Source: a virus (lineage: Duplodnaviria; Heunggongvirae; Uroviricota; Caudoviricetes). Taken from it: a stretch of DNA of 64,000 bases. The stretch spans positions 32,466 to 96,465 of the IMG/VR virus record IMGVR_UViG_3300035520_000350; one strand, given 5' to 3'. The stretch's first letter is position 1; the number at the start of each line of letters is the position of its first letter. Under the pieces are notes generated by a model. The model saw only the letters and a program-made list of their open reading frames with translations, was not told where the DNA came from and ran no database searches. Made by a program: the position numbers and the translations under genes. Positions 1 to 64,000 of this stretch are shown here, one piece after another.

Positions 1-47
1 TTGTACTTCTTATTACATACACCAGGTATATTAACTTTGATCTGCAT
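1..47 (-). CDS. Partial CDS, N-terminal end only. The gene runs off the left edge of the window.
   Basis: ATG at 47..45 on the minus strand, preceded by AAGGAGG (reverse complement of 58-64). The reading frame stays open to position 1. Confidence 0.3.
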   Translation of the reverse strand, partial: MQIKVNIPGVCNKKY

Positions 48-67
48 AGGTTCTTCTCCTCCTTAAA

Positions 68-904
68 CTATAAGTATTGTTTCATCTCTTCTACTGATAG
101 AGTATATACTGCTTGCTCTATAGGTTTTCTTTCTTGTTTATCTTCTATTAGAATCTTATCGTGTATACTAGGTAAACGATAACTATTATCCTTAATAGTC
201 TGAATTTGCGTCAGCATTGCATTCCCTAGTGTATCCATACACGGAATTTGAAAATCTGCAGATTTGACGTTTATACTAAGATTATTAGTATCTAAAATGG
301 TAGTATTAAGAAGCTCAGAAGTCTGTTCTTTAGTATACTTCTCCATTCTACTAACCATATCTTTTTGTTCTGGTTTAATAAACGGATCATAATATTGCAT
401 AAACAAATCATATCTTCCCATAACGTTATCTACCGGTATAAATATCTTACCATTGTGAACTAGCTTATGCACTGTCTCAGATAGAGGTATTAATCCTACC
501 ATTAGCTTATAGTGTAGTATCATTACTTCTTTAGCTATCATCTCTACTTCTATAGATTCATTATAGTATACTCTCTTATTATACACTATCTCACAGATAT
601 CATACAATGTAAACGGATAGTGATGTATCTCTATTCTAATAGTAAAGCTTTCCTTGTTAGTAGCATTCACTATATAAGCACATCTATTCATATCCATATT
701 GTTTCTGATATAGTTTATAAACTGCTTATACTCGAAAGAACTTCTTACTTCATGCTCTATATCACCTATAAACTTCTTATACTCTTTACTATCAGTATCT
801 TCTATATCAGTATAAGTCTCAAAGTCATAATCTGGTACTATACCTATCTTAATCTCATTAGATAGATTAGAATCAGTTACAATAATAGAATCAGGATCTA
901 TCAT
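68..904 (-). CDS. Hypothetical protein, 278 aa.
   Basis: Long ORF with no motif I recognise. Confidence 0.55.
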   Translation of the reverse strand: MIDPDSIIVTDSNLSNEIKIGIVPDYDFETYTDIEDTDSKEYKKFIGDIEHEVRSSFEYKQFINYIRNNMDMNRCAYIVNATNKESFTIRIEIHHYPFTLYDICEIVYNKRVYYNESIEVEMIAKEVMILHYKLMVGLIPLSETVHKLVHNGKIFIPVDNVMGRYDLFMQYYDPFIKPEQKDMVSRMEKYTKEQTSELLNTTILDTNNLSINVKSADFQIPCMDTLGNAMLTQIQTIKDNSYRLPSIHDKILIEDKQERKPIEQAVYTLSVEEMKQYL

Positions 905-1003
905 AGTTATTACATCTCCTTTCTATGATTAGATTATTGTAAAGTTCAATTAGTCTATTTAGTCATAAACTATAGATCTGATAAAGAAAGGAGGTTATTC
1001 AAT

Positions 1004-1627
1004 ATGGTAAGTAAAGGTACCACTATGAGTAAACGAATGTCTAAGATACTGGGAAAGAATGTATCTGATGTTATAGAGACAGATCTATACTGGTACGGTA
1101 TAGACTTTGTAAAGGAGGTTTATAAACAGATGTGTATAGTAAACACAGTAGAGAAATATATAACTATTAAGACTGATAGAAGAGAGTGTGAAATATATGT
1201 AGACAATAAAGGTCCTAAGTATATCTGTAGCTTATCTTTCTTCAATAATCTTGGTATAGAACTACTTAAGCTAGAGTTCTCTGAGTGTATGGCTGTATCT
1301 GTAATAGATGCTATATACTCTTATGAAGACTTTAATATGAAAGACATATCTATTCCAATAGATAGTGTAACTATTCCAGGTATAAGTTATATTCTAAAAC
1401 TAGATAGAGATATGACTAATAACTGTATGAGTCATATGACAATATTTCAACATAATATCTTATATCCCAATTCTTATATTCCAGTAGTAAGTTGTAGTCT
1501 TACTTCTGATAATATTCTATCTGATTTCTTATATGCTATGTACTTCTCTTGGATAATAGACTTAGATAACTGTAATGATATATCTCTTGAAGAAGGATTA
1601 TATTCAGCAATGATTAACCAATCATAA
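1004..1627 (+). CDS. Hypothetical protein, 207 aa.
   Basis: ORF preceded by AAAGGAGG 7 nt upstream of the ATG. Confidence 0.6.
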   Translation: MVSKGTTMSKRMSKILGKNVSDVIETDLYWYGIDFVKEVYKQMCIVNTVEKYITIKTDRRECEIYVDNKGPKYICSLSFFNNLGIELLKLEFSECMAVSVIDAIYSYEDFNMKDISIPIDSVTIPGISYILKLDRDMTNNCMSHMTIFQHNILYPNSYIPVVSCSLTSDNILSDFLYAMYFSWIIDLDNCNDISLEEGLYSAMINQS

Positions 1628-1679
1628 AAATTTAAAGTCTTAGTAAACTTCTAACTAATATTTAGAGAGAGAGGTCTTT

Positions 1680-1900
1680 GGGGTGGTAGGTCGGGGAATG
1701 GGTGCGAAAAAAAGAAGTCCCTTAAGGTTTTTCCCTTTCCCTCAACTGGAACAAAAGAAAACCCTCATAAAAGAAGTCCCAGTCGGACTGGGGCGTGAGC
1801 CCCCCAGTCGGATTAGTATCCTGAAACTACAGGACGAACTCGACTTGAAGATTACTGAAGTTATACTGAATGTCACTTCTTTACAAGAAGTGACATTTTT
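1680..1900 (+). ncRNA. Candidate structured ncRNA or leader. GC-rich with internal duplications, ending in an intrinsic terminator.
   Basis: GC-rich patch in AT-rich DNA. GAAGTCCC occurs twice and CCCAGTCGGA occurs twice, including the palindrome CCCAGTCGGACTGGG. A perfect 11-bp hairpin TGTCACTTCTT/AAGAAGTGACA at 1871-1895 is followed by TTTTT. The 75-aa ORF called here is probably not real. Confidence 0.3.
1871..1900 (+). terminator. Rho-independent terminator.
   Basis: 11-bp perfect stem plus T5. Confidence 0.6.
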
Positions 1901-2192
1901 CATGGACTAGGTGTTAGTGAAAGATGAAAGTATGATGTACGACTAACCAGACCTAATGGGAAAGATTTAGAGAAAGTTTAGTACCAAGTGCAGGAAGTTC
2001 ATAAAGCAAGACAAACATGACTAGGATATAAAGTCAGGTGCAAAAATATATGAGAGTCTAGAGTAAGTCAAGAACTGTAGCTAGTTACTGCACTCAATAC
2101 AGACTAGGTGCTAGTGTACGTTTAGGGTAAGATGCAGAAAGGTAGTTAACAACTATTAGAAAGAATATAAAGTAAAGGAAGTTAAGTGAGAC

Positions 2193-2354
2193 ATGAAGAA
2201 TATGGCAATAGGAGTTATAGGAGAAGGAAAGAGATTAAGTACATTACTTAAGAAGTATCTGGAGTATATAGAAGAAGCAGATGAGGTAAAGATAGAATTA
2301 GAAGACAATATAGTAAAGATAAGTAAACTAAATGAGTCAATAGAGACAAAGTAA
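2193..2354 (+). CDS. Small hypothetical protein, 53 aa (MKNMAIGVIGEGKRLSTLLKKYLEYIEEADEVKIELEDNIVKISKLNESIETK).
   Basis: ATG at 2193 with AAAGGAAG upstream. Below the ORF-track length cutoff. Confidence 0.3.
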   Translation: MKNMAIGVIGEGKRLSTLLKKYLEYIEEADEVKIELEDNIVKISKLNESIETK

Positions 2355-2465
2355 TCTCTATTGACTTAAAAGTGTCTTGTAACTTTTGTTTTTACAAATC
2401 ATATATTATCTATATGTAGCAGTGTCTTGATATAAGACATAATAAAAACGAAAGGAAGTAAGAAT

Positions 2466-3116
2466 ATGAATAACGAAAGGACAAGGTGTAATGATGAAGT
2501 ATTACAAAGTACTATTGAAGTTCTAAATAGTATTATAGAGGCTTTACAAGATACTGTAAATAACGGTAAAAGTCTTGGAGAATCTTGTAGAGAAAGAAAT
2601 CTCTTGTATAAAAAAGTAAGATCTTTAGTAATGGGTATCAGTAGTTACAATATTCTCATTAATGAGAACTTAAAAGAGATAGAGTTACCAGAAGAAGATG
2701 GATATGAAAAGTTATATAGAGAAATCTTTAACTTATCTAAGAGTGATAACTTTTCTTTTCCAGTAGACTTAAAAGAAACTATAGATATTGTTATTGATAA
2801 TGCCTTAACTGAAAGGGAGAAGAAGATATTATCTATGAGATATGCTTTAGGAGAATTTGAGTACGATTCTACCTTTGAAGAGATCGGGAAAGTATTTAAC
2901 GTAAATAAAGAAAGGATAAGGCAGATAGTATTAAAGGCTATAAGAAAGCTTAGAAATCCTAAAAGATCTAAAGTTATTAGAGATGGTATTGCTAGTTATA
3001 AAGAAGCAACAAGAGAGAACGAAATAATAGCAGAAGCAGCTAAAGAAAAGCGTATAGCAAAAATGCAGGAGTTTAAAGAACAAGTAAAGAATGGCTTAAT
3101 TACTAACGGTAATTAG
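2466..3116 (+). CDS. Sigma-70 region-4-like HTH protein. Region 2 is not recognisable.
   Basis: LTEREKKILSMRYAL...STFEEIGKVFNVNKERIRQIVLKAIRKLRNPKRSKV matches sigma-70 region 4.2 (RIRQIE.KALRKLR). The N-terminal 110 aa is unrelated to sigma region 2. Ends with TAG at 3114-3116. Confidence 0.65.
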   Translation: MNNERTRCNDEVLQSTIEVLNSIIEALQDTVNNGKSLGESCRERNLLYKKVRSLVMGISSYNILINENLKEIELPEEDGYEKLYREIFNLSKSDNFSFPVDLKETIDIVIDNALTEREKKILSMRYALGEFEYDSTFEEIGKVFNVNKERIRQIVLKAIRKLRNPKRSKVIRDGIASYKEATRENEIIAEAAKEKRIAKMQEFKEQVKNGLITNGN

Positions 3117-3395
3117 CAACAGATATTTGAATATCTAAGAGATAAACCGTTAGATGATAGTTTAGGTCTTAGTTCTAGAGCTTATAACTGTATTAAGAGA
3201 GGTACTTGTTATACGAACTGTGCTCAGTTTGTTACTTTAACAGATGAGACTCTTCTTAAACTTAGAAACTGTGGTGACGTTACTCAAAAAGAAATTAAAG
3301 GTAAGATACAAGAACTTCTCGATGAATACTATGGTGGGGTAGTAACGAGAAAAGACTTCTTAGATCTTATCGAGAAGAAGATTATAAAAGTGTAA
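3117..3395 (+). CDS. RNA polymerase alpha-subunit C-terminal-domain (alpha-CTD) like segment. It is in frame directly after the TAG of the sigma-4 ORF and has no ATG/GTG/TTG start. It is either expressed by stop-codon readthrough or is a pseudogene fragment.
   Basis: The translation QQIFEYLRDKPLDDSLGLSSRAYNCIKRGTCYTNCAQFVTLTDETLLKLRNCGDVTQKEIKGKIQELL matches the alpha-CTD helix-hairpin-helix (E. coli [48 protein letters not shown]). It spans 92 codons to TAA at 3393-3395 with no in-frame start codon. Confidence 0.4.
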   Translation, partial: QQIFEYLRDKPLDDSLGLSSRAYNCIKRGTCYTNCAQFVTLTDETLLKLRNCGDVTQKEIKGKIQELLDEYYGGVVTRKDFLDLIEKKIIKV

Positions 3396-3456
3396 TCTAA
3401 AAGACACTTTATAGTAACTTAAAGTACTATTTATAAAGAGAAGGGAGGAAGTAACA

Positions 3457-3549
3457 ATGGAATTACCTAAAAACATTATGGAACAATTTGGTGTAAAGGA
3501 AGATCCTTTTAAACCTTATGAGTATTTCGATGATGTCCGGTTACCTTAG
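3457..3549 (+). CDS. Tiny ORF, 30 aa (MELPKNIMEQFGVKEDPFKPYEYFDDVRLP).
   Basis: Strong SD GGGAGGAAG 6 nt upstream of the ATG. Confidence 0.25.
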   Translation: MELPKNIMEQFGVKEDPFKPYEYFDDVRLP

Positions 3550-3576
3550 GGTTGTATCGGTGGAGGATTCTCCACT

Positions 3577-4269
3577 ATGGAAGTAATGATTGACGGTATA
3601 TATCTGCCGAGGACTACACTTGATTCTATTAACAGAATAAGAAAAGAGTCTACTGAAACTCGTAAGGGAGAGTTATTATCTCTTAAGTCTATGGAGAAGA
3701 ACTGTGCAGTCCGGCAATTCCTTATTGATAATATCGATAAGGTAAGAACCTTGCCTAGTAGATCTGGGACAAATAACGTGGTTATGTACTTTGCTTATGA
3801 TAAGAGTACCTTGACGTTTAAGTTTTTCTTCTATAAAGATAGATTTATTACGACAGGTAACGTTCAGCATCATAGAGTATATAGCCGGATGTCAAAAGAG
3901 GTAGATCTTAATGATAAAGACAATAAAGACTATAACTTAAATATCTTTAAGTATATGGTTGAGAATGGTCTGTTCGATGAACTGGAGTTTATTCCGTTCG
4001 TTATACTGGAGGCTAACCTTTGTCCGTCACATAAAGCTTACGTTAAGTATGTAAAGGGTAATGAGTTACCGGTTAAGGCGTTTAATAATCCGGTATACGG
4101 AATCAATATAAAGAACTCCGAGGATGTGATGTGCCGATTGACAGACTGGTTCGAGAGGGGAGGATCTATCAAAGACTACACCCAGTACCTTATCTTGGTA
4201 TGTAAGGATGATAGTAGCAAGTACTACTTGAGAAATTATAGAAAAGCAACAGAAGGAGGAACAGAGTAA
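3577..4269 (+). CDS. Hypothetical protein, 230 aa. Paralog of the 4269-5029 gene.
   Basis: C-terminal block FIPFVILE...PVYGINIKNSEDVMCRLTDWFERGGSIKD...YLILVCKDDSSKYYLRNYRK recurs in the 4742-5029 reading frame. Confidence 0.6.
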   Translation: MEVMIDGIYLPRTTLDSINRIRKESTETRKGELLSLKSMEKNCAVRQFLIDNIDKVRTLPSRSGTNNVVMYFAYDKSTLTFKFFFYKDRFITTGNVQHHRVYSRMSKEVDLNDKDNKDYNLNIFKYMVENGLFDELEFIPFVILEANLCPSHKAYVKYVKGNELPVKAFNNPVYGINIKNSEDVMCRLTDWFERGGSIKDYTQYLILVCKDDSSKYYLRNYRKATEGGTE

Positions 4270-4745
4270 TGAATATAGATAGAGATATCTATGTATCTAT
4301 AGATGCAAAAGATAACGAAATACCGTACCAGAATTTTAGTGACGAGGTATTACCTTTCGGTCATGATGATCTTAACAATAAGTCTATTAAAGTATTGAGA
4401 GAGATTAACAAGATAAGGGACACTGCAGAGAGTCTAGCAAGAGGAGATATTATTAGTAGAGAGGTATACTCTAATACGATATATAAAGACTTCTTGTTAG
4501 ACAACATTTCTAAAGTTATGAAAGTAAAAGATGATTCTGGTATAGCATATCAACATATCTTCTGTTACTTTAAGTACTCTAGAGCAGGAATGAGGTTTGA
4601 TATTATATTTAAACCTCATGCTCTTAAGTATGATGATCCGATACAAAGAGAGATATTCAATGCTTGGGATAATGAAGAGGTGTTGGATAATATGTCTGAC
4701 ATATATAAACCTGAAGGTAAAGAGAAATCTTTAAGTTCCTGGTAG
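4269..4745 (+). CDS. Hypothetical protein. It is the N-terminal part of a frameshifted paralog of the 3577 gene.
   Basis: The ORF ends at TAG 4743-4745. Homology to the 3577 protein continues in the -1 frame from about 4721. Confidence 0.5.
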   Translation: MNIDRDIYVSIDAKDNEIPYQNFSDEVLPFGHDDLNNKSIKVLREINKIRDTAESLARGDIISREVYSNTIYKDFLLDNISKVMKVKDDSGIAYQHIFCYFKYSRAGMRFDIIFKPHALKYDDPIQREIFNAWDNEEVLDNMSDIYKPEGKEKSLSSW

Positions 4746-5029
4746 AAAAAGGATACTTTGAGAAGTTCGAGTTTATACCGGTAGTGTTTCACGATGGAGT
4801 GGTAATAGATATCACTCACAGAGCATACACTGATAAGAAAGGTAAGAGAATTAAGGAATGTATATGTCCTGTATACGGCATCAATATCAAACGCTCTGAA
4901 GAGATTATGAATGGTTTATCTGATTGGATTAAGAAAGGATACGTTATTAAAGATCATAATAGGTATCTCGTATTAACCTGTAAAGAGGATAGAAGTAAGT
5001 ATTATCTTAAGAGGTTTGAAGAGAAGTAA
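4742..5029 (+). CDS. C-terminal part of the frameshifted paralog (-1 frame relative to 4269-4745). The conserved domain is EFIPVVF...CPVYGINIKRSEEIMNGLSDWIKKGYVIKD...YLVLTCKEDRSKYYLKRFEEK.
   Basis: The frame-2 translation from 4721 (REIFKFLVEKGYFEKFEFIPVV) aligns with NIFKYMVENGLFDELEFIPFV of the 3577 protein. The only conventional start is GTG at 4784. Confidence 0.45.
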   Translation, partial: VEKGYFEKFEFIPVVFHDGVVIDITHRAYTDKKGKRIKECICPVYGINIKRSEEIMNGLSDWIKKGYVIKDHNRYLVLTCKEDRSKYYLKRFEEK

Positions 5030-5038
5030 ACATAGCTA

Positions 5039-5075
5039 GGAGGTGGTTAGATCCTAACCACCTCTATTTTTTCTG
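5039..5075 (+). terminator. Rho-independent terminator.
   Basis: AGGTGGTTAG-ATC-CTAACCACCT followed by CTATTTTTT. Confidence 0.6.
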
Positions 5076-5152
5076 TTATATACTATAAGATGGTATAAGA
5101 GGCACAAGTCTTTTATATAAATAAAACCTAAAGAAGAAAGGAAAACAAAACA

Positions 5153-5938
5153 ATGACGAAAGCAAAAACATTACTGAGACACAGTATTGAGAAAGATCTA
5201 AGGAGGATCATTGCTGATGTAGTTGACGTATGGATCGATGATGATATTGATTATCTTGTTGATCTGGTTGAATCATCTGATAGCAGAGAATTTGACTTCC
5301 GTGTAGCTCTTCTCGAAGAAAAGGTAATTGTAAGGATGTGTAAAACGTTCAAAGGTCTTAATCAGAAAAATGTCTACTTCAACATGATCAACCTGTTCAT
5401 CCGGAACTATATGTTCGAGAAGTATGAGGAGCATACCTGGACTGATACTGAAGATTATAAAGCGGTTAGAGAAGCAATCAATGGTGATGATAAGGAAGAA
5501 GATAAGAACGACTGTCAGTGTGCAGACAAATGTAAGAAGGATGGAGAAACCCCTTACAACACCTTTATGAGACAGATGGCTGCCATAGGGTTAAAAGAAT
5601 TGTGTGAGCCGGATCACTGTAGCAAGAATAAAGAGTGTGAAATACCGGAATGGGAAAGAGAAGAATGCCGGAAGAAGATGATCAAGAAAGCGGAAGATAT
5701 TCTTAAAGGCAATGAACCGGAGAAAGATTCCGAGGTTAAGAAAGAGGAGCAGCCTGAAGCAAAGGAAGAAGAGCCTAAGGCTGAAGAAGAGAAGAAGCCA
5801 GAGGAAAAGAAGCAGGAAGGTGAGGAAATCCATGGTATCAAAGGTATCATTGGTGGTAATATGTCTCTCTTTGATATGCTGATGCTGGCGGGATATCTTA
5901 AATCTAAGATCGATTCAGAAACAGATACGTTACATTAA
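5153..5938 (+). CDS. Hypothetical Cys-rich protein, 261 aa, with a Glu/Lys-rich tail.
   Basis: CQCADKCKKDG...CEPDHCSKNKECEIPEWEREEC followed by low-complexity EEQPEAKEEEPKAEEEKKPEEKK. GC is higher than in neighbouring genes. Confidence 0.55.
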   Translation: MTKAKTLLRHSIEKDLRRIIADVVDVWIDDDIDYLVDLVESSDSREFDFRVALLEEKVIVRMCKTFKGLNQKNVYFNMINLFIRNYMFEKYEEHTWTDTEDYKAVREAINGDDKEEDKNDCQCADKCKKDGETPYNTFMRQMAAIGLKELCEPDHCSKNKECEIPEWEREECRKKMIKKAEDILKGNEPEKDSEVKKEEQPEAKEEEPKAEEEKKPEEKKQEGEEIHGIKGIIGGNMSLFDMLMLAGYLKSKIDSETDTLH

Positions 5939-5939
5939 A

Positions 5940-5990
5940 ACAGAAAGAGCGTAGGGTATATACCCTACGCTCCCCTTTTATTTTTTATAC
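5940..5990. terminator. Bidirectional terminator shared by the convergent genes 5153-5938 (+) and 5985-12023 (-).
   Basis: GAGCGTAGGGTATATACCCTACGCTC hairpin with an A-run on the left and a T-run on the right. Confidence 0.6.
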
Positions 5991-8900
5991 TTTTGTATCA
6001 TCATATGGTATTCCAGCCATATCTTTACAAGTTCTGTCTAACTCAACCATTAACTTCTGTAAAGCACCATAAGTAACAGTACTTTGTACCATACGTTTCT
6101 GAATTGAAGTTACACTAACGAAAGCAGAGATATGTTCATTAGGTCTGAAATCTGTATAAGGTTCTTTACCTTCTGGTATTACCTTACTTATAATAGCCTT
6201 ATTAGCAGCATTGTAAGTAATCTTATCTCCTACTCCTAAGATATCAGTGTATTCGATATAGAACTCAATCAATATACTGTCATAAGACTTCTTAAGTTTA
6301 CCAGTAGCATCTAATGGATAATCTGCAGGTAAGTCAGTATACTCAATACCTTCTTCCTTAAGTTTACTCTTTAACTCATGTATTGGTTTTTCATAAGCTT
6401 TAACAAGCTTTCTTAAAGAATCAGACATCTCATCATAGTCTACTGTTCTGTATATCTTAATACCAGCTATTCTACCAGTAACTTCTGCCTTAACAGAATG
6501 TCTTCCTAATTCAGATACAGCTTCTTTATCATTAGCTAAAGCTTTAAGCAAAGCATTTACTTCCTCTTCATCATACGGAGTTTGCCATACAAGAAGATTC
6601 TCTCCTTGCTCTATATGCTGTCCCACTTTAACTACGTTATAGATATTAGTATCCTTATCAAGAACACAATCTACTTTACCAATGATGTCACAAGATAACA
6701 TCTTAGCCATTTCTTCTGTAATAACACCAGAATCTTCAAATCCCTCATCAGTATTGATAATAGCTATCTTAGCTAACTTACCTACGTTGTAAGCAAGATT
6801 ATCTGTCTCTCCTAAAGAGTTAGATAAGGATAAATGATCATATGCTAAGATCTGTCCAGGTTTAAACTTAGAACCTACTTTAAGCTTCTCATCAGCATCT
6901 AACTTAAGAGGTACATAGAATCCACCATCAGAGTTCTTCTCTATTGTTTCAGACAGATTGATGTAATCTTCTGTACCGTCGTCATACTGTATAATCATAT
7001 AACTTTCAGTGAGTTCTTTAACTACTCCCTTACTCTTAGCTTTATAAGCAAACTGATCTGAACAGATATAAGCTAAAGCTTCATCAGAACCATTAGTAAC
7101 TAACAAAGGATCTGATTGTTCTGTTCTTACAGCATGTTTAGAAGTCTGGATGAAAGACATAGCAATACGCATAGGATCATCATGAGTAGCAATAAATGGC
7201 ATTACTGCTTCAGTAGCTGTTAATACTTTAGCAGTATTCATATTATCTGTCTTACCCTTAGAATCTTTTACATATCCTCTTCCTCCCTCTATATTCATAT
7301 CAAGAGTAGCCTGACGTGTAATACCTACATTACCAGAGAAACCAGTACTCATACCTACTACACCAAGCATAGACTTATCATAAGTTCTTTTATCAAGAGA
7401 GTAAGATCTATCACTATTCATACCTGATAAACCTTTGTATGTAATAGCATTAGTAGTCTCTACATCATTAAGAAGATTATTAACAGAGTAGTCACTAGAT
7501 GTAGGGTCTAACATGATCTTATCTATGACAGCAGATTGCTTACAACTAAATGGAGCCTGAGTTCTATTATGTTTTAAGCTATTAGCATATATACCATAAG
7601 TTTCACTCATAACCTGATAAGTATAAGCTGCTACTAACTCATAACGCCTAGCTCTTCTTGAAGAAGTATCTGTATGTCTGATAAACTTATTATCCGATAA
7701 CAGATAGTTTGCATACAGTAATACAGAGATATACTCTGTAGGAAGTTTATAGTATTCAAGAGTTTCTTTAGTGATAGGATCTATCTCACAATCATAGAAG
7801 TTATCCAGACCATCAGCTTTAATCCTTCCACCATAATCTTCTAAGAACTCAAGATACATATTCTTATCATCCACCTCAGTGAATGAATGAGATAATGTAT
7901 CACAATCTTTAAAACCAGATAAGAGTAAAGAAGAGTTATAGTCTACTCTATATACTAAGTAACCATCGCTAAATCTTATCCAGTCTAAGCTAATGTTATT
8001 TCTATCCTCAGAAGAAAGTTTCTCTGTAAATCTATACTCTATATTAGCCTTCTTTAAGATCTGAGTCAATCCTTCAGAGTAAGAGCAAACAATAATAAGA
8101 GGAATCTCTTCTCCCATAATCTTAGCTCTAGTATAAGTAGAACCAGTAGCAGACTTAGCAGAAGAGTATAACTCATAGAAATCACTATTTGTCTCATATG
8201 TCATATCCCTTACTAAAGTATCAATGAAAGGAATGGTATCTTTGTTACTATAGTATACAAGATGCTTATTCTCCTTATCATAAGCATAAGGAGTTCCTAA
8301 GCCTTCATTTACTTCATATAACTCTCTAATCTGATCCTGATTGAAGTAGAAGATGTACTGCTTTGTTTCTATAGTAGTGAATACACCAGAGAGATCAATA
8401 TAATCTATAGGAAGGTTATATTTAGCACAGATTCTAGAGTTATTACCTTCTACAAACTTTATCTTGTTACCAGTATACTTACTAGCAGCTTTGATAAACC
8501 TACTTACATTAGGAAGAGATCTACCAGATACTGTATTGAATCTGGATATGATAATCTTCTTGTAGTTAGTAACTATCTGACAAGTATCTAAGTCTACCTT
8601 AATGATAGGCATATTGAAGAACTGTGTCTGAATAGTCTTAGCATTACCTCTAAGTAAGAATCTATCGTTTCTGATCTTCGGTATATCAAGTTTAATAGTA
8701 TATCTCTTTCCTCTATAGTCTTCATACTCTACAGTATACAGATCAAGTCTATCCTCAGAAGTAGAGTTATCTTCTGCTTTGATGTTTCTTACAGATAAAG
8801 GTCTTGATACAGTAGAGAAGTGCTTAAAGATATTAACTAAGTCCTTCTCTATATCGTAATTCTTATCGAAGTTCATATACTGCATATGATGCCACTCTTC

Positions 8901-11900
8901 GTTAGGAGAAGATACCGGAAGATTAGATACTGGTAATTCTTGTTTCTTCTTAGAGTTGTCTTCGTCTAAGATTTCTCTTATAGATCTTCCTTTAAGTTCT
9001 TTATCAAGAAGCTCTTTATCTAACTGAGTCATTCTCTCAGCACGAGCTACATTGATATTGACAGAATCATCTTTCATAGAATCTAATCCGGAAAGCAATT
9101 CCTTCATGTCAATATCATCTTCCATAGCATCTAAAGCATCATCTGTATCTACAGCATCATCAGCAGCCTTATCCACTTTATCTACTATCTGCTTCATTAC
9201 TTCCATCTCTTCTTCTGAAGAGTCTCTAGCAATGGAAGAGTTAGCAGTAAGTTTATCTACATCTGGTTCTTCTGTAGGTTTTTCTACTGTCTTCTTTTCC
9301 TTAGGCTTATCATCCTTCTTTACTTCATTAGGATTACGGCTTCCTTTAGAATTGACATTAGACGTTACTTCTACAGTATCATCTTTCTTAGTCTTCTCAT
9401 CCCTTACTTTCTTGTCTACAGCAGTTAAGTCTACTCCCTTAGAAGCTTCAATCCTATCATAAATATCTGTCTTAATAGCATCTTTAGTAGGAGTATCTTC
9501 CGTAGTATCAATATCAGCCTGATCAAACTCTTCACCCTTATTGATCTTGATAATGAAGTTCTTAAACTTCATAGCATTTCTCTTACTATTAGCAGTATCA
9601 GTAAAATCAACAGTGAAGTACTTGTTCTCACCAAAGAATACTACATCAATACCTTTGAAGAGTTTCTTTAATCCTTCTGGATCTCTGAGCATTAGCTCAT
9701 AGATAATAGAGATAGGATCGATATCTTCTCTGTATAACCACATCCTTGTATTAGGATTCTTATACCAGTCATTGATAGAGATAAAGACTGTAGTTCTCTT
9801 ATAACCAGCAGACTTGATTCTCTTATCATTGATAAGTCTATCAAGAAGCTCTTTATATAAACCAAAGCTACGCTTGATACTCCAATCATTGTTCTTGAAG
9901 AATGCTTGCTGATAGTAATACAAGTCAACAAACAGATTTCTCTGATCATATCTATCTAAGTCTACATAAGTATACTTGATATAAGGAACATCTGCTTTTA
10001 CTCTATCAAGTAACAGAGTAACTTCTTTACGCTTAACCATTCTTTCCTTATATAAGATTCTCTTAAGAGCTGGATCATAAGTAGCATCCTCTAAGATAGT
10101 CACATAGTCTCCGTTTATGATATAAGAACCTTCTTCTAAGGAACTAAGCATAGACTCAGACATACTTTCTTTATCTTCTGTATTGGAACTAGAAGTAGGT
10201 GTAGTAGGCTGAGGAATATTTACTTGTAACTGATCCTTTACTGTATCCATAAGATTCTTAGTCTTATTACGGATTCTTCCGTTATACATTTTAGTCTTGG
10301 TACTTGCTCTATACTTAAGACTATTAGTAAGACTAGAAGCAGTAATATCCTTAGACTCTACACATAAGTCCTCTGGTGCGTCAAATTCAGTTACCCCATA
10401 TCTTCTAGCTAAAAGATATAAATCGTTTAAATTTGACTCACTTAAGATTTTATAAGCACCTGATAAGGTATTCTCTGAAACCATATTGTAGAAAAACATA
10501 GCTCTTTGTGTAGACTTACCTGTAAAGCATTCTGCTACACAACCAGGGATTACAGTATGCTTTAACTGAGGAAATCTAAGAGCTACTAATCCAGCTATAA
10601 CAAGTTCTACTATACAAGTAGGATATGTGTCTGGATACTCTGTAATAAGACTAGAAATACATTCTACAGTAACCTTATTATCTTCTGTTTCAATAGACTC
10701 TACATTAGAAGCAATAAGAGATAACTCCGGAATATAGTCAAAGCCTAACTCTGTTTCAGACAGTATCTCTGAATACATATCAGGAGTAATAATCTGCTTA
10801 AGCAGATCTATATCCTGTACATAACCAGAGAATTTAATCTTATCATTGATATAGAGAGTATCAGTAGGACTAATAGTAGGGATAAGATATCCCTCTAATC
10901 CACTCTCTTTAGGTAATGGAACCCATGATACGGATTCTTCCATAACAAAGCTTAAAGCTTTCTTATGCTCTGGAGTAAGCTTACTATATACCTCTTTGAT
11001 ATCATAGAACTCTCCAGTAGTCATAAACTCATCTATATCTACAGTATCAAGATTTCCAGAGTAAGTATCAATAGCAGTTCCTACAAATACCTCTGTATAG
11101 AAACCATAGAATCTGTTTTCAGGAGGAAGATCTTTCTGTGTAGTAGTATCCGGATCATCCTTAAACATCTCTACATATCTTACTCCTGTATCATAAGCAG
11201 CTATAACTTCTAATCTAGCTTCTTCTCTACATTCTCTTATAGTACCTTCAAGATGAGATTCATCTGGTTCAAATCCTCCACCGGGAACTTTATAAGTACC
11301 ATCCTCTTTAAAGACTAAGTATACCTTAGTACCAGTCTTATCAAGAATAAGCATTTCTCCTCTACCTCTAAGAGGTTTCTCTACACCAGATACATTAACA
11401 ACACAGTTATATGTACCATCGTTATTATAGTAGCCTCTCTCAGAAGTAATATTGTAGGACTCTGTAAGTACACCAGATTCATTAGTATACTTATAATATT
11501 TCTTGAATCTGTTATTATCACCTACTTTAGGATAAGAATCCTTACAGAACTTACCGATAGCCCTATTAAGATTTTTAGCTAACTCTGCTTCGTCTTCCTT
11601 GTCTACATAGTTAAAGAACTTAATAGCAGACATTACATGAGCTTTACTATCTAAAGGATACTTTCTCTTCTTTGGTAAACCAAAGTCAGAACTCTTTAAA
11701 GCTTTACGCTCTGCCGCTGTCATTTCACATAAACTCTGATAGATATCTACTTCTCTACATTCTCTTACATAACTCTCTGTAACATCATCCACCTTATTCA
11801 TTACCTTAGAGCTAATGAAGTAGGTAAGATCTTTCTCAATATAATAAGACTGGAATCTTAGCTTATTGATAAGCATATTAGAGTTTAAGAGATTCTTAGA

Positions 11901-12023
11901 AGACTCATAGTTAGGAGTAAGTAAGTAGATAACAGAGTGCTTCTTCTTATCACCATCTACTGTTGGTAGAAACAATGGTCTCTTATAAACCTTAAGAGGT
12001 TTAAGATTCTCTAACAAAAGCAT
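5985..12023 (-). CDS. Giant 2012-aa protein. The N-terminal region carries a Nudix hydrolase box. The C-terminal ~680 aa resembles the C-terminal half of the RNA polymerase beta subunit (RpoB).
   Basis: The Nudix box GGGFEPDESHLEGTIRECREEARLEV at aa 248-273 (nt ~11205-11282) fits GX5EX7REUXEEXGU with the G replaced by R. GDKITYNAANKAIISKVIPEGKEPYT matches RpoB GDKMAGRHGNKGVISKIxPxEDMPY. GLSGMNSDRSYSLDKRTYDKSMLGVVGMSTGFSGNVGI resembles RpoB [47 protein letters not shown] before the ATG at 12023. Confidence 0.6.
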   Translation of the reverse strand: MLLLENLKPLKVYKRPLFLPTVDGDKKKHSVIYLLTPNYESSKNLLNSNMLINKLRFQSYYIEKDLTYFISSKVMNKVDDVTESYVRECREVDIYQSLCEMTAAERKALKSSDFGLPKKRKYPLDSKAHVMSAIKFFNYVDKEDEAELAKNLNRAIGKFCKDSYPKVGDNNRFKKYYKYTNESGVLTESYNITSERGYYNNDGTYNCVVNVSGVEKPLRGRGEMLILDKTGTKVYLVFKEDGTYKVPGGGFEPDESHLEGTIRECREEARLEVIAAYDTGVRYVEMFKDDPDTTTQKDLPPENRFYGFYTEVFVGTAIDTYSGNLDTVDIDEFMTTGEFYDIKEVYSKLTPEHKKALSFVMEESVSWVPLPKESGLEGYLIPTISPTDTLYINDKIKFSGYVQDIDLLKQIITPDMYSEILSETELGFDYIPELSLIASNVESIETEDNKVTVECISSLITEYPDTYPTCIVELVIAGLVALRFPQLKHTVIPGCVAECFTGKSTQRAMFFYNMVSENTLSGAYKILSESNLNDLYLLARRYGVTEFDAPEDLCVESKDITASSLTNSLKYRASTKTKMYNGRIRNKTKNLMDTVKDQLQVNIPQPTTPTSSSNTEDKESMSESMLSSLEEGSYIINGDYVTILEDATYDPALKRILYKERMVKRKEVTLLLDRVKADVPYIKYTYVDLDRYDQRNLFVDLYYYQQAFFKNNDWSIKRSFGLYKELLDRLINDKRIKSAGYKRTTVFISINDWYKNPNTRMWLYREDIDPISIIYELMLRDPEGLKKLFKGIDVVFFGENKYFTVDFTDTANSKRNAMKFKNFIIKINKGEEFDQADIDTTEDTPTKDAIKTDIYDRIEASKGVDLTAVDKKVRDEKTKKDDTVEVTSNVNSKGSRNPNEVKKDDKPKEKKTVEKPTEEPDVDKLTANSSIARDSSEEEMEVMKQIVDKVDKAADDAVDTDDALDAMEDDIDMKELLSGLDSMKDDSVNINVARAERMTQLDKELLDKELKGRSIREILDEDNSKKKQELPVSNLPVSSPNEEWHHMQYMNFDKNYDIEKDLVNIFKHFSTVSRPLSVRNIKAEDNSTSEDRLDLYTVEYEDYRGKRYTIKLDIPKIRNDRFLLRGNAKTIQTQFFNMPIIKVDLDTCQIVTNYKKIIISRFNTVSGRSLPNVSRFIKAASKYTGNKIKFVEGNNSRICAKYNLPIDYIDLSGVFTTIETKQYIFYFNQDQIRELYEVNEGLGTPYAYDKENKHLVYYSNKDTIPFIDTLVRDMTYETNSDFYELYSSAKSATGSTYTRAKIMGEEIPLIIVCSYSEGLTQILKKANIEYRFTEKLSSEDRNNISLDWIRFSDGYLVYRVDYNSSLLLSGFKDCDTLSHSFTEVDDKNMYLEFLEDYGGRIKADGLDNFYDCEIDPITKETLEYYKLPTEYISVLLYANYLLSDNKFIRHTDTSSRRARRYELVAAYTYQVMSETYGIYANSLKHNRTQAPFSCKQSAVIDKIMLDPTSSDYSVNNLLNDVETTNAITYKGLSGMNSDRSYSLDKRTYDKSMLGVVGMSTGFSGNVGITRQATLDMNIEGGRGYVKDSKGKTDNMNTAKVLTATEAVMPFIATHDDPMRIAMSFIQTSKHAVRTEQSDPLLVTNGSDEALAYICSDQFAYKAKSKGVVKELTESYMIIQYDDGTEDYINLSETIEKNSDGGFYVPLKLDADEKLKVGSKFKPGQILAYDHLSLSNSLGETDNLAYNVGKLAKIAIINTDEGFEDSGVITEEMAKMLSCDIIGKVDCVLDKDTNIYNVVKVGQHIEQGENLLVWQTPYDEEEVNALLKALANDKEAVSELGRHSVKAEVTGRIAGIKIYRTVDYDEMSDSLRKLVKAYEKPIHELKSKLKEEGIEYTDLPADYPLDATGKLKKSYDSILIEFYIEYTDILGVGDKITYNAANKAIISKVIPEGKEPYTDFRPNEHISAFVSVTSIQKRMVQSTVTYGALQKLMVELDRTCKDMAGIPYDDTKV

Positions 12024-12040
12024 GGCTTTAATACCTCCTT

Positions 12041-12068
12041 GTTGTAAAATTATACTGATGTTGAGCTA
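12041..12068 (-). promoter_or_regulatory. Conserved promoter-like element upstream of the giant gene. Minus sense reads TAGCTCAACATCAGTATAATTTT.
   Basis: The same element lies upstream of the minus-strand genes starting at 18451 and 53885. A TATAAT-like -10 box sits 3 nt after GCTCAACAT. Confidence 0.4.
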
Positions 12069-12125
12069 ATACCGAAATACTGACATTTAGGTAATAAACG
12101 TATTACTATATAAGGAGGTATAACT

Positions 12126-12590
12126 ATGCATGATGATAGAGTGACTAGAGTTGTTTGTAAGAATGATAGAAACAAGTTAGTGGAATTCGAGAAGACCCAT
12201 ATTTATATCTCTACCAATGATCTTGAGATAGCTCCTAATAGAGCTATCACTTTATATCTCGAATATGGAACTAAGACTAACTTTGAGCAGTTGCATACTC
12301 TACTTGATAAGGTATACTATGATATAAATCATGGTATCTATAACACTGGTGGGACAAGAGAACTTACTATACAAAGAATGGAAGTAGAATCTATGTTTGA
12401 GTATAGACTGAATCTTGATGTCTGGGGTGATGAGAAGAACAGAATAGTTCTACAGTTCAATATAGAGACATTAGAGAAAGGTAAACAGAATGATGTATCA
12501 CTGGTATATCTTACTGATTACAATATAACAAACTTATTAGAGTTATGGGAGGTAAAGAGATGGCAAAAGGAAAACAAGAACGAAACATAG
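12126..12590 (+). CDS. Hypothetical protein, 154 aa.
   Basis: ORF with TAAGGAGG as its SD. Confidence 0.55.
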   Translation: MHDDRVTRVVCKNDRNKLVEFEKTHIYISTNDLEIAPNRAITLYLEYGTKTNFEQLHTLLDKVYYDINHGIYNTGGTRELTIQRMEVESMFEYRLNLDVWGDEKNRIVLQFNIETLEKGKQNDVSLVYLTDYNITNLLELWEVKRWQKENKNET

Positions 12591-12994
12591 TATGTGACAC
12601 AAATGATGAGATGGTACTGACATTTGTAAGAAATGAAAAGGACGAGATTTATTTAGGTGAAGAATGTAATTGGGGTGCTTCGGTCGTATATCAATGCAAT
12701 GAGTTTACTCAAAATGCTTTAGACAAGATGATAGTTGATATAGTTGTAACGGCTAAGTTGAAACAGAGAACTATTAGTTCTATGAGATGGTATCCTGGAT
12801 ATAACCCTAGAACTGACTTAGGATATGGTAATTATAGTATCACTTTAAGGTCTGGATATACTAAAAATGGTGAAATGTATCTTACTATAGCATATAGGAA
12901 CCATCAGGAGAATACTGTAAACAAATATAGTATGATAGGAGCAAATAGAATCTCTGACTTTTTAGAGTTCTTAGGATACGATGTAAAGTTATAG
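12545..12994 (+). CDS. Hypothetical protein, 149 aa. Overlaps the previous ORF by 46 nt in another frame.
   Basis: ORF only. The true start may lie downstream. Confidence 0.45.
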   Translation: MGGKEMAKGKQERNIVCDTNDEMVLTFVRNEKDEIYLGEECNWGASVVYQCNEFTQNALDKMIVDIVVTAKLKQRTISSMRWYPGYNPRTDLGYGNYSITLRSGYTKNGEMYLTIAYRNHQENTVNKYSMIGANRISDFLEFLGYDVKL

Positions 12995-13097
12995 AAATAA
13001 GTTCATATATTATAATGATAGTAGATAGAGACCCACTATCTCTATCTACTATTAAATCTGTTATAACAACGAAAGGAGACGAAAGGAGTAACTACTG

Positions 13098-13514
13098 ATG
13101 AGAAAAGTAGGGATAGTGCTAGCAGTAATCATTTGTATCATCTTTGCTGTATCTGTAGCTAGAATCTATATCTTAGAAGGATATGATGACGGCAGTAAGA
13201 AAGATATTAAGCCAAAGATTGTAACACAGATATCTACAGAAGCAACAGAAGAAATGGAAGAATCAGAGTATATGAGAGAATACCTAATAGACTTTGGTTA
13301 TCCAAATGCAGAGTCACTTGACGAAGACCAGATACTAACCGCCTATAATAGAATTGAATATGGTTTTCTTGAGTATGATACAGACATAGAAGAAATGAGG
13401 TGGATTATAGGACAAAACAACCCGTCTATGACTTCTGAAGAACTAGAAGCAATGACAAAGTATGAAGTGTTTATGGAATATGGGAAGATTCCTGACGCTA
13501 CAGAACAACAGTAA
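13098..13514 (+). CDS. Hypothetical membrane-anchored acidic protein, 138 aa.
   Basis: N-terminal hydrophobic segment VGIVLAVIICIIFAVSVA. SD AAAGGAG. Confidence 0.55.
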   Translation: MRKVGIVLAVIICIIFAVSVARIYILEGYDDGSKKDIKPKIVTQISTEATEEMEESEYMREYLIDFGYPNAESLDEDQILTAYNRIEYGFLEYDTDIEEMRWIIGQNNPSMTSEELEAMTKYEVFMEYGKIPDATEQQ

Positions 13515-13543
13515 CAAAGAACAATAAGAGAGGTATAACAAGC

Positions 13544-13580
13544 GGATAGAGGATCTGATCTCTATCCATCATTTTTGCAG
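13544..13580 (+). terminator. Rho-independent terminator.
   Basis: GGATAGAG/CTCTATCC stem followed by ATCATTTTTG. Confidence 0.5.
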
Positions 13581-14003
13581 AAAGGAGAATCAAAAATGAA
13601 AAAGAAACTTAGTGAAACAATCACTTTAAAAGAGATGGAAGGATATACAGATATCTCTGATTTGATCCGTGAGATCAATATGAATCTTGGAGAAGACAAG
13701 GATGAAGTGGATTGGGATGACATACTTCAGTTATGCCACAAATATTCATCTACGTTCGGTGGCTTTAACATCTTTCCGCAGCAACTTAAAGACTACAACA
13801 GTTTCTTGGACCTGAGGAGCAACATCTTAGATGCTATGAGTGGAGACGCTCCTCTTATCGTACGGAAGTGTAGAGACTGCGGTGAAACTTACTTTATCTA
13901 CAAGTCTGAGAAAGAGTTCTACTCGGACAAAGGTTTATCTCTTCCGAAGAGATGTAAGTCTTGTAGATGTAAGAAGAAGAGAATTGATGTAGTCTCAGCA
14001 TGA
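13575..14003 (+). CDS. Hypothetical protein with a C-terminal zinc-ribbon-like motif.
   Basis: CRDCGETYFIYKSEKEFYSDKGLSLPKRCKSCRC contains a CxxC...CxxC arrangement. Confidence 0.5.
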   Translation: MQKGESKMKKKLSETITLKEMEGYTDISDLIREINMNLGEDKDEVDWDDILQLCHKYSSTFGGFNIFPQQLKDYNSFLDLRSNILDAMSGDAPLIVRKCRDCGETYFIYKSEKEFYSDKGLSLPKRCKSCRCKKKRIDVVSA

Positions 14004-14040
14004 GACTTCAGAGATAAATCGAAAGGAAACTAAAGAAAAG

Positions 14041-14454
14041 ATGTGGGAACTAAAGTCACTCAGCACAGACTCAACTATTAGTTTTTCTGTAGATGCTTTG
14101 ATGGTTGAGTGTAAATTATCAAGACGGGGAGTTCATACCGATATGACAATGAGTCATGGACATTTTAGGGACATGGCTCAGCGTATTATCGAGGAAGACA
14201 TGATATTTGAAATGGGCAATAATACTATGGACTCTCTCCAGGGTAAGATAGTATCAACGGGAGTACTTATGAAGTATAACTCTATTTGTGATTGTTTGAG
14301 GGTTGACTGCATAAAGGGAGATGCCGTTGTAATGGAATATAAAGTAGTAACAGAATTATCGGAATTAGACAACGTGGTGAAGTCTATCGTTAACGCGATA
14401 GACTATTTAGATCTTCCAAGTCGTTGCTTAAGGGACATTGGGGAATGTGATTAG
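14041..14454 (+). CDS. Hypothetical protein, 137 aa.
   Basis: ORF only. Confidence 0.5.
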   Translation: MWELKSLSTDSTISFSVDALMVECKLSRRGVHTDMTMSHGHFRDMAQRIIEEDMIFEMGNNTMDSLQGKIVSTGVLMKYNSICDCLRVDCIKGDAVVMEYKVVTELSELDNVVKSIVNAIDYLDLPSRCLRDIGECD

Positions 14455-14554
14455 ACATAAGAAGATCAAACTAAGACATAGGTAACAAAAAGATCAGACC
14501 TCTTTTCAAGCCAACTTTTATATAATCAAGTTGGTAAAGAAGGAGGTCTGACCT

Positions 14555-15172
14555 ATGTTTTACTTATTACAATCAGAAGATAATGTAAATATTTTGATAG
14601 ATCGGTTAAGTAACGAGCAGGTTATTCTGCGGTCACAGGTAGATGAAGTTATACTTCCGGTCTTTAAAGGAAGTAATGCTAAACTAAGTTTTATTTTTTC
14701 TGGTATAAACGTTTCACATGAAGCGCAGGCTTCACAGTTAGATTGGGATGATACATCTAAGGTCATTACCAATATCTTAGGAGATACTCCTAATATAGAT
14801 AATTATAAGCCTAGTTGCATGATGTTCTCTAGTGTATCTATTACACAGAGTGATGACTATAACCGCATTACAGTATCTTTCAGTAGTTACTACAGACTCT
14901 GGAAGAAAGTAAAGAGTGGAGACGGAACATATGAGTTCCAAGTAATTGAGACTGATCCTCATTACTTTGATACTACAGTAAACGCTGATACTTATCAGGG
15001 GGTATTGGTATTAATCAATCTCTATACAAGAGAAGAAGCAGAAGCTTTACTTCATAAGTCTCTGTATCCGGATTATCAGGCTTACAATATCCTTATGGAA
15101 TCTGGTGAAAGAACACTTGCGGAGTCAGGTGAGACTATCATCGGTCAAACTATTTATCCATCAACAGAGTAA
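14555..15172 (+). CDS. Hypothetical protein, 205 aa.
   Basis: SD AAGGAGG 6 nt upstream. The SD lies inside a hairpin (see findings). Confidence 0.55.
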   Translation: MFYLLQSEDNVNILIDRLSNEQVILRSQVDEVILPVFKGSNAKLSFIFSGINVSHEAQASQLDWDDTSKVITNILGDTPNIDNYKPSCMMFSSVSITQSDDYNRITVSFSSYYRLWKKVKSGDGTYEFQVIETDPHYFDTTVNADTYQGVLVLINLYTREEAEALLHKSLYPDYQAYNILMESGERTLAESGETIIGQTIYPSTE

Positions 15173-15178
15173 GATATT

Positions 15179-15214
15179 AGGAGTACGGATATTATCCGTA
15201 CTCCTTTATTTTTT
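15179..15214. terminator. Bidirectional terminator between convergent genes.
   Basis: AGGAGTACGGATA/TTATCCGTACTCCT stem followed by TTATTTTTT. Confidence 0.6.
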
Positions 15215-17519
15215 AAGCATCTGCTACATTGATCCAGCCTAATACTTTCTTCTCTACGCCTACTGCTTCTTCATAAGAACATATTCTGATTCTCTTATTA
15301 TAGATAGCAGACTTAGAGATATAGAATCTACCAGTAATGACAGATGATACATCATTAGTACTAAAGGTATCATATAGATTAATCTTATATAGTCTTACCT
15401 CATCTCCAGCCTGCAATGGCTCAGTCCCATCTTCATCATCTGGATCTGGTTTTACAGCATCTAACTCATCTGTTTCAACCCAACCTGTAATAAGACCTAC
15501 TATACCACAGTTCTCTGCCATAGTAGTAATCTTAGTTCTGTTATTAACAACTATTCCATCATATAGATAGAAAGTACCAGACCTTATACCAGTATTCTCT
15601 GTTCCATAATGTCTTATATAGATAGTAGCTTTATCTAACGATACTTCTCTCTTAGCAAAGATACTCTTCTTAGCCACAATACAACTAAACTCTATAACAC
15701 CAGTATAGTTTCCTATACCTGTTACAGTAACAGCCGCTTCCATATAACCTTCTTCACGTTCTGATGTAGTATAGTATACTGTATACTCTTCTGTATTGAG
15801 TAGAGTTATTCCATCTACTTTAAGAGTAAGATTGTCTAAGTCATAGTATCCTTCATCACTCTTCTCTCCTAAGTCTATCTCCCCTTCTTCTATACTCTTA
15901 GCTACAATATCATAGGTTAAGTGTACTGCACCAATATAGTCTTCTCCCATAGCAGATACAAGTACAGAATAAGTACCTACGTTGATAGATTCTGGTATAG
16001 TAGCAGTATACTCTTCGTTTTCTTTTAAATCTGTTACTATACTAGGAGTTTGTTTCTCTCTGTTATAAGTAAACGAAGTATCTGATAAAGAGATATTGAG
16101 AGTAGAGATATCAATAGTTTTCTTCTTTACTCTGAATTCACCATAGTTAGAGTTAAGTACACTACTTATAACTGGTTTGATATAGATACGAGCAATAGTA
16201 TCAGAAGCACTCTCTATATAAGTAATCTCATAGATATAGTCTTTACCATAAGATAAGGTATAATCTCCTATAACTACACTAAGATTGTCAAATGAGTAAC
16301 AACCACTACTATCTGGATTACCACATGTAATGACTGACTCTGCAAGATCTATAGGAGTAATAGTTATAGGAAGAGTAGCTGTACCATAAAAGTTACTGCT
16401 TAAAGCAGTTACTATAATAGAACCACTACCAGCATAAGTAGTATCTACATACTCTACTTTATAGTCCTGATTAACTTTAAGAAGTTCGGAGTAGTTCTTA
16501 TCGTATATAGATACATAAGGGGTTCTAGGTTCTCCAGCATAAGGTAAAGATCTCTCATAAGTGAATACAAGAGTACTGATATCAGACTTATCTTTATTGG
16601 TCTGTAATCTTATAGAAGTAGATCCACCAAAGTTATTTCGACCTGTAAACTCTACAGTGGTATATGTGTATCTACCATCTTTCTCATTAGTAGCTCTTAG
16701 TGTATAATCTGTATCTTGTACTAAGTCTACTCCTAAGTAAGATAACTTGATAGAATCGAGATCATAATTTCCATCTTCATCTGGATCATCATAAGAAATG
16801 TCTACTGAGTCCATCTGAGCAGGTGTAATCTGATACTCAATTTTCTCAAATCCATAATAATTCCCAGTACCTCTTACAGTGATAGAGGCAGTGCCTACAT
16901 TTAGATTATCATAGTAAGTACAAGTAAAATCTACACCAAGTTGCAGCTTATATCCAGCATCTGTAATAGAAGCAGTAGGACTAAACTCTTCTCTATTATA
17001 AACCCTACTATAACTACTTAAGATAATATTAAGAGTAGATACATCTACAGGAGTTATAGGTGTAGCAGCAAGAGTAGTAGACAGATAGCCAGAGAAGTTT
17101 CCTATAGCATTGAACTCAATGATAGAAAACATATAACCTGTTCCTTTAACTATAGAAACAGTCTTAGTATAGTCTATATCTTGTACTAACTCATATCCCT
17201 CTAATGATGGATATACCTCATTTGCATCATAGCATCCATTCTGATCAGCTTCTCCTGTAATGATAGTAGCTGACTCTATAGACTTAGTATCTATAGTAAA
17301 CTCTTTCTCTACAGTACCAGTATAGTTTCCTATACCTGTGATTATAACCTTACCAGTGCCAACGTTAACGTTGTTCTCATAGCTTAGAGTATAATCTTCA
17401 TCTATAGTAAGGATATTTCCAGCTTCATCTCTTATGATTAGAGTAGGAAATATTTCACTAGCAGTATAAGTAAATGATTGCTCAACTATAATGAAGATCA
17501 TCGAGTTGATATTACTCAT
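15213..17519 (-). CDS. Large protein, 768 aa, with at least 6 tandem Ig-like repeats typical of Firmicutes surface and tail proteins, and a C-terminal SH3b-like cell-wall-binding repeat.
   Basis: The recurring repeat has the form YTLSYENNVNVGTGKVIITGIGNYTGTVEKEFTI. The C-terminus GTFYLYDGIVVNNRTKITTMAENCGIVGLITGWVETDEL is homologous to the repeats in the 17583 ORF. Confidence 0.55.
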   Translation of the reverse strand: MSNINSMIFIIVEQSFTYTASEIFPTLIIRDEAGNILTIDEDYTLSYENNVNVGTGKVIITGIGNYTGTVEKEFTIDTKSIESATIITGEADQNGCYDANEVYPSLEGYELVQDIDYTKTVSIVKGTGYMFSIIEFNAIGNFSGYLSTTLAATPITPVDVSTLNIILSSYSRVYNREEFSPTASITDAGYKLQLGVDFTCTYYDNLNVGTASITVRGTGNYYGFEKIEYQITPAQMDSVDISYDDPDEDGNYDLDSIKLSYLGVDLVQDTDYTLRATNEKDGRYTYTTVEFTGRNNFGGSTSIRLQTNKDKSDISTLVFTYERSLPYAGEPRTPYVSIYDKNYSELLKVNQDYKVEYVDTTYAGSGSIIVTALSSNFYGTATLPITITPIDLAESVITCGNPDSSGCYSFDNLSVVIGDYTLSYGKDYIYEITYIESASDTIARIYIKPVISSVLNSNYGEFRVKKKTIDISTLNISLSDTSFTYNREKQTPSIVTDLKENEEYTATIPESINVGTYSVLVSAMGEDYIGAVHLTYDIVAKSIEEGEIDLGEKSDEGYYDLDNLTLKVDGITLLNTEEYTVYYTTSEREEGYMEAAVTVTGIGNYTGVIEFSCIVAKKSIFAKREVSLDKATIYIRHYGTENTGIRSGTFYLYDGIVVNNRTKITTMAENCGIVGLITGWVETDELDAVKPDPDDEDGTEPLQAGDEVRLYKINLYDTFSTNDVSSVITGRFYISKSAIYNKRIRICSYEEAVGVEKKVLGWINVADA

Positions 17520-17535
17520 ATTTCTCTACCTCCTA

Positions 17536-17580
17536 AACAAAAGGCTGTAAGGCATCTCTTCCTTACAGCCTTGGTATTTG
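17536..17580 (-). terminator. Terminator for the 17583-18041 gene on the minus strand.
   Basis: 12-bp stem AAGGCTGTAAGG/CCTTACAGCCTT followed by a T-run on the minus strand. Confidence 0.5.
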
Positions 17581-17582
17581 AT

Positions 17583-18041
17583 TTAGATATCAGTTACTTT
17601 GATCCAAGCAGTAACGAAACCTACTCTTCCTGCTTTCAATGGATCATTTGTAATACGGACCCTTCCGTTTACAATCTCTTTACTCCATATATAGTAAGTA
17701 CCAGTTCTACTAGTAACAGGAGTTTCAATAGAGCTACTAGAATACAAGTCTACATCATTGAGTTCAATAGACTGACCTGCTACAAAGCCACCCTTATTGA
17801 TATTAGTCTCCTCCTGTTCTATCTCCTTATTAAGATCTTCTGTCTTAACCCAACCAGTTACACAACCAGTTTTACCAGCATACTCTGCTTTAGAAGTAAT
17901 CCTAACTTTGTTGTTCACCACTTCAACCCCCCAAAGATAGAATTCCCCTGTCTTAGTATCTACTGGTCTAGGAGATCTAGGAGTAGGGTATACACTTGCT
18001 TTGTTTAGAGTAATCTTTTCTCCTGCAATAAGCTTATCCAT
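17583..18041 (-). CDS. Small protein, 152 aa, made of two SH3b-like putative cell-wall-binding repeats.
   Basis: Two copies of G(E/T)(F/Y)Y(L/I)W..E(V/I)VNN(K/R)VRIT....AG..G.VT.W(V/I)K, as in GEFYLWGVEVVNNKVRITSKAEYAGKTGCVTGWVKTEDL and GTYYIWSKEIVNGRVRITNDPLKAGRVGFVTAWIKVTDI. Confidence 0.45.
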   Translation of the reverse strand: MDKLIAGEKITLNKASVYPTPRSPRPVDTKTGEFYLWGVEVVNNKVRITSKAEYAGKTGCVTGWVKTEDLNKEIEQEETNINKGGFVAGQSIELNDVDLYSSSSIETPVTSRTGTYYIWSKEIVNGRVRITNDPLKAGRVGFVTAWIKVTDI

Positions 18042-18064
18042 TGTTCTTATCCTCCATTATAACT

Positions 18065-18451
18065 TTATGATTCATCATTATCTTCTGATGTATCAGAAGT
18101 AGTAAAGGTAGTATCCTTACTAATCATATGCTTATCTTTCATATATGATTCCATATAAGAACCACCAATCTTTACTACGTTCTCACTTGCCGCTTTAATT
18201 AAGTATCCACCAATAACTTCTCTGAAAGTAAGATGAATTTCTGAGATATAAGTATCAAGATACTGAATAGTACCTTGTCTGATGAAGTCTAAGGTTACGA
18301 TAACTATGAAGAACAAGTTAGCTAAGACAAAGATTAAGAAAGTAACGAATACTATCTTCTTACTGAACTCTTGTATCCAAGATAGGAATTCTATACTAGT
18401 CTTAATATTATCCTGACTAGACTGTTCTATTGACTTACTTCTTCCAAACAT
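18065..18451 (-). CDS. Single-TM membrane protein, 128 aa. Holin-like by position.
   Basis: One strong TM segment, KKIVFVTFLIFVLANLFFIVIVTL. It sits between the cell-wall-binding protein and the peptidoglycan hydrolase. Confidence 0.35.
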   Translation of the reverse strand: MFGRSKSIEQSSQDNIKTSIEFLSWIQEFSKKIVFVTFLIFVLANLFFIVIVTLDFIRQGTIQYLDTYISEIHLTFREVIGGYLIKAASENVVKIGGSYMESYMKDKHMISKDTTFTTSDTSEDNDES

Positions 18452-18473
18452 AATCTATTTACCTCCTTACTTT

Positions 18474-18498
18474 GAAATTATATGGATGTTGAGCAGTA
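18474..18498 (-). promoter_or_regulatory. Copy of the conserved promoter-like element. Minus sense reads CTGCTCAACATCCATATAATTTC.
   Basis: Lies about 25 nt upstream of the SD of the 18451 gene. Confidence 0.4.
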
Positions 18499-18542
18499 TA
18501 AAGGGACTAGGATATTACTCCTAGTCCCTCAAGAGTACTGTA

Positions 18543-19295
18543 TTACGGTTTAATAAGCTTACCCTGCTTTAACAGTTTAAGCATACTAGAGTTCTGTGCA
18601 GACGAGCCGGAATAGTTCTTGATACTGTTTGCCGTAGCGATCTTCTTTCTGTAAGAAAGACTGGTATCAGAACAGCCTACTGCTTCAAGAGCATCTACAA
18701 GACTTACAGAAGAACCAGTATACTTCTTGAAGTATGTCGGAAGACTCTTAGCCACAGCCTTCTTAGCTTCTACTCTTGGATTACCTGAGATAACAACTGC
18801 GGTATGACCCTTAGTCTTAGTAACCAGAATATCGCCATTGTAAACCGGTGTCTTCTCCTGACTTACATACTCCACCGGATCTTCAAACAGACCTGTAGCC
18901 TCAAGCTTCTCTACTTCATCAAGTGTAGTGAAGTTACCAGGATCTTTACCAGAAGCTTCCTTAACTACCTCTCTTACAAGAGTAGAGCAGTCTGCATCTG
19001 TTGGATCTTCGGTATCAATACCTTTCTGGATGATCTGACCTCTGTCATTCTGATCATAACCGATATTAGGGTTATTACATGCTGTTCTGTCCTTCTCTGC
19101 AATCTTGTTTGCAAGAGATACTTCCTTAGGACGTACAATGAGCCAGCCTTTAGCATGATTATACATCTTCTGCATACTAACTTCACCGGAGTAGTCATCA
19201 CCGGTTTTGTTCTTCTGCTTCTGATCTCCGCCTTTTCCGCCGGTATACTTACCGTTTTCATCTGATCGAGCGCTACCAATAATAATATCACTCAT
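18543..19295 (-). CDS. Peptidoglycan hydrolase (endolysin-like). CHAP or amidase_5-type Cys/His peptidase domain with a C-terminal LysM-like segment.
   Basis: Cys in IGYDQNDRG...DCSTLV and His in GHTAVVISG at CHAP-like spacing. The C-terminal LPTYFKKYTGSSVSLVDALEAVGCSD...KLLKQGKLIKP looks like LysM. Confidence 0.55.
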   Translation of the reverse strand: MSDIIIGSARSDENGKYTGGKGGDQKQKNKTGDDYSGEVSMQKMYNHAKGWLIVRPKEVSLANKIAEKDRTACNNPNIGYDQNDRGQIIQKGIDTEDPTDADCSTLVREVVKEASGKDPGNFTTLDEVEKLEATGLFEDPVEYVSQEKTPVYNGDILVTKTKGHTAVVISGNPRVEAKKAVAKSLPTYFKKYTGSSVSLVDALEAVGCSDTSLSYRKKIATANSIKNYSGSSAQNSSMLKLLKQGKLIKP

Positions 19296-19478
19296 AATGC
19301 AATCTCTCCTTTCCTAACTAAGATTTACTTTAAAGTTCATATCTAACAAACTAATGTGTCTAGATTCGTTAATCTAGATATCTAAGCTTATATATTATAA
19401 AGGTGTACTAAGAGATAAAAACATCTCATAGTATAGAGAAACTAAAGTAAATCCAAAAAAGAAAAGGAGAACAAAACA

Positions 19479-20213
19479 ATGAAAGCAATGAAAGTACGTG
19501 TAATACTTATGGAAGAGATTCTTGGAACCTTACCTGGAGATCCGGAAGTTTATAAGAACTGGATCGCATCCAAAGCTCCGACTGAGGAGAAGACCGAGGA
19601 AGAAGTCGAGATGATGACGAAGGCAAGCGCGGAGGAAGAGTTTGCGAAAGGTATCACAGTGTTCCCAAGAGATCCGGAGGGGCGTCCGTCAGTGTATGAC
19701 TACCTTATCAAAGGCTTCTTTAAGAATGCCTGCAATGCAATGAGAGATGCAGATTCTTCCGTATCGGCAGGCTTGTCCGCATACAAGAAGAAGATCGACA
19801 ATCTTGTGTTCATCGCTCCGCGTTACATCAATCTTCAGTTTGAAGGTTCAATCGGGTTCTGTGAGCGTCCGCTGAGAGCAAGTACAGCGCAGGGTGAGCG
19901 TGTAGCAATCGCCTGCTCGGAATCTATTCCGGCTGGAACAGTTCTTGAGTTTGAAGTAAGTGTACTCAAGGATGAGATGATGAACTACGTTGTGGAGTGG
20001 CTGGACTATGGTAAGTTCAACGGTCTTGGTCAGTGGCACAATTCCGGTAAGGGAAGATTCACCTGGGAAGATGTAAGTGAAGTTCCGGTAGCAGAGCCGA
20101 TCAGAAAGCAGATGGAAAAGGCAGCAGAAGCCGCAAAGAAGAAGAAAGAGGCTGCAGCTAAGAAGAGAGCAAAGAAGGAAGAGGCAGCGGCTGTTGAGTC
20201 GGAAGAAGAGTAA
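19479..20213 (+). CDS. Hypothetical protein, 244 aa, with a Lys/Ala/Glu-rich tail. Its GC is clearly higher than its surroundings.
   Basis: ORF with SD AAAGGAG. GC judged by eye. Confidence 0.5.
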   Translation: MKAMKVRVILMEEILGTLPGDPEVYKNWIASKAPTEEKTEEEVEMMTKASAEEEFAKGITVFPRDPEGRPSVYDYLIKGFFKNACNAMRDADSSVSAGLSAYKKKIDNLVFIAPRYINLQFEGSIGFCERPLRASTAQGERVAIACSESIPAGTVLEFEVSVLKDEMMNYVVEWLDYGKFNGLGQWHNSGKGRFTWEDVSEVPVAEPIRKQMEKAAEAAKKKKEAAAKKRAKKEEAAAVESEEE

Positions 20214-20460
20214 GATCCGCAACGGCAACGTGCAGTAAAGCACAATGTTGCTCAGTATTGTAATTGTGGTGTTATGTGCGTATTGGTAGCGTGATGGTAT
20301 GGTATAGCAAGGCACTGTTAGTACCGATTAGTAGAAAACACGTGATGGCTAAGTAAAGCATGATCAGGTATGGCTTAGTTACGGTTTGGTTAGGTATAGA
20401 CTCGTTGTGCTAGGGTTCTGACTAGTAATGCTATGTTCTGAGAGATTTATCACTCAAAGT

Positions 20461-20548
20461 GTTTACCTGATTGCAACCCTCAAATGTTTCAGGTAAACAA
20501 AAATAAAAATGGTGTGCTTGTATATCAAGCACACCATTTTATTTTTGG
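20461..20548. terminator. Two tandem hairpins, the second a bidirectional intrinsic terminator.
   Basis: GTTTACCTGA...TCAGGTAAAC, then AAAAATGGTGTGCTTG-TATAT-CAAGCACACCATTTT flanked by an A-run and a T-run. Confidence 0.6.
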
Positions 20549-20559
20549 ATCAAAAGTTC

Positions 20560-23500
20560 ATTACTTAAGTATCTGCAAAGCTTTATATGGCATTGATAGT
20601 ATTGCAATAGTCTAGTAAGGCATGGTATGGGCTGAGTGAAGTAGGGTTGAGTTGCGTAAAGCAAATGTACTTTAGAGCTATGATGTGTAGTGAATCGCAT
20701 AGGTGAAGTAATGTAGAGGTTGTATAGTTCAGTTATGGTTAAGTGGGGTGCTGTATGGAATGGTCATGTAAATGTATAATATCGTCCTGTTGTGCTACTC
20801 TAAGATATAATGTGCTGTAGTTGTCTAGTATTGTCGGGTGAAGTAAGGTATTTGCTGAGTATAATCGAGTAAAGTATTGTGAAGTAGAGGTAAAGTAGGG
20901 AAATGACGGTATGGCTAAGGTTTGGTATGGTAAAGATGTGTTTGGTGTTGTAATTGTATGGTGAGGTGGAGTAGTGCGTTGCTATGGCTTAGTGTAGCCA
21001 TGCTTTGTGACGTGCTGCTAATGATTTGTATAGTGACATGGAGTGGAGTAAGCAACTGCCTAGTTTAGTATCGTGAAGTCATGCGTTGGTGTTGCTTATC
21101 AATATGACGTAATGAATTGCCTAGGTGTAGTTTCGTTTGCCTTGTAAAGTAAGGGCATGGTGGAACACCATATTGTGGAGTAACTGTAAAGTTGAGTAAA
21201 GATAAGCGGAGTAAAGTTCAGTCAAGAAATGGAAAGGTTGCGTAAAGTGGCGGCTGTGCGGTAATGTTTTGTGAGGTGATGGTAAAGTAGAGTATCGCTA
21301 CGTACGGTGGTGAGATTGTATTGCCAAGAAATGACAAGTTTGGCTTTGTTATGTAGGGTCGTGGTGTAGTATAGATTCGTTGCGCATGGTGTTGCAGAGT
21401 CGAGGAAAAGTGCTGGAAGTATAGACAAGTTACGGTATAGAGCGGAATAGTTTAGTAAATGCTAGGTGTGGTAACGTCCTGTTTGTTAGATATTGTAATT
21501 GCATTGTTATGTTGGCTGATGTGAAGTAATGAGATTACTCGGTTATGTTTGATGATGTAAAGGTTCTGTGACGTTCAGTGGAGCTGAGTGTTGTTCAGTA
21601 AAGGTAAAGTGCGGATATGTTTTGTTCAGTTCAGTAATGGTGTCGTATCGTAAAGTTCTGTAATGGTACAGTTGCGTAATGTACTGCTTAATTCAGTAAT
21701 TGTGTCGTATGGTTGGGCTACTTAAGGTATTTGCTTAGTCAAGTGGTGTTAGCTTAGTAACGTCATGTTGTGGCATGTATTGCTGAGTTTAGGCAGTATC
21801 GTGATGGTGTATTACAGCGTAGTAGAGGATTGGTAAGGTAGAGCTTTGCATAGTATTGCTAATGAAATGCATTGACTTGTAATGTCTTGCAAATGTATTG
21901 TTAGGCAACTTGATGTATGGTTTTGTCAATGCTCGGTGATGTACTGATCAGCACTTCAAAGGTATGGTGAGTTGCAGCTAGTTCAGTAGAGGTAAGGTAC
22001 AGTTTTGTAGAATCTTGTATCGGAGAGGAAATGTAAAGTATAATGGCGCGATGGATGAGTAAGGTATTGATACGTAAAGTAATTGTGAAGCGCTCTATGG
22101 AATCGTTACGTCTAGCAAACTTTAGTAGAGGTAAGGTGAGGTGAGGCTTAGTGATGTGTCGTAGTGTAATAGTGAAGTGACGTCTCGTATTGAACGGTTT
22201 TGTCAAGCATAGGTAAAGTGAGGTCAGGAATGGTAAAGTTATGGTGTTGTTTTGTCTGTTAAAGTTATGTAAATGCAAGGTGAGGTCTAGCAAGTATTGT
22301 TTGTGAAGGTACAGTGTTGTGGAGTCACTAATGTATCGGCGAAATAAAGTCTTGTAAGGGTAAAGTTTGGTAGCATAGAGTTTCGTAAGGGTATAGTTTA
22401 GATTCGCGGTATAATGTGTTGTCCAGTATCTGCATGGTAAAGAAAAATACAGAAGAGTAAGGGTGAAGTGATGTGCAGATCGGTAAGGTGAAGCATTGTG
22501 TAGTATCTGAGTGGTAATGTTGGTTACGTAAGGTGGAGGTACAGTTGAGTAGAGCAATAGAACGTTAAGTTACGTAATTGAAATGATTAGCAAAGATAGT
22601 GATGCCAATCTATGCATTGCAATAGTATGGTGAAGTATCGTCAGTGCGGTAAAGGTACTGTATGGTGTGGTATAATTTGGTTGAGAAATTGTGTAGTAGT
22701 CTCTTGTATAGTAGTTGTGTAATAAGGTAGAGTTAGTAACGTTCGGTAAAGGTAAAGTACAGTTCGGATATGCATTGTAAATGTATAGTCGGGATGCGTA
22801 CCGAGTAGTCGTGTATTGTGACGGTATGATATAGTTACGTTACGGAAAAGTATGCTATTGTACGTGCGGTAAAGGTATTGTGAATTCAAGTATTGAAACG
22901 AAACGTATAGTAAAGGTAAAGTATTGCCGCGTCTCGCTTTGTATTGTATTTGTGCGGTAATGGTGTGGCGATGCATTATTTGGAAAAGTATCGTACCGAC
23001 AAAGTGATTTTTAGTAGCGTATCGTAAGGGTTTTGTGACGCAGGGTGACGTATAGTGTAGCAATTGCTGAGTGAGGTCATGATCTGTCAATGCGTAGTGT
23101 AGACAGGTATGGTGGTAGTGGAATAGTTTAGTCAAGTAAAGTGAAGCTATGAGACTGTGTAGTACATTCATGTTTTATTTAGCATTGCAACTGTAACCTA
23201 TAGCGATGTAATGCGTTGCTGTTGTAATGCAATGAATTGTAAAGCCATGCATCGTAACTGTTAATTGCTGTAAAGTTGTGTTAGGTTATGCTATTGAGCT
23301 GTATAACAAGGCTTTGTGATGGTCAAGACAGTTTAGTTCAGCAAAGGTATCGAATAGCCTAGTAAAGAAATGTGTAGTGGAGGTAACGTTTAATGAAGTT
23401 TAGACTCGTAATGGCATAGACAGTCTAGTAAAGTAAAGGTATAGTTTAGATAAGTCTAATTTAGTGATGGTAGAGCTTGAGATAGTTTTGTAACGTGAAT

Positions 23501-24880
23501 GTGAAGTGGGGCAAAGTCAAGTGTTGTTCAGTGCCTGCATGGTAAAAAATGTTTAGTTGCGGCAAAGTTAAGATAGTTATGTCACGCAGTTGTATAGTAA
23601 AGTGCGGATATGTAACGAATTGTTATGCTAAGGTATAGTACAGTGACATGCAGCGGGGTTGTGTCTAGCATCGTAGATGAAAAGTGATGTGGTGTTCTGC
23701 CAATGTGAAGTGGAGTGCCTCGATGATGGTTTTGTAATGTAGAGGTAAGGTGCAATAAAGTACTGTATAGTAAAAGCATTGGTAAGGTATTATAGGGTAT
23801 TGTATTATGCTGTATTTGATTAGTAAAGTTAACTCTGTATTGTAATTGTATGGGTAGTTGAGTTCCGTTCGGTATATGCATAGTCGAGAATAGTGCTGTT
23901 ACGGCATTGTAATTGTGTGGTAGTGTTGAGTTAAGTCTTGCAAATGTAGCTTGATGCGAGCTGAAGTATGGTTCAGTAAAGGTCAAGTGGAGCACAGTGA
24001 AGTTTAGTATCGCAATAGAGGAGTTATGCTATTGTAAGGATTAGTCTTGCCAAGAAAAGGTGAAGTCTTGCAGCGTAACGTAACGTACTGTAATTGTGGA
24101 GTTATGTGTGTATTGGTAGTGTGATGGTATAGTGCAGTAGAGCAATATTGCGTAAATGTAGAGTAAAGCAATGTATTATTTAGTAGAGGTACGGTCGGGG
24201 CAATGTTAAGTAGTGTGTTGCTATTGTAGAATGTGGTAAGGCGCTATGATGTTTAGTAAATGTAAAGTATCATGCTGGCAGTTAGGTGTGGTAACGTAAA
24301 TGCAAGGTGAAGCCTATTTCAGTAATGGTAGTGTATATGAGAAGTATAGCAACGTAACGTCTGGCTAAGCTAATGAAATGCAGAGTAACGTATTACAATG
24401 AACGAATTGCATAGGTAATGTGACTTCATGTTCTGTGATGTGAAGTGATGGTAAAGTGCACTAAAGTGTGTAGAGTAATGGTGTAGTAAAGTACGGTAAT
24501 GATGTGTGAGGTAAATGTAAAGTTACATGAAGTATGATGTAGTAATGGTGATATGATGTGAAGCAGAGACAAGTATTGCTAAGGTAAAGAAGTGCGTAGA
24601 ATGGTAACAGTAAAGTCTTGCTACGTAGATTAAAGTCATGCAATGGATAGGTGACGTTGAGTGGTGCATTGGTAGGGTAAAGTGGGGTAAAGGCAGTGTA
24701 GTTCTGTTACTGAACGGTGTGGTGGCGCAGCGCAACACTTAGTAAAGGTGATGTGATGTTCGACTGTGTTTTGTTATGGTGGAGTGCTGTGAGATGACGG
24801 AACGTGGAGGTAAAGGCTTGGTTATGTGTAATTGAGTGATGAGTTGTAAATGTAGTATAGAGTTTTGTTCAGCAAACAAA
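20560..24880. repeat. Non-coding island of about 4.3 kb. The plus strand is strongly C-depleted (G/T/A-rich) and built from degenerate short repeats (GGTAAAGT, GGTGAAGT, GTATTG, TGTAATTGTG) with an apparent ~1.1 kb higher-order periodicity.
   Basis: The 17-mer GTAAAGTGCGGATATGT sits at 21604 and 23597. CAGTNYCTGCATGGTAAA sits at 22424 and 23529. AGTTCGGATATGCAT...TAGTCG sits at 22761 and 23861. TTGTAATTGT occurs in at least 6 places. The only ORFs are minus-strand ORFs with T/L/Y/H-rich nonsense translations. Confidence 0.7.
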
Positions 24881-24935
24881 AGAGCTAAGGATAATATCCT
24901 TAGCTCTTTACTTCTCACTCTTCTTTATTTTTTAG
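24878..24935. terminator. Bidirectional terminator. It ends the minus gene 24932-25729 and would also stop plus-strand transcription leaving the repeat island.
   Basis: 14-bp stem AAAGAGCTAAGGAT/ATCCTTAGCTCTTT with an A-rich left flank and a T-rich right flank. Confidence 0.55.
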
Positions 24936-25729
24936 TAGTCTTTAAGCTTAGACTCCAAGTAGTCTATAGCTTCGTTTGTTTCTTTGATTCTCTTATCAAG
25001 CATCTTGTTAAAGGTAACAGCTCTGATGATTACTTCTCCAACTTTTAAGCCCGCATTAACACCATAACTGGTAATGACACTATTTTTCATTTTGCTACTA
25101 GTAGCTTTTAATGAATTTGCAAAACCATCGGCTGTGGTAGCTTTAAGCGCATCACCAGTTCCTTTGAAAAAAGCATCACTGACAGCATTTTGAGCTACTA
25201 CATTTACTATTAATGACAGTCCAGTTCTAGAGATACCAGTAATACCTGCATAAGCATCTTTTCTTACAATCAATCTCCAGATATCATTGAAAGGAATAAG
25301 CGCTTTAAGAGCATACTTTGCTCTAGCACTACCGGAATACTTAGCCTGTTCCATGTTCTTTACACACTTTTTAAGAACTTTAATCCTTTCTTTAAGATCC
25401 TCTTTGTCTTCTACCTTACTTCTAGAAGCTTTAACAAACTCATCATACCATTTCATAGTTTGTTTAAGAGTTACTGCATCATCTTCTGCAGCTTTTTCTA
25501 ATACTACTCCTAATTCTGTTAAGCACTCTGTGAAGTATTCATCACAGTAGTCGTATACTACTATAGCTTCATTGACTCCGTTAGCAGAACAAATTCTACT
25601 AAGCTGGTTAGAGATATTGAAATCTCCAGTAGCTTCACAGAATCTCTGTAAGTCTCTAGAAGAGATATAGTAGTTACCATTCTCAGAGTAGATCTGATAA
25701 GACATAGGATCTTTACTAGCCTCATTCAT
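24932..25729 (-). CDS. Hypothetical protein, 265 aa.
   Basis: ORF only. Confidence 0.5.
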   Translation of the reverse strand: MNEASKDPMSYQIYSENGNYYISSRDLQRFCEATGDFNISNQLSRICSANGVNEAIVVYDYCDEYFTECLTELGVVLEKAAEDDAVTLKQTMKWYDEFVKASRSKVEDKEDLKERIKVLKKCVKNMEQAKYSGSARAKYALKALIPFNDIWRLIVRKDAYAGITGISRTGLSLIVNVVAQNAVSDAFFKGTGDALKATTADGFANSLKATSSKMKNSVITSYGVNAGLKVGEVIIRAVTFNKMLDKRIKETNEAIDYLESKLKDY

Positions 25730-25987
25730 TACAGCTAATCCTTTTCTTACTTTATCATATCCCTCTTCAATAAGGGTAGTTCCTTCAGATAGTAGAATAT
25801 TATCTACTTCAGTGTCCCCCCCCTAGTGAAAGGGCGTGACCATAGATACCCATAATTAAGTCCTCCTTTAGAAGATTTTAGTTTGATTATTAATATAAAG
25901 TTCTGATTAGACTGTCTTATGAACTCTCTAAAATACTACTTACTAGCCTCCAAAACATTTTAATAACCACCAAATTTAGAAAGGAGA

Positions 25988-28900
25988 ATGTATATGAAAA
26001 TCATTAAACGTAGTGGTGTAGAAGATACTTTTGATCCCAGTAAGATTGATATAGCTATCAGAAAAGCTAATGATACAACATTAGATGATTCAGATAAGCT
26101 TAATGATGAACAGATTAAGGGTATCGTAGACTATATTATTAATTACGCTCAGGATTGTGGCAGATCTCTTAATGTAGAAGAGATTCAAGATCTCGTAGAA
26201 GAGCGTATAATGGATGCAGGTGCTTTTGAAGTTGCTAGATCATATATTACCTACAGATACAAAAGAGCATTAGTAAGAAAGACAAACTCGACAGATGATG
26301 CTATATTATCTCTCGTTAGTTGCAACAACGAGGAGATTAAGCAGGAGAATTCTAATAAGAATCCCTATATTAATAGTACTCAGAGAGACTATATTGCCGG
26401 AGAGGTAAGTAAGGATATTACTAGACGATTGTTACTGGATGAAGATATCTGGGATGCTCACGAGAATGGACTCATCCACTTCCATGATGCAGATTATTTC
26501 TTACAACCAATGACGAACTGTTTCCATTCTGATACTGAATTTGTAACGGATAAAGGAGTGGTAAGATTTGGAGATTGTCATGAAGGTGAGAGGATATTTG
26601 TAAGAAACATTACCGGAAATTATGTACCAGCGATGGTTCATAAATATGGTAAACAGAAGATGCAAACTGTTACCTTTAGATCGTGTAGAACTGTTAAGAC
26701 AGTTAGATGCACGTATAACCACAGATGGGTGTTAAAGGACGGAACTATTACTGAATCGTTAAAAGTAGGAGATTCATTGTATCCGACTGTAGATACAACA
26801 AATACACCAATCAATAATCCGTTTATGTTCTGCTTAGGGTTTGTACTTGGAGATGGATCTGATTTTGCCGGAAGTAATATATCAGAGCCTACTGGTGTAA
26901 GAGTTCGTTTATGCGGTAACAAAACTCAATATTTGCCTCATTTTACATTGGCAGGATTTGATATATCAAAAGAGAAATTTCATAATGGAGATATGTCTGT
27001 TACTTTTAGCAAGTATCCATTAAAAAAGAATTTTATTAATGGGTTTGGTTGGCGGTTTCTTTCTTTATCTGATAAGATTGATCTATTTAAGGGGTATTAT
27101 GCTGCAGACGGAAATACTCTTTCAAATGGAATAGCTACAGCAAATCATATATTAGCTCAGATGATAAGAGAGATTTCTGCTTTAGCCGGATACTACATAA
27201 CAAGTGAAAATTTTGAAATTAGGGACACTAATTTCAAGAAAGGAGCTAGTTTATGGACGTTCAGATTTATGAAACGTCAAAGTATTAATAGATGCTGGAA
27301 AGTAGAATCTATAGATAGATCTGATTATCACACATATGACGCTTGGTGTGTAGAAGAACCATCTACTCACACTTTTACTCTTGGAAATGGAATGGTCACT
27401 GGCAACTGTTGCCTCGTTAATCTAGAGGATATGTTGCAGAATGGCACTATCATCTCTGAAACAATGATTGAAACTCCTAAGAGTTTCTCTACTGCTTGTA
27501 ATGTAGCAACTCAGGCTATTGCACAGATTGCAAGCAACCAGTATGGCGGACAGTCTATTACTCTTTCCCATCTTGCTCCATTTGTTGATGTAAGTAGAAA
27601 GAAGATCATAAGGAAAGTAATAGAAGAGTTTGAGACTCTTGGCATTGAGTATACCGATGAGATGGTAAATAATGTTACCGAGTCTAGAGTAAAGGAAGAG
27701 ATCAAGAGAGGTGTACAGACTATTCAGTATCAGGTTATTACTCTTATGACTACTAATGGTCAGGCTCCTTTCATTACAGTATTCATGTATCTTGATGAGG
27801 TACCGGAAGGACAGACTAGAGATGACTTAGCAGCTATCATTGAGGAAACTCTTAACCAGAGATACTTAGGAGTAAAGAATGAGAAAGGTGTATATATTAC
27901 ACCGGCGTTTCCTAAGTTAATCTATGTCTTAGAAGAGGACAATATCCATGAAGATTCTAAGTATTGGTATCTTACTCAGTTAGCAGCAAAGTGTACTGCT
28001 AAGAGATTAGTACCGGATTACATCTCTGAGAAGAAGATGAGAGAGTATAAGAATGAAGATTGTTATCCTTGTATGGGATGTAGATCATTCTTAACTCCTG
28101 ATAGAACAGTAAGAAATTCTGCTAAAGCGTTGAACTACGAAGAAGGAAAACATAAATACTACGGAAGGTTCAACCAAGGTGTTGTTACTATTAATCTTGT
28201 AGATGTAGCTTGTTCTTCTAATGGAGATGAAGATGAGTTCTGGAGAATCCTTGATGAAAGACTTGAGTTATGCTATCGCGCTTTGATGGCTAGACATAAG
28301 AGATTAGAAGGAACTGTATCTGATGTAGCTCCTATCTTATGGCAGAACGGAGCTTATGCAAGATTAGAGAAAGGAGAAGTAATAGATCCACTTCTTCATG
28401 GTGGATATTCTACTATTTCTTTAGGATATGCAGGACTCTGTGAATGTACTGTAAGAATGACAGGAGTAAGACATACTGATCCTAAAGGAACTCCTTTTGC
28501 TTTAAAAGTAATGCAAAGACTTAACGATGCATGTGCTGAATGGAAAGCTAAAGAAGATGTAGACTTTAGTTTATATGGAACGCCGCTTGAGTCTACAACT
28601 TATAAGTTTGCTAAGTGCTTACAGAAGAGATTCGGTAAGATTCCTGGAGTTACTGATAAGAACTATATCACTAACTCTTATCATGTACATGTAACAGAGC
28701 AGATGAATGCTTTTGATAAGTTAAAGTTTGAATCTCAGTTCCAGGTATTATCACCAGGAGGAGCTATCTCGTATGTAGAAGTTCCTAATATGCAGAACAA
28801 TATCCCGGCTGTATTATCAGTGATTCAGTTTATCTATGATAATATCATATATGCTGAATTGAATACTAAGAGCGATTATTGCATGAACTGTGGTTTCGAT

Positions 28901-29032
28901 GGCGAGATTCAGATAGTAGAAGATGAAGACGGTAAGCTCGTTTGGGAATGTCCTTGCTGTGGAAACAGAAATCAGGACACAATGAACGTAGCTAGACGTA
29001 CATGTGGATTGACTGCCAATAGTCCACGTTAA
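25988..29032 (+). CDS. nrdD: Anaerobic ribonucleoside-triphosphate reductase (class III RNR, NrdD), interrupted by an intein.
   Basis: N-terminal ATP-cone (KIIKRSGVEDTFDPSKIDIAIRKA...). C-terminal 4-Cys zinc ribbon CMNCGFDGE...CPCCGN, then a glycyl-radical-like RRTCGL near the C-terminus. SD AAAGGAG. Confidence 0.75.
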   Translation: MYMKIIKRSGVEDTFDPSKIDIAIRKANDTTLDDSDKLNDEQIKGIVDYIINYAQDCGRSLNVEEIQDLVEERIMDAGAFEVARSYITYRYKRALVRKTNSTDDAILSLVSCNNEEIKQENSNKNPYINSTQRDYIAGEVSKDITRRLLLDEDIWDAHENGLIHFHDADYFLQPMTNCFHSDTEFVTDKGVVRFGDCHEGERIFVRNITGNYVPAMVHKYGKQKMQTVTFRSCRTVKTVRCTYNHRWVLKDGTITESLKVGDSLYPTVDTTNTPINNPFMFCLGFVLGDGSDFAGSNISEPTGVRVRLCGNKTQYLPHFTLAGFDISKEKFHNGDMSVTFSKYPLKKNFINGFGWRFLSLSDKIDLFKGYYAADGNTLSNGIATANHILAQMIREISALAGYYITSENFEIRDTNFKKGASLWTFRFMKRQSINRCWKVESIDRSDYHTYDAWCVEEPSTHTFTLGNGMVTGNCCLVNLEDMLQNGTIISETMIETPKSFSTACNVATQAIAQIASNQYGGQSITLSHLAPFVDVSRKKIIRKVIEEFETLGIEYTDEMVNNVTESRVKEEIKRGVQTIQYQVITLMTTNGQAPFITVFMYLDEVPEGQTRDDLAAIIEETLNQRYLGVKNEKGVYITPAFPKLIYVLEEDNIHEDSKYWYLTQLAAKCTAKRLVPDYISEKKMREYKNEDCYPCMGCRSFLTPDRTVRNSAKALNYEEGKHKYYGRFNQGVVTINLVDVACSSNGDEDEFWRILDERLELCYRALMARHKRLEGTVSDVAPILWQNGAYARLEKGEVIDPLLHGGYSTISLGYAGLCECTVRMTGVRHTDPKGTPFALKVMQRLNDACAEWKAKEDVDFSLYGTPLESTTYKFAKCLQKRFGKIPGVTDKNYITNSYHVHVTEQMNAFDKLKFESQFQVLSPGGAISYVEVPNMQNNIPAVLSVIQFIYDNIIYAELNTKSDYCMNCGFDGEIQIVEDEDGKLVWECPCCGNRNQDTMNVARRTCGLTANSPR
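26519..27406 (+). mobile_element. Intein of 296 aa with a LAGLIDADG homing-endonuclease domain, inserted after HFHDADYFLQPMTN of NrdD.
   Basis: Begins with Cys (CFHSDTEF) and ends ...HTFTLGNGMVTGN, followed by the +1 Cys (CCLVNL). Two LAGLIDADG-like blocks, LGFVLGDGS and LFKGYYAADGN, lie about 85 aa apart. Confidence 0.7.
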
Positions 29033-29467
29033 ATCGGAAGAAATTGCGGGGAAACACCCATAATACTAATCTGCTACAACGTAACTAGAAATGGTAAGCG
29101 TGAATGCGGCAAGAGTTATAAACTCAACAGTGGGAAACCATAGAGACCATAAAAAATGATTAGTGTAGGTGCTACCGAGTATGCAAGTTACTCAGACGCA
29201 GCCATAGTTCCTTAACAGAGTAAAGCTGAAGGAACCTGTTCAGAGACTATAAATCCGACTAATATATTTATATTAGATTGTATAGTCCAATCCGCTAATA
29301 AATATCGGGAAACCGACGGTAGTAATGATATTGGTTCACAATATTGGAATCAGGGTAGAACTCAGGAGATCAAAGAAAGAGTGTTACACTTATAATGTAT
29401 ATGATACTAAGAGGGTAGAGTGAATCTCTACCCTCTATAGTAATTTAAATCTAAGGAGGTATAATGT

Positions 29468-29839
29468 ATGACTTACTTAACTATCAAGAAGAATACTCAA
29501 AGTAAAGGACATGGAATAAGAACAGCATTAATACTCTCTGATAACGATAAATGTGGAAAGCCCTATACTTATAGGGAAACAGAGGAGATAATCAATTCTA
29601 CGAAAGTTTACTCTTCTGGTTTATTGATTTTAGGTACTGATATTTACAGAAAAGAGTACTTAGAATACTTATTACCTTTAGTAATAAGGTTTAAAAGAAC
29701 GTATCCTGATAAAGATGTTGTAGTGATTACTGATTCACTAGAGTTAGATGCAACAATAGGAGATACTGAATATACTAAGCAATTCAAGGAAGTGGTAGAT
29801 AGGATTATAGATCCTAGAGATTATGATGGACGTAGATAA
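29468..29839 (+). CDS. NrdG-like protein (activase fold) lacking the CxxxCxxC radical-SAM cysteine triad.
   Basis: GHGIRTALILSDNDKCGKPYTY aligns with E. coli NrdG GPGTRCTLFVSGCVHECPGCYN, with only one Cys retained. The downstream GLLILGTDIYRKEYLEYLLPLVIRFKRTYPDKDVVVITD resembles NrdG GISLSGGDPL...IWVWTG. This alignment is from memory. Confidence 0.4.
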   Translation: MTYLTIKKNTQSKGHGIRTALILSDNDKCGKPYTYRETEEIINSTKVYSSGLLILGTDIYRKEYLEYLLPLVIRFKRTYPDKDVVVITDSLELDATIGDTEYTKQFKEVVDRIIDPRDYDGRR

Positions 29840-29849
29840 AAGACGGAAG

Positions 29850-29900
29850 TAAGCCGTGGAGGTAATCAACCTCCACGGCTATACTCCTGACTTTTGTTCT
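29850..29900 (+). terminator. Rho-independent terminator.
   Basis: AGCCGTGGAGG-TAATCAA-CCTCCACGGCT followed by a weak T-run. Confidence 0.45.
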
Positions 29901-30036
29901 TGGAGAAGAAACAATGAAAGACATTACCATTAGACATACACATAGAGCCGTATAGGTGACAAGGGGTAAGAACCTATACTTCCTTCGCCAAAGGCTTTAC
30001 GATGTGAAAGGAGTTTTCACGGGAGGGACTTTAAAC

Positions 30037-30101
30037 ACCGCAAAGGTGGGATTCGAACCCACGAGCGCCAGTATGTAAATTTGCTGTTAGTCTAACGATA
30101 A
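30037..30101 (-). ncRNA. tRNA-like module: a perfect T-arm plus an acceptor-like 3' end, with no canonical D or anticodon arms. It contains the motif CTAACAGCAAAT.
   Basis: Minus sense reads ...GTTAGACTAACAGCAAATTTACATACTGGCGCTCGTGGGTTCGAATCCCACCTTTGCG. The T-arm is GTGGG-TTCGAAT-CCCAC. The module is only about 65 nt and abuts tRNA-Tyr. Confidence 0.35.
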
Positions 30102-30184
30102 TGGGTAGAGCTGGACTCGAACCAGCAATGCACGAATGCGACGGATTTACAGTCCGCTGCCTTACCAATTGGGCTCACCTACCC
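30102..30184 (-). tRNA. tRNA-Tyr (anticodon GTA), type II with a long variable arm.
   Basis: Minus sense reads GGGTAGG-TG-AGCC..GGC-A-GCGGA-CTGTAAA-TCCGT-[variable arm GCATTCGTGC..]-GCTGG-TTCGAGT-CCAGC-TCTACCC-A. All stems pair, with G-U wobbles at the stem ends. Confidence 0.7.
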
Positions 30185-30344
30185 GGGTGTGCTGTATTCA
30201 TTTCACATGTTTAAAAGATTTGCAGTCTTTCCTTTTTTGTTTGCTGGGAGTGAAACACTACAGCATTACATCAAATCATTTCTCATACGCGTGTCAATTT
30301 GCCTTAACCTCTTGGCTACATTGAAACTATAATCTAAGTTATAG

Positions 30345-30425
30345 AACCAACAGCAGGAGTCGAACCTGCGCTACAATCGTTAATTGGCGAATGTTTGCTG
30401 TTAAAGAAACCAATCTTTGATGCAA
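30345..30425 (-). ncRNA. tRNA-like module with a T-arm and the motif TTAACAGCAAAC 23 nt upstream. No canonical cloverleaf.
   Basis: Minus sense reads CTTTAACAGCAAACATTCGCCAATTAACGATTGTAGC-GCAGG-TTCGACT-CCTGC-TGTTGGT. Confidence 0.3.
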
Positions 30426-30896
30426 TTGATCTATTATAATCATCAACAACATTTCTCAATGTTATACACAGGAGCTACCTGTGTATATTCGGAGTTGAAC
30501 CGTTACAACCTAATTAAGTTTGCAGTTTGAAGAAACAACTGTTGATAATCATAAACATAAGTTAGTATCATGAAGTTATAACCGGAGGCATTAATCATAA
30601 TATTTTCCGCAATGCAGGCAGAGATTGCTGTTAGATCAACTTATTCGGTCATATAACAATCATGAATTAAGGTAATACTTCCTAAGGTGTTGCAACTGGC
30701 ATTAATCAGCGCTGTAACTGTGTCAGGTCACAGCCAAGATCCGTGTCTACTAAGAGTGGGTCCCATATTGGGTTTGCTGTTTGATCAACCTATCCAATTG
30801 TATAACACTTGTGAAAAGAATTATAGGAAGTATTAAAAATGGCAACCTTTCAAATGTAATTGTATGTGAGGGGAGGCCGCATACATCTAAAAGGTC

Positions 30897-30995
30897 GATG
30901 GATTTGTGGTAGGATTTGAACCTACGTAATACCGGGCGCACACAAAGGATTCACCTAACCCGACCGGTAGCTTAACCGAACTCAGCCACACAAAC
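30897..30995 (-). ncRNA. tRNA-like RNA of about 96 nt. Acceptor, type-II-like D-arm and T-arm are present, but the anticodon arm is replaced by a 6-bp helix (TACCGG/CCGGTA) enclosing 28 nt.
   Basis: Minus sense reads GTTTGTG-TG-GCT-GAGTTCGGTTA-AGC-T-ACCGG[TCGGGTTAGGTGAATCCTTTGTGTGCGC]CCGGTA-TTAC-GTAGG-TTCAAAT-CCTAC-CACAAAT-C. The D-arm resembles Ser/Leu-type tRNAs. No 7-nt anticodon loop can be drawn. Confidence 0.4.
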
Positions 30996-31039
30996 CCACT
31001 CTCAATTTCATTTCTCAACATTCATAAGTAGTCATGACA

Positions 31040-31300
31040 TCACCCCAAGGTAGTGAATTTACTTGACCACTTAAGCTTACGTCAAGGTGCTAAAGAAGAC
31101 CCACCTCCTACAGTGCGCACCAATCCCACGCGCCGCCCACCAGATAGCGGCGCAATATTAACGCGCAAATGAATCCAGATTAGCCGACCTCTACCAATAT
31201 CCGCCCTACGCTTAATACGTTACAGTTTAATCCGCCGCCACTCTGATTCGCAGTAGGGCAGCGCGATACGAGAAATAATTTTAGCGGACTCCCACAATAT
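31040..31300 (-). ncRNA. GC-rich structured element with nested GC palindromes in an otherwise AT-rich non-coding stretch. Candidate ncRNA of unknown class; the strand is a guess.
   Basis: GCGCCGCC-CACCAGATA-GCGGCGC hairpin at 31130-31153. A CCCTAC...GTAGGG stem around 31205-31253. No ORF in any frame. Confidence 0.3.
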
Positions 31301-31490
31301 GTAAGTTAACAAGTCTTGCTGTGTGAGAAACTTGAGAGACTGAAACACAAAACAAAAGAGAATAATGTTTTAATATGGCACCGCTGAGTTCTGAAGCAAC
31401 GGTGCCAATGACTAATGAGAGTATTGGATTGCAAATTTCTTTTGTAACCAATACTGAATAGTTATAAGTTTTGTAAATTAAAATTACAAT

Positions 31491-32498
31491 TTACTGTTCG
31501 GAAGTAGAATCAGTGGTAGTAGACGATGATGTAATGTCATCAGTGATATCGATGAAAGAGTTGGTATCACCAGTAACTTTTGGCAATGCACCATCCCACT
31601 GCTCGTACTTAATCTTTTCAATAAGTTTGTCTGTTAGTGAAGCGCTAATTTCTTCATTAGCCTGGGCTTCTGCCTGAGCCTGAATAAGAAGTGCATCTGC
31701 TTCCGCCTGTGACTGGATAAGTAAAGCATCTGCCTCACCCTGAGCTTTTACTGCAGCCTGTTCTGCTTCGATCTGTGCTACCTCTTTCTCTTTCTCTGCA
31801 TTGATCTTTGCCGTATCTGCTTCAATCTGAGCAAGCTCTTTCTCCTGCTGAGCATTTACCTTCTTCTGGATTGCTTCTCTTGTTTCATCATCCGGATCGA
31901 TGTTGATCAATGAAGCATTGTCAATAATAATACCATAGGGAGCAAACTTATCCTGTAGATACTCAGTGAGTTCTATATTAAGGGAAGCACGTTTATCTCC
32001 CAAGATATCGGTAACTGCATACTGCGCCGTTACTTCTTTTGTCCAGCTAATAATATTGGGCTTAATAAAGCTATCCTTTACATCTTCACCGGATCTTCCT
32101 TTAAAGCGGACGAACGTATCAGCTACCATAGATTCGTCAAAACGATATGTAAAGGTAAGACTTACTGTAAGACCTTTACCATCAGAAGACGGCACTTCAA
32201 AGCTGTCATCGTCTTTAGAATCTCCCTGTTTATCAGCGGTAAGATAAGACTGCTCAATACCGATACTGTACTTGGTGATCTGCTTTGTAGGTCCAATAAG
32301 GTGCCAGCCCTGGGAAAGGGTAGTACCTTCTACGCCACCGTTCATATTATATACTACTCCTACATATCCTGCAGGAATCTTTACAAGACTCATCTTAAGT
32401 AAGATAAGAACTACTACAATGATAATACCTAAAGCAATACCACCTACTAATCCTTTCTTACTAGTCTTTACTACTTCTTCGTCATAATCCCTACTCAT
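31491..32498 (-). CDS. SPFH/band-7 (stomatin, prohibitin, HflK/C-like) membrane protein, 335 aa.
   Basis: N-terminal TM segment. SPFH core TVSLTFTYRFDESMVADTFVRFKG...IIIDNASLINIDPDDETREAIQKK. C-terminal coiled-coil AQIEAEQAAVKAQGEADALLIQ with repeats. Confidence 0.7.
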   Translation of the reverse strand: MSRDYDEEVVKTSKKGLVGGIALGIIIVVVLILLKMSLVKIPAGYVGVVYNMNGGVEGTTLSQGWHLIGPTKQITKYSIGIEQSYLTADKQGDSKDDDSFEVPSSDGKGLTVSLTFTYRFDESMVADTFVRFKGRSGEDVKDSFIKPNIISWTKEVTAQYAVTDILGDKRASLNIELTEYLQDKFAPYGIIIDNASLINIDPDDETREAIQKKVNAQQEKELAQIEADTAKINAEKEKEVAQIEAEQAAVKAQGEADALLIQSQAEADALLIQAQAEAQANEEISASLTDKLIEKIKYEQWDGALPKVTGDTNSFIDITDDITSSSTTTDSTSEQ

Positions 32499-32650
32499 TT
32501 CTTCTTGTTATCCTCCTTAGAATCTTCATTCATCTCTTCCATTGCATCGCTCCAAATCTTATATAAGAACTTTCCGACTGGCTTAAATGCAAATGCTAAT
32601 AAGAACCATAAACCTACGGCTCCTAATACTACAAGTATTACCAAGACCAT
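32495..32650 (-). CDS. Small membrane protein, 51 aa, translationally coupled to the SPFH gene (NfeD/YuaF-like partner).
   Basis: Minus-strand ORF MVLVILVVLGAVGLWFLLAFAFKPVGKFLYKIWSDAMEEMNEDSKEDNKKK with SD AAAGGAGG. Its stop TGA overlaps the SPFH ATG as ATGA. Confidence 0.45.
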   Translation of the reverse strand: MVLVILVVLGAVGLWFLLAFAFKPVGKFLYKIWSDAMEEMNEDSKEDNKKK

Positions 32651-33254
32651 ATCATTATCCTCCTTTGTAATTGGGTTTTACTTCAAAAGTTTAAACTTTA
32701 GTAAAGTACAATATCAACAACTAATCAGTAGATTCAATTGTTAAAAGGTTTGAGTATTCTAAGGAAGATACAGATATACTTACCCCCAGTAAGGAGGTGT
32801 TCGTCCTTGTCAACCCCCAATACAATCTTTTGTATTATTCAAACTAACCCCTTCCTCGTTGGTGCACAAGCGAGGTTTCATTGAGTTATCTCATTTTGAT
32901 AAGGGCAAAAGACATATAGCCAAAGTATGCAAGTGATATTCTTTCTATATTCCCTATAGAAAGTGGTATCTCTTTAGAGGTTTATCTGAATCTCAAGATA
33001 GTTGGATCTATATCGGGAATAAAATTCACAAAAGACCATCCAAAACACGATACTCTTGTAGTACCGAAAAGGGCTGATTTCCCACTTCCAATCAACCATC
33101 TTACATTGAACAGTGGAGAGATGAGGAAACAGCCCCTTCTTTACGTTTCCCTTTTCAGCATAATTTGTTGTATGGATGTACACTCCTTGCTTACGCAATG
33201 AAACAACAGGGAAATGACAAAGAGAATTTAAGATTGACGATTAAACCGCTAGTT

Positions 33255-33360
33255 TCTCTAACAGCAAACACCTTTTTCAAATAACCGGTTTTGTCACTGG
33301 TTCGAGCCCAGTTATTAGGAGTATACCCCACTTCTAGTATAGCTCAGCAGGGAGAGCAAA
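33255..33360 (+). ncRNA. Plus-sense copy of the tRNA-like module (CTAACAGCAAAC, then 27 nt, then the T-arm ACTGG-TTCGAGC-CCAGT) followed by the D-arm-like TAGCTCAGCAGGGAGAGC. It sits immediately upstream of the Ro60-like gene.
   Basis: Motif at 33258-33269. T-arm at 33296-33312. D-arm-like segment at 33340-33357. Confidence 0.3.
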
Positions 33361-33465
33361 CTGCCAAAGAAAAGAGAGAAATGATTATGCGGTTTTCGTA
33401 TATAGAAACACTTGTTGTACTATCAGCATAAAAACAAAACCTGTACAATGAAAGGAGTATTAAAA

Positions 33466-34953
33466 ATGAGTATGAACTTAGCAGACGCATTAAGAGAAGA
33501 CTCGAAATGGACAGTAACAGAGAACGGAGCAGATGCAAAGAATACCACTGGTAATCCTTTGCTTGATCTGTATGCAACTATTGGATCGTTAAGACAACGT
33601 GATGAAAAAGAAATCATCATGAAGTTTATCTTAGCATTCAATCATGATAAGCAGGGAGCAGTTCGGTGCTTATTCTATGCTCGTGATATCAGAGGTGGAC
33701 TCGGCGAACGTAATACGTTCAGAGTAATCTACAGATACATGGGCGATGCAATGCCTGAGATCGTAGAAGAGTATCTCGGTCTTATTCCGGAGATGGGAAG
33801 ATTTGATGACTTCTATGCTTTGATCGGAACAAAGGCAGAGGATGCTATGTGGGGATATGTAGGTGAGCAGCTTTCGCTTGACCAGAAGTCTATGATCGCT
33901 GGTAAGCCGTGTAGCTTATTAGCTAAGTGGCTTAAGAAAGCTGATTCTAAGAGTAAAGATACCAAGGCTCTTGGAATCTATACAGTAAAGAAGCTTGGTA
34001 TCTCCGTCTACGAGTACAAGCGGTTATGCAATAAACTCCGCAAGTACATCAACGTAGTTGAGGTAAAGATGAGTGAGAATAGGTGGACCAAGATTGAGTA
34101 TGATAAGGTTCCATCTAAAGCTATGCTCAACTATACCAATGCATTCAAGAGGCATGATGAACAGGGCTTCTCTAAGTATATCTTGAATGTAGAGGAAGGA
34201 ACCCAGAAGATCAACACCAGCACTCTGTATCCTTATGATATCGTGCATAAGTATCTGTACGAGACAGGATCAAAAGAGTTGGAAGTAATGTGGGATAATC
34301 TTCCGGATTATCTTAACGGTGTAGAGTGCAATGCTTTAGTCATTGCAGATACATCCGGATCTATGACGTGGGACGGCGGTATGCCTATCTCAAGTGCAGT
34401 AGGTCTCGCTATCTACTTTGCAGAACGTAATAAAGGAGCATTCCATAACCTCTTTATGACGTTCTCATCTCAGTCTAAGATTCATTCTATCGATGGATTG
34501 AAAGGACTGGCTCAGAAGATTAATTTCGTAAAGTCTTCTGATTCATCTTGGTGTGGTAGTACTGATCTTGAAGCGGCATTTACAAGGGTTCTCTACGTAG
34601 CAACACAGAACAAGGTTCCGAAGGAAGAGATGCCCAAAGCATTCATCGTTATCTCTGATATGGAGATCGACAGAGCAACAGAAGATGATAATGAGCATCG
34701 GCAGACATTCTACGATGCTATGAGAGCAAAGTATGCTGTGTTTGGTTATGATCTTCCGAAGATTATCTTCTGGAATGTAAATTCTCGGCATGATGTATTC
34801 CATTCTGATGATCAGAATGACAATACGTTACTTGTATCTGGTCAGTCAGCTAGTACATTCAAGAATATCATCCAGTGCATTGATAAGACTCCGGTAGAGA
34901 TGATGTATGCTGTACTCAACTCTGAGAGATATTCTGTAATCAATATCGAGTAG
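33466..34953 (+). CDS. vWA-domain protein with Ro60/TROVE-like architecture: an alpha-helical N-terminal domain plus a C-terminal vWA with a MIDAS motif. Possible Rsr/Ro60 ortholog or DUF2828-like.
   Basis: The MIDAS motif LVIADTSGSM aligns with Ro60 VLALDVSASM. Further Ro60 vWA-like blocks are WCGSTDLEAAF, KAFIVISDMEIDRA and KIIFWNVNSRHDVFHSDDQNDNTLLVSGQS. The likely start is ATG 33466 with SD AAAGGAG; the ORF track starts at 33412. GC is above the local average. Confidence 0.5.
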   Translation: MSMNLADALREDSKWTVTENGADAKNTTGNPLLDLYATIGSLRQRDEKEIIMKFILAFNHDKQGAVRCLFYARDIRGGLGERNTFRVIYRYMGDAMPEIVEEYLGLIPEMGRFDDFYALIGTKAEDAMWGYVGEQLSLDQKSMIAGKPCSLLAKWLKKADSKSKDTKALGIYTVKKLGISVYEYKRLCNKLRKYINVVEVKMSENRWTKIEYDKVPSKAMLNYTNAFKRHDEQGFSKYILNVEEGTQKINTSTLYPYDIVHKYLYETGSKELEVMWDNLPDYLNGVECNALVIADTSGSMTWDGGMPISSAVGLAIYFAERNKGAFHNLFMTFSSQSKIHSIDGLKGLAQKINFVKSSDSSWCGSTDLEAAFTRVLYVATQNKVPKEEMPKAFIVISDMEIDRATEDDNEHRQTFYDAMRAKYAVFGYDLPKIIFWNVNSRHDVFHSDDQNDNTLLVSGQSASTFKNIIQCIDKTPVEMMYAVLNSERYSVINIE

Positions 34954-34959
34954 TGTAAA

Positions 34960-34995
34960 TGGGCAGGTTGGTTAACTCCAACCTGCCTTTTATGT
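34960..34995 (+). terminator. Rho-independent terminator.
   Basis: GGCAGGTTGG-TTAACT-CCAACCTGCC followed by TTTTATG. Confidence 0.6.
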
Positions 34996-35081
34996 CGTCT
35001 TTTGTTAGAGTTACAGAAGTGGCTAATATACTATATAAGTGTAGAAACTAAAGGAAAAAGGTGTAATAGGAGGATTACATT

Positions 35082-35423
35082 ATGAGCAAGATGGTTGAGC
35101 AGATTAAAGAGGTGGAAAAGGTAGAAAGTTTCAAGCTGTTATTTAAGTATATCATAACAGTTGTTTTAAGTTTACTCCTCAATGTAGGAGTATTCATGGC
35201 ATTCTATTGCTACTGGTATTTCAAGACTGATCTTGATTCACTGTACCTTTTAGGTTGGTGGCTGGTATTTGGGTTACTTATACATGGTTTTCTGATATCT
35301 ATTACATATGATATCTTGAAGTATATGTATAGAACCTCAAAGATCAAGGTAAGAACAAAAGCGAAGTCTATTCGCAAAGATTTCATGACAAGAAACGTTA
35401 AAGAGTTAGGGTTAGAGGAGTAA
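35082..35423 (+). CDS. Small membrane protein, 113 aa, with 2-3 TM segments.
   Basis: Hydrophobic segments ITVVLSLLLNVGVFMAFYCYWYF and LGWWLVFGLLIHGFLISI. Confidence 0.55.
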   Translation: MSKMVEQIKEVEKVESFKLLFKYIITVVLSLLLNVGVFMAFYCYWYFKTDLDSLYLLGWWLVFGLLIHGFLISITYDILKYMYRTSKIKVRTKAKSIRKDFMTRNVKELGLEE

Positions 35424-35538
35424 AATCCTCTAACCTTTTTGTCTCACTTTACTTTATTTTTTCTTTTCACCCCTAATATGGAGTATCCCGAACATCTACA
35501 TAATCATGAAAAATTTTAGTAAAGGAGGCAAAGAGAGT

Positions 35539-38500
35539 ATGGCTAATGCATTACAATACGTCAAAAATGTGGGTAAGTCTTTTGGCTACTCAACAATAGA
35601 GATGCTAGAGAGTTATAACCCACAGATAAAAACCTTAGCCTCTCAAACTAAGGCTTTTGGTTCTGATCTATACCAGACTATTGATGATTTCAAAGCTAGT
35701 ATGACAGACACTGGATCGGAAAAAGGTTTACTTAGTTTAGGAAAAGATAGTATAAGTGAACTTAAGAAGAATCTGTTTGAAGATTTGAAATCTGGTAATT
35801 GGTATAACAAAGCCAGAGCAGAAGAAGTAGAAGGTGCTGCCGTTGCCGATATGTTTGGTTTCGACGACGAAGATTTTAATCTTGATGACTTAGATCTTGA
35901 CTTCTCTGATGATGATTTTGGAGAAGATAATGATGACTTAGCAGCCACCTTTGTTGAAGCGGAGAAAGAGTCTACCGATTCTATTGTAGGAGCTTTAGAT
36001 GAAGTAGGTAATAAAGCTTCACATGCTGTTGCTACTGCTACAGTAAGTTCTGCTGACTTCATTGTTACTTCTAATAGACAGAGTAGTAGAGCATTATATA
36101 GTCTTAACCAGAGAGGATTCCATGATCTTGCTACTGGTTTAGGAGCTATCAATGCTAATATATCTACTATAGTTTCTATGGGCGAACCGTTAACAGCTCA
36201 TATGCAGAATGCTGCAACGTTCTATACTAAGTCTAGTGAATATCAGGATAAAGTACTGGAGAGACTTGACATTCTTGTCAAGTTTGCTAGTCCTGAATCT
36301 AAGACTACTAATTATAGAAAAGAAGGTACTCTTGATTCTATTCTTAATGATGGAGTATTAGATCTTTCCTCATACTTTGATATGCTTATGGGAAGATTCA
36401 AAGACTTTAAAGACGATATTATCGGTATGCTTGATATGCTTGGTGGTCCTGAAGCAGCCATTAAGATGGTTACTGCATCTCCACTTAAGTTCCTTACTGA
36501 TAATCTTGTAAAGTTTGTATTTCCTACAATGATTAAGAATAGTATGCAACAGTTCAATCAGCATCTTGAATCTTTCTTTGGTGCAGCTATTGATAAACTT
36601 CAGTATGCTACTCCAGATGGTGATATTGGAAATCTCTTCGATATGATAAGAGATTACGTAATGCCTAAGAGTGGATATAAAGATAAGATTGATACTAGTA
36701 TGTATCTTAAGGGTAAAGCAGAGTGGACTGGTAAAGACCAGAAAGCTTTGAGAGATGTAATCCCTACTTACCTAGCTCAGATCACTTCTGCAGTAACAGG
36801 TAAACCTGAGACAAGATATGATTATGAGAGAGGTAAGTTTATTACCATATCTGGAATAAAGAATGAGTTTGATAGCAAAGCTAAGAGATATGCTCAAAGT
36901 GCAGGTGGAGACTTCTTATACGATGCTTTAGATGTAGTAAGTAAGTTGGGTCTTAATCCGGAAGATCAGAAGAAGATGAAAGATCAGATCAATGAATTCT
37001 TCCTGAATATGTTTAAGACCGGTAAAGGTGAGATAATGAATCTCCAGAAAGATAACTTTGAATATCAGAAGTATGGATTAGATGATGATAGTGTCAAAGT
37101 TCTGAGAGATATGCTTAATAGCTATGCTAAACTTCATAAGACAGATGTAGCAAACATGGCGGCTACTGAAATGCGCCTACAGAGGGATAGATATGGCGAT
37201 GAGCTTAGAGGTATAGAAGCTAACGGTGGTATCTTTACCTCTCTTTTTGATAACTCTTCTTTACCTACTACTGGAGAAAAGGCTGTTAAAGTAAGACCTG
37301 GTGGAATACTTGGAGTAGATAAGTATAATCATGATCTATTCTTCTACCTTCAGGGTATCTATCAGTATACTGGTCATCTTTCCGACAATATTGGAATACT
37401 TGGTGGAGGATCACCAATCAATCCTAAGGGAGGAAGTTATCGTAATAGAGGTAAAGGTGTTGAACCTACTCCTATTAAGGATATTCCTTATGAGTCTACT
37501 GAGGAAGAGAAGGAGAAAGCTTCTAAGGATAACTCCAATGCTCAGCAGTCTACTGCTCAGTCTAAAGCTCAATCTGTTTATGATACTATCTTTAGTAGAC
37601 ATGAATACGATGAGGGATTCACTGGACAGAGAGAGAAGAAAGATAGACGAAAAGAAGAAGCTAAGTCTAAGTTAGATGCTGACTTAGATGCAGGTGTAAT
37701 CTCAGAAGAGGAGTATAAAGAGAAGATTAAAGAACTTGAGGAAGAATCTAGCAATGCATCTACAGAAAAGTTCTTTAAACGTATGAAAGAAAAAGGTGCT
37801 AAGAGTGAGAAACTTTCTGGTATCAGAAAGGTTATGGATAAGATTCATGGCATCTTTAATAAGCCTGCTGAAGTAGTTAGTGAGATATTAGGAGCAGGAG
37901 AGATATCTATGTATCATCTTCTTTATGGCAAAGGAGGGGATGACGAGAAGGGTATCTTTGCTTACTTCTATGAGAAAGCAGATAGTCTCTTTACTAAGTT
38001 TGATAAATTCTTCGAGGATAAGTTTGACTTCAGTATCAAGTCTTGGTTCAAGAAAATGTTTGGTAAAGCCAAAGATTCAGATTTTGTTCAAGAGACAGGA
38101 GAAGAACTTAAGAATGCTGGAAGAAGTGTATGGGATGATGTAAAGAGATTCACTGGTTTTGGTACCCCTAGTGATGAGAAGGAAGATAATGGAGAGGGAG
38201 AAACTGAGCCTATAGATAATGGTCAAGCAGCAACTGGACGTAAAGTAACTAAGACTGGTATTGTTGCTGTATCTGAAGGTGAGATGATTATCCCATCTGA
38301 ATATAATCCTTATTATCATGGAACTAATGACAAGAAGACTCAGCTTAAGAACGAAGCTAATGCAATAAAGAAGTTCTATGGTAGATATGCTAGAGGTGGA
38401 TTTGCGGGAGCTGCTAAACAAAGCTATGATCCTGAAACAGAAGAGTGGATATACTACGATGCAGAGGGAAATGAGATCGGTAGAAGAGAAGCTACTGAGA

Positions 38501-41500
38501 AAGAGAAGCTTAAGCAGAAAGGTAAGTTTGAATCTGGTAATTCTCATGGACGTACTAAACGTAACTTCTATAGACAGAAGGGTAAGAATCCTAAGAACGT
38601 TAAGGATTTTATCTTTGGTTCTGCAGCTCAGCTTGGTAATGATCTTGAAGATATTCTCAAAAGATTTAAACCTAAGAAAGATGAAGATAGTATCATTGAT
38701 AAAGTAGTCAATGAAGAGAATAGAAAAAGACTCAAAGAAGCTAATCTACCAGAAGAAGTAGTTAAGAATCGTGGTGCTATGGGTGCTGGTGCTCTTATAG
38801 GAGCAGGAGCTTCTATATTAACTGGTGCTGTAGTAGGTCCTCTTGCTGGAGCAGCTATTGGAACTGGAGTGGGTCTTGTAGTAAGATCTGAGAAAGTTCA
38901 GAAAGCTTTATTCGGTGAGGTGGATGAAAGAACTGGAGAAAGACAAGGAGGTATACTCTCTAAGAAAATATCTAATTTCATTGTAGATCAAGTTCCAAGT
39001 ATTGGTAAAGGAGCAGGAGCTGGTGCTATTGGTGGTTTATTTATGGGATCACCTATCATTGGTGCTATCGTTGGTGGCACTGTAGGATTTGTATCTAGCT
39101 CTGAAAAAGCTAAAGAAGCTTTATTTGGTAAACGAGATGAGAATGGTAATTGGATTAACGAAGGACTTATCAATAGTGAGATACAAAAGAAGGTCAAAGA
39201 AGTAGCTCCTAATATTGGAGCTGGTATGATCGCTGGAATGATTGGTGGTCCTTTCGGTATTGCCGGAAACCTTATTGTAGGTGGTGCTTTAGGATATGTG
39301 TCTACCACTGATTCCTTCAAAGATATGCTTCTTGGTAAGAAGGATAAGGATGGTAAGAGGCAAGGTGGATTAGTAGGAGAGATTAGAACTTACTTCTTTG
39401 GAAAGAAAGAAGATGGTGAGAAGCAAGGCGTTCTTACCAGTATCACTGGTATCTTTCAGAAAGTAGGTAATGAGATCTCTATCCACTCTAGAAATATCTT
39501 TAAGACTATTGGTAAGACAATAAGAAAGATAGTATCCGCTGGAGTTAAGTCTACATTAGGTCAGTTTATTGCTACAAGTCCTATTGGTAAGATAGGTAGA
39601 GCTGTAGGCAAAGGTGCTACAGCAATAGCTAAGTTACCATTTAAAGCAGTAAGGAGCACTCTTTCTGGAGTAGATTCTGCATTAGGTAAGAGAGCTTTGA
39701 AGAGAGGCTATGGACTGCTTAATAGTGACGGAAGCAAGATGACAGCTAAGGAAAGATTAGCAGCAAGAGAAGACTATGGCATGAATGAGTCTGTTAAATT
39801 CAGACTTAATAAGTCTTATCAGTCTAATAGAAATCTTGATCAGTACTTAATGGATGCTGATGAGACTCAGTTAAATGAGTTAAAGAGTGTCTTAGAGTAC
39901 TATGAAGATCCTACTAAGAAGTATGATAACGATGAGAGAGCTTATAAGAAAGAGTTTGCTAGTAAGATCGAAGAGTACGGAATTAGTCCAGAGACCGCTG
40001 TTAGATTAGAGAAGTTAGCTGTTGGAAAAGGTAAGTTTAAACCTGATGAGAATATCTCTACTATTCTTGCTAATGCTACTGATAATAAAGAACAGGCACA
40101 AGAGTTAGAGAATATCTTTAATGATATTACTTCTACTAGAATGGGTAGAGTAGAAGCATTAAAGGATAAGGATAAAGCTCGTAAAGACTTACTTGACAAG
40201 TCAGGTATCCTTGGTAAAGTAAAAGGTGTTGATATCAATAGTGACTCTGATATTAGAGAAATGCTTAGCCTTATCAATACTGAGATTGAGGATAGAACTA
40301 AGCCTGATGAAGAGAAAGATAAACAAGATCAGGTAGAACGTGAGGAAACTAATACCGAAAACATCACTACTATTGCTGATGTAATCCAGAAGATCTATGA
40401 TTATATCACTGGTAAAGATGATTATGAAGAAAGAGTTCCTGAGGATACACGTAATGCTATACAAGAAGCGATGGATAATACTGAGCAATCTGTTAGAGCA
40501 GCTAGTCCGTCTAGTGTTACTAATGAAACAGAAGAATCTACAAACACTACTACAGAATCTACTGATAATGGTGCTGGAGAGACCGAACCTATCGGAGAAA
40601 CAGAAGAAGCTGCTGTATCTGAAGGTGAGACTATTATTAATTCTAGAGGTTATAGAAGACCTTCCAAGATTAAGAATGCTATTAACAGTATCAGAGGTAA
40701 GTTCCATAGATTTGTAGGAAGATTTGCAGAAGGAGGTATTGTAGGAGAGTCTTCTGATGAAGAGTTTACTAATCCAGTAGATCAGACTAGATCTATTGTT
40801 GCTAATGCAGTGAATCTCTATACTACTGGTAAGAATGGTTTTGTCTTAGTAGATAGAGATGAAGATAAAGCAGAAGTAAAAGAGTCAGAAGATAAGTTAG
40901 AAGAGAATAAAGAGACAGCTAATACTGCTAGAGAAGCAATAGACAATGCTAAGGATCTTACTAAAGCTAAAGCTAATACAGATGATGGTGGACTTAAAGA
41001 TAGTAAGAGTGGTATTATAACTCAAACAGATGCTTTAGGTAATATCTATCAGATGAAAGAGAACAACGAAGGTGAGCTGGAGATGGATCTTTCTGATTCA
41101 CAAACTCAGCAAGCTATGGAGTCTCAGAGTAAGTTTAAAGAGGCTATATATTCTATTCCGTTACTTGGTGCTGGAATTAAAGGTATCAGTGGATTAATGG
41201 GTTCTCTTAAGAGTGGCTTATTAGGAGATGGAGAAGAGGGAGAAAGTAAGAGTCTGTTATCTACTCTTATTGAAAGCCTTACTGGAGAAGATGGTGTCCT
41301 TAGCGGATTATTCAGCTTCTTTACTAATTCTCCTATTGGAACCGCTGTAAGTACAGTTCTTAGTAGAGTAAGTCTTAGTGGAGTATTAACTGGTATTGGA
41401 TTCCCTGCATTGATTGCATCTGCATTCACTGGTGCTTTTGATGATTTAGGAGCATCTTTATCTGAGAAGATATCTGCTCTTAAGGGTAATGAAACAGAGG

Positions 41501-44500
41501 GTAACGGGACTCTGGATAATAATAAGAAGTACTTCATCGATGGTAAAGAGATCGCTGTAGATGAAAATGGCGAATTCATGAAGAACGAAGATGGAGATTA
41601 TATTGCTGTAGATGGAACAATACTATCTAAGGATGAGAACATTGAATCTTATGGTACTGATACTAGAATCAGTACACAGTTGAAGAAGAATGCTATCTTA
41701 AATACCGGTGGTGTTGCTGCTACTGCTATTGCTTCTGCAGGAAACTTTGTAAAGAAACTTGCTACTGGAGAAAAGGGTACTTATACTTCTTCTACTGCTG
41801 GTAAAGCTATATTAGATGCTAGTAGCTCTATGGCTAACTCTGTTATGGCTACTATCACTAAGCTTCTTGAAAAGATTCCTACAGTATTGAGTAAGATCCC
41901 ATTCATTAAGAAATGGGTAAACGAAGAGAGTTGTACTACAATCTGTGAAACTCTTTCTAAGAATCTTCAGTCTGCTGTTACATCTGCAGGTAATGGTATT
42001 ACTAAAATAGCTGAGAAACTTGGTAAAGTATTTGCAGTAATTAAGGTAGTTAATGTAATTGCTCAAGGTATTGATGCCTGGGGCAATGCAGAAAGCATCT
42101 TAGGAATTGTAGATGAGGCTACTACTGGACAGAGAGTTATTGCTGTACTTATTGCTGTAGTGAATGCTTTGATACCTGTTATTGGAGATCTTATTCCTAA
42201 TAAGGTATTAGTAAATATCTTTATGGAAATAGCTCCTAAGATTGGTATTGATGTATCTGGTCTTGAGGAACAGAGAGAAGAAGCTAAGGCTATTGTAGAT
42301 CAGTATAATGAAGAAACAGGATCTGATCTTACTATTGAAGCTTATAACCAGATGAATGGTAAAGCTGGTGTAATTACTAAAGTTAAAAACTGGGGATCTG
42401 GATTAGTAGCTAATATCAAAGAGAAAGGCTTTGGTACTGCTGTTAGTAATGCTGCTAGTGATATAGGTACTTCTGTAAGTAACTATGTATCAGATAAGGT
42501 TACAAACTTCAAAGAAACATTTGAAGAGAGTGGTCTTGGAGAAGCTGTTGCTAGTACATTAGACAGTATATTACCTGGTCCTATCGGAGATCTTGCTGGT
42601 AATGTGGCAAGAGTTACATCGTTAGCTTTATCTGGTGATGTCAGTGGAGTACTTGGCTTTAATATGGTAGATGTAGATGAGAATAGTGGAGTATTATCCA
42701 AGATTATCAATACTATATTGAGTACTATAGTCAAGATTCCAGAGACTCCTATTGCTGTATTATTCAAAGGTGCTCATGCTGTATTCAATGGAATCAAGAG
42801 TATTGTATCTAAAGTTACCGGATACGTTACTGATACTGTCAATATGATGAACACTGTTAAGGAAGATACTGTTACACTTGTTAATGATCCTAACTCTACA
42901 TTGTCTGATTTCTTTGATTTCAGTGTTTATAAGGATGATGAGGATAATCCAATAGGTGGACTTAGTAAAGTTATAGCAGTATCTACTAGAATAAGCATGT
43001 TTGGACAGATGATTGTGTCCAAGATTGGAAAATCTATTGCTGAGTTTGTGGGAGGTGTTGCAACTAAGATAAAGAATACTGCTACTGCGGCTTGGTCTGA
43101 TAAAGATGCTCTAAAAGAAACTGCTTTAAGCGGAGATGTATCTGGCTTATGGAGTCAAGAAATAGAATTGCCTGAAGACACTCCTGTCAATGGATTCTTT
43201 AAGGTAAGTCATTTCTTAAATAAGATATCTTATATGCCTTTAGCATTCTTTGTCAATGTTGGACATAAGATATCTGACTTTGTAAGTGGTGTAGCTGATA
43301 AGGTAAAAACTAATGTAGGATCTGTAGCTACAGATTACAGTAATCTTAAGGATATAGCAGAATCAGGAGATGTATCTGGCATATGGGATTACACTCATGA
43401 AGAGACAGAAGATTCTCCACTGAATGGTTTTGTTAAAGCAGCTCTGTTTATGAATAAGCTAAGCTTTACACCTAATGCTTTGTTCCATATGGTAGGTAAT
43501 AAGATTAGTGATTTCATTAGTCCTAAGATTGATACTGCTAAATCTGATTACTTAGTATTGACTGAAGGTACTGAAAACCTGAAATCACTCTCCTCAGATG
43601 GTGATATTTCAGGTGTTTGGAATGCAGAATCTCCCAAATTTACAGATGGAGGCATCTTATCACCACTTTATAAGGCTATATATAATGTGCAGAAAATCTT
43701 CTATAGTATTACTGCAATTATCCATAAGATATTTGGATTCATTAGTGATACAATAGGAGGAATCAAAGATAAGTTTGATGACGTTGTTTCTACAGTTAGT
43801 GATACAGTAGACAGCGTTAAAGAGAAGGTATCTGGAACTATTGATAATGTCAAAGATACAGTGTCTAACGTTGCTAATGGAGCATTCCAAAGCGTTAAGA
43901 ACTGGCTGACAGGAAGTGGCTCTGGATTACCAGTAAGCAAAGCTAAGAAGTATAAAGGTGCTGGTTCTAATAAGAATGAGATGTTTGTATCTCAGATTAG
44001 TGACCAGTATAGTAGTATTCCATTCGGAAATTCTACAGTAGGTGATATTGGTTGTGGCCCTGCTGTAGCTACCATGATTGGTAACTTTGAGAAACCTGGT
44101 TCCATTAATATGAAGACTGCTATTAGTGAAGCTAAGGGATATGAAGATGAGAAAGGAACTACTGCCGATTACTTTAAGGAAGTACTAAATAAGAGAGGTT
44201 TATCTAGCAACTATATTGATACACAGAAAGCCACAGGTCAGAAAGATCTTGTTACTGATCTTGCTAATGGTAAGCCTGCTGTATTACTTGGAGAAGATTC
44301 TACAAACGACTCCAAGGAAGCTTCACCTTTCGGACCTACAGGTCATTATGTAATGGCTAAAGGTTTTGATGATAAAGGTAATATTATCATTGAAGATCCT
44401 GAATCTGATACACCTGATAAGGCTTATAGTCCTAATATCTTAAGCAAAGTTAATATGGCTGTAACGACAGATCAAGTCGGAGAAGAGAACACAGATGAGA

Positions 44501-46305
44501 TGCTTAACTACGTTAAAAAGAATGGTAGTGCAACATCTGGTGGTGAGTCTGTTCCAGACAATAATATCACTAAGAACATCTGGGGATTCTTTACTAAGAA
44601 TGGATTTAGTCCTGCAGCTACTGCTGGTATTATGGGTAATATCTATCAGGAGTCTAGTATGGACCCAACTGATATTCAGGGTAAGGGTAAAGGTCCTGCT
44701 GCTGGATTATTCCAGTGGGAGAACTACAATACTAAGTCAGATAGATGGGCTTCAATGAACAACTATGCTGCAAGCAAAGGTAAAGATTGGACAGATCTTG
44801 ATTCTCAGCTTGAATATGCTCTTAAAGAGATTAACTCTAGTGACATCAATGAGAGATTTACTAGAAACCATTCAATTACTGATATGGATGGAAGTACTTA
44901 TAGTATAGCTAGTATTTCTGGAACTGATGCATTTAAGAAGGAAACAGATCCTGTAAGAGCTATGGAAGAGTTTGAGGCTGCGTTTGAGAGAGCAGGTAAA
45001 CCTAACTTTACTAGACGTGGTAATGCAGCAAAGAGTTACTATAATTTGTATTCTGGTTCTACTTATACTGGAAACTATGATTCCAATATTGGTTCTGCTA
45101 CTGGTGGAACTACATATGGAACAACAGATTCTAGTAGTGATACTACTTCAACTGCTGGATTCTTAGGATCTATTACTTCAGCATTCTCCGGATTGTCTTC
45201 TATTAATGATTCTATGAGTTCTATAAGCTCCGCTCTATCATCTGGAATTGGAGCAGCTCTTGGAGAAACAGATAGTAGTACAACAGATACAACAACAAGC
45301 TCTGGAACGACAACATCTGGTAGTGTAGCTGCCGCTAGTACACCTGCTGGACAAGGAACAGCTCAGAGCTTTATTGATATTGCTAAGAGTCAGTTAGGAG
45401 TAACTGAGGAATATGACAATATTACTCCTTACGGTAAATTCACTGGAGCTGACGGTGCACCTTGGTGTGCTTCATTTGTATCATGGGCTATGAATAAAGC
45501 ATTTAATGGTAATGATACTAAAGCCAAGAAAGCACTTAGAGGAGGTTATTCGGCTGCTGTATCTACATTATGGGATCAGTTCAAGAAAGCTGGTGCTATG
45601 TCTAGTACACCTGAACCAGGTGATGTTGTTATTTACAAGAATAATGGAGCATCTCATACTGGTTTAGTAGAGACAGTTAATGGAGATAATATTACCACCA
45701 TAGAGGGAAATACTTCTGGAGATAACTCTTACAACAGAAATGGTGGTATGGTAGCTAGAAAGAGTTACAACTATAAACAGAAAGATAAGTTAACTGGATT
45801 TGGTAGACCTGACTGGGATGGAGCGGCTGCTGCTGGAGCAGGTAGTGGATTATTAAGTAAGCTTGATAAAGCTACTAAGAACAGTAGAGAAGCTATGAAG
45901 GTTAAGCCTATTGAACAGAAGACTACTCCTGTTAAGAATAACGTAATCAAGTTCAGTGATAAGTCTGGTGGTGCTTCTTCTACTGAAACACAGACAACTA
46001 CTACAACAACTACTTCTAATACTAACAATAGTACATCTACTTCTACTGTTGTTACTGCATTGAATACACTGATCAAGTTGGTTAAGAGTTTAGTAGACAA
46101 TACAAGCTCTATTCCTACAGTGGGAACAACGCTTACAAACTATTGTGAAGCTTCTCTTACCACTAGTGTAACTACAGCTAAAGAAGCAGCTACGTCTTCA
46201 TCTAGCAGTAGTAGTACGTCTAGTAGTAGTTCAAAAGTAAGTCCAGAAGATGATCCATCATTACAAGATCTTATGAATACACTTGGAACTATAGCTGCAG
46301 GTTGA
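35539..46305 (+). CDS. Giant tape-measure-like tail protein (about 3589 aa from ATG 35539). It carries three C-terminal cell-wall hydrolase domains in series: a C39-like cysteine peptidase, a lysozyme-like (phage tail lysozyme family) domain, and a CHAP domain.
   Basis: SD AAAGGAGG before ATG 35539. Three glycine-zipper repeats (GAMGAGALIGAGASILTGAVVGPLAGAAIG..., GKGAGAGAIGGLFMGSPIIGAIVGG..., GAGMIAGMIGGPFGIAGNLIVGGALG...), each followed by S..K..LFG..D..G..QGG. Four ~65-aa repeats containing SGDVSG(L/I/V)W. C39-like domain GDIGCGPAVATMIG with GHYVMAKG near nt 43990-44400. Lysozyme-like domain GIMGNIYQESSMDPT...AAGLFQWE near 44620-44900. CHAP domain GAPWCASFVSWAM...ASHTGLV near 45440-45800. 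Confidence 0.65.
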   Translation: MANALQYVKNVGKSFGYSTIEMLESYNPQIKTLASQTKAFGSDLYQTIDDFKASMTDTGSEKGLLSLGKDSISELKKNLFEDLKSGNWYNKARAEEVEGAAVADMFGFDDEDFNLDDLDLDFSDDDFGEDNDDLAATFVEAEKESTDSIVGALDEVGNKASHAVATATVSSADFIVTSNRQSSRALYSLNQRGFHDLATGLGAINANISTIVSMGEPLTAHMQNAATFYTKSSEYQDKVLERLDILVKFASPESKTTNYRKEGTLDSILNDGVLDLSSYFDMLMGRFKDFKDDIIGMLDMLGGPEAAIKMVTASPLKFLTDNLVKFVFPTMIKNSMQQFNQHLESFFGAAIDKLQYATPDGDIGNLFDMIRDYVMPKSGYKDKIDTSMYLKGKAEWTGKDQKALRDVIPTYLAQITSAVTGKPETRYDYERGKFITISGIKNEFDSKAKRYAQSAGGDFLYDALDVVSKLGLNPEDQKKMKDQINEFFLNMFKTGKGEIMNLQKDNFEYQKYGLDDDSVKVLRDMLNSYAKLHKTDVANMAATEMRLQRDRYGDELRGIEANGGIFTSLFDNSSLPTTGEKAVKVRPGGILGVDKYNHDLFFYLQGIYQYTGHLSDNIGILGGGSPINPKGGSYRNRGKGVEPTPIKDIPYESTEEEKEKASKDNSNAQQSTAQSKAQSVYDTIFSRHEYDEGFTGQREKKDRRKEEAKSKLDADLDAGVISEEEYKEKIKELEEESSNASTEKFFKRMKEKGAKSEKLSGIRKVMDKIHGIFNKPAEVVSEILGAGEISMYHLLYGKGGDDEKGIFAYFYEKADSLFTKFDKFFEDKFDFSIKSWFKKMFGKAKDSDFVQETGEELKNAGRSVWDDVKRFTGFGTPSDEKEDNGEGETEPIDNGQAATGRKVTKTGIVAVSEGEMIIPSEYNPYYHGTNDKKTQLKNEANAIKKFYGRYARGGFAGAAKQSYDPETEEWIYYDAEGNEIGRREATEKEKLKQKGKFESGNSHGRTKRNFYRQKGKNPKNVKDFIFGSAAQLGNDLEDILKRFKPKKDEDSIIDKVVNEENRKRLKEANLPEEVVKNRGAMGAGALIGAGASILTGAVVGPLAGAAIGTGVGLVVRSEKVQKALFGEVDERTGERQGGILSKKISNFIVDQVPSIGKGAGAGAIGGLFMGSPIIGAIVGGTVGFVSSSEKAKEALFGKRDENGNWINEGLINSEIQKKVKEVAPNIGAGMIAGMIGGPFGIAGNLIVGGALGYVSTTDSFKDMLLGKKDKDGKRQGGLVGEIRTYFFGKKEDGEKQGVLTSITGIFQKVGNEISIHSRNIFKTIGKTIRKIVSAGVKSTLGQFIATSPIGKIGRAVGKGATAIAKLPFKAVRSTLSGVDSALGKRALKRGYGLLNSDGSKMTAKERLAAREDYGMNESVKFRLNKSYQSNRNLDQYLMDADETQLNELKSVLEYYEDPTKKYDNDERAYKKEFASKIEEYGISPETAVRLEKLAVGKGKFKPDENISTILANATDNKEQAQELENIFNDITSTRMGRVEALKDKDKARKDLLDKSGILGKVKGVDINSDSDIREMLSLINTEIEDRTKPDEEKDKQDQVEREETNTENITTIADVIQKIYDYITGKDDYEERVPEDTRNAIQEAMDNTEQSVRAASPSSVTNETEESTNTTTESTDNGAGETEPIGETEEAAVSEGETIINSRGYRRPSKIKNAINSIRGKFHRFVGRFAEGGIVGESSDEEFTNPVDQTRSIVANAVNLYTTGKNGFVLVDRDEDKAEVKESEDKLEENKETANTAREAIDNAKDLTKAKANTDDGGLKDSKSGIITQTDALGNIYQMKENNEGELEMDLSDSQTQQAMESQSKFKEAIYSIPLLGAGIKGISGLMGSLKSGLLGDGEEGESKSLLSTLIESLTGEDGVLSGLFSFFTNSPIGTAVSTVLSRVSLSGVLTGIGFPALIASAFTGAFDDLGASLSEKISALKGNETEGNGTLDNNKKYFIDGKEIAVDENGEFMKNEDGDYIAVDGTILSKDENIESYGTDTRISTQLKKNAILNTGGVAATAIASAGNFVKKLATGEKGTYTSSTAGKAILDASSSMANSVMATITKLLEKIPTVLSKIPFIKKWVNEESCTTICETLSKNLQSAVTSAGNGITKIAEKLGKVFAVIKVVNVIAQGIDAWGNAESILGIVDEATTGQRVIAVLIAVVNALIPVIGDLIPNKVLVNIFMEIAPKIGIDVSGLEEQREEAKAIVDQYNEETGSDLTIEAYNQMNGKAGVITKVKNWGSGLVANIKEKGFGTAVSNAASDIGTSVSNYVSDKVTNFKETFEESGLGEAVASTLDSILPGPIGDLAGNVARVTSLALSGDVSGVLGFNMVDVDENSGVLSKIINTILSTIVKIPETPIAVLFKGAHAVFNGIKSIVSKVTGYVTDTVNMMNTVKEDTVTLVNDPNSTLSDFFDFSVYKDDEDNPIGGLSKVIAVSTRISMFGQMIVSKIGKSIAEFVGGVATKIKNTATAAWSDKDALKETALSGDVSGLWSQEIELPEDTPVNGFFKVSHFLNKISYMPLAFFVNVGHKISDFVSGVADKVKTNVGSVATDYSNLKDIAESGDVSGIWDYTHEETEDSPLNGFVKAALFMNKLSFTPNALFHMVGNKISDFISPKIDTAKSDYLVLTEGTENLKSLSSDGDISGVWNAESPKFTDGGILSPLYKAIYNVQKIFYSITAIIHKIFGFISDTIGGIKDKFDDVVSTVSDTVDSVKEKVSGTIDNVKDTVSNVANGAFQSVKNWLTGSGSGLPVSKAKKYKGAGSNKNEMFVSQISDQYSSIPFGNSTVGDIGCGPAVATMIGNFEKPGSINMKTAISEAKGYEDEKGTTADYFKEVLNKRGLSSNYIDTQKATGQKDLVTDLANGKPAVLLGEDSTNDSKEASPFGPTGHYVMAKGFDDKGNIIIEDPESDTPDKAYSPNILSKVNMAVTTDQVGEENTDEMLNYVKKNGSATSGGESVPDNNITKNIWGFFTKNGFSPAATAGIMGNIYQESSMDPTDIQGKGKGPAAGLFQWENYNTKSDRWASMNNYAASKGKDWTDLDSQLEYALKEINSSDINERFTRNHSITDMDGSTYSIASISGTDAFKKETDPVRAMEEFEAAFERAGKPNFTRRGNAAKSYYNLYSGSTYTGNYDSNIGSATGGTTYGTTDSSSDTTSTAGFLGSITSAFSGLSSINDSMSSISSALSSGIGAALGETDSSTTDTTTSSGTTTSGSVAAASTPAGQGTAQSFIDIAKSQLGVTEEYDNITPYGKFTGADGAPWCASFVSWAMNKAFNGNDTKAKKALRGGYSAAVSTLWDQFKKAGAMSSTPEPGDVVIYKNNGASHTGLVETVNGDNITTIEGNTSGDNSYNRNGGMVARKSYNYKQKDKLTGFGRPDWDGAAAAGAGSGLLSKLDKATKNSREAMKVKPIEQKTTPVKNNVIKFSDKSGGASSTETQTTTTTTTSNTNNSTSTSTVVTALNTLIKLVKSLVDNTSSIPTVGTTLTNYCEASLTTSVTTAKEAATSSSSSSSTSSSSSKVSPEDDPSLQDLMNTLGTIAAG

Positions 46306-46323
46306 TATTGAATTACTATAATT

Positions 46324-46362
46324 AGGGTGGTACCTATACAGGTACCACCCTTAACTTTTATA
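46324..46362 (+). terminator. Rho-independent terminator.
   Basis: GGGTGGTACC/GGTACCACCC stem followed by TTAACTTTTAT. Confidence 0.55.
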
Positions 46363-46381
46363 TAATTATGATAAAGAGAGG

Positions 46382-47803
46382 ATGGTGTATTCAATGGCTT
46401 TAAGCGATTACTTATCCGATGAAGATCTGAGCTATTACGTTAGCTCTGACTATGCTGATAATAGTAATATAGATGCTTTACTAACCACTAACCTTAATGG
46501 TATATTTGGAATACCATACCAGTTTATGGATACAGTGGATAGAAGATTAAAGAAAACAAGTTTAGGAAGGAAGTATTCTGAGAAGATTGTATCACGTCTT
46601 CCATTATTGTTTCTTACTCCGGGTAAACAAGCATTTATGGATGACTTTACAGATGACGATGCTAAGTCTGTTATTAACTATCTAGCTGGTACTTTATCTA
46701 GTAAAAGTTCCGGTGATGTATCTCAGCTTATTACTGGTAAAGGCAAGTATTATTCTTTCCAGTATGACTATGCTACTTACTATACTTATGTAAATGCAAT
46801 GGCTCACTCTGTAGCTTACTATATGGGTATAGCTAATGAAAAAGTGAATATAGCTGATAACGGACGTAAGAAGTTAGGTACGTTTGATTGGAGTAAAGCC
46901 ACCAGTGATGCTTTTAAAACATTCTTCAATGCTTCAGAGAATGTAGTATTCTATCTTGATGGAATGACTCAGGTATCTGAATCATTTGGAAACAATACTA
47001 CAGAATCATCACTTGCTTCCACTATCAATGGATATTCTGATACAGCTAAAGAGATTCAGTTTGTATTAGGAGGTACTGACTCTGTAGTATCTAAGCTACT
47101 TAATGGAGCTGCTAGTGCTAGTGATAAGATTACTTCTTCATTATCTTCTGTAGTAGGAACCTTTGGTGGTGGATTACTTGAATCATTAGCAAACTCTGGT
47201 GTAACTTCTGTACTACAAGGTGGTAAGATTATATTCCCTGAGATATGGCAGGACTCTTCCTTTGATCGAGATTATTCACTTGATATAAAGCTGAGATCTC
47301 CTGATCATGATAGTCTTAGTATATACCTTAATATCATTATACCTTATATACATCTACTTGCTTTATGCTTGCCTAGAGGTATAGAGGATGATCCCAATGC
47401 TTATACTTCTCCATTCTTAGTTAAAGCATATTGTAAAGGTATGTTTAATGTAGAGATGGGTCTTATTACAGGAATGAATGTAACAAAAGGAGCAGAGTGT
47501 TGTTGGAATGATGATGGACTTCCAACTCAGATAGATATATCTCTTACTATCAAAGACTTATACTCTTCACTGTTTATGACTGGCTACACAGATAAAGTAA
47601 AGAATATTGTAAACAATACTTCTATGATGGACTTCTTAGCAAACATGTCTGGTCTTAACTTAGGACAGATGGAAATGGGTAGACGAATCAATATGTATAT
47701 CAATCTTACTAAATCTAACTTCTCTACTACACCAAGTAGAATCTGGACTAGATTTGATCAAAGAATAACTAACTTGATGAATGGACTTTACAATAAGATT
47801 TAA
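46382..47803 (+). CDS. Hypothetical protein, 473 aa. Position suggests a distal-tail or baseplate protein.
   Basis: Lies immediately downstream of the tape-measure-like gene. SD AGAGAGGA. No motif recognised. Confidence 0.4.
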   Translation: MVYSMALSDYLSDEDLSYYVSSDYADNSNIDALLTTNLNGIFGIPYQFMDTVDRRLKKTSLGRKYSEKIVSRLPLLFLTPGKQAFMDDFTDDDAKSVINYLAGTLSSKSSGDVSQLITGKGKYYSFQYDYATYYTYVNAMAHSVAYYMGIANEKVNIADNGRKKLGTFDWSKATSDAFKTFFNASENVVFYLDGMTQVSESFGNNTTESSLASTINGYSDTAKEIQFVLGGTDSVVSKLLNGAASASDKITSSLSSVVGTFGGGLLESLANSGVTSVLQGGKIIFPEIWQDSSFDRDYSLDIKLRSPDHDSLSIYLNIIIPYIHLLALCLPRGIEDDPNAYTSPFLVKAYCKGMFNVEMGLITGMNVTKGAECCWNDDGLPTQIDISLTIKDLYSSLFMTGYTDKVKNIVNNTSMMDFLANMSGLNLGQMEMGRRINMYINLTKSNFSTTPSRIWTRFDQRITNLMNGLYNKI

Positions 47804-47805
47804 AA

Positions 47806-47845
47806 TAGCGGAGTAGTTAATAGCTACTCCGCTGTAGTTTTTTAC
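47806..47845 (+). terminator. Rho-independent terminator.
   Basis: AGCGGAGTAG-TTAATA-GCTACTCCGCT followed by GTAGTTTTTTAC. Confidence 0.6.
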
Positions 47846-48000
47846 ACAACGAATCACTTTTATAGTAAACCATTATGAAACCTCTTCCCATACCACAATC
47901 ATAATGGTCCCATGAATTCAGAGCCTAAGTGTTCGTTACCACTTAATGGTGGTCCTCCTTGGGCTCTGCTCTTTTAGTGTTTTTAGAAAGGAGGAATATA

Positions 48001-48486
48001 TTGGAGGTAGAATTTATAGTACCAGGTAAACCAAGAGGCAAACAACGTCCTAAATTTGCTAGAAGGGGAGAGTTTACTACTACATATACTCCTACTCCTA
48101 CCAGAGAGTATGAAGAGAAAGTAAGAGTGGAATACAACAAAGCACAACGTGGAAGTTATTTTGAAGGTCCATTGGAAATAGATATACGAGGGGTGTTTCC
48201 AATTCCTAAGGCAGTAAGCAAGAAAAAGCGTGAACAGATGATTGGAACAGCTCATGATAAAAAACCAGATGCGGATAATATGGCTAAGATCATATTAGAT
48301 CCACTAAATAAGTTGGCATATCATGACGATGGTCAGGTATCAAAACTTAATGTGGAGAAAGTATATGGTTTAGATCCTAGAGTAGAAGTTAGTATAAAGA
48401 ATGTAACTAATGTATCTACTGAATCATACTGTCCATTATATCTCTTAACACACTACCCAGAACCTGCAATATATTATATTGCATAA
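48001..48486 (+). CDS. rusA: RusA-family Holliday-junction resolvase, about 162 aa from TTG 48001.
   Basis: EVEFIVPGKPRGKQRPKFARRGEFTTTYTP...YE matches the RusA N-terminal signature. SD GAAAGGAGG 6 nt before the TTG. Confidence 0.6.
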   Translation: MEVEFIVPGKPRGKQRPKFARRGEFTTTYTPTPTREYEEKVRVEYNKAQRGSYFEGPLEIDIRGVFPIPKAVSKKKREQMIGTAHDKKPDADNMAKIILDPLNKLAYHDDGQVSKLNVEKVYGLDPRVEVSIKNVTNVSTESYCPLYLLTHYPEPAIYYIA

Positions 48487-48503
48487 CTACTAGCGAATGA
48501 TTA

Positions 48504-48977
48504 ATGGAGGAATATAACAGAATGACTACTTATGGATTACCTGATGATTGGGTATATCAGGTCAAGAAAGCTTTAAACTATGGGATTTACTCTAATCCAC
48601 TGTATTTCTGTGAATTGAGTGAAACTATCGAAAAGAATATAGAGAATAAAGTAAGATTGAATAACTTAGTATCATTTGAGTTGAATGATACGGATAAGGA
48701 GATCAAGTTTGCTATTGATTCAAGCACTTCCAGTGTAGACTTGAAACCAATTATAAGTAAAATCTTAATTGATTCCATTATGGAGTTCTTTGAGAGACAT
48801 AAAGGGGAGATTGGTGTTTTGATTGCTAATATGACTGGTAAGTTTAACTATGCTGCTACATTTGAAGATATGCTTCACTATGGTATGACATCAGTAATGA
48901 GTAATCTCATTACGTACTTCACAGTGCCTGATACGGAGAGACCTTATATTATACATGGAGTACTAAGATTATATTAA
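48504..48977 (+). CDS. Hypothetical protein, 157 aa.
   Basis: ORF only. Confidence 0.5.
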   Translation: MEEYNRMTTYGLPDDWVYQVKKALNYGIYSNPLYFCELSETIEKNIENKVRLNNLVSFELNDTDKEIKFAIDSSTSSVDLKPIISKILIDSIMEFFERHKGEIGVLIANMTGKFNYAATFEDMLHYGMTSVMSNLITYFTVPDTERPYIIHGVLRLY

Positions 48978-49020
48978 AAAGATAAGGGGCTAGGCTAACA
49001 ACCTAGTCCCCTTTTATGTG
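48975..49020. terminator. Bidirectional terminator between convergent genes.
   Basis: AAGGGGCTAGG-CTAACAA-CCTAGTCCCCTT with an A-run on the left and a T-run on the right. Confidence 0.6.
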
Positions 49021-49022
49021 TC

Positions 49023-50003
49023 TTACATCGTTGATAAAGCTTCCTGAATGTAGGTAGCGTTTACTCTCTGTAACTGAAGAGTATTTACAGTCTCTAAGAA
49101 ACCATAGATACACTTAGCAGACTCAATAACAGAACCCATATCAAGTTTACCATCTTCAGTATACTGAACCATTAAGTCTTCATTCTTAACGATAGTTTCA
49201 GTAAGATTAATGACTACCTGCTCGAATACGTTTCTTGTTCTGTTGTTTCTTCTGTCACTACTATAACGTCTAGCAAGACGAGAAGATTCCTGTTCTACCT
49301 CTTCTTTATCTTCCGGTTCAGCTTCAGGATCTTCCTCTACAGACTTGATACGATCACTGAACTTCTGAGCAATATCTTCCAGAGCTTTCTTATCCTCATT
49401 GTTCTTCTTGATGAACTCCTGCTCTGCATCTGTAATACGCTGAGCAATAATATTGACGGCGTTGTTGATATCCTCATCTTTGTTCAGATCATCATACATC
49501 TCAGACTTCTTCTCTTCCGGAGTCTCTACTTCTTCTCCAGCTTCGTCTGCATCTGCTACAGCTTCCTCATCTGTATCTTCGAGGATAGATTCATAAGTTC
49601 CCTCTACTACTGCTTTGATATAATCAAGAGCATATGTCTTACCGGAGATCTTACTTAATACTGCTGTAGCTCCACCTGACTCTTTGATATAGTTCTTTAC
49701 CAAAGTATCAGCAAGAAGCATACCACTGTCTGTAAGAGCAGCATTCTCCTGTAAAGCTCCGATATAGATACCTCTAATAGCACTAGCAAGAAGATCAGTC
49801 TTAACACTCTCACAGAATTCACTGTAAGCTTTTTTACGTCTGGCATTCTTCTGCTTAGTACCATTATATATCTGATTCTCAATCTCAGCTTTTTCATCTA
49901 AAGCTTTCTTAGCCTTAGCCTGCTGTTTCTGCTGAAACGTAGCTCTGTAAGCATTCAGAGATTCAGCAGCCTCAAGAAGAGGACTGTTTCTTTTAACACT
50001 CAT
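49023..50003 (-). CDS. Acidic coiled-coil protein, 326 aa. Scaffold-like character.
   Basis: Glu/Asp/Lys-rich (EEAVADADEAGEEVETPEEKK, DPEAEPEDKEEVEQE). Lies downstream of two large structural-looking ORFs. Confidence 0.4.
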   Translation of the reverse strand: MSVKRNSPLLEAAESLNAYRATFQQKQQAKAKKALDEKAEIENQIYNGTKQKNARRKKAYSEFCESVKTDLLASAIRGIYIGALQENAALTDSGMLLADTLVKNYIKESGGATAVLSKISGKTYALDYIKAVVEGTYESILEDTDEEAVADADEAGEEVETPEEKKSEMYDDLNKDEDINNAVNIIAQRITDAEQEFIKKNNEDKKALEDIAQKFSDRIKSVEEDPEAEPEDKEEVEQESSRLARRYSSDRRNNRTRNVFEQVVINLTETIVKNEDLMVQYTEDGKLDMGSVIESAKCIYGFLETVNTLQLQRVNATYIQEALSTM

Positions 50004-50037
50004 AGTTTTAACCTCCTTAGTTAATTATAGTGATGTT

Positions 50038-52686
50038 TTAGACAATACACTCTACGTCAATACACGGTTCAAGACTATCTGTAGCCTCATTATATCTATT
50101 TCTGATACTGATAAACTCAGGTACCACATGAGGATCTGTAGATTCAAGAAGCTCTATGTGTTGTACACCTAACCAGAAGTTGTTGAAGTACATAAACTCA
50201 ATGTATACAGCAGCAGAACCATACTGATTCTCAAGCTCTGTAATAAGGTTAGGAATATGAAGACTACCGGTATCACTAATGTCTTCTACATAGTCTTTTA
50301 CATATGCTATCAAAGCATCCTTAGTATAGATATCAGAAGTACTAGCAAGCTTAGCTCTGAAGTTCATACTAATATCTACTCTATCAAGCATAGTATTCTG
50401 GGCATCTCCAATACTGAATGTCTGGGATGGTCCATAACTATTGAAGAACTTAAGATCTATATCAAAGTTATTCTCCACTTTGGTTAAGCAATCGTTAATA
50501 TAAGCTCTCTTTGTATTGAGAGCATCAAGGAATAACTTAACGTAACTCTCATCGAGTACATAATGAGCGCCAAGTAATGGAAAACTACTAAGTTTGAATA
50601 CTGTATCAGACTCAGCTTCAATCTTGGTATTCATCATATTGGTGTAGTTATAGAATAGACTAAGTCCTCCATCTATCTCATATCTATTGGTAACTGAATA
50701 TCCATCTAATCCAGGAACCATAGATTCAAGATCATATCTACCATGCTCTGAATCAAACTTAGCCAAAGTATAGAGATAAGCCTTAGGAGAACTCTCAAAA
50801 TATCCATAGTTCTTTTCTGTAGCAGAACCAATGATGCCAAGGTTAAGTAACTTGATATAGTTATCATTATCCAGACCATTATCAGTTTCAAGATTAAGCT
50901 CCCAAGTAGAGGTATAGTCTGTATAGTTGAAATTAGTCATTGTACACTCAGCCCATCTATAAGGAGTATTCTCTTTATAGATAACTATAATACACTTCAT
51001 ATTGTTATTGATAGTGGTTAAGTTATTGTCTGAAATCTCATAGTACATCTGCATATCTTCTTCTACAGACTGCATAAGAGAGAAACTGAATGTATAGACG
51101 TTTCTATCTGTAAGAAGCTTTCTTACAATATGATTCTTATTAGCGACAAACTGAAGATCACAGTTATCGTTAATCCAATCAAAGACAAAGTAACTATCAT
51201 AGTTTACATTAGTCATATAGAAAGCTGCATACAAAGGATCTTTACAGATAGCTATATTGAATACAGAGATATAGTAAAACATCTGATTGCTGAAGTACTC
51301 ATCAGAGTATAACTCAGGTATCTCTGATTCATCAATTACATAAGCTACTTTAGTATCTGCATTGTAAGCAAAGTAAGAACCGGCTGGAAGAATCATTCTA
51401 CCATCTTCACACTCAAAGCAATATGAAGAGCTTATATCTACTCTTATATCACAAGTATTGGTAGGAATGATATTTCCATACTCATCTTTCATCAAGAAGT
51501 AAGCATACCAGATTCTCTCTAACTGATTATCTACCTTCTTCTGTAATTGAAGTCTGTTCTCATCAGTATTGATAAGATTGAAGTAGTTATTCAAATCAGA
51601 TTCGGTAGTTAAGTATCCTCTAGACAATGCAAACTTAGGAGTTATCTCCTTAAGCTCATCAGAACTCTTCTTATCCTTACCATCGTAAGAATCAGTCTCT
51701 GGAAGTAAGTAACAGTTTATATTACTATATCCAAAGTCTGCTGATGTAAAAGCAGCGAATATAGCTTCTGTTGTATCGTATTCAAAATTACCACTAGCTC
51801 CTAATGTAGTCTGAGCTTCTACTGTTACATCTGCATTTAATCCAGGTGTGTAAGAACTAGAATCAAATGTGATTCTTACAGTGTGGTCATTAAGATACAG
51901 ATACCAACAATAGTACTTAACTCCAGAATCTACAGGAGATCCATAGAAGATTGGAGTAAGTCTAGTAGTATTGCCATTTTCTGTTACTTCCACAAAGAAA
52001 TCTGCAAGCTGATTAGTAAACTCAAAAGTGAATGATCTGTTATCAATAATACTATTGGTAACAAGCTTATCAGAAGTCCACTCAATGGTTACCTGTCTAA
52101 GTGTAGCTTGGAAGATAAGATACTTTGTATTATAAAGATTAGCCACTACAGGCTGCTTTAAGTATGGAGAAGATACATCAGATAATGCATTCTCATAAGT
52201 CATATCATATCTTGCTGAGTATACAGGAGAAGTCATCTGAGCTGTTTGATTCTTCTGTATGATTACGTCGTAATCGAAGTGAAACTCATAAAGATCTATA
52301 TAGATAGGAGTAGTCCTATCAAATACAAATCTATTGTTTTTCATATACTTATCAAGATCTGATACTTTAATACCAATGGTTACCACTATAGAAGCTGGTT
52401 GAGCATTAATATCAGTAACGTTCTGATATATAGCATGAGTCAGGATATTCTTCTCAAGCTTAGCTCTAGTAGGAAACATCTCGTTTCCAAGCTCACCTGT
52501 CTGTATAATAGCTGACTGAATCTTCTTAGATTCAAGATCGCCTATGAATCCAAAGATACCAATAGATAGAGTAGTCTCATCTTCGTCTTCGATGTATCTC
52601 TTCTTAAGATTATCTACCATCTCTACTATATTGTAGATATCAGTATTCGGATTCCATTCACTTGTTATAGTTGTATCAGAAGCCAT
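50038..52686 (-). CDS. Large hypothetical protein, 882 aa. Probably a structural virion protein.
   Basis: Long ORF whose start overlaps the stop of the upstream gene, so the two are translationally coupled. Confidence 0.5.
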   Translation of the reverse strand: MASDTTITSEWNPNTDIYNIVEMVDNLKKRYIEDEDETTLSIGIFGFIGDLESKKIQSAIIQTGELGNEMFPTRAKLEKNILTHAIYQNVTDINAQPASIVVTIGIKVSDLDKYMKNNRFVFDRTTPIYIDLYEFHFDYDVIIQKNQTAQMTSPVYSARYDMTYENALSDVSSPYLKQPVVANLYNTKYLIFQATLRQVTIEWTSDKLVTNSIIDNRSFTFEFTNQLADFFVEVTENGNTTRLTPIFYGSPVDSGVKYYCWYLYLNDHTVRITFDSSSYTPGLNADVTVEAQTTLGASGNFEYDTTEAIFAAFTSADFGYSNINCYLLPETDSYDGKDKKSSDELKEITPKFALSRGYLTTESDLNNYFNLINTDENRLQLQKKVDNQLERIWYAYFLMKDEYGNIIPTNTCDIRVDISSSYCFECEDGRMILPAGSYFAYNADTKVAYVIDESEIPELYSDEYFSNQMFYYISVFNIAICKDPLYAAFYMTNVNYDSYFVFDWINDNCDLQFVANKNHIVRKLLTDRNVYTFSFSLMQSVEEDMQMYYEISDNNLTTINNNMKCIIVIYKENTPYRWAECTMTNFNYTDYTSTWELNLETDNGLDNDNYIKLLNLGIIGSATEKNYGYFESSPKAYLYTLAKFDSEHGRYDLESMVPGLDGYSVTNRYEIDGGLSLFYNYTNMMNTKIEAESDTVFKLSSFPLLGAHYVLDESYVKLFLDALNTKRAYINDCLTKVENNFDIDLKFFNSYGPSQTFSIGDAQNTMLDRVDISMNFRAKLASTSDIYTKDALIAYVKDYVEDISDTGSLHIPNLITELENQYGSAAVYIEFMYFNNFWLGVQHIELLESTDPHVVPEFISIRNRYNEATDSLEPCIDVECIV

Positions 52687-53885
52687 TAGTATTTGTCACT
52701 TCCTTTCCATTTCAATTTATATACTTTACCCCCAGGAGCATTAGAGTCAGATGCAGATGTAATGTAAGCTGCTTGAGTAGGTCTATTGTCCATACGATCC
52801 ATTACATCATTATATACATCTATTCTATACTTAAGAGAGTCATAGTATGTCTTACTAAGAGCATTAAAATCATTCAGTATAACTGGGTCCATATCATCAA
52901 AGAATGCACACTTGAAACTGATAGAGTAAGATAACCCAGAATCAAATGACTCAGAAGAAAATACATCTCTTGGTAAACTCTTAGGCATCACTCCATAGTA
53001 TTTAGCATAATAGATAATGGTTTCCATATCTTCTGCTACTAAAAATTTATATATAGCAAACTGATCATGGAGTACCTTATCTTGTATATAACCTTTCCAA
53101 GGTCCTATAGTACCATGGTGTTTAAGAGTCTCGTATTCCTCATATGCTTTAAAGAACTGGTATACTGGAAGATACTTAGTGTCTTTAAACTCAAGATCAA
53201 AGTCGAAGTTATCATTACTGGCTTCACTAGATCCTCTATATGAGAAACCCACTCCATACATATTGTTTGGAGTTTCTATAGTCTCTGCATCAAGACTAGG
53301 CACAGCAATGTTACTAATACACATATTCTCAAGCAAGTGATTGAATGGATCATTCTTTTTACCCTTGGTTAACTGAAGACACTTTATTACATCCATATAT
53401 TTGGTCTTAAGCTCTTGCCAATAAGGAATCTTTGTAAGAGCACTATTCATAGAACCAGTTAGTGTTCCAGAAGTTTCGTTTCTTGTATAGATATTCAAGT
53501 CCGGTTTAGTAAAGAATAGAAACTCTCTAGTGGTAGTCAATGTCTCATATGGATTGAACAGACCAAAACGATATCTACGATTGAAGATATCAATGTCTTT
53601 TCTCTGGTATAATCCATGTGATCTCCTAATGAAGTCAAAGATATCATCTGCATTGTTTTCGATATAAGTTGTATTTGTATACTTAGCATCTAGAGTATTA
53701 GTACTATACTTACCATCAGACATACTACCTGTAACTGTCTTTGTTGTATTCTTTTTGGTAGTTGTAGTAGTCTTCTTCTTAGTACTACTGGTGGTAGTTT
53801 TCTTCTTTGTTGTAGAAGCTTTCTTCTTGGTAGTTGTAGTAGTCTTCTTAGTTATATTTTTTACGTTAGTCTTCTTTACAGCCAT
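52686..53885 (-). CDS. Hypothetical protein, 399 aa, with an N-terminal Thr/Lys-rich low-complexity tail.
   Basis: N-terminus KKTTTTTKKKASTTKKKTTTSSTKKKTTTTTKKNTTKT. SD AAAGGAGG. Confidence 0.5.
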   Translation of the reverse strand: MAVKKTNVKNITKKTTTTTKKKASTTKKKTTTSSTKKKTTTTTKKNTTKTVTGSMSDGKYSTNTLDAKYTNTTYIENNADDIFDFIRRSHGLYQRKDIDIFNRRYRFGLFNPYETLTTTREFLFFTKPDLNIYTRNETSGTLTGSMNSALTKIPYWQELKTKYMDVIKCLQLTKGKKNDPFNHLLENMCISNIAVPSLDAETIETPNNMYGVGFSYRGSSEASNDNFDFDLEFKDTKYLPVYQFFKAYEEYETLKHHGTIGPWKGYIQDKVLHDQFAIYKFLVAEDMETIIYYAKYYGVMPKSLPRDVFSSESFDSGLSYSISFKCAFFDDMDPVILNDFNALSKTYYDSLKYRIDVYNDVMDRMDNRPTQAAYITSASDSNAPGGKVYKLKWKGSDKY

Positions 53886-53907
53886 TCATTATACCTCCTT
53901 TCTCGTG

Positions 53908-53930
53908 GTTATATTAATGTTGAGCTAGGT
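53908..53930 (-). promoter_or_regulatory. Copy of the conserved promoter-like element. Minus sense reads TAGCTCAACATTAATATAACCAC.
   Basis: Lies about 15 nt upstream of the SD of the 53885 gene. Confidence 0.4.
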
Positions 53931-54076
53931 CAAATATACCGAGAATCATATATTATAATAGCGATAAGAGAAGATAAAGCTTGTGTTCGTTAAACTAAAT
54001 CACATAACTTAACTCCGTCTCACTAGTATGATTCGTATAACGAGTTAATAGATATTGACAATAGGGAGGTAAGGAT

Positions 54077-54313
54077 ATGTTTGATTTGTTGAATGATATA
54101 ATCAGAGAGGTAAATAGATCATCTCAAACAGAGATTGAAGTACATTGGAAAGGTAAGTATGATGCCGATATGGCATATGCTCATCTTAAAGATAGAGTCA
54201 AAGCTAAAGAGATGATTGAAGAAGAATCTGATCCAAAGAAAAAGAGACGTATGCAGATCTTAATGGGTGAAGGTATCTATGACTTTACTAATATAGACAA
54301 ATATTTCAATTAG
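54077..54313 (+). CDS. Small hypothetical protein, 78 aa.
   Basis: SD GGGAGG. Confidence 0.5.
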   Translation: MFDLLNDIIREVNRSSQTEIEVHWKGKYDADMAYAHLKDRVKAKEMIEEESDPKKKRRMQILMGEGIYDFTNIDKYFN

Positions 54314-54371
54314 CTCATGTGAGCTAGTACAAGTTCAGCATAAGCTTTATTTTTTAACATATTCGTAATAT

Positions 54372-55694
54372 ATGAAAGGAGGTAATTTCAATATGGTTAA
54401 GAGTCTTAGAGAATCCGTAGTGAAGGATGTACTCGATGTAATAGATGGAGTCAAAGACACTGTTGATGGCGGTATTAAAACTGGTAACAGAAGCGGATTA
54501 TCTGTATCTTCTATATCAAGAGCTTCTAAAGATCTTATTATGTCTTTCCCTGTTCTGTGTGATAACTCAATTGATCCTAAGACAGCAGCTATGATCTGTA
54601 AAGCCATTGAGAGAAAAGCTGTATCTATGCTGCAGATTCTTTTTTCTTCTTGTGCTCTTACTGGAGATAGTGCCAGAGATATTATATCTCAGTGGCATAA
54701 TAATATAGATGCTGGAGATATGAGTCTTGATGACTATATTAGCTTCTGTGATAGATTGTCTGAGAATGCAAAGATGACGACTGCAGATGCTAGACTTATC
54801 AACGAAGCAGTTAAGAATATCAGACTTGAACAGAGAAACGGAGATAAGTCTTATCCGGTAAACAGTTTTTCTGAGAGTTCTGTTAATGACTATAAGGTAC
54901 AGCAGAGATATGGTACTACTGTAGTTACAGAAGCTCCTATTATTACTGGACCTGGTCCTTATGATAGCGATAGGGGAAACAGCTTAGAGAAAGCAATGCA
55001 ACCGGAGACAGAGTTTTTCCATAAACAGCTTATGGATTCTGATGTAAAGAAATGCAATGAGTTAGTTCCTTCATTAGTTATCATTCGATTTTCGTCTAAG
55101 GTCGGCGATACTCAGCAGGTTGTTCATCAGCAATTCGTAGCCGGTGTCAAGGCTAGACTTATTCCTGTAGATTCTTATGACATCATTGAAAGGATCAACT
55201 CTAAGAATAAAGATAGAGCTGGCTTCTTAAACTTCATTCGTGCTACTACAAAAGAGACATCCTTTGTTAAGGATTATCTTCTTGCTATTGATAAGGCTAA
55301 GATTGATGCTAAGCATAACTCAATCAAGAATAATAGTGCACGTATTTGGAAGACTCTTGAGAAGAGAGCTACTAAATCTGTTTGGAAGAGATTGATTGGT
55401 AGAACCAATGATGCTTCTTGTATCACTACACTTGTTATATCTCAGCAGGTTGTCAATACTCTTAAGAAGGAGTATGGAGTTAATATGGCAGATGTAAAGA
55501 CTGCATCTGCAATTATGGACGCTTACAACTTACTGTGTGTAGTAATTGTAGATGAGTCTACCGAGGTAGCAAGATTTTTGTTCGATGGCGAGGAGTGGTA
55601 TGAAGATTTATCATTCAATACGCTTGAGAGAGAATCTGGAGATGGATCTTATAAGAAGGTCATTAACCTTCTTTCTAAGATGAATAGGGGGTGA
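54372..55694 (+). CDS. Hypothetical protein, 440 aa.
   Basis: SD AAAGGAGG. The stop overlaps the next start (ATGA). Confidence 0.55.
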   Translation: MKGGNFNMVKSLRESVVKDVLDVIDGVKDTVDGGIKTGNRSGLSVSSISRASKDLIMSFPVLCDNSIDPKTAAMICKAIERKAVSMLQILFSSCALTGDSARDIISQWHNNIDAGDMSLDDYISFCDRLSENAKMTTADARLINEAVKNIRLEQRNGDKSYPVNSFSESSVNDYKVQQRYGTTVVTEAPIITGPGPYDSDRGNSLEKAMQPETEFFHKQLMDSDVKKCNELVPSLVIIRFSSKVGDTQQVVHQQFVAGVKARLIPVDSYDIIERINSKNKDRAGFLNFIRATTKETSFVKDYLLAIDKAKIDAKHNSIKNNSARIWKTLEKRATKSVWKRLIGRTNDASCITTLVISQQVVNTLKKEYGVNMADVKTASAIMDAYNLLCVVIVDESTEVARFLFDGEEWYEDLSFNTLERESGDGSYKKVINLLSKMNRG

Positions 55695-56827
55695 TGACTG
55701 ATATGGTAAGTGAATTTACAGCGCTCATGCATGAGCATATGGATCTTTCTGATAGAGATACCAGAAGAACAATCATTGGGCTGGATGAAGCAGATCAAAA
55801 TCAGTTATTAGCCGCCCTTACTTCTAAACTATATGATAAGATAGTTGAGAAAGTGGATGATATAGATTTTGGAACTATTCCAAGATCTCGTGGCGATATC
55901 ACCAAGATCGAAAACTATGCTTCTATTATGGAGTGTATCGACATACTTAGGAGTATTATCATAGAGTATAAAGAAGATACGTATCCTATAGACGTTGTAA
56001 GTACTGCTGTTGAGAATATCAAGCAGAGAACTAAGACCTTTACTAAGGCTTATGCTTTAAACGTCGAGCTGCCTATTGTACTGTACAATACTATCTGTCT
56101 TGCTATTGTCTCTAGTGTATCTTACTTGATTTCGGGATGTATTGAGTACATCAAAGATCCCGGAGCAGAAACTTACACTATTGCTCTCAATAAGGTAGGT
56201 TATCAGAAGACAGCACAAAATCTTCTGTTTGAGAACTTAGCTGCATTCAATGATGCTTGTAAGAAAGGTGATATTGATGTAGCCTTGACAGATGTGATTA
56301 GAAATAATCATAAACTATCTGAATCTGCAGAAGATGGTTCTTCTACTCTGGTAATCAATATCAAGGGAGGAGATACAGATGAGGATGAGTATGGAAGAGA
56401 AGCAATCAATGATTCTCGTAGAGCTCTTTCAGAGGATGTACTAAATCCTATTGCTTTCACTACAAGAGCTTTACTTGGATTATGTAAGCTTATCATTCCA
56501 TTGCTTCAGAATCTTGTGTATTACTTCTACCAGACAAGACAGAATATCTCTGACTACTTTGCTATTCAGTCAGAGTTATTGCAGATGAATGCATATAAAG
56601 TTCAGTACAGTACTACTATGGCAGATGATCAGCGTAAAGCTGTTTACTCTAAACAGATGAAGATCGCTGATAAACTTCGTAAGGTTAGCAATGCATTCAG
56701 TATTGACTACAACAGGTCTAAGAAAAGTGCTGCTGATCTTGCTGCAGAGGAAAAGAAGAAGTTCACAAGTGAAGAACTTGGAATGCCTACTCCTCTGCCT
56801 ACTTCGGGTCAAAGTTCTCTGTTTTAA
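55691..56827 (+). CDS. Hypothetical protein, 378 aa.
   Basis: Translationally coupled to the previous gene. Confidence 0.55.
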   Translation: MMTDMVSEFTALMHEHMDLSDRDTRRTIIGLDEADQNQLLAALTSKLYDKIVEKVDDIDFGTIPRSRGDITKIENYASIMECIDILRSIIIEYKEDTYPIDVVSTAVENIKQRTKTFTKAYALNVELPIVLYNTICLAIVSSVSYLISGCIEYIKDPGAETYTIALNKVGYQKTAQNLLFENLAAFNDACKKGDIDVALTDVIRNNHKLSESAEDGSSTLVINIKGGDTDEDEYGREAINDSRRALSEDVLNPIAFTTRALLGLCKLIIPLLQNLVYYFYQTRQNISDYFAIQSELLQMNAYKVQYSTTMADDQRKAVYSKQMKIADKLRKVSNAFSIDYNRSKKSAADLAAEEKKKFTSEELGMPTPLPTSGQSSLF

Positions 56828-56889
56828 TCTAAACAGTAGAACATTTGAATAAAACCATAAAATCTATGAATTAAGGAGGAATATACAAT

Positions 56890-57891
56890 ATGGGTGTTTA
56901 TTCTGGAAACAGAACTCTCCTTGGAGAATCCGCCATTGGTAGTGACCATATCATGGATCTGGTTCTCGAAAACGAGAGAAATGATTTAAACATGTTCAAT
57001 GCAGTTATTAACTGTGATTTTGTAGAAGCGTTTTCTGAAGCCGGTTTGACAATGCTCGATGAGGAAACTCAGGGAGCAGCCAAAGAGGAGACCAAAAAGA
57101 GCATCGGTAAGAAGATCAAAGAGCTCTTTAAGAAAGCATATGACAGTATCAGACGGTTTGTATCGGCATTCATTGCTAAGATCAAGAACCTGGTTTCTAA
57201 CGATGCTAAACTGTATAAGCAGTATCATAAGAACTTTTCTGATAATGCTGAAGGATACAAGATTGAGAGTTGGAAGCCACTTCTGGAAGGTGATACATTT
57301 GACAATTTCTGGAGCAACTACAACAAGCATTATACTGACGCTATTGATGCTCTCCAGAGTGCTGCTGACGGTGAAGCAATGAGTAAGATCGTTAAGGACG
57401 CAAAGGATGCAGCAAAGGAAATTGATATTGCTGATATCATTGAGAAGGCTTATTTCGGAGATCGGAAGGCAGTGGAGAATCATCCGCTCGATTCAAAAGA
57501 AGTCCGCACTATCTTAAATGTTGTGGGTAGCAGCACCAGATCAATTACTGAAATCAAAAGGGCAGGTGAAGCAACCATTAATACCCTTAAGAAGAAAGAG
57601 GCAGATCTTAAATACATGAAGGATGTACAGGATAACTCCGATGTTGCACTTGCTAGAATTAACGCTAAGTACAAGCTGGCTTCTACATTCGTAACTTATG
57701 CATCCAAGACTCTGAACGCACACTGCAACACTTATGCAAGATATCTTGCTGCGTGCCGCCGGGCATTCGTTCTTGTAGGAAAGAAAGCTACATCAAAGGC
57801 TGAGCAGGGTACAAGCGAGTCAGCTCTGATGGACGCTATGCTTACAGAAGCATCCAACGATTACGTTGAGTCTATGCTTCTGTCCTTATAA
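56890..57891 (+). CDS. Hypothetical alpha-helical protein, 333 aa. First member of a tandem paralog family.
   Basis: SD AAGGAGG. Similar to 57913-58980 in its N-terminal 120 aa. Confidence 0.55.
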   Translation: MGVYSGNRTLLGESAIGSDHIMDLVLENERNDLNMFNAVINCDFVEAFSEAGLTMLDEETQGAAKEETKKSIGKKIKELFKKAYDSIRRFVSAFIAKIKNLVSNDAKLYKQYHKNFSDNAEGYKIESWKPLLEGDTFDNFWSNYNKHYTDAIDALQSAADGEAMSKIVKDAKDAAKEIDIADIIEKAYFGDRKAVENHPLDSKEVRTILNVVGSSTRSITEIKRAGEATINTLKKKEADLKYMKDVQDNSDVALARINAKYKLASTFVTYASKTLNAHCNTYARYLAACRRAFVLVGKKATSKAEQGTSESALMDAMLTEASNDYVESMLLSL

Positions 57892-57912
57892 TATTGAAAG
57901 GAGGAAAAAGAA

Positions 57913-58980
57913 ATGGCAGTATACAATACTAACGAACCAACTATTGCTACTGAAGATTATCTTGTTGGAGTTCAGGCAAGTAATGTAATTCCATCGTATG
58001 CTTCTTTTGACGAAATGGCTTTCCATGTTGCTGAAGCTTCTGAAGCAGACTTCAATGCACTGATGATGGAATGTGGAGTGATTGAACTCGCATATGTGGA
58101 AGAGAATCATGCTGAGATGGTATATGAGTCAGGCAAAATCAAAGAGATTACTGACAAGGCTGTTGATACATTCAAAAAGATGTGGAGCCGGGTGCAGGAA
58201 ATGTTTGAAAGAGCATTATCCACAATCCAGAGTAAGTCTCAGGAATTCCGTAAGAAAGTATTGTCAAAGGTTAACAAAGACTTCCTTCAGAAGAGGGTTG
58301 ATAACCTTAAACCGGATAAGAACTTCGGAACTACGTTTAAGCTGGAAAATATCGATAAGGAATCCGATGCAATGCTCGGTACAATCGATGATGCTGATAA
58401 GGAAATTTCAGATGCATCAACCGCGGCTTTTCAGAGATACAAGAAGGGTGAGACTGGAACAGATGATCTGGATGCTACAATTAAAGCTTCCGTTAAGAAA
58501 TGTATTGGAGGGTTATGCCATGGCTACGGATCAGCTTCCGATACTTCTGCTATCGTAAAGGTAGTTAAGGGTCGTCTTAGAGGAAAAACTTTTGCAGTAA
58601 ATGGTGCTTGGGTTAAGGCTAACTACAAGACCATCCTGGCTGAAGTTACTGACTTCCCGACAACTAAACGGAAGTTTAAGAAGGACTACAACGAAGTTAA
58701 GAAGAGATTCAACAAGACCATCAAAGATTGCAAGAAAGCAAATGATGGTGGAATGTTCGAAGCAAACGCTTATACGAAGACCATTGCCGGGTACAAGCAG
58801 CTTCGCCAGATCAACACATACGTTGAGCAGGCTGTAATCTCTTGCTTAAACGAGCGTGAGAGCTTCAACAGATCGGTTCTTATTAAACTTATCGGTGCAA
58901 AACCGGCTAAGGATGACAAGAAGGCTGTTGGCGAGTCTACAACGGTTGACGGAGTTCAGGCTCTGTTCGAAAACTGGTAA
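57913..58980 (+). CDS. Hypothetical alpha-helical protein, 355 aa. Paralog family member.
   Basis: SD AAGGAGG. Confidence 0.55.
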   Translation: MAVYNTNEPTIATEDYLVGVQASNVIPSYASFDEMAFHVAEASEADFNALMMECGVIELAYVEENHAEMVYESGKIKEITDKAVDTFKKMWSRVQEMFERALSTIQSKSQEFRKKVLSKVNKDFLQKRVDNLKPDKNFGTTFKLENIDKESDAMLGTIDDADKEISDASTAAFQRYKKGETGTDDLDATIKASVKKCIGGLCHGYGSASDTSAIVKVVKGRLRGKTFAVNGAWVKANYKTILAEVTDFPTTKRKFKKDYNEVKKRFNKTIKDCKKANDGGMFEANAYTKTIAGYKQLRQINTYVEQAVISCLNERESFNRSVLIKLIGAKPAKDDKKAVGESTTVDGVQALFENW

Positions 58981-58991
58981 AATGACTTTGC

Positions 58992-59032
58992 AGGTGGAGG
59001 TTGGGTTTACTCAACCTCCACTTTATTTTTTA
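58992..59032 (+). terminator. Rho-independent terminator.
   Basis: GTGGAGGTTG...CAACCTCCAC followed by TTTATTTTTT. Confidence 0.6.
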
Positions 59033-59051
59033 GAAAGGAGATATATGAATT

Positions 59052-60092
59052 ATGGTCTTAGGTAACGCTAAGTTATATAGATCTTCTATATCTAATGGTA
59101 CTTCTATATCTGGAGATAACTATGAAGATAGATCTCTGTTTGTAGAGTCATTAGATTTACTTAGAGAGCATGATAGATTCATGAATAGTCTCTTAAAGAC
59201 AGCTCATACTAATGTAATACTGTCAGAGTCTAGTAAGAAAGACGAAGTATTCATACATGAGTTTAGTATTATAGATACTATCAAGAATATCATAGATTTC
59301 TTCATAGATGCTATCAAATCTTTATGGGGTAAGTTTAAGACACTATTCCAGAAGATTACTTATTCTGATAGTACTATAGATAAGTATGAAGATAGACTTA
59401 AATCTATGAAATATAACTTCACAGTTACATTTCCTCGTTATAATTACACCTGTTTTGATGACGATATACCAAGCATAAATCTAAAAAACACGTTCTATGA
59501 AGACTATAGTACCCTTGAAGGGAAATTGCAAAATATTGCAGATTTGAAGACTAAGTCTGAGAGATGTGAACGTTTTAGGTCATTAGAGGCAGATGTAAAG
59601 TCTATTGCTACACCACTGTATTATGATCAGGCTAGACAGAGATCTCTTAAAACTACTTATCCGATATCGTCTAGTGATTACTCTACTGAACTCTTTAACA
59701 GATTCAGAGATGGTGGTGAACAGGTTACATCAAAGATTACACCTGATGAAGTTACTATAACTTTTGATAGATATAAGAAGAACAAGAATCTTATTAAGTC
59801 TTTAGAGAAAGCAAAGAATGATACTATCAATGCTGCTAAAGATGTAAAGAAGATGATATCTTCTATAAGATTACAGAATATCAATAAGAACTACTATGTA
59901 CCTTATGATACTGAGGAAGAAGCTTTGTTTGATAAGATTCTTCAAGTAAAGTCTGGACAGGTAGATCAGGTATGTAATATCTATATCATGGTATTCTCTG
60001 CTAAGTTAGATGCAGCAAAGGATGCGGCAGTACAAGATAAGAAGGTATTGTTTGATGCTATAAAGGTTATCAATACAGGAGGTGAGAGATAA
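59052..60092 (+). CDS. Hypothetical protein, 346 aa. Paralog family member.
   Basis: SD AAAGGAG. Confidence 0.5.
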   Translation: MVLGNAKLYRSSISNGTSISGDNYEDRSLFVESLDLLREHDRFMNSLLKTAHTNVILSESSKKDEVFIHEFSIIDTIKNIIDFFIDAIKSLWGKFKTLFQKITYSDSTIDKYEDRLKSMKYNFTVTFPRYNYTCFDDDIPSINLKNTFYEDYSTLEGKLQNIADLKTKSERCERFRSLEADVKSIATPLYYDQARQRSLKTTYPISSSDYSTELFNRFRDGGEQVTSKITPDEVTITFDRYKKNKNLIKSLEKAKNDTINAAKDVKKMISSIRLQNINKNYYVPYDTEEEALFDKILQVKSGQVDQVCNIYIMVFSAKLDAAKDAAVQDKKVLFDAIKVINTGGER

Positions 60093-61093
60093 TGGTTACA
60101 CTTGAAGAATATGAGTTAGCTTATAATCTCTATAGAGAAGGTAAGATACTCGAAGCTAATACTACTTCTCTTGAACTTAAATCTCTTACTGAGTCTACTG
60201 AAGTAATTCAGGAAGGAGTAGCAGATACAATACGGAAGTATGTAAACAAGATCATCAAAGGAATTCAGTCTGCTTGGGATAAGTTTAAAGGAAATGTAAC
60301 TAAGAGTAGATTGAAGTATACTGATGAACAGGTGAAGGCTGCATTAGAGAAAGAACCTCATATAACAGTCAATGACTATATTGACTATAAGCCTGATACT
60401 ATGAACAATATAAAGATAGGTGAGCTTAACTACAATACTATGGCTAATGATCTGAAGGATGTACCTACCTTTATGAAGAAGTATTACTCCTCTATATACT
60501 CTGATCAGAATAAGAGTATATATGATAATATCAGAGCAAAGTGTTTAGGACAGAGATCTGATAAGTATAAGATTACTAAAGAAGATCTCAGTAGAATGTA
60601 TGACTATACTTCTAAGTATGATGAGTTTAAGACTAAACTTGAAGAGGAGATAAAAGTAATCAACAAAGCTGCTGATGCTAGTGATTATATTGCTAGAACA
60701 TCTGCTACTACTGCTGAATCAGTATCTACTCTTGATGATACTATGAAGTATTACTTTACTGAAGCAGATGATGAGCCTAAACCAACTATTGTTAAGGATG
60801 AAGAGGAAGAGAATAAAGAAGGTAACACTACAGAAGGTGGAGAAGAGAAGAAAGAAGATAAGAATGATAACTCTGAGGTAGTGACGAAAGTGCAGAATTA
60901 CTTCAAAGCGGTAAGTGAAATCTTATCTTCTGAGATGAGAATTAGTAGAGAGATCTTCTTGTTCTATGGTTCTATCATCAACCAGCATATGAACAATGTA
61001 GAGAAGGCTAAGAAGAAAGCCAAGAAGACAGAAGGTAAGAAAGAAGAGAACAATACAGAAGACAATACTAAGACAAACAATGTGAATCTCTAA
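60092..61093 (+). CDS. Hypothetical protein, 333 aa. Paralog family member with a Lys/Glu-rich tail.
   Basis: Start overlaps the previous stop. SD AGGAGGTGAGAG. Confidence 0.5.
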   Translation: MVTLEEYELAYNLYREGKILEANTTSLELKSLTESTEVIQEGVADTIRKYVNKIIKGIQSAWDKFKGNVTKSRLKYTDEQVKAALEKEPHITVNDYIDYKPDTMNNIKIGELNYNTMANDLKDVPTFMKKYYSSIYSDQNKSIYDNIRAKCLGQRSDKYKITKEDLSRMYDYTSKYDEFKTKLEEEIKVINKAADASDYIARTSATTAESVSTLDDTMKYYFTEADDEPKPTIVKDEEEENKEGNTTEGGEEKKEDKNDNSEVVTKVQNYFKAVSEILSSEMRISREIFLFYGSIINQHMNNVEKAKKKAKKTEGKKEENNTEDNTKTNNVNL

Positions 61094-61097
61094 GATT

Positions 61098-61130
61098 AAG
61101 CGGTAGGTATACTATACCTACCGCTATATT
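61098..61130. terminator. Hairpin terminator between convergent genes.
   Basis: AGCGGTAGGTAT-ACTA-ATACCTACCGCT. Confidence 0.5.
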
Positions 61131-61134
61131 ATGT

Positions 61135-62433
61135 TTACTTAGAGCTAGTAGTACTAGCACCTTTAGTAGCTGTAGTTTTTGTAGTCTTAGTACTATAAGA
61201 AGATGTCTTTGCTGTAGAAGAAGTATTCTTCTTAATATTGTTAGCAGATACATATCCTATAGTCTGGATATTACCTACTTTACGAATGCCGAATGTAGTA
61301 ATAGAAGCATAGTCGGAAGAAGCACCTTGTATAACTTCTTTCTTATAGATCAGTACGTACTTACCACTATACTCCTCATATCCTTCATAGTTAGTTATAT
61401 TGAAAGTCTTATTGGGAGTAATGTATCTACTGTCTATATTTTCTTTGACTAACTCTATACATACCTGAGCAGATTCTACTGTATTCTTATATACAATAGC
61501 AGACTCTTTGTCTAATCTCTTGAAAGTCTGTTTAGTAGTAGAGTCTGTATTACTATTGATATTAAGATCAATAGTGGTAGTACCATCTTCATCTCCTGCT
61601 ACTAACTGGTTTGCTATCTTCTCTGTTCCAACATCCATAGATACATGAGCATTAGCAGGATTGATATAGATATAATAACTACCATTCTTCTGTTCCATTC
61701 CTTCACTATATGCTTTACTATCTGTAACAGATCTTATATCAATGATGATATCGTTATACTGACCATCATTAGCACTTACTGCTTCTCCTGTTCTATCTAA
61801 GAGATAAGACTTATCAAAGTCTATGAAGTATAAGAAGTCTGTATCATAGAAAGGTTCCAGACTAAAGATATAAGTAAGGAACTGATATCTAGATGTAAGA
61901 TTAGGTAGATATACAGTATCGAACTTAGTATTATACTTAGGAGTCTTTAAGACTATCTTAGTATCCTTTATAGCTTTATAGACTAGACTATGTAAGTCTA
62001 TATTCTTTAAGAATCCACTAAAGGACTTTCTTATAGTATTCATTATTGTCATACTCATGAGTCCTATAGTAAGAGTTCTATAAGCAGAGTCTATATTATC
62101 ATTAGCATCAGATAAGTTCTTAGAATACTCTGGTGTAGCAGAAGGTAGAGTGTAAGTAAACATGCCTTTAATGTAGTCCTTATATAATGATGTCTTAGAG
62201 TAAGCATCATACTTTTGTATTCTTAAGTATATCTTAGCAGAATCTTTCTCTTCCAGTATAGTATTATATAGGTCTGCTTCTACAGATATTGATATGTATA
62301 TTACAGGCATTCTTTTAGCCTCATACATTTGCTCTATTACAATATACTTTATCTTATCGGATGACATTTTAATGTATTCACTACCAGAGAACGCTATAGT
62401 GATCTTTGTTTTATACGCTTGTTTAGAAGCCAT
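61135..62433 (-). CDS. Hypothetical protein, 432 aa, with a C-terminal Ser/Thr/Lys-rich tail.
   Basis: C-terminus TSSTAKTSSYSTKTTKTTATKGASTTSSK. Confidence 0.5.
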   Translation of the reverse strand: MASKQAYKTKITIAFSGSEYIKMSSDKIKYIVIEQMYEAKRMPVIYISISVEADLYNTILEEKDSAKIYLRIQKYDAYSKTSLYKDYIKGMFTYTLPSATPEYSKNLSDANDNIDSAYRTLTIGLMSMTIMNTIRKSFSGFLKNIDLHSLVYKAIKDTKIVLKTPKYNTKFDTVYLPNLTSRYQFLTYIFSLEPFYDTDFLYFIDFDKSYLLDRTGEAVSANDGQYNDIIIDIRSVTDSKAYSEGMEQKNGSYYIYINPANAHVSMDVGTEKIANQLVAGDEDGTTTIDLNINSNTDSTTKQTFKRLDKESAIVYKNTVESAQVCIELVKENIDSRYITPNKTFNITNYEGYEEYSGKYVLIYKKEVIQGASSDYASITTFGIRKVGNIQTIGYVSANNIKKNTSSTAKTSSYSTKTTKTTATKGASTTSSK

Positions 62434-62519
62434 ATTATCTACTCCTTTCAGGTGTGACTTTATTATAATGTAAATTTTGCAGAAACATATTTAAAAGAAG
62501 ATTAGGAGGTTGTAAAAAC

Positions 62520-63089
62520 ATGAATAATGGTGATATAAGAATTGGTTTATGGGCATATGCGAGCCCAAGAGACGAAGACGACCTGTTATACATAATTAGG
62601 AATTATGTGTATCTGGTAGTTATATTAGTATACGTATTGATCGATTTTAGGTTCACTTGCTGTGTAGTAGATAATACTATAAGTCAGGTATCAATGGCTA
62701 TAGCTTTCTTACTGATGAGTATAGTATTCTCATGTGTATTCTTAAATGACATGATATGGAAACCGGTACTTACTATCTATAAGTATACATTTGCTTTCAT
62801 ATGCTGGGTTAAGTATAGATTTTTCTCTACACCACTTCCTAAGAAGAAGGATGTAGATGTATACATATTTAGACCTACTAATGATAGATTCTATAGTAAT
62901 AGAGTAAAGATAGCAAGTAATATACTGGTAGTTGTAGTATGGATAGTATACTTAATTGCGGCTATTTTATCTGATATAAATCATAGTTTCATAGCTACTA
63001 TGATGCTAAATCCTATGATTATACTTATAGTAGCAACTACGAAGAACAATATATGGCTTAATATAGTCAATAGCTTCTTTGGCATATAA
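62520..63089 (+). CDS. Integral membrane protein, 189 aa, with at least 4 TM segments.
   Basis: Hydrophobic segments YVYLVVILVYVLIDF, MAIAFLLMSIVFSCVFL, ILVVVVWIVYLIAAIL and MIILIVATT. Confidence 0.5.
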   Translation: MNNGDIRIGLWAYASPRDEDDLLYIIRNYVYLVVILVYVLIDFRFTCCVVDNTISQVSMAIAFLLMSIVFSCVFLNDMIWKPVLTIYKYTFAFICWVKYRFFSTPLPKKKDVDVYIFRPTNDRFYSNRVKIASNILVVVVWIVYLIAAILSDINHSFIATMMLNPMIILIVATTKNNIWLNIVNSFFGI

Positions 63090-63112
63090 AAAATAAAGCA
63101 TAGTGACACAAT

Positions 63113-63145
63113 ATAGGGATAGAGGTGTATTACCTCTATCCCTTA
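63113..63145. terminator. Hairpin terminator.
   Basis: AGGGATAGAGGT-GTATT-ACCTCTATCCCT. Confidence 0.5.
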
Positions 63146-63154
63146 TATGTCTCT

Positions 63155-64000
63155 TTATAACTTAGACAAGTCTACTGGATTCTTCTGAAAGTATTCAGCG
63201 CATATTGCGTTTACTGATGCTGGATCTTCTAAGTCTATTAAACTAATCATCTTAGACTCTACTGAATCATTATAGATCCCTCTAAAGAACTCTACATCTA
63301 AAGCCTTATATCTAGCATCTGCTATCTGTACTGGAAACTGAGCATTACCAAACTGAGCTATAGATTCCATAGATACTTTTATAGATTCACTACCCACTAT
63401 ATCATATATAGCTTTATGAGCTGATGTGATATTGAGTATTGACTTATAATTTCTCTCTGGATATCTAGATAGAGCAGATAAGATAACAGAGTTTACTGGA
63501 TGTATCATCATATTGGATGAATGAAATGATACATTAATTCTATGATTGCAGTACATATCCCAGAAGTTAGTTATATGAGCTGGATGATCTTTCTGAGTAA
63601 TACAAACAGAGTTATCTTGATCACCAAACTTCTTAGGCTTTATATATGATGTATTAGGATGCAATTCTGTAAGTTGCATAGGATATACATCCTTAGATAA
63701 GATTAGATTAGGAATACTACTATCTCCCATTGATATAAGATGATCAATAAGAACAGAAGATTCAAAACCAGTCTGCAGAAAGTATATATCTTGTAGAAAC
63801 GGACATATTGTCTCAAGAAGATTACAGTTAAGATCTATCATTTCTTTGATAGTCTTATTCTGCATCTTCTTATAGAATGTCTCGTTATATCCTGCTACAA
63901 ACTTTCTGTTGATATCACATACGTTATAACTCAGTATGAGATATATCTTAGCATTTACTCCAAGTCGTCTAAAGAACGTTCTGTAGTGACCACACATATT
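63155..64000 (-). CDS. Hypothetical protein, at least 280 aa. Possibly partial; the frame is open to the window edge.
   Basis: ORF only. Confidence 0.4.
   Translation of the reverse strand, partial: NMCGHYRTFFRRLGVNAKIYLILSYNVCDINRKFVAGYNETFYKKMQNKTIKEMIDLNCNLLETICPFLQDIYFLQTGFESSVLIDHLISMGDSSIPNLILSKDVYPMQLTELHPNTSYIKPKKFGDQDNSVCITQKDHPAHITNFWDMYCNHRINVSFHSSNMMIHPVNSVILSALSRYPERNYKSILNITSAHKAIYDIVGSESIKVSMESIAQFGNAQFPVQIADARYKALDVEFFRGIYNDSVESKMISLIDLEDPASVNAICAEYFQKNPVDLSKL

Follow-up and report, generated by a model that had tools for sequence, protein, structure and literature searches.

The 64,000-nt stretch of phage DNA analysed here (the window) contains one gene in an allele that was truncated recently, in which codon 217, a GAG encoding Glu217 in sister strains, has become TAG; the intact gene encodes a protein that joins sigma region 4 (sigma4) to the C-terminal domain (alpha-CTD) borne by the alpha subunit in RNA polymerase (RNAP). 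As a whole, the data are best explained by a recent truncation within the loss of an accessory operon, with the intact protein as a mimic of an upstream promoter-recognition module, and we consider this combined explanation likely to be correct.

Domains of the gene on either side of the TAG

The features of this region are as follows.

2466..3116, + strand: truncated sigma4-alphaCTD allele, 216 aa (ORF list, translation, Pfam Sigma70_r4 and AlphaFold)
2802..2957, + strand: sigma-70 region 4 (4.2 HTH), residues 113-164 (PF04545, phmmer and Foldseek)
2988..3110, + strand: long single helix, residues 175-215, joining sigma4 and the alpha-CTD when the protein is intact (AlphaFold, pLDDT ~95-98)
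3114..3116, + strand: derived amber codon, TAG here and GAG (Glu217) in sister strains (DNA alignments with contigs L001, L012 and L013)
3117..3395, + strand: 3' remainder of the fusion gene beyond the TAG, 92 codons and a TAA (translation, PF03118 and phmmer)
3457..4269, + strand: second operon gene, interrupted by TGG>TAG at 3547-3549, with a 270-aa form in sister strains (alignment and codon table)
4269..5029, + strand: third operon gene, 253 aa in sister strains, with a 1-nt deletion near 4727 (alignment)
5039..5075, + strand: terminator-like hairpin and T-run that closes the three-gene unit (terminator scan, a consensus match only)

Translation of 2466-3395 gives a 216-aa ORF, a single TAG at 3114-3116, 92 sense codons and a TAA at 3393-3395. 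The product of 2466..3116, which matches codons 1-216 of a 309-aa ORF in the sister-strain contig L012, runs from an N-terminal helical region through sigma region 4 into a long linker helix. Pfam placed Sigma70_r4 (PF04545) over residues 113-164 (E=3.9e-15; 55.6 bits versus a gathering cut-off of 24.1), and the best solved-structure match for this half by phmmer was B. subtilis SigA region 4 (7ckq_F residues 287-369, E=1.3e-15). The AlphaFold model of the 216-aa protein (mean pLDDT 85), with helices at 102-173 (sigma4) and 175-215 (linker), was fitted by Foldseek to SigA region 4 structures with an rmsd of 1.2-1.8 A across ~70 residues, and the region 4.2 HTH has its -35-contact residues present, with KERIRQ aligning to SigA TRERIRQ. 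This agrees with the claim of the preliminary description that a sigma region 4 is present without region 2, as Pfam returned zero matches to Sigma70_r2 or Sigma70_r3 in the window protein even at E<=1. NCBIfam matches were to the C-terminal part of RpoD models only and lay far under the equivalog cut-offs, and the MzaA matches returned by PADLOC and NCBIfam reflect local sigma4 similarity only. The N-terminal 100 residues are modelled with a few helices, at modest confidence; no sigma3-like fold is proposed for them, since the Foldseek matches were driven by sigma4. Upstream of the gene, the repeated motif AGTGTCTTG showed no enrichment in the window.

The segment after the TAG contains, as had been described, an alpha-CTD-like helix-hairpin-helix domain (~3156-3314). 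RNA_pol_A_CTD (PF03118) matched residues 14-66 of the downstream segment (E=1.1e-9; 38.3 bits versus a cut-off of 23.8), and the best solved-structure matches by phmmer were the B. subtilis alpha-CTD entries 3ihq_B and 1z3e_B (E~4e-7). PF03118 was the only Pfam match in these 92 residues, the alpha N-terminal dimerisation/assembly domain (RNA_pol_L / RNA_pol_A_bac) being absent. By our own estimate, a stop in DNA of ~32% GC would be followed by 92 open codons by chance with a probability of about 7e-4, the domain match not being counted.

Direct reading of the 92 downstream codons found no ATG, GTG or TTG save a GTG as the last codon, so this segment is indeed start-less in the sense originally proposed. 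In principle, it could still yield a separate protein through initiation at one of the ATA or ATT codons near its beginning, or through reinitiation once translation has terminated at the TAG, and reinitiation close to a stop does occur in bacteria. However, no Shine-Dalgarno-like sequence was seen before 3117-3160, there is no conventional start codon to use, and the split form is confined to one lineage, all of which makes separate initiation scarcely credible.

The amber codon and the loss of an accessory operon

An in-frame stop between two good domains can mimic recoding when a single genome is considered; here, near-identical sister strains showed a fresh nonsense mutation, and population variants are worth checking before recoding is claimed. 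The preliminary description had named a sense codon at the TAG site in close relatives as something to look for, and alignment of the sister strains L001, L012/L018, L013 and L019, which share 96.7-97.9% DNA identity with the window, revealed GAG at 3114-3116, flanked by bases identical to those of the window, in four contigs from three other samples. L012/L018 and L019 encode an uninterrupted 309-aa protein, which in L012 and L019 carries both Pfam domains, and between the window and L001 the alpha-CTD segment has only 2 differences, both conservative. Because the sister strains have GAG and distant members of the fusion family are also uninterrupted, the sense codon is ancestral, which makes the TAG the derived state, reached by a G>T substitution, and not a conserved recoding site.

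It is exceedingly improbable that the true genome has GAG and that the TAG is a sequencing or assembly artefact. The TAG is a single-base difference from the relatives, and the assemblies that support it may share reads. Nevertheless, assemblies from two pipelines (Logan SRR11794512 and JGI 3300035521) match the TAG-lineage sequence with 100% identity across 13.1 kb and 1.9 kb, with 2466..3116 identical in contigs L002 and L003, which confirms the assembly, although both assemblies may stem from the same sample and so are not independent biological replicates. In addition, a sub-variant with a 15-nt deletion (L014) repeats a second TAG and a frameshift that lie in the adjacent genes, and it would be strange for three errors to fall within one operon when the adjoining 10 kb has none.

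The second TAG and the frameshift place the amber codon in a wider pattern. Between L012 and the window, which share 13.4 kb, ORF lengths disagree solely in the three operon genes (309 versus 216, 270 versus 230, and 253 versus 158+81, respectively), while the other genes are unchanged, including a 2012-aa RNAP beta-like gene. The second gene is intact as a 270-aa form (P0176) in L012 and L001; in the window, it has a possible restart at ATG 3577, behind GGAGGA, that would yield a 230-aa product, so this gene may be rescued. The third gene, a paralogue of the second by alignment and intact in 253-aa forms (P0186 and P0187), is split into 4269-4745 and 4784-5029 by an indel at alignment column 1918 (GAGAAA-TCT versus GAGAAATTCT). 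This indel was treated as a plain deletion, since no X_XXY_YYZ heptamer of the kind expected for a programmed -1 frameshift was seen on inspection. The putative terminator that follows has a 12-bp stem with 6 GC pairs, then ATTTTTTCTG. Neither the second nor the third gene has a Pfam, PHROG or PADLOC family, and the AlphaFold model of the second was unusable (pLDDT 36). Because their differences from L001 are mostly synonymous (12 synonymous and 8 nonsynonymous in the second gene, 12 and 3 in the third), purifying selection must have acted on both until recently.

A further lesion was found outside the TAG lineage. In L013, which retains GAG, an independent 41-nt deletion (window 2728-2768, with TTAA microhomology flanks) frameshifts the fusion gene. 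That natural strains knocked out the fusion gene independently of one another suggests that its function is accessory or sometimes costly.

The preliminary description had favoured read-through or suppression of the TAG as the source of the alpha-CTD. In the form of programmed local read-through, a short sigma4-only isoform would be joined by a small amount of the sigma4-alphaCTD fusion, an arrangement found in some viral genes, and the start-less downstream frame, open for 92 codons, with an intact domain and only two conservative substitutions from L001, is what this would predict; the base after the TAG at 3114-3116 is also C, and TAG-C is a comparatively leaky context. Yet an undecayed downstream frame is also expected for a very recent mutation, and all relatives found have GAG here within an identical downstream context, so no read-through signal evolved there. 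Moreover, the linker is free of stops in the fusion family at large, and another nonsense mutation and a frameshift lie in the adjacent operon genes. Programmed read-through is thus quite improbable.

A second form of the same proposal is that expression depends on a suppressor tRNA, or that TAG is reassigned, as in recoded gut and huge phages, with a tRNA(CUA) encoded elsewhere in the genome. tRNAs are frequent in jumbo phages, some of which use code 15. The two in-frame TAGs within 430 nt (3114 and 3547) form the pattern expected of a suppressor-dependent switch, and it is only the frameshift and the relatives that argue against such a switch as a reading of this pair. The tRNA search covered ~82 kb of the 242,978-nt contig, in which ARAGORN and Rfam found no tRNA(CUA); the sole tRNA in the window is a tRNA-Tyr(GTA), and there was none in the 7.5 kb upstream (L002) or the 10 kb downstream (L009) of the window. 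As the preliminary description had itself recognized, TAG is used as a normal stop elsewhere in the window, where it ends 11 of the 52 non-overlapping ORFs; among these, 68-904 (phrog_12252) and 33412-34953 (DUF7788) have near full-length family matches that come close to the gene ends. In a scan for all stops flanked on each side by 50 or more open codons, the TAG at 3114 had by far the longest flanking open frames of all window TAGs (226 codons upstream and 92 downstream). No in-frame TAG pattern extends across the window, however: the only two such codons are in one operon, and there are none in other window genes, including ORFs of 3599, 2012 and 1014 aa. Genome-wide recoding was rejected because comparison of ORF sets with TAG, TGA or TAA as sense gave no TAG-specific signal, the gain in ORF length from TAG being no larger than from the other two. 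In addition, the amino acids replaced by the two TAGs of the operon are not the same (Glu and Trp), and the third lesion, a 1-nt deletion, is beyond repair by any tRNA, so a single suppressor cannot repair all three, and suppression or reassignment appears highly improbable. Stop-codon-recoded phages and read-through genes do have in common with the window an in-frame TAG between two coding segments; they differ from it in that the window TAG is not conserved, acts as a terminator elsewhere, lies alongside a frameshift and a second nonsense mutation, and is unaccompanied by a suppressor tRNA in the ~82 kb scanned.

Recent truncation remains the preferred reading: the TAG in the fusion gene is one of the lesions by which an entire accessory operon was lost, its flanking genes being intact. 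The truncated allele would yield a 216-aa protein that lacks the alpha-CTD, and the 92-codon remainder would go untranslated, save for such background amber read-through as the host allows. Thus, the domains, the missing region 2, the fusion unit and the fallback proposal of a recently disabled fusion gene stand, the last of these by virtue of GAG in the sisters and the further lesions in the operon, and it is the proposal of programmed read-through or suppression that does not. Even so, 'disabled' may overstate the effect, since sigma4 is retained in the 216-aa protein, which may still be functional.

A family of fusion proteins in phage metagenomes

The fusion itself is no one-off. In the window, the TAG cuts the polypeptide that would unite Sigma70_r4, a long helical linker and RNA_pol_A_CTD; all three stand together in the 309-aa L012 allele (P0183), where Pfam detects sigma4 and the alpha-CTD and no alpha N-terminal domain, and at least 135 clusters (at 50% identity) on phage-like metagenomic contigs match the whole fusion profile at E<=1e-30. 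The earlier view that two promoter-recognition modules are encoded in one unit is therefore borne out both by the single 309-codon ORF of the sister strains and by an architecture kept across a large and unstudied phage family. Its members have sigma4, a long helix (linker median 74 residues, range 53-106) and an alpha-CTD, usually preceded by an N-terminal XRE HTH (HTH_3), and their genes sit among small early-type phage genes. Some long relatives chain sigma4 with 2-4 alpha-CTDs, three Spo0A_C domains or a delta-subunit-type HARE-HTH.

The window lineage matches the family profile well (P0002, E=4.7e-100) and resembles short members of 206-236 aa. Like these, the window and L012 proteins have no HTH_3 by Pfam, and the region of the PYPYNLLD motif has only a weak counterpart, with GYEKLYREIF aligned to YPYNLLDxIF. 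The DNA-contact residues are strongly conserved across 145 members (E. coli numbering): for sigma4, E585 in 88%, R586 in 99%, R588 in 92% and Q589 in 98%; for the alpha-CTD, R265 in 99%, N268 in 94%, G296 in 99%, K or R at K298 in 83%, and S or T at S299 in 93%. The alpha-CTD of the window lineage itself has D/V at K297/K298, two backbone-contact positions, and S/G in place of the acidic '261' patch.

The family was undetected in the collections of cultured-phage, plasmid and species-representative genomes that were scanned. Megablast with 12 kb found no match in public phage genomes, and tblastn with the fusion and with the family member P0030 against INPHARED phages and PLSDB plasmids returned sigma4-only matches to rpoD-like genes. 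A scan of IMG/VR with P0002 gave no match, and a scan of JGI metagenome contigs yielded one sigma4-only locus and nothing else. In GTDB genomes, nothing was found with P0030, and two loci with the family motif were spurious; in one of these, in Ruminococcus sp. YE71, the match lies outside any family-type ORF and the adjacent gene encodes an ordinary ECF sigma. A literature search returned nothing relevant on a sigma4-alphaCTD fusion and no characterised member.

Proposed function and comparison with known systems

The phage from which the window derives resembles AR9/PBS1/S6-type jumbo phages of Firmicutes and encodes an RNAP beta-like subunit of its own (phrog_3148, E=1.7e-147). Because such a phage carries its own multisubunit RNAP, a host-directed function could be dispensable to it, which would fit the repeated loss described above. 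From contact-residue conservation and analogy, we infer that the intact protein may be a free-standing -35/UP-element binder or decoy. It would bind DNA on its own, as would more than 100 related phage proteins, and mimic the module with which the sigma-A holoenzyme of Firmicutes recognizes upstream promoter DNA, placing sigma4 on a -35-like hexamer and the alpha-CTD on the A/T-rich DNA next to it. In this way it would occupy sites of this kind, or titrate factors for which those RNAP surfaces are docking points. The original suggestion of an 'appropriation or decoy factor' is a reasonable, though tentative, one for the fusion protein.

Comparison with cellular proteins illustrates what the fusion appears to have kept. 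It shares sequence, fold and the (K/R)ERIRQ motif with region 4 of primary (group 1) sigmas (SigA; sigma70 ~540-613) and retains the basic patch K593/R596/K597/R599. Unlike primary sigmas, it has no regions 1.2, 2 or 3, and so would be without -10 recognition, DNA melting or sigma-type core binding, and its C-terminus runs on from region 4 into the long helix and the alpha-CTD. It likewise keeps R265, N268, C269 and G296 of the RNAP alpha-CTD, yet has no N-terminal assembly domain and is therefore not an RNAP subunit; in the window, moreover, the domain has the altered K297/K298 and 261-patch positions and is severed from translation by the TAG.

Several phage factors act at the interface of sigma4, the alpha-CTD and the upstream promoter, including AsiA and MotA of T4, which bring about 'sigma appropriation', and ORF67 of S. 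aureus phage G1, which binds SigA domain 4; PDB 4g6d was among the structure matches of the sigma half. These factors and the fusion plausibly have a common target, upstream recognition by host RNAP at -35/UP promoters, and the fusion gene likewise lies in an early or accessory phage region. Whereas AsiA with MotA and ORF67 bind sigma4, the fusion copies sigma4 and the alpha-CTD, which predicts mimicry or competition in place of binding and remodelling. If competition with, or mimicry of, the upstream module of the holoenzyme is true, this would be a new phage route to interference with host transcription.

Firmicute phages have repeatedly built proteins out of copied promoter-contact modules of host RNAP, namely sigma region 4 and the alpha-CTD, with Spo0A_C and HARE-HTH added in long relatives. 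One can tentatively envisage a hitherto undescribed class of phage 'RNAP-module mimics', a proposal we regard as possible but doubtful, in which the intact protein and more than 100 relatives, the long forms included, would act on -35/UP (and 0A-box) DNA or soak up docking regulators, thereby shutting off or re-routing sigma-A transcription, with the repeated knockouts reflecting a conditional cost such as triggered host defence.

The sigma-type HTH of cellular sigma factors contacts the promoter and the beta-flap, and the fusion, which is likewise small, has such an HTH at its core, as do the minimal single-HTH sigma and gp33-like factors of jumbo phages (PMC7824862). For jumbo phages with their own RNAP (group 1), no sigma factor was reported and an alpha-CTD fusion goes unmentioned (Iyer et al., 2021; PMC7824862); by comparison, the window fusion occurs in a jumbo phage of this own-RNAP type and joins its sigma-type HTH to an alpha-CTD.

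A fusion gene interrupted by a derived TAG codon

The preliminary description of this region, an ORF with sigma region 4 (sigma4) that is followed in frame across a TAG by a start-less alpha-CTD, was borne out in all details by ORF translation, Pfam and structure matches. This fusion gene leads a run of three genes on one strand in the low-GC phage DNA of the window (32-41% GC), and spacing and a terminator suggest that the three form one operon.

Features of the fusion gene and the putative operon (window coordinates)
2466-3116, plus strand: ORF of 216 aa, stop TAG at 3114-3116
3117-3395, plus strand: open in-frame segment of 92 codons after the TAG, with TAA at 3393-3395
3457-4269, plus strand: gene 2
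4269-5029, plus strand: gene 3
5039-5075, plus strand: terminator-like hairpin 3' of gene 3, from a terminator scan

The ORF contains Sigma70_r4 at residues 113-164 (Pfam E=3.9e-15, 55.6 bits, cut-off 24.1) and the post-TAG segment contains RNA_pol_A_CTD at its residues 14-66 (E=1.1e-9, 38.3 bits, cut-off 23.8), while Pfam models of sigma region 2 or region 3 had no match in the fusion gene products. The only ATG, GTG or TTG among the 92 post-TAG codons is a GTG, the last of them. Among solved structures, the ORF is closest in sequence to the C-terminal 83 residues of B. subtilis SigA, and the post-TAG segment to the B. subtilis alpha-CTD. In an AlphaFold model of the 216-aa product (mean pLDDT 85), sigma4 is canonical and superposes on SigA region 4 at 1.2-1.8 Å, and residues 175-215 are confidently predicted to form one long helix after it.

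A search of the fusion sequence against a 5.8-billion-protein collection returned the 216-aa product itself and two further proteins with both Pfam domains, one of them 96% identical and the other, of 351 aa, 35% identical; the encoding contigs were then fetched, and represent sister strains of the same phage.

Sister-strain loci
L001: JGI assembly, 97.3% identical to the window over 2.5 kb
L012/L018: JGI assembly, 97.9% identical to the window over 13.4 kb
L019: Logan assembly of another run
L013: JGI sample 3300035498, a fourth JGI sample

As had been proposed for checking in close relatives, a sense codon is present at the TAG site: it is GAG (Glu) in all of these loci, with identical flanking bases, and L012 and L019 each encode a single 309-aa protein of exactly 216+1+92 residues. 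Because all sisters have GAG and this ORF is uninterrupted in L012 and L019, the TAG is a derived G>T substitution.

Alignment to the sisters also revealed lesions in the other two genes. Gene 2 has a TAG at 3547-3549 in the window versus TGG (Trp) in the sisters, and a one-base deletion near 4727 in gene 3 divides a 253-codon ORF into pieces of 158 and 81 codons. Of the real genes in the 13.4 kb common to the window and L012, only these three differ in ORF length. In genes 2 and 3, most differences from L001 are synonymous, so the lesions are of recent date. A Logan assembly and JGI contigs agree at 100% identity in the lesion-bearing sequence, and a further locus, L014, is a sub-variant of it. 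At L013:9769-10657, the fusion gene retains GAG but is frameshifted by a 41-nt deletion (window 2728-2768) that sits between TTAA microhomologies. In addition, L013 has a shortened form (158 aa) of the 207-aa gene upstream of the fusion gene (window 1004-1627). Since the L013 deletion is independent and this neighbouring gene is also shortened, lesions in the accessory region recur.

The preliminary description had preferred a local recoding event, with a recently disabled fusion gene as its fallback. It had also noted that TAG is a normal stop elsewhere, and indeed 11 of 52 non-overlapping ORFs end in TAG, including genes with near full-length family matches. A window-wide scan found no other TAG with long open frames on both sides, and reading TAG as a sense codon produced no unusual extension in the window's ORF sets. 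Within the window, tRNA-Tyr(GTA) is the sole tRNA, and none was found in 7.5 kb upstream or 10 kb downstream. Moreover, the two amber codons take the place of different amino acids (Glu and Trp), while the remaining lesion is an indel. All three recoding readings (programmed read-through, local suppression and code reassignment) are thus poorly supported, and they retain a small residual probability after tRNA scans of ~82 kb of the contig, which the protein collection lists at 242,978 nt for the window's proteins. The derived substitution and the recent lesions in three genes instead uphold the fallback: the window allele is an ordinary nonsense mutant in a decaying or counter-selected accessory operon.

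A separate cluster of four amino-acid changes in five codons (2955-2969) lies in the C-terminal tail of sigma4, which reads RKLRNPKRSKV in the window versus RKLRKPSKAKV in the sisters. This tail is the counterpart of H600-R603 in cellular sigma factors, and the clustering suggests a recombination patch or selection on that surface.

A family of sigma4-alphaCTD proteins

A search of 1.84 billion representative proteins with a profile built from the window segments, P0002 (a protein of this lineage) and P0003 matched at least 135 clusters at E<=1e-30, nearly all of 320-360 aa and matching the whole profile. These proteins share the order XRE-type HTH_3, a region with the motif PYPYNLLDxIF, Sigma70_r4 terminating in RKLRHPSR exactly as in primary sigma factors, a helical linker with a median length of 74 residues, and RNA_pol_A_CTD; short members (206-236 aa) are, like the window lineage, devoid of HTH_3.

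The DNA-contact residues of the family are under strong conservation. Among 145 members, and in E. coli numbering, sigma4 retains E585 in 88%, R586 in 99%, R588 in 92% and Q589 in 98%, and alpha-CTD retains R265 in 99%, N268 in 94%, G296 in 99%, K/R at K298 in 83% and S/T at S299 in 93%. The acidic alpha-261 position is D/E in 76% of these members and sigma R603 is present in 75%; these two residues contact each other where alpha-CTD and sigma4 are bound next to one another at UP-element promoters.

Two members seen in context are surrounded by dozens of small genes in the same orientation, with integrase, HNH, anti-CRISPR-like, anti-restriction, dUTPase and endonuclease V genes as neighbours, a setting that is a phage early region. 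The profile search also matched long relatives (P0106, P0111, P0131, P0137 and P0150) in which sigma4 is combined with 2-4 alpha-CTDs, in some cases with three Spo0A_C domains or HARE-HTH.

Domain content of the long relatives
One protein, 1003 aa: 3x Spo0A_C, Sigma70_r4, 3x RNA_pol_A_CTD
Two proteins, 949 and 983 aa: 4x RNA_pol_A_CTD, Sigma70_r4, HARE-HTH
Two proteins, 596 and 678 aa: Sigma70_r4, 2x RNA_pol_A_CTD

Neither 50,697 GenBank phage records nor 72,556 plasmids yielded the fusion, and species-representative genomes totalling 596 Gb contain the family motif just 3 times. No NCBIfam model is dedicated to the family, and literature searches found no description of it. This is a real architecture that appears to be uncharacterised, and it merits experimental attention.

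Possible function of the intact protein

The intact protein joins a primary-sigma-type region 4 and an alpha-CTD by a long helix in one polypeptide. Unlike a sigma factor, it lacks the core-binding region 2, and unlike the RNA polymerase alpha subunit, it lacks the N-terminal domain, so it is neither. It may act as a free-standing DNA-binding module in which sigma4 contacts a TTGACA-like hexamer and alpha-CTD occupies the neighbouring A/T-rich minor groove, an arrangement that would reproduce the upstream half of a holoenzyme-promoter complex. In this way it could either occlude strong sigma-A promoters or titrate factors for which sigma4 or alpha-CTD is a docking site. The relatives with Spo0A_C or HARE-HTH would fit a collection of DNA- and regulator-contact modules of host transcription better than an ordinary repressor.

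Because the phage has its own RNA polymerase, it could do without such a host-directed accessory factor, and the two independent natural knockouts would be consistent with that. Even before truncation, DNA binding by the alpha-CTD of the window lineage may have been weakened, as this domain has also diverged at K297/K298 (D/V) and in its acidic patch.

Genomic surroundings

Genes 2 and 3, a tandem pair of paralogues with 24% identity between their N-terminal parts and 47% between their C-terminal parts, have the common C-terminal motif PVYGINIKxSE...DW...G..IKD...YL.L.CK.D.SKYYL; neither has a Pfam, PHROG or PADLOC family, or homologues outside this phage lineage. The putative operon adjoins the RNA polymerase beta-like gene.

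Other large genes in the window
5985-12023, minus strand: phage multisubunit-RNAP beta-like protein, 2012 aa (phrog_3148, E=1.7e-147, residues 814-1999)
25988-29032, plus strand: anaerobic ribonucleotide reductase NrdD, 1014 aa (ATP-cone at residues 3-94; NRDD model)
35506-46305, plus strand: tape-measure/lysin-like giant ORF, 3599 aa (PHROG)

The beta-like protein has a fused N-terminal part of ~800 residues, within which lies a NUDIX hydrolase domain (Pfam E=3.2e-6, residues 229-352); this is an unusual arrangement, as jumbo-phage beta subunits are usually split. Its nearest cultured relatives (~30% identity) are from AR9/PBS1-like, Listeria LPJP1 and Staphylococcus S6-type phages, all jumbo phages of Firmicutes. 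NrdD is matched by the NRDD model in two stretches, the best starting at residue 468, and up to ~370 residues between ATP-cone and NRDD, outside the best-scoring stretches, could be an insertion or extra domain. The giant ORF has tape-measure and endolysin PHROG matches only in its last ~1100 residues, with no PHROG assignment in the first ~2400.

An ORF-poor stretch of 4.65 kb (20250-24900, plus strand) is strongly C-depleted (~10% C, ~29% G) and is composed of dozens of degenerate (NNNGT)n-like direct repeats. Its minus-strand ORFs have no PHROG match, the stretch has no Rfam match, and its plus strand has a stop about every 11 codons in all frames. GT dinucleotides occur every ~5 nt, at a frequency of 0.141 versus ~0.05 in coding DNA, with autocorrelation of 3.05x at lag 5, 2.1x at lag 10 and ~1.8x at lags 15-16. 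By coordinate arithmetic, the Logan contig with locus L002 should end near window 20040. Over 10.6 kb, Logan and JGI assemblies of one and the same strain differ solely in an intergenic G10/G11 homopolymer (L009:18225 / L010:9624), which lies about 6.7 kb past the right end of the window.

Follow-up and report, generated by a model that had tools for sequence, protein, structure and literature searches.

What does a Nudix hydrolase do at the front of a phage RNA polymerase subunit? The question is raised by a giant gene in a 64,000-nt stretch of a Caudoviricetes genome (IMG/VR record IMGVR_UViG_3300035520_000350, positions 32,466 to 96,465), hereafter called the window; this uncultivated phage is inferred to infect an anaerobic bacterium of low GC content. 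The 2012-aa product combines a genuine Nudix domain with a genuine homologue of phage multisubunit RNA polymerase (RNAP) beta subunits, as the first-pass annotation of this DNA had stated and as sequence profiles and a structural model agree. The protein is most likely the main, large beta-like subunit of such an enzyme equipped with a variable slot at its front, which in this phage holds the Nudix hydrolase (Table 1).

The reading frame is open throughout, with 2012 codons uninterrupted by a break. An identical protein is encoded on the independent Logan contig SRR11794512_41586 and a 99% identical copy (P0001) is present in JGI data, which rules out an assembly chimera. Furthermore, the succession of leader, slot and core is common to all 120 listed homologues of the protein.

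Table 1. Features of the gene and of related promoter-like elements; positions are those of the window.
Feature	Position	Strand	Basis or remark
Complete ORF: leader, cargo slot and virion-type RNAP N-beta core	5985..12023	-	2012 aa, ATG start
RNAP beta-homologous body including DPBB domain, aa 1042-2002	6018..8900	-	BLASTP against SA1
DPBB active-site lysine motif GDKITYNAANK, aa 1932-1942	6198..6230	-	aligns with SA1 GDKISFYGACK
Jumbo-phage-beta-specific N-terminal region, aa ~625-1041	8901..10151	-	conserved in 120/120 listed homologues
Basic/Ser-Thr-rich linker, aa ~556-624, ending KES-MSES at the core junction	10152..10358	-	pLDDT mostly <60
Module 2, alpha/beta domain without assigned function, aa ~390-555	10359..10856	-	pLDDT >90
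Nudix hydrolase domain ('type 1'), aa ~191-362, N-terminal beta-hairpin extension with RGRGE	10938..11453	-	Pfam, AlphaFold2, Foldseek
Nudix box, aa 249-271, GGFEPDESHLEGTIRECREEARL	11211..11279	-	motif
Conserved N-terminal leader, aa 1-185	11469..12023	-	in 120/120 listed homologues, 175-187 aa
DUF6582-type small helical domain, aa ~100-180	11484..11726	-	motif FGLPxKRKYPLDxxxHVxSAIKFFNYV
Shine-Dalgarno AAGGAGG, 10 nt before ATG	12034..12040	-	sequence
Promoter-like element GCTCAACATCAGTATAAT (AACA-N6-TA), 27-43 nt upstream of ATG	12049..12066	-	copy 1
Promoter-like element, copy 2, upstream of ORF 18065..18451 (-)	18477..18494	-	exact copy
Promoter-like element, copy 3, upstream of virion structural protein ORF 52686..53885 (-)	53908..53925	-	exact copy

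The similarity to RpoB, which the first-pass annotation had placed in the last ~680 aa ('C-terminal half'), is real and extends much further. The PHROG family 'RNA polymerase beta subunit' aligns with aa 815-2000 (E=1.7e-147), with PHROG profiles beginning to match at aa 779-815, BLASTP aligns aa 1042-2002 with aa 418-1417 of the 1418-aa beta subunit (QPI17140) of the Staphylococcus jumbo phage SA1 (31% identity, E=4e-133), and phmmer against the PDB retrieves mycobacterial RpoB (E=7e-8). Pfam Rpb2_6 by itself is sub-threshold (18.2 vs a cut-off of 23.4 bits). From the BLASTP offset, SA1 residue 1 projects to residue ~625 of the query, and the ends of the HSPs set a module boundary at aa ~626. 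Judged by this alignment, aa ~625-2012 are collinear with the complete SA1 subunit, and the core is thus a whole beta subunit. Its first part, aa ~625-1041, corresponds in position to aa 1-417 of SA1 and includes a Lys/Asp/Glu-rich low-complexity stretch (aa ~870-1030); a 'unique N-terminal region' has been described for the beta subunits of jumbo phages (PMC7824862). In tblastn searches 301 phage records were matched, including AR9, PBS1, phiR1-37 and phiKZ-type phages, all over aa ~1034-2005 and with one place listed per record. The lysine motif of the DPBB domain presumably corresponds to GDKMAGRHGNK of bacterial RpoB, as first proposed from the sequence. The protein ends ~70 aa past this motif, as expected of a beta subunit split into N-beta and C-beta, and a split just after the DPBB domain is the pattern of virion RNAPs (PMC7824862). 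The partner subunits (beta-prime pieces and C-beta) were not found within the 64-kb window and should lie outside it: none of its six frames contains the DxDGD motif of beta-prime, whose absence from this ORF had been noted before, and no other window ORF of at least 399 aa matches an RNAP PHROG.

Among the best phage matches are BI022_gp188 of AR9, annotated as a virion RNAP subunit, and KTN4_219 of a phiKZ-type phage, which is annotated as 'virion-associated protein', lies next to a structural head protein and is taken here to be the equivalent of phiKZ gp178. Best-hit homology and these annotations of cultured phages suggest that the protein is most likely a subunit of the virion rather than of the non-virion RNAP. 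A subunit of the non-virion (middle/late) polymerase, or a fusion created by annotation or assembly, would be compatible with a virion assignment made through homology and with an Rpb2_6 score under its cut-off, but both are very improbable, as the paralogues matched in AR9 and KTN4 are those with virion annotations, tblastn gives no more than one place at E=1e-5 in each phage record, beta is split directly after DPBB in the virion manner (PMC7824862), the unbroken ORF recurs in identical or 99% identical form in independent data sets, and 120 homologues have the same architecture.

The sequence upstream of the gene gives an indication of when it is expressed. Three copies of a TATAAT-containing element, one of them before this gene, had been reported in the first-pass annotation, and GCTCAACAT-N3-TATAA indeed occurs in three exact copies in the window as opposed to none in 100 shuffles. 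The element itself is therefore real, and it fits an AR9-type late consensus: AACA-N6-TA is present in all three copies and matches the late (non-virion RNAP) promoter consensus of AR9, A(-11)ACA-N6-U-A/G(+1) (PMC7598289). The conserved block of the element occupies the position of a sigma-70 spacer, no TTGACA-like -35 hexamer was seen by eye, and the orthologous gene of L004 has AACA-N4-TATAAT upstream. The match to the AR9 late consensus, together with the copy in front of a virion structural gene, makes it probable that the second, non-virion phage polymerase transcribes the gene late in infection from an AR9-type AACA-N6-TA promoter.

By sequence comparison, the first ~625 aa are an addition confined to one large clade of metagenomic sequences, and the cultured-phage orthologues tested (SA1 and JD-Fnp4) contain neither DUF6582 nor Nudix. 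The add-on begins with a leader whose residues invariant among homologues include M1, Y13, L19, P20, K27, P37, N53, Y60, F114, P117 and P123. When modelled alone, aa 1-100 are predicted to be unfolded (pLDDT <50 over most of aa 1-99). The model of the DUF6582 region that follows reaches a pLDDT of 77-90, and a fold search of the PDB with it gave no match. On the query, Pfam DUF6582 (PF20223) is sub-threshold (aa 111-143, 22.2 bits vs a cut-off of 27.3); PF20223 is precomputed in most homologues, the aligned motif is nearly invariant and phrog_16160 also matches this region. The DUF6582 half of the leader reappears in other phage proteins of 850-1600 aa with the same enzyme set as the homologues, for which no RNAP family match was obtained. 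In one case DUF6582 adjoins a ClpP/crotonase-like domain, and one of the multi-enzyme proteins is encoded next to Cpn60, a gene typical for phages of this group.

The Nudix domain noticed in the first pass is borne out both as a motif and as the surrounding fold. The Pfam NUDIX profile aligns through positions 14-127 of its 134 with aa 230-353 (E=3.1e-6) and scores 27.6 bits, above the gathering cut-off of 21.1, an AlphaFold2 model of aa 186-645 has a pLDDT >90 across most of the domain, and a Foldseek search of the PDB returned 348 chains at E<=1e-3, with all 50 of the matches listed being Nudix hydrolases. From G249 the box reads G-x5-E-x7-R-E-C-R-E-E-A-R-L; compared with the consensus G-x5-E-x7-R-E-U-x-E-E-x-G-U, its REUXEE element is intact, with Cys at the U position, and Arg takes the place of the penultimate G. 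Every metal-binding and catalytic Glu and Arg is kept, so that the enzyme is, as far as the motif and the model indicate, catalytically intact. Neither sequence nor fold matches assign a substrate class: the top matches are a mixture of Ap4A hydrolase, MutT, RppH, DIPP, ADP-ribose pyrophosphatase and Dcp2, none of which clearly stands out. There is a weak sequence match to Bacillus subtilis RppH (E=9e-4) and a profile match to lupin Ap4A hydrolase (E=2e-10), and the nearest viral structure is A0A8S5UF84 from Myoviridae sp. ctcyQ27, a stand-alone phage Nudix protein of 188 aa (31% identity, rmsd 1.9 A over 167 columns), automatically named 'RNA pyrophosphohydrolase'.

In addition to the Nudix domain, the slot of this phage contains a second cargo domain, module 2, which roughly half of the relatives listed also have. 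It has no Pfam or PHROG match, and nothing is visible for it in fold searches, whose match lists are dominated by Nudix. An x-E-S motif lies in a low-pLDDT segment at every module boundary of the query. Close to boundaries in related sequences, ES dipeptides are overrepresented 2.5-fold (at 38% of boundaries, against 19% of positions drawn at random), a modest enrichment that linker composition alone could give.

Across the 120 listed homologues, a leader of 175-187 aa and a core of 1325-1398 aa enclose an insert of 23-1414 aa. The inserts hold NUDIX (often two), one to three GNAT, P-loop kinase-like, HAD and DUF362 domains, whose order differs between proteins, arranged like beads on a string with up to about eight enzyme domains each, and in many relatives with the same core the slot is nearly empty (23-100 aa). 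Because the slot is either near-empty or filled with unrelated enzymes in relatives, the Nudix domain is, on these sequence comparisons, one interchangeable cargo module rather than a permanent component of the transcription machinery. The first-pass annotation had considered removal of NAD or NpnN caps, alarmone hydrolysis or 5' pyrophosphate removal coupled to transcription. In a reading of this kind, the domain would act in cis on nascent phage transcripts, either by removing NAD or NpnN caps or by converting 5' triphosphates to monophosphates, as an integral part of early transcription. The covalent link to a catalytic RNAP subunit would fit such a role, as would the HD phosphohydrolase on the virion C-beta of AR9-type phages, to which no role has been assigned (PMC7598289), the weak best matches to RNA-end and ApnA-type enzymes (B. 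subtilis RppH, lupin Ap4A hydrolase) and the automatic name of the closest viral structure. The hypervariable slot nevertheless makes this the less likely reading, and both the cis activity and its integration into early transcription appear distinctly unlikely to us. The position of the Nudix domain is nearly vacant in many same-core relatives, and a strict G-x5-E-x7-RE-x2-EE box, found in 51 of the 120 listed homologues, is missing from 69 despite the bias of this list towards Nudix carriers. Moreover, it is not obvious what GNAT, HAD, kinase-like and DUF362 domains would do at RNA 5' ends, the same domain set is carried by proteins without an RNAP family match, and between the Nudix domain and the polymerase body lie ~260 residues, made up of linkers and a further domain.

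We consider it probable that the gene encodes an AR9/phiKZ-type virion N-beta with a leader and a cargo slot, and that its Nudix domain is delivered for host takeover or counter-defence. The product would be the large beta-like subunit (N-beta, containing DPBB) of the multisubunit virion RNAP of a jumbo phage, in which a ~185-aa DUF6582 leader and then the cargo slot precede the canonical subunit of ~1390 aa. Virion RNAPs are packaged and ejected, as is known for SPN3US, phiKZ and 201phi2-1 (PMC5694885). If the enzyme, once assembled, were likewise packaged and left the capsid along with the DNA, the Nudix hydrolase should reach the host cytoplasm ready-made, ahead of any phage gene expression. 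There it might stay tethered to the polymerase or might have been freed by the head maturation protease at the exposed Glu-Ser-rich linkers. It could then serve takeover or counter-defence by hydrolyzing a nucleoside-diphosphate-X substrate, with RNA 5' triphosphates or caps and dinucleotide, ADP-ribose-type or NAD-type molecules as candidates. Against such a role, two homologues (P0042 and P0039) have a degenerate box aligned at the Nudix position of the query, in an alignment that merges two Nudix types, and Nudix activity would thus be dispensable in some lineages. In case of such a delivery, the phage would bring ready-made enzymes into its host together with its DNA.

Delivery would fail if the N-terminal region were cleared from the head as a propeptide, in the manner of 201phi2-1, as the Nudix domain would then not reach the host. 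The first ~625 aa could direct the subunit to the prohead, after which they would be cleaved and removed, and any activity of the Nudix domain would be relevant late in infection to the producing cell alone and not to the next host, for example in nucleotide-pool sanitation or in NAD/ADP-ribose metabolism. A propeptide of 275 aa is indeed removed from the virion beta of 201phi2-1, and fragments of this kind do not usually stay in the head (PMC5694885); every module boundary of our protein has exposed Glu-Ser-rich linkers, and the leader is predicted to be unfolded alone, as expected of a partner-binding segment. However, a pure propeptide needs neither conserved catalytic residues nor enzyme domains strung together in numbers of up to about eight, the mature subunit of SPN3US retains its N-terminal region (PMC5694885), and the injection of multi-enzyme polyvalent proteins by phages is well established (PMC5512222). 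We regard a discarded propeptide as rather unlikely, and a Nudix role confined to the producing cell, including the examples given, as equally so. The delivered cargo that we favour is, by analogy with polyvalent proteins, most likely an effector array riding the virion polymerase into the host; several unrelated domains in shifting architectures are found at the family level (insert 23-1414 aa).

Compared with known systems, the protein is collinear over its ~1390-aa core with the virion N-beta subunits of jumbo phages (AR9 BI022_gp188, KTN4_219, SPN3US gp241, SA1 QPI17140), with which it shares the phage-specific N-terminal region, the DPBB lysine motif and the split of beta after DPBB. It differs from this group in ~625 extra N-terminal residues (leader, Nudix and module 2), an add-on that both orthologues tested, SA1 and JD-Fnp4, lack. 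The stand-alone A0A8S5UF84 represents the same Nudix subtype, but as a free protein without polymerase fusion. N-terminal extensions of head-internal proteins are also represented by the virion beta of 201phi2-1, whose propeptide is cleaved at TFE-275 (PMC5694885), and by T4-type capsid targeting sequences. Our protein, presumably head-internal as well, might share with them prohead-protease cleavage after Glu; in contrast to its Nudix-bearing extension, theirs are not known to contain enzymes. The Bacillus phages AR9, PBS1 and vB_BpuM_BpSp carry an HD phosphohydrolase fused to virion C-beta (PMC7598289), likewise a phosphohydrolase-type enzyme on the N-terminus of a virion RNAP subunit, although of the HD instead of the Nudix fold and on C-beta instead of N-beta, and described as one fixed domain whereas the family analysed here has a variable multi-domain slot. 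In N4-like phages, the virion RNAP is fused to MPTase, ART, lysozyme or PBECR domains in polyvalent proteins (Iyer et al. 2017; PMC5512222). The DUF6582 leader was not found among the reported polyvalent carrier modules, and the polyvalent carriers are the single-subunit N4 enzyme, MuF or portal protein, in contrast to the multisubunit, cellular-type RNAP subunit of our phage. Like the present family, polyvalent proteins combine many unrelated enzyme domains in shifting arrangements on one polypeptide, with GNAT and NUDIX among the associated domains, and they are tied to a protein that travels with the DNA, as the RNAP fusion leads us to propose here.

The 2012-aa query protein consists of a leader (aa 1-185), a slot holding a Nudix domain and a second folded module, and an RNA polymerase (RNAP) core. 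An independent 41-kb Logan contig encodes exactly this protein and JGI data contain a copy with 99% identity, which rules out an assembly chimera as the origin of the ORF. RNAP beta homology of the core is nearly certain. PHROG family 3148 ('RNA polymerase beta subunit') matched aa 815-2000 (E=1.7e-147) and the last 1199 aa directly matched mycobacterial RpoB in the PDB (E=7e-8), placing the RpoB-like similarity noticed in the first-pass annotation beyond chance. The core contains a two-lysine motif (GDKITYNAANK, aa 1932-1942), which we regard, as was done there, as the putative counterpart of bacterial RpoB GDKMAGRHGNK. In tblastn searches of 50,697 phage records, 301 jumbo-phage genomes were matched, always at aa ~1034-2005, including Staphylococcus, Bacillus AR9/PBS1, Listeria, Yersinia phiR1-37, Fusobacterium and phiKZ-like phages; no near-identical DNA was found among cultured phages. 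The AR9 match is a gene annotated as 'virion RNAP subunit', and that of KTN4 (phiKZ species) encodes a 1451-aa 'virion-associated protein' adjoining a structural head protein gene. None of the listed phage records had more than one place reaching E=1e-5, and the non-virion paralogue of those phages is therefore probably much more distant. From these sequence relationships, the core likely belongs to a virion RNAP, the polymerase that is packed in the head.

In a BLASTP alignment with the 1418-aa beta subunit of Staphylococcus phage SA1 (31% identity, E=4e-133), query aa 1042-2002 correspond to SA1 aa 418-1417, so that SA1 residue 1 projects onto query residue ~625. The polymerase part, previously described as a C-terminal half, is thus better delimited as aa ~625-2012, equivalent to one complete jumbo-phage N-beta subunit together with its N-terminal region, which Iyer et al. 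described as particular to the phages (PMC7824862). The chain stops ~70 residues past the lysine motif, as expected from virion beta, which is known to be divided into N-beta and a small C-beta (PMC7824862, PMC7598289). A DxDGD motif is absent from all frames of the window and no other window ORF of at least 399 aa matched an RNAP family; the partner subunits are therefore encoded elsewhere, as had been proposed for beta-prime. Translation starting within the ORF, at Met622/Met626 of the core junction, was rejected because several relatives carry Leu or Ile at this position.

Identification of the Nudix fold is equally close to certain. The signature lies where it was first read, with the box starting at G249 (G-x5-E-x7-RECREEARL) and the catalytic RE-x2-EE intact, and it is embedded in the corresponding fold. 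Pfam NUDIX matched aa 230-353 (profile positions 14-127 of 134; 27.6 bits against a curated cut-off of 21.1; E=3.1e-6), and an AlphaFold2 model of aa 186-645, built from a 30-sequence alignment, has pLDDT >90 over most of the domain. Foldseek searches with this model returned 348 PDB chains at E<=1e-3, and all 50 listed were Nudix hydrolases. These three lines of support make the signature more than a chance motif. The domain (aa ~191-362) is of the type 1 found among relatives. The second module (aa ~390-555) is a confidently folded alpha/beta structure in the same model; it had no match in Pfam or PHROG families, and the match lists of fold searches covering it were filled by Nudix structures.

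Assignment to a single Nudix subfamily was not supported, as PDB searches by phmmer, hmmsearch and Foldseek did not agree. The best single-sequence match was Bacillus subtilis RppH (phmmer, E=9e-4), the best profile match a plant Ap4A hydrolase (hmmsearch, E=2e-10) followed by MutT, RppH and Dcp2, and the top fold matches were DIPP1, ADP-ribose pyrophosphatase and RppH. Among viral structures, the nearest is that of a free-standing phage Nudix protein of 188 aa (31% identity), and all NCBIfam matches, to NMNAT-Nudix, were sub-threshold. A Pro at position +15/16 after the box characterizes the ADP-ribose type and SQPWPFPxS the NADH type; both were absent from the query when the sequence was read by eye. 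Possible substrates include RNA 5' ends, dinucleotide polyphosphates and ADP-ribose/NAD-type molecules.

From 5.8 billion proteins searched, 199 relatives were recovered, many of them on ~180-270 kb contigs, and the 120 listed were mapped to the query. The leader (175-187 aa in nearly all) and the C-terminal core (1325-1398 aa) enclose a segment of 23-1414 aa (median 334). Pfam scans of seven long inserts revealed beads-on-a-string arrays of NUDIX domains (two sequence types, frequently with two copies in a protein), GNAT acetyltransferases (between one and three), P-loop kinase-like domains, HAD phosphatases and DUF362, of which the query slot, with one type-1 Nudix and the second module, is a small version. 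Of the 120 relatives, 51 contain a strict Nudix box and 15 contain two; in relatives P0042 and P0039 a degenerate box aligns at the query Nudix position, in an alignment that merges the two Nudix types. A recurrent ~150-aa insert segment with conserved Cys and His (…GVCWDFVHYEA… / …GVCWDFVHYEAKWFK…PTH…) occurs in relatives P0002, P0043, P0052 and P0073; it had no Pfam match in the scanned inserts of the latter three and may represent a papain/transglutaminase-like cargo domain. A related stretch in another protein (P0165, aa 386-450) gave a weak transglutaminase-like match (DUF553, E=9e-4). No obvious conservation of gene neighbourhood was found around the relatives.

The leader is strongly conserved, with 18 invariant positions over aa 1-190 in a 32-sequence alignment. 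Its model is confident only at aa ~100-180, where a small helical domain plus hairpin corresponds to DUF6582 (phrog_16160); pLDDT is mostly <50 over aa 1-100, as would fit a segment that acquires its fold on binding a partner. A PDB profile search with the leader gave only a chance-level match (E=0.22), a PDB fold search, for which the model was poor over aa 1-100, nothing below E=2.9, and the window contains no second copy of the leader or DUF6582. Among 1.84 billion representatives, a leader profile matched 2084 proteins at E<=1e-3 and 1397 at E<=1e-10. Many listed matches cover the DUF6582 half alone, sometimes 2-4 times, in other proteins of ~850-1600 aa (P0165 and P0133-P0252). Eight such proteins were scanned for domains: six contain members of the same cargo set (GNAT, NUDIX, DUF362, HAD, AAA_33, transglutaminase-like), the other two matched DUF6582 alone, and none matched an RNAP family. 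P0246 carries a ClpP/crotonase-like domain directly behind DUF6582. P0165 (contig L005, 8001-12374) is encoded beside a gene for Cpn60, a hallmark of this jumbo-phage group (PMC7824862), which suggests another jumbo phage. DUF6582 therefore recurrently accompanies multi-enzyme phage proteins and does not behave like a domain of the polymerase.

The Nudix domain could alternatively have a role built into transcription. This is argued against by the variability of the slot across relatives, by unrelated enzymes occupying the same slot, and by the same enzymes riding on proteins without an RNAP match, all of which favour the logic of 'polyvalent proteins', as set out for virion polymerases of the N4 type and further injected proteins (PMC5512222). 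The best-supported explanation in our analysis is that the Nudix domain would be cargo. In such phages, the virion RNAP is assembled and packaged in the head, from which it is ejected together with the DNA (PMC5694885). The Nudix domain would accordingly be made late, packed in the capsid as part of a polymerase subunit and present in the next host ahead of any phage gene expression, either tethered to the polymerase or freed at linkers; such delivery is plausible.

Module boundaries, defined by where BLAST alignments of relatives with different architectures end, lie at aa ~84, 186, 361, 392 and 626 of the query. Four of the five carry x-E-S motifs (TES at ~84, NES/TES at ~186, EES/KES at ~361 and KES/SES at ~626), and these four sit in or at the edge of low-pLDDT segments of the two models. 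In the family as a whole, only the dipeptides QE and VM are more strongly enriched near boundaries than ES (2.5-fold); 38% of boundaries have an ES no more than 10 residues away, compared with 19% of random positions, and the observed/expected ratio of ES is 1.49 in the N-terminal part versus 0.87 in the core. In related phages, head proteases cleave on the C-terminal side of Glu (SPN3US A-x-E; 201phi2-1/phiKZ TFE-275, SQE-113 and SQE-122), and the beta N-terminal region is removed in 201phi2-1 and kept in SPN3US (PMC5694885). The ES-rich linkers give a hint of candidate processing sites and no more, because the sequences are related and linkers are often rich in Glu and Ser.

The upstream element reported in three copies, one of them before the query gene, was recovered: GCTCAACAT-N3-TATAA occurs exactly three times in the window (0 in 100 shuffles), always on the minus strand, although most window genes lie on the plus strand, where no copy was found. 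From the end of each copy to the ATG of the following ORF the distance is 20-27 nt, each of these ORFs has a strong ribosome-binding site, and all three copies read AACA-N6-TA, matching the AR9 late-promoter consensus A(-11)ACA-N6-U-A/G(+1) (PMC7598289). The orthologous gene of a relative (contig L004, 51% protein identity) is preceded by AACA-N4-TATAAT. The conserved block lies directly upstream of the TATAAT hexamer, at the place of a sigma-70 promoter spacer, and no TTGACA-like -35 hexamer was seen by eye in the three upstream sequences. Together these features lead us to read the element as a predicted late, phage-polymerase promoter, which suits a virion component. Rfam gave no match near the query gene.

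Elsewhere, the window contains an apparently non-coding stretch, unusually long for a phage, whose plus strand is G/T-rich (GC skew +0.44 to +0.49) with many stop-containing words (GTAA, GGTAAAG) and which had no Rfam match. The NrdD-like gene points to an anaerobic host.

Features of the window and their positions
Feature	Position	Strand	Details
Sigma70_r4 ORF	2466-3116	+	216 aa; precomputed Pfam match; equals 16928-17578 of contig L003
Query ORF	5985..12023	-	2012 codons, uninterrupted; ATG start; AAGGAGG ribosome-binding site
Promoter element		-	Upstream of ORF 5985..12023
Promoter element	18477-18494	-	Upstream of ORF 18065..18451
Apparently non-coding stretch	20250-24900		~4.6 kb; no plus-strand ORF of at least 50 aa; only short TTG/GTG-started ORFs on the minus strand
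Hairpin followed by T-run	~20487-20545
Anaerobic ribonucleotide reductase (NrdD-like)	25988-29032	+	1014 aa; E=6e-186; best match spans aa 471-1008
tRNA-Tyr (GTA)	30102-30184	-	Sole RNA gene detected in the window
PHROG 850 'RNA-binding protein'	33412-34953	+	513 aa; E=7e-126; full length
Predicted very long tape measure protein with lytic domain	35506-46305	+	3599 aa; tape-measure-like matches aa ~2480-3110; endolysin-like domain aa ~3285-3480, near C-terminus
Promoter element	53908-53925	-	Upstream of virion structural protein gene 52686..53885

We hold only tentatively, and consider rather improbable, a broader reading in which the leader and DUF6582 form a general loading/ejection chassis in a large uncultivated jumbo-phage clade. 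Nearly any enzyme behind them (Nudix, GNAT, kinase-like, HAD, DUF362 and others) would be packed on the virion RNAP or other carriers, freed by the head protease at Glu-Ser linkers and injected as a first-minute host-takeover/anti-defence cocktail; here, the Nudix domain would strip RNA 5' ends or destroy nucleotide-based immune/alarm signals. 

If the cargo is delivered, this clade would show repeated swapping of enzyme modules at one site of an essential injected polymerase subunit, and the modules would represent a natural catalogue of activities useful to a phage in the host cell ahead of any gene expression of its own. The slot would furthermore offer an existing blueprint for packing foreign proteins in capsids, and would provide a concrete context for the function of DUF6582 and the role of the long beta N-terminal region in jumbo-phage virion RNAPs.

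Multisubunit jumbo-phage virion RNAPs, with a long and variably processed beta N-terminal region, are already known, as are a C-beta subunit of Bacillus phages with a fused HD hydrolase and polyvalent proteins including N4-type virion RNAPs. In the literature searched, we found no virion N-beta subunit with a Nudix domain, no conserved DUF6582 leader followed by a hypervariable multi-enzyme slot and no description of DUF6582. The query differs from the orthologous beta subunits of the cultured phages SA1 and Fusobacterium JD-Fnp4 (1484 aa), neither of which contains DUF6582 or Nudix, and the add-on is therefore a feature of the uncultivated clade. N4-type virion polymerases are single-subunit enzymes, whereas the carrier of the query is a multisubunit RNAP of the cellular type, to which delivery of the cargo would extend the polyvalent-protein idea.

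What the first reader, a model, noticed from the sequence alone, without database searches (positions are those of the whole stretch)
20560..24880. A 4.3 kb gene-free island with a nearly C-free plus strand and degenerate repeats of ~1.1 kb periodicity, bracketed by bidirectional terminators
Between the terminator pair at 20461-20548 and the terminator at 24878-24935 there is no credible ORF. The only ORFs are minus-strand frames with T/L/Y/H-rich nonsense translations. By eye the plus strand is roughly 5-8% C against about 30% G, an extreme strand asymmetry kept up over more than 4 kb. The sequence is a mosaic of short degenerate words (GGTAAAGT, GGTGAAGT, AGTAATGGT, GTATTG, TTGTAATTGT). Longer matches recur at about 1.1 kb or multiples of it. 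GTAAAGTGCGGATATGT sits at 21604 and 23597. CAGTNYCTGCATGGTAAA sits at 22424 and 23529. The TCGGATATGCAT...TAGTCG block sits at about 22761 and 23861. Together these imply roughly 4 diverged tandem units. Diverged ~60-bp direct repeats sit at 20255-20315 and 24086-24145 (GTATTGTAATTGTGGTGTTATGTGCGTATTGGTAGCGTGATGGTATGG vs GTACTGTAATTGTGGAGTTATGTGTGTATTGGTAGTGTGATGGTATAG). A phage devoting about 7% of this window to such DNA suggests a function. One possibility is a long C-less (plus sense) or G-less (minus sense) RNA. An RNA without C lacks every C-containing toxin-RNase site such as ACA or GCU, and the island excludes all palindromic restriction sites that contain G/C. Other possibilities are an iteron or binding-site array that titrates a DNA-binding protein, a replication or packaging element, or a satellite-like selfish repeat. 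I cannot decide between these from sequence alone.
Basis: seen in the sequence. Interest (0 to 1): 0.85.

Follow-up and report, generated by a model that had tools for sequence, protein, structure and literature searches.

The report
Guanine-phased track beside phage Cas7-like gene
The 4.3 kb "empty" stretch is a lattice with a guanine about every 5.1 bases on one strand. It always sits next to, and on the same strand as, a phage gene for a Cas7-like (CRISPR backbone-type) protein. It most likely serves as the track on which that protein polymerises, a pairing that I could not find described anywhere.

Summary
The island is real, non-coding and strongly strand-asymmetric: C 9.7%, G 29.5%, GC skew about +0.5. 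The proposed ~1.1 kb tandem units do not exist.

The true order is a phase lattice. A G, usually followed by T, recurs every 5 or 6 nt, with a mean of 5.12 nt. The 6-nt steps are spaced regularly, and the three spacer bases are free to vary.

In about 44 of 50 dereplicated lineages of this gene, jumbo phages and small temperate phages alike, a G-phased stretch lies directly upstream or downstream. Its period is 5.08-5.22 nt and it is always on the gene's sense strand. Primary sequence is not conserved, even in a syntenic relative. The phased Gs are under strong purifying selection: 1.8% versus 16.5% mismatch.

Best reading: a genome-encoded polymerisation lattice for the adjacent Cas7-like protein, most likely used as sense-strand RNA. 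Duplex DNA or single-stranded DNA are live rivals. No CRISPR array or other cas genes are present. I found no description of this pairing in the literature I searched.

The parts
19385..19402 (+). Promoter-like A/T motif (AGCTTATATATTATAAAG) about 75 nt upstream of the RAMP gene. It is the counterpart of the conserved TTATATATAATATAT box upstream of the gene in related jumbo-phage loci.
   Evidence: The box is seen in L002, L007, L036, L045, L049 and L092 at the same position relative to the start codon. It is close to unique in the window: the only other match has 3 mismatches. Function is inferred, not shown.
19479..20213 (+). Gene for a 244-aa Cas7-like RAMP protein: a ~200-aa conserved core plus a K/E/A-rich C-terminal helix. 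GC is 49% against 36% for the window.
20214..20480 (+). Proximal G-phased segment. It lies directly after the stop codon, before the terminator, and includes one copy of the ~60-nt direct repeat (20255-20319).
   Evidence: G-phase power reaches 4.6 at 20250-20450, against a background maximum of 1.45. Repeat D13.
20506..20540 (.). Bidirectional intrinsic terminator hairpin: a 15-bp stem with T-runs on both strands. It separates the gene plus proximal segment from the main island.
   Evidence: (I1). An equivalent hairpin lies between gene and island in L002, L004, L007, L012 and L045, and by eye in L036 and L049. It is absent in L031, L042, L092, L094, L102 and L104.
20560..24870 (+). Main G-phased lattice: about 840 units of G-T-(A-rich)3. 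Steps are 5 nt (80%), 6 nt (16%) and 4 nt (3%); mean 5.12 nt. It is non-coding, C-poor and has no long repeats.
   Evidence: No Rfam family. No BLAST match in 50,697 phage records.
24879..24909 (-). Terminator hairpin (14-bp stem) ending the convergent minus-strand gene 24932-25729. It marks the right border of the lattice.
   Evidence: The G-phase signal decays to background by about 24800.

Best explanation
The island is a genome-encoded polymerisation lattice for the product of the adjacent gene, a CRISPR-independent Cas7-like RAMP protein.

Shown:
- The protein has the Cas7/Csm3/Cmr4 fold with the RAMP glycine-rich loop.
- In nearly every lineage the gene is flanked, on its own sense strand, by a stretch with a G every ~5.15 nt.
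- The phased Gs are under strong purifying selection, while the spacers and the overall sequence turn over freely.
- The lattice keeps register over hundreds of nucleotides.

Inferred:
- One protomer grips one phased G plus the next base: T/U in the jumbo-phage clade, A or C elsewhere. It covers about 5 nt.
- Cooperative head-to-tail assembly, as in Cas7 backbones, would coat the whole track. That is about 840 protomers on this 4.3 kb island.
- The most likely substrate is the sense-strand transcript. It would be a 3' trailer of the RAMP mRNA in jumbo phages, reached by terminator read-through, which would also set a high protein-to-RNA ratio. In small temperate phages it would be a 5' leader or intercistronic RNA.
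- The product would be a long ribonucleoprotein filament.

What the filament is for is not resolved. In small phages the module sits among SSB-like, SbcC-like and RecT genes. That suggests a role in recombination or replication, or gp32-style self-titration of the protein. These options are speculation.

For: 2. Linkage. Among 50 clusters (95% nt) of the gene, G-phase power within 750 nt of the gene is >=2.7 in about 44. The background 99th percentile is 1.31. The element lies upstream or downstream depending on the clade.

3. Orientation. Opposite-strand (C-phase) power never exceeds 1.9, so the count is 44:0 for the sense strand. The element nevertheless switched between upstream and downstream at least 5 times on a rough tree.

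4. Period. It is 5.08-5.22 nt in 38 lineages, although the base after G differs (T, A or C) and GC content ranges from 27 to 60%.

5. Selection. In 13 related small-phage elements, phased Gs mismatch in 1.8% of cells. Non-phased Gs mismatch in 16.5%, A in 9%, T in 13% and C in 23%.

6. Pattern, not sequence. The syntenic relative L102 (RAMP 75% identical, same neighbours) has a 3.3 kb island with the same statistics but no alignable sequence.

7. Register. The 6-nt steps are regularly spaced: index of dispersion 0.18 against 0.83 +/- 0.11 for shuffled order, with 0 of 2000 shuffles reaching it. Positional variance grows at about a quarter of the random-walk rate.

8. Transcription. Plus-strand terminators sit at the 3' end of islands in L012, L031, L036, L094 and L104, and in L002 by eye. 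No terminator lies between gene and island in L031, L042, L092, L094, L102 or L104. In small phages no terminator or promoter-like site separates the element from the co-oriented flanking genes.

9. No selected RNA secondary structure: z = 0.2, 1.25 and -1.1. That fits a linear track rather than a folded RNA.
Against: - No expression or binding data exist. The link between protein and lattice is genomic association only.
- All structurally known Cas7 filaments use 6 nt per subunit (5+1) without base specificity (PMC13069675). The period here is 5.15 nt and is base-specific.
- A non-integer, regularly kept period is easier to explain with a double helix (half of 10.3 bp) than with a flexible single strand.
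- In this window the main island is bracketed by terminators that would stop transcription entering from either side. I could not define a promoter at its start.
- About 8 of 29 aligned family members carry AT-hook-like C-terminal tails (KKRGRKPK), which suggests duplex-DNA contact.
- Four to six lineages show no element: L013, L033, L076 and L107, plus two with short flanks.
Confidence: 0.5

Rival explanations
1. Duplex-DNA lattice. The RAMP protein, or another factor, coats double-stranded DNA and contacts a G on the same strand at every half helical turn (5.15 bp = 10.3/2). This forms a stiff nucleoprotein segment such as a roadblock, insulator, anchoring or partition site, or operator. The terminators keep RNA polymerase out of it.
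For: - A non-integer period of 5.08-5.22 held across lineages, with regularly interspersed 6-steps and long-range register. That is what a helical repeat of about 10.3 bp would impose.
- The window island is insulated by terminators on both sides.
- AT-hook-like tails occur in part of the family, and the spacers between Gs are A/T-rich.
- The neighbours in small phages are DNA-metabolism genes.
Against: - RAMP/Cas7 proteins are known as single-strand RNA binders.
- The strict 44:0 sense-strand orientation, despite repeated relocation, is unexpected for a duplex site.
- Plus-strand terminators placed after islands in several relatives imply that transcription runs through them.
- There is no 10.3-nt subharmonic and no phased signal on the other strand.
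- In small phages the element lies inside an operon with no terminator.
Confidence: 0.2
2. Single-stranded-DNA lattice. The G-phased strand is used as ssDNA, for example the non-template strand displaced in an R-loop or a resected or lagging strand. The RAMP protein loads on it together with the neighbouring SSB, RecT and SbcC-like recombination proteins. The island then acts as a recombination or recombination-dependent-replication start site.
For: - In small phages the gene sits between an SbcC-like ATPase and RecT, near an SSB-like gene.
- RecT filaments bind 5 bp per monomer (PMC9772228), close to the lattice period.
- Strand specificity and co-orientation with transcription fit a displaced non-template strand.
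- GC skew of about +0.5 favours RNA:DNA hybrid formation (the link between skew and R-loops is general knowledge).
Against: - G runs, which normally seed R-loops, are depleted: G autocorrelation at lag 1 is 0.63, and the base after a phased G is almost never G.
- In the jumbo-phage loci inspected, no RecT gene was called near the module.
- The small phage L025 has a separate replisome-organiser gene of the kind that (general knowledge) often carries the origin.
- There is no direct evidence for ssDNA at this locus.
Confidence: 0.12
3. Non-functional by-product. The island is a decayed pentanucleotide microsatellite or selfish satellite that expanded by slippage next to the gene, with no role for the phase.
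For: - Island length varies widely (0.6-4.7 kb) and primary sequence turns over fast.
- Short local tandem copies exist: 25-26-nt units in the window and three 36-nt copies in L025.
Against: - Only the G, and the next base, is kept. The three spacer positions are near-random, which decay of a repeat would not produce.
- Phased Gs evolve about 9 times slower than other Gs.
- The same period and strand recur beside the same gene in about 44 of 50 lineages with different motifs.
- The 6-nt steps are regularly spaced.
Confidence: 0.04
4. Artefact or hidden gene. The island is a misassembly or collapsed repeat, or a protein-coding gene in another genetic code.
For: Many metagenomic contigs that carry the gene are short or end near the island.
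Against: - An independent assembler gives an identical 6.5 kb contig.
- Dozens of independent assemblies from other samples show equivalent islands.
- There is no codon periodicity on either strand.
- The plus strand has stops of all three kinds about every 10 codons.
Confidence: 0.01

Closest known systems
Cas7 backbone filaments of class 1 CRISPR effectors: Csm3/Cmr4 of type III, the catalytically inactive Cas7 of type VII, and Csf2 of type IV-B, which assembles on non-CRISPR RNA
   Same: - Same protein fold and glycine-rich loop.
- A long beta-hairpin sits at the position of the Cas7 thumb.
- The proposed behaviour, head-to-tail polymerisation along a single strand with a fixed small footprint, is what Cas7 proteins do.
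- Type IV-B shows that Cas7-like filaments can form on non-CRISPR RNA (10.1101/2020.07.31.231399, abstract seen).
   Different: - No CRISPR array, no Cas5, Cas10, Cas11 or Cas6, and no other cas Pfam in any neighbourhood.
- The partner nucleic acid is 0.4-4.7 kb, not 30-70 nt.
- The period is 5.15 nt, not 6 (5+1).
- The lattice is written in the sequence as a phased G, whereas Cas7-crRNA contacts are not known to be base-specific (my knowledge).
- No invariant acidic residue lies in the N-terminal region where the Csm3/Cmr4 catalytic Asp sits (the position is from my knowledge).
- The module is carried by phages, within early/recombination gene blocks.
Periodic single-strand operators read by protein oligomers: TRAP on the trp leader (11 (G/U)AG triplets spaced by 2-3 nt) and the TMV origin of assembly (G every third base). 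Both are from my own knowledge.
   Same: One short specific contact per protomer is repeated at the protomer footprint. The spacers are free to vary. The strand is kept poor in the complementary base and unstructured. TRAP sites have a 5-6 nt period.
   Different: Those arrays are 30-60 nt long and bind a closed ring or nucleate a capsid. The proteins are unrelated to RAMPs. The motif here is G-(T/A/C), not (G/U)AG. The array is 10-100 times longer and is not a regulatory leader in the jumbo phages.
RecT/Red-beta annealase filaments
   Same: The footprint is 5 nt (bp) per monomer in a helical filament (PMC9772228). RecT is encoded one to two genes downstream of the RAMP gene in small phages.
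   Different: RecT binding is not sequence-phased, and no cis lattice is known for it. The lattice follows the RAMP gene, not RecT, including in jumbo-phage loci with no RecT nearby.
T4 gp32-type autoregulation: a cooperative single-strand binder that titrates itself on an unstructured stretch of its own mRNA (my own knowledge)
   Same: The lattice lies on the protein's own transcript. In small phages it runs to within 1-50 nt of the start codon, so coating could occlude the ribosome-binding site.
   Different: gp32 operators are tens of nucleotides long. In jumbo phages the lattice is 3' of the gene and kilobases long, far more than regulation needs.

Membership tests
Cas7 / RAMP superfamily (type III Csm3/Cmr4-like) | RRM-like RAMP fold | tested here: met
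Cas7 / RAMP superfamily (type III Csm3/Cmr4-like) | C-terminal glycine-rich loop (GxGxxxxxGxG) | tested here: met
   G182-L-G184-QWHNS-G190-K-G192 is invariant or nearly so in 29 sequences. It aligns to the loop of type VII Cas7 and Csm4.
Cas7 / RAMP superfamily (type III Csm3/Cmr4-like) | Beta-hairpin 'thumb' that intercalates into the bound strand | tested here: inconclusive
   The model has a long hairpin at 126-150 carrying most of the invariant basic residues. Its position resembles the type VII thumb, residues 114-138. No superposition of the hairpins was done.
Cas7 / RAMP superfamily (type III Csm3/Cmr4-like) | Catalytic Asp for target-RNA cleavage (Csm3/Cmr4) | tested here: inconclusive
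   No invariant Asp in residues 1-60. The D in 'PGDPE' is N in several members. This suggests an inactive Cas7 like type VII or IV, but no structure-based residue mapping was done.
CRISPR-Cas effector module (membership of a CRISPR system) | Co-located cas genes (Cas5, Cas10/Cas8, Cas11, Cas6) and a CRISPR array | tested here: not met
   No Cas Pfam among the neighbours in L002, L004, L007, L102 or L104. No repeat-spacer array in the window region. No PADLOC model hit at the 0.001 default; the one weak hit was to a restriction enzyme, E = 0.03.
CRISPR-Cas effector module (membership of a CRISPR system) | 6-nt (5+1) periodicity of the bound guide | tested here: not met
   The linked lattice has a period of 5.08-5.22 nt in 38 lineages. 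The 6-nt rule is quoted in PMC13069675. Binding itself was not testable.
   TRF finds only 5-26-nt micro-arrays. Self-BLAST gives 4 weak HSPs at unrelated offsets. The offset histogram is not enriched at 1.1 kb.
Known structured RNA families (Rfam 15) | Covariance-model match | tested here: not met
   Only three sub-threshold chance hits, all at or just upstream of the terminator hairpin. Fold z-scores are 0.2, 1.25 and -1.1.
Type III toxin-antitoxin RNA arrays (ToxI-like) | Near-exact tandem 34-40-nt repeats immediately upstream of an endoribonuclease toxin gene | tested here: not met
   There are no exact long tandem repeats. The adjacent protein has a Cas7 fold, not a ToxN/AbiQ fold. The family definition is from my own knowledge.
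TRAP-type periodic RNA operator | (G/U)AG triplets at 5-6-nt spacing, bound by the TRAP (MtrB) ring | tested here: not met
   The conserved positions are G then T/A/C, with no conserved AG. The linked protein is a RAMP. This is an analogy of principle only.
Protein-coding gene (standard or alternative code) | 3-nt codon periodicity and an open frame | tested here: not met
   Period-3 power is 0.2 for the island and 0.7-0.8 for the longest minus-strand ORFs, against 6.8-22 for real genes. All three stop codons are frequent on the plus strand.

The most novel reading that the evidence does not exclude
Phages of gut Clostridia, from ~40 kb temperate phages to >250 kb jumbo phages, carry a CRISPR-independent two-part system. 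One part is a solitary Cas7-like protein. The other is a genome-encoded G-phased lattice (period 5.15 nt, 0.4-4.7 kb) on which the protein builds very long nucleoprotein filaments. This would be a new class of sequence-programmed polymer. Its only conserved 'sequence' is a phase. It may act in recombination or replication start (for example RNP-driven R-loop formation at its own locus), or as a structural scaffold in infected cells. It may also represent either an exaptation of the CRISPR backbone or a relative of its ancestor.
Probability: 0.4. Interest if true: 0.92.

Novelty: categorically new. Interest (0 to 1): 0.87.

Why it matters
If the coupling is functional, it has four consequences.
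- It defines a kind of genetic element that ordinary homology and repeat searches cannot see. BLAST, TRF and Rfam all fail, and only the phase of one base is conserved. The element is nevertheless easy to find by spectral analysis.
- It gives a function-linked partner to a large, unannotated phage protein family of about 2,000 50%-identity clusters.
- It shows the Cas7 fold working outside CRISPR with a different footprint (about 5 nt rather than 6) and with base specificity. That bears on how CRISPR backbones evolved and on how such filaments measure length.
- It offers a simple, programmable protein-on-nucleic-acid polymer for structural study.

It also accounts for about 7% of this window, which otherwise looks like junk. 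It may also explain why assemblies of these phages often break beside this gene.

Tried and rejected
- BLASTN of the island against 50,697 phage records: no match.
- Rfam at E<=1: only chance hits at or just upstream of the terminator.
- Flanking proteins as single queries against viral contigs: nothing. Only the alignment-based search worked.
- Exact (GTNNN)n pattern search was abandoned. The longest perfect run is 6 units, so an 8-unit pattern would miss even this island.
- 1.1 kb tandem units: rejected.
- Minus-strand ORFs as genes: rejected.
- Sigma-70 promoter scan: 22 sites against 16 +/- 4 in shuffles, uninformative. The phage has its own RNA polymerases.
- A phage promoter at the island start could not be defined from the upstream-of-gene box. 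The motif searches were at chance level.
- The afdb50 fold library was unavailable.
- TRAP-like (G/U)AG reading: rejected.
- G-quadruplex or G-cluster R-loop seeding: GG is depleted.
- C-to-T deamination as the cause of C-poverty: rejected. G is enriched to 29.5%, not merely C lost, and GC-rich relatives keep the phase without C-poverty.
- Literature searches for jumbo-phage ncRNA with skew, 5-nt periodicity, Cas7-like phage filaments and solo Cas7 found nothing describing this module. The 2026 jumbo-phage review does not mention it.

Full report
OBSERVATION. The region 20560-24880 has A 28.3, C 9.7, G 29.5, T 32.4%. GC skew is +0.41 to +0.61 in every 400-nt window and collapses at about 24800. 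The region is not coding. Summed period-3 power is 0.2, against 6.8 for the upstream gene and 22 for NrdD. The longest minus-strand ORFs score 0.7-0.8 and have no Pfam hit. The plus strand carries 96 stop trinucleotides per kb. The bracketing hairpins are real. An independent Logan assembly is identical over 20014-26506, although it may derive from the same sample and reads.

C is 9.7%, not 5-8%. G/C-containing palindromes are common (ACGT 28, TGCA 31, GTAC 19, CATG 19). There are no ~1.1 kb tandem units: TRF and the repeat finder give only short degenerate families. Self-BLAST gives four weak HSPs at offsets 3830, 2377, 879 and 1105. The 1050-1150 offset class is not enriched, at 11 pairs against 8.0 +/- 4.7.

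WHAT THE ORDER REALLY IS. The dinucleotide GT is autocorrelated 3.1-fold at lag 5. Peaks follow at 10, 15/16, 21, 26, 31 and onward to 169 nt, and the FFT peak lies at 5.09-5.13 nt. Successive GTs are 5 nt apart 240 times, 6 nt apart 62 times and 4 nt apart 11 times. Within GT-to-GT units the three spacer positions are variable: A-rich and C-poor. So this is not a decayed microsatellite.

A dynamic-programming parse gives 842 units with steps of 5 (80%), 6 (16%) and 4 (3%). G occupies the anchor in 89% of units and T follows in 74%. The 6-nt steps are regularly spaced. The index of dispersion is 0.18, against 0.83 +/- 0.11 when step order is shuffled, and 0 of 2000 shuffles reach the observed value. 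Positional variance grows at about a quarter of the random-walk rate, with an sd of about 1.1 nt over 100 nt. The sites therefore follow a real-valued lattice of about 5.12 nt.

The signal is unique to 20200-24850 within the 64 kb. It starts right after the stop codon of gene 19479-20213. It is interrupted only by the terminator at 20506-20540.

THE NEIGHBOUR. Gene 19479-20213 encodes a 244-aa protein. It has a GC content of 49% in a 36% GC window. It has no Pfam, PHROG or PADLOC family match at the default cut-offs, and only sub-threshold NCBIfam hits, one of them to the RAMP protein Csm4. It has 1352 homologues at 50-75% identity and 2062 cluster representatives at E<=1e-3.

The window belongs to a large phage distantly related to Staphylococcus and Bacillus jumbo phages. 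Related contigs are binned with Clostridia and Lachnospiraceae.

COMPARATIVE EVIDENCE. I collected 103 loci with near-full genes and grouped them into 50 clusters at 95% nucleotide identity. I then scanned the G indicator for power at 5.05-5.25 nt. The background 99th percentile is 1.31. Within 750 nt of the gene the power is >=2.7 (up to 9.1) in about 44 clusters. The opposite-strand signal never exceeds 1.9.

The element lies downstream in jumbo and large phages, at 0.6-4.7 kb. It lies upstream in small temperate phages, at 400-600 nt, between an SbcC-like ATPase gene and the RAMP gene. In at least two of these small-phage groups (L015, L021/L025, L030) RecT follows one to two genes further on. 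On a rough tree the position switched at least five times, while the strand never changed.

The period is 5.08-5.22 nt in 38 lineages. The base after the phased G is T, A or C depending on the clade, and almost never G. Locus GC ranges from 27 to 60%. C-poverty is therefore secondary, and the phased G is the invariant.

In 13 related small-phage elements (75-96% identical), phased Gs mismatch in 1.8% of cells. Other Gs mismatch in 16.5%, A in 9%, T in 13% and C in 23%. The syntenic relative L102 (RAMP 75% identical; endolysin-like gene upstream, NrdD downstream) has a 3.3 kb island with the same composition and period. Its sequence is not alignable to this one. Selection thus acts on phase and not on sequence.

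RNA OR DNA? Several points favour a sense-strand transcript.
- The family's known biochemistry is single-strand RNA binding.
- The sense-strand orientation is 44:0.
- Islands begin at the stop codon without a terminator in L031, L042, L092, L094, L102 and L104.
- Plus-strand terminators sit at the 3' ends of islands in L012, L031, L036, L094 and L104, and in L002 by eye.
- In small phages the element lies inside an operon, with no terminator or promoter-like site between co-oriented genes.
- The RNA shows no selected secondary structure.

A terminator between gene and island, as in this window, would give many short mRNAs per long read-through RNA. That ratio fits the roughly 840 protomers needed per island copy. 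This point is inference.

Other points favour duplex DNA.
- The non-integer, regularly maintained period equals half of a 10.3-bp helical repeat.
- AT-hook-like tails (KKRGRKPK) occur in about 8 of 29 aligned members.
- The window island is insulated by terminators on both sides.

Single-stranded DNA is favoured by the recombination-gene context and by RecT's footprint of 5 bp per monomer (PMC9772228). I rate sense RNA at about 0.5, duplex DNA at about 0.2 and ssDNA/R-loop at about 0.12.

COMPARISON WITH THE KNOWN. The protein is a member of the Cas7/RAMP fold class: the fold and G-rich loop were tested and met. It is not a member of a CRISPR system: array and partner cas genes were tested and not met. 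The lattice departs from the universal 6-nt (5+1) rule of class 1 backbones (PMC13069675).

The nearest functional analogues are Cas7 filaments, including type IV-B Csf2 on non-CRISPR RNA (10.1101/2020.07.31.231399). Periodic single-strand operators such as TRAP sites or the TMV assembly origin are also close in principle (my knowledge). None of these combines a solitary RAMP with a kilobase-scale, phase-only-conserved lattice. Literature searches and a 2026 jumbo-phage review gave nothing on such a module.

VERDICT. The interesting property is a conserved 5.15-nt guanine phase genetically coupled to a phage Cas7-like protein. The coupling, orientation, period conservation and purifying selection are shown. 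Direct binding, the chemical nature of the substrate and the biological purpose are inferred or open.

Noticed in passing
window 25988-29032 (+): The anaerobic ribonucleotide reductase NrdD (1014 aa) matches the NRDD model in two stretches, with about 290 extra residues in between. This is probably an intein. In relatives the same gene is split and accompanied by LAGLIDADG, HNH or I-HmuI-like ORFs.
   Followed up: partly
L002, L007, L036, L045, L049, L092, about 60-110 nt upstream of the RAMP start; window 19385-19402: A highly conserved A/T box, TTATATATAATATAT, precedes the RAMP gene in jumbo-phage relatives, usually just after the previous gene's terminator. It is probably a phage promoter class. 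I could not trace it elsewhere in the window.
   Followed up: partly
alignment A1, C-termini (e.g. P0037, P0059, P0114, P0118): About 8 of 29 family members end in AT-hook-like basic tails (KKRGRKPK; P0114 has RGRP). The window protein instead has a long K/E/A-rich helix at 205-243.
   Followed up: no
L025 7551-7660: Three tandem copies of a 36-nt unit (GGAATAGCATGGTTCAGAACTGAGTAGATACGACAT). Each unit is exactly seven pentamers plus one base, the same 5.14-nt average as the lattice.
   Followed up: no
L036/L086 4701-6000; L094 1001-1900: Some phages have additional G-phased islands. L036 has two at 2-3.3 kb upstream of the gene, and L094 has one on each side of it. All are on the same strand.
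   Followed up: no
small-phage loci (L020, L021, L024, L064-L071), about 1.5-1.7 kb upstream of the RAMP gene: A separate AA-dinucleotide periodicity of 4.83 nt lies inside the SbcC-like ATPase ORF. Its cause is unknown and may be coiled-coil coding.
   Followed up: no
L021 10173-11186, L025 10455-11468: A PAPS-reductase-like gene lies three genes downstream of the RAMP gene in small phages. As I recall, type IV-B CRISPR loci, whose Cas7-like filaments form on non-CRISPR RNA, are associated with cysH-like genes. This may be coincidence.
   Followed up: no
window 33412-34953 (+): A DUF2828/DUF7788 protein (PHROG 850, 'RNA-binding protein'; as I recall, related to TROVE/Ro60-type proteins) lies about 8.5 kb downstream. 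It is syntenic in L102. A link to the island RNA was not examined.
   Followed up: no
homologue lists: Very many contigs carrying the RAMP gene are only about 1-3 kb long or end within a few hundred bases to about 2 kb of the gene. This suggests that assemblers often break in or near the lattice.
   Followed up: no
window 5985-12023 (-), 35506-46305 (+), 30102-30184 (-): The window also holds a 2012-aa protein with NUDIX and weak RNA-polymerase Rpb2 domain-6 matches. It holds a 3599-aa protein ending in lysozyme, CHAP and C39-like peptidase domains. It also holds a tRNA-Tyr.
   Followed up: no
L104 6023-7135: A tubulin-family gene (PhuZ-like) lies 3 kb upstream of the RAMP gene in one 245 kb relative.
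   Followed up: no
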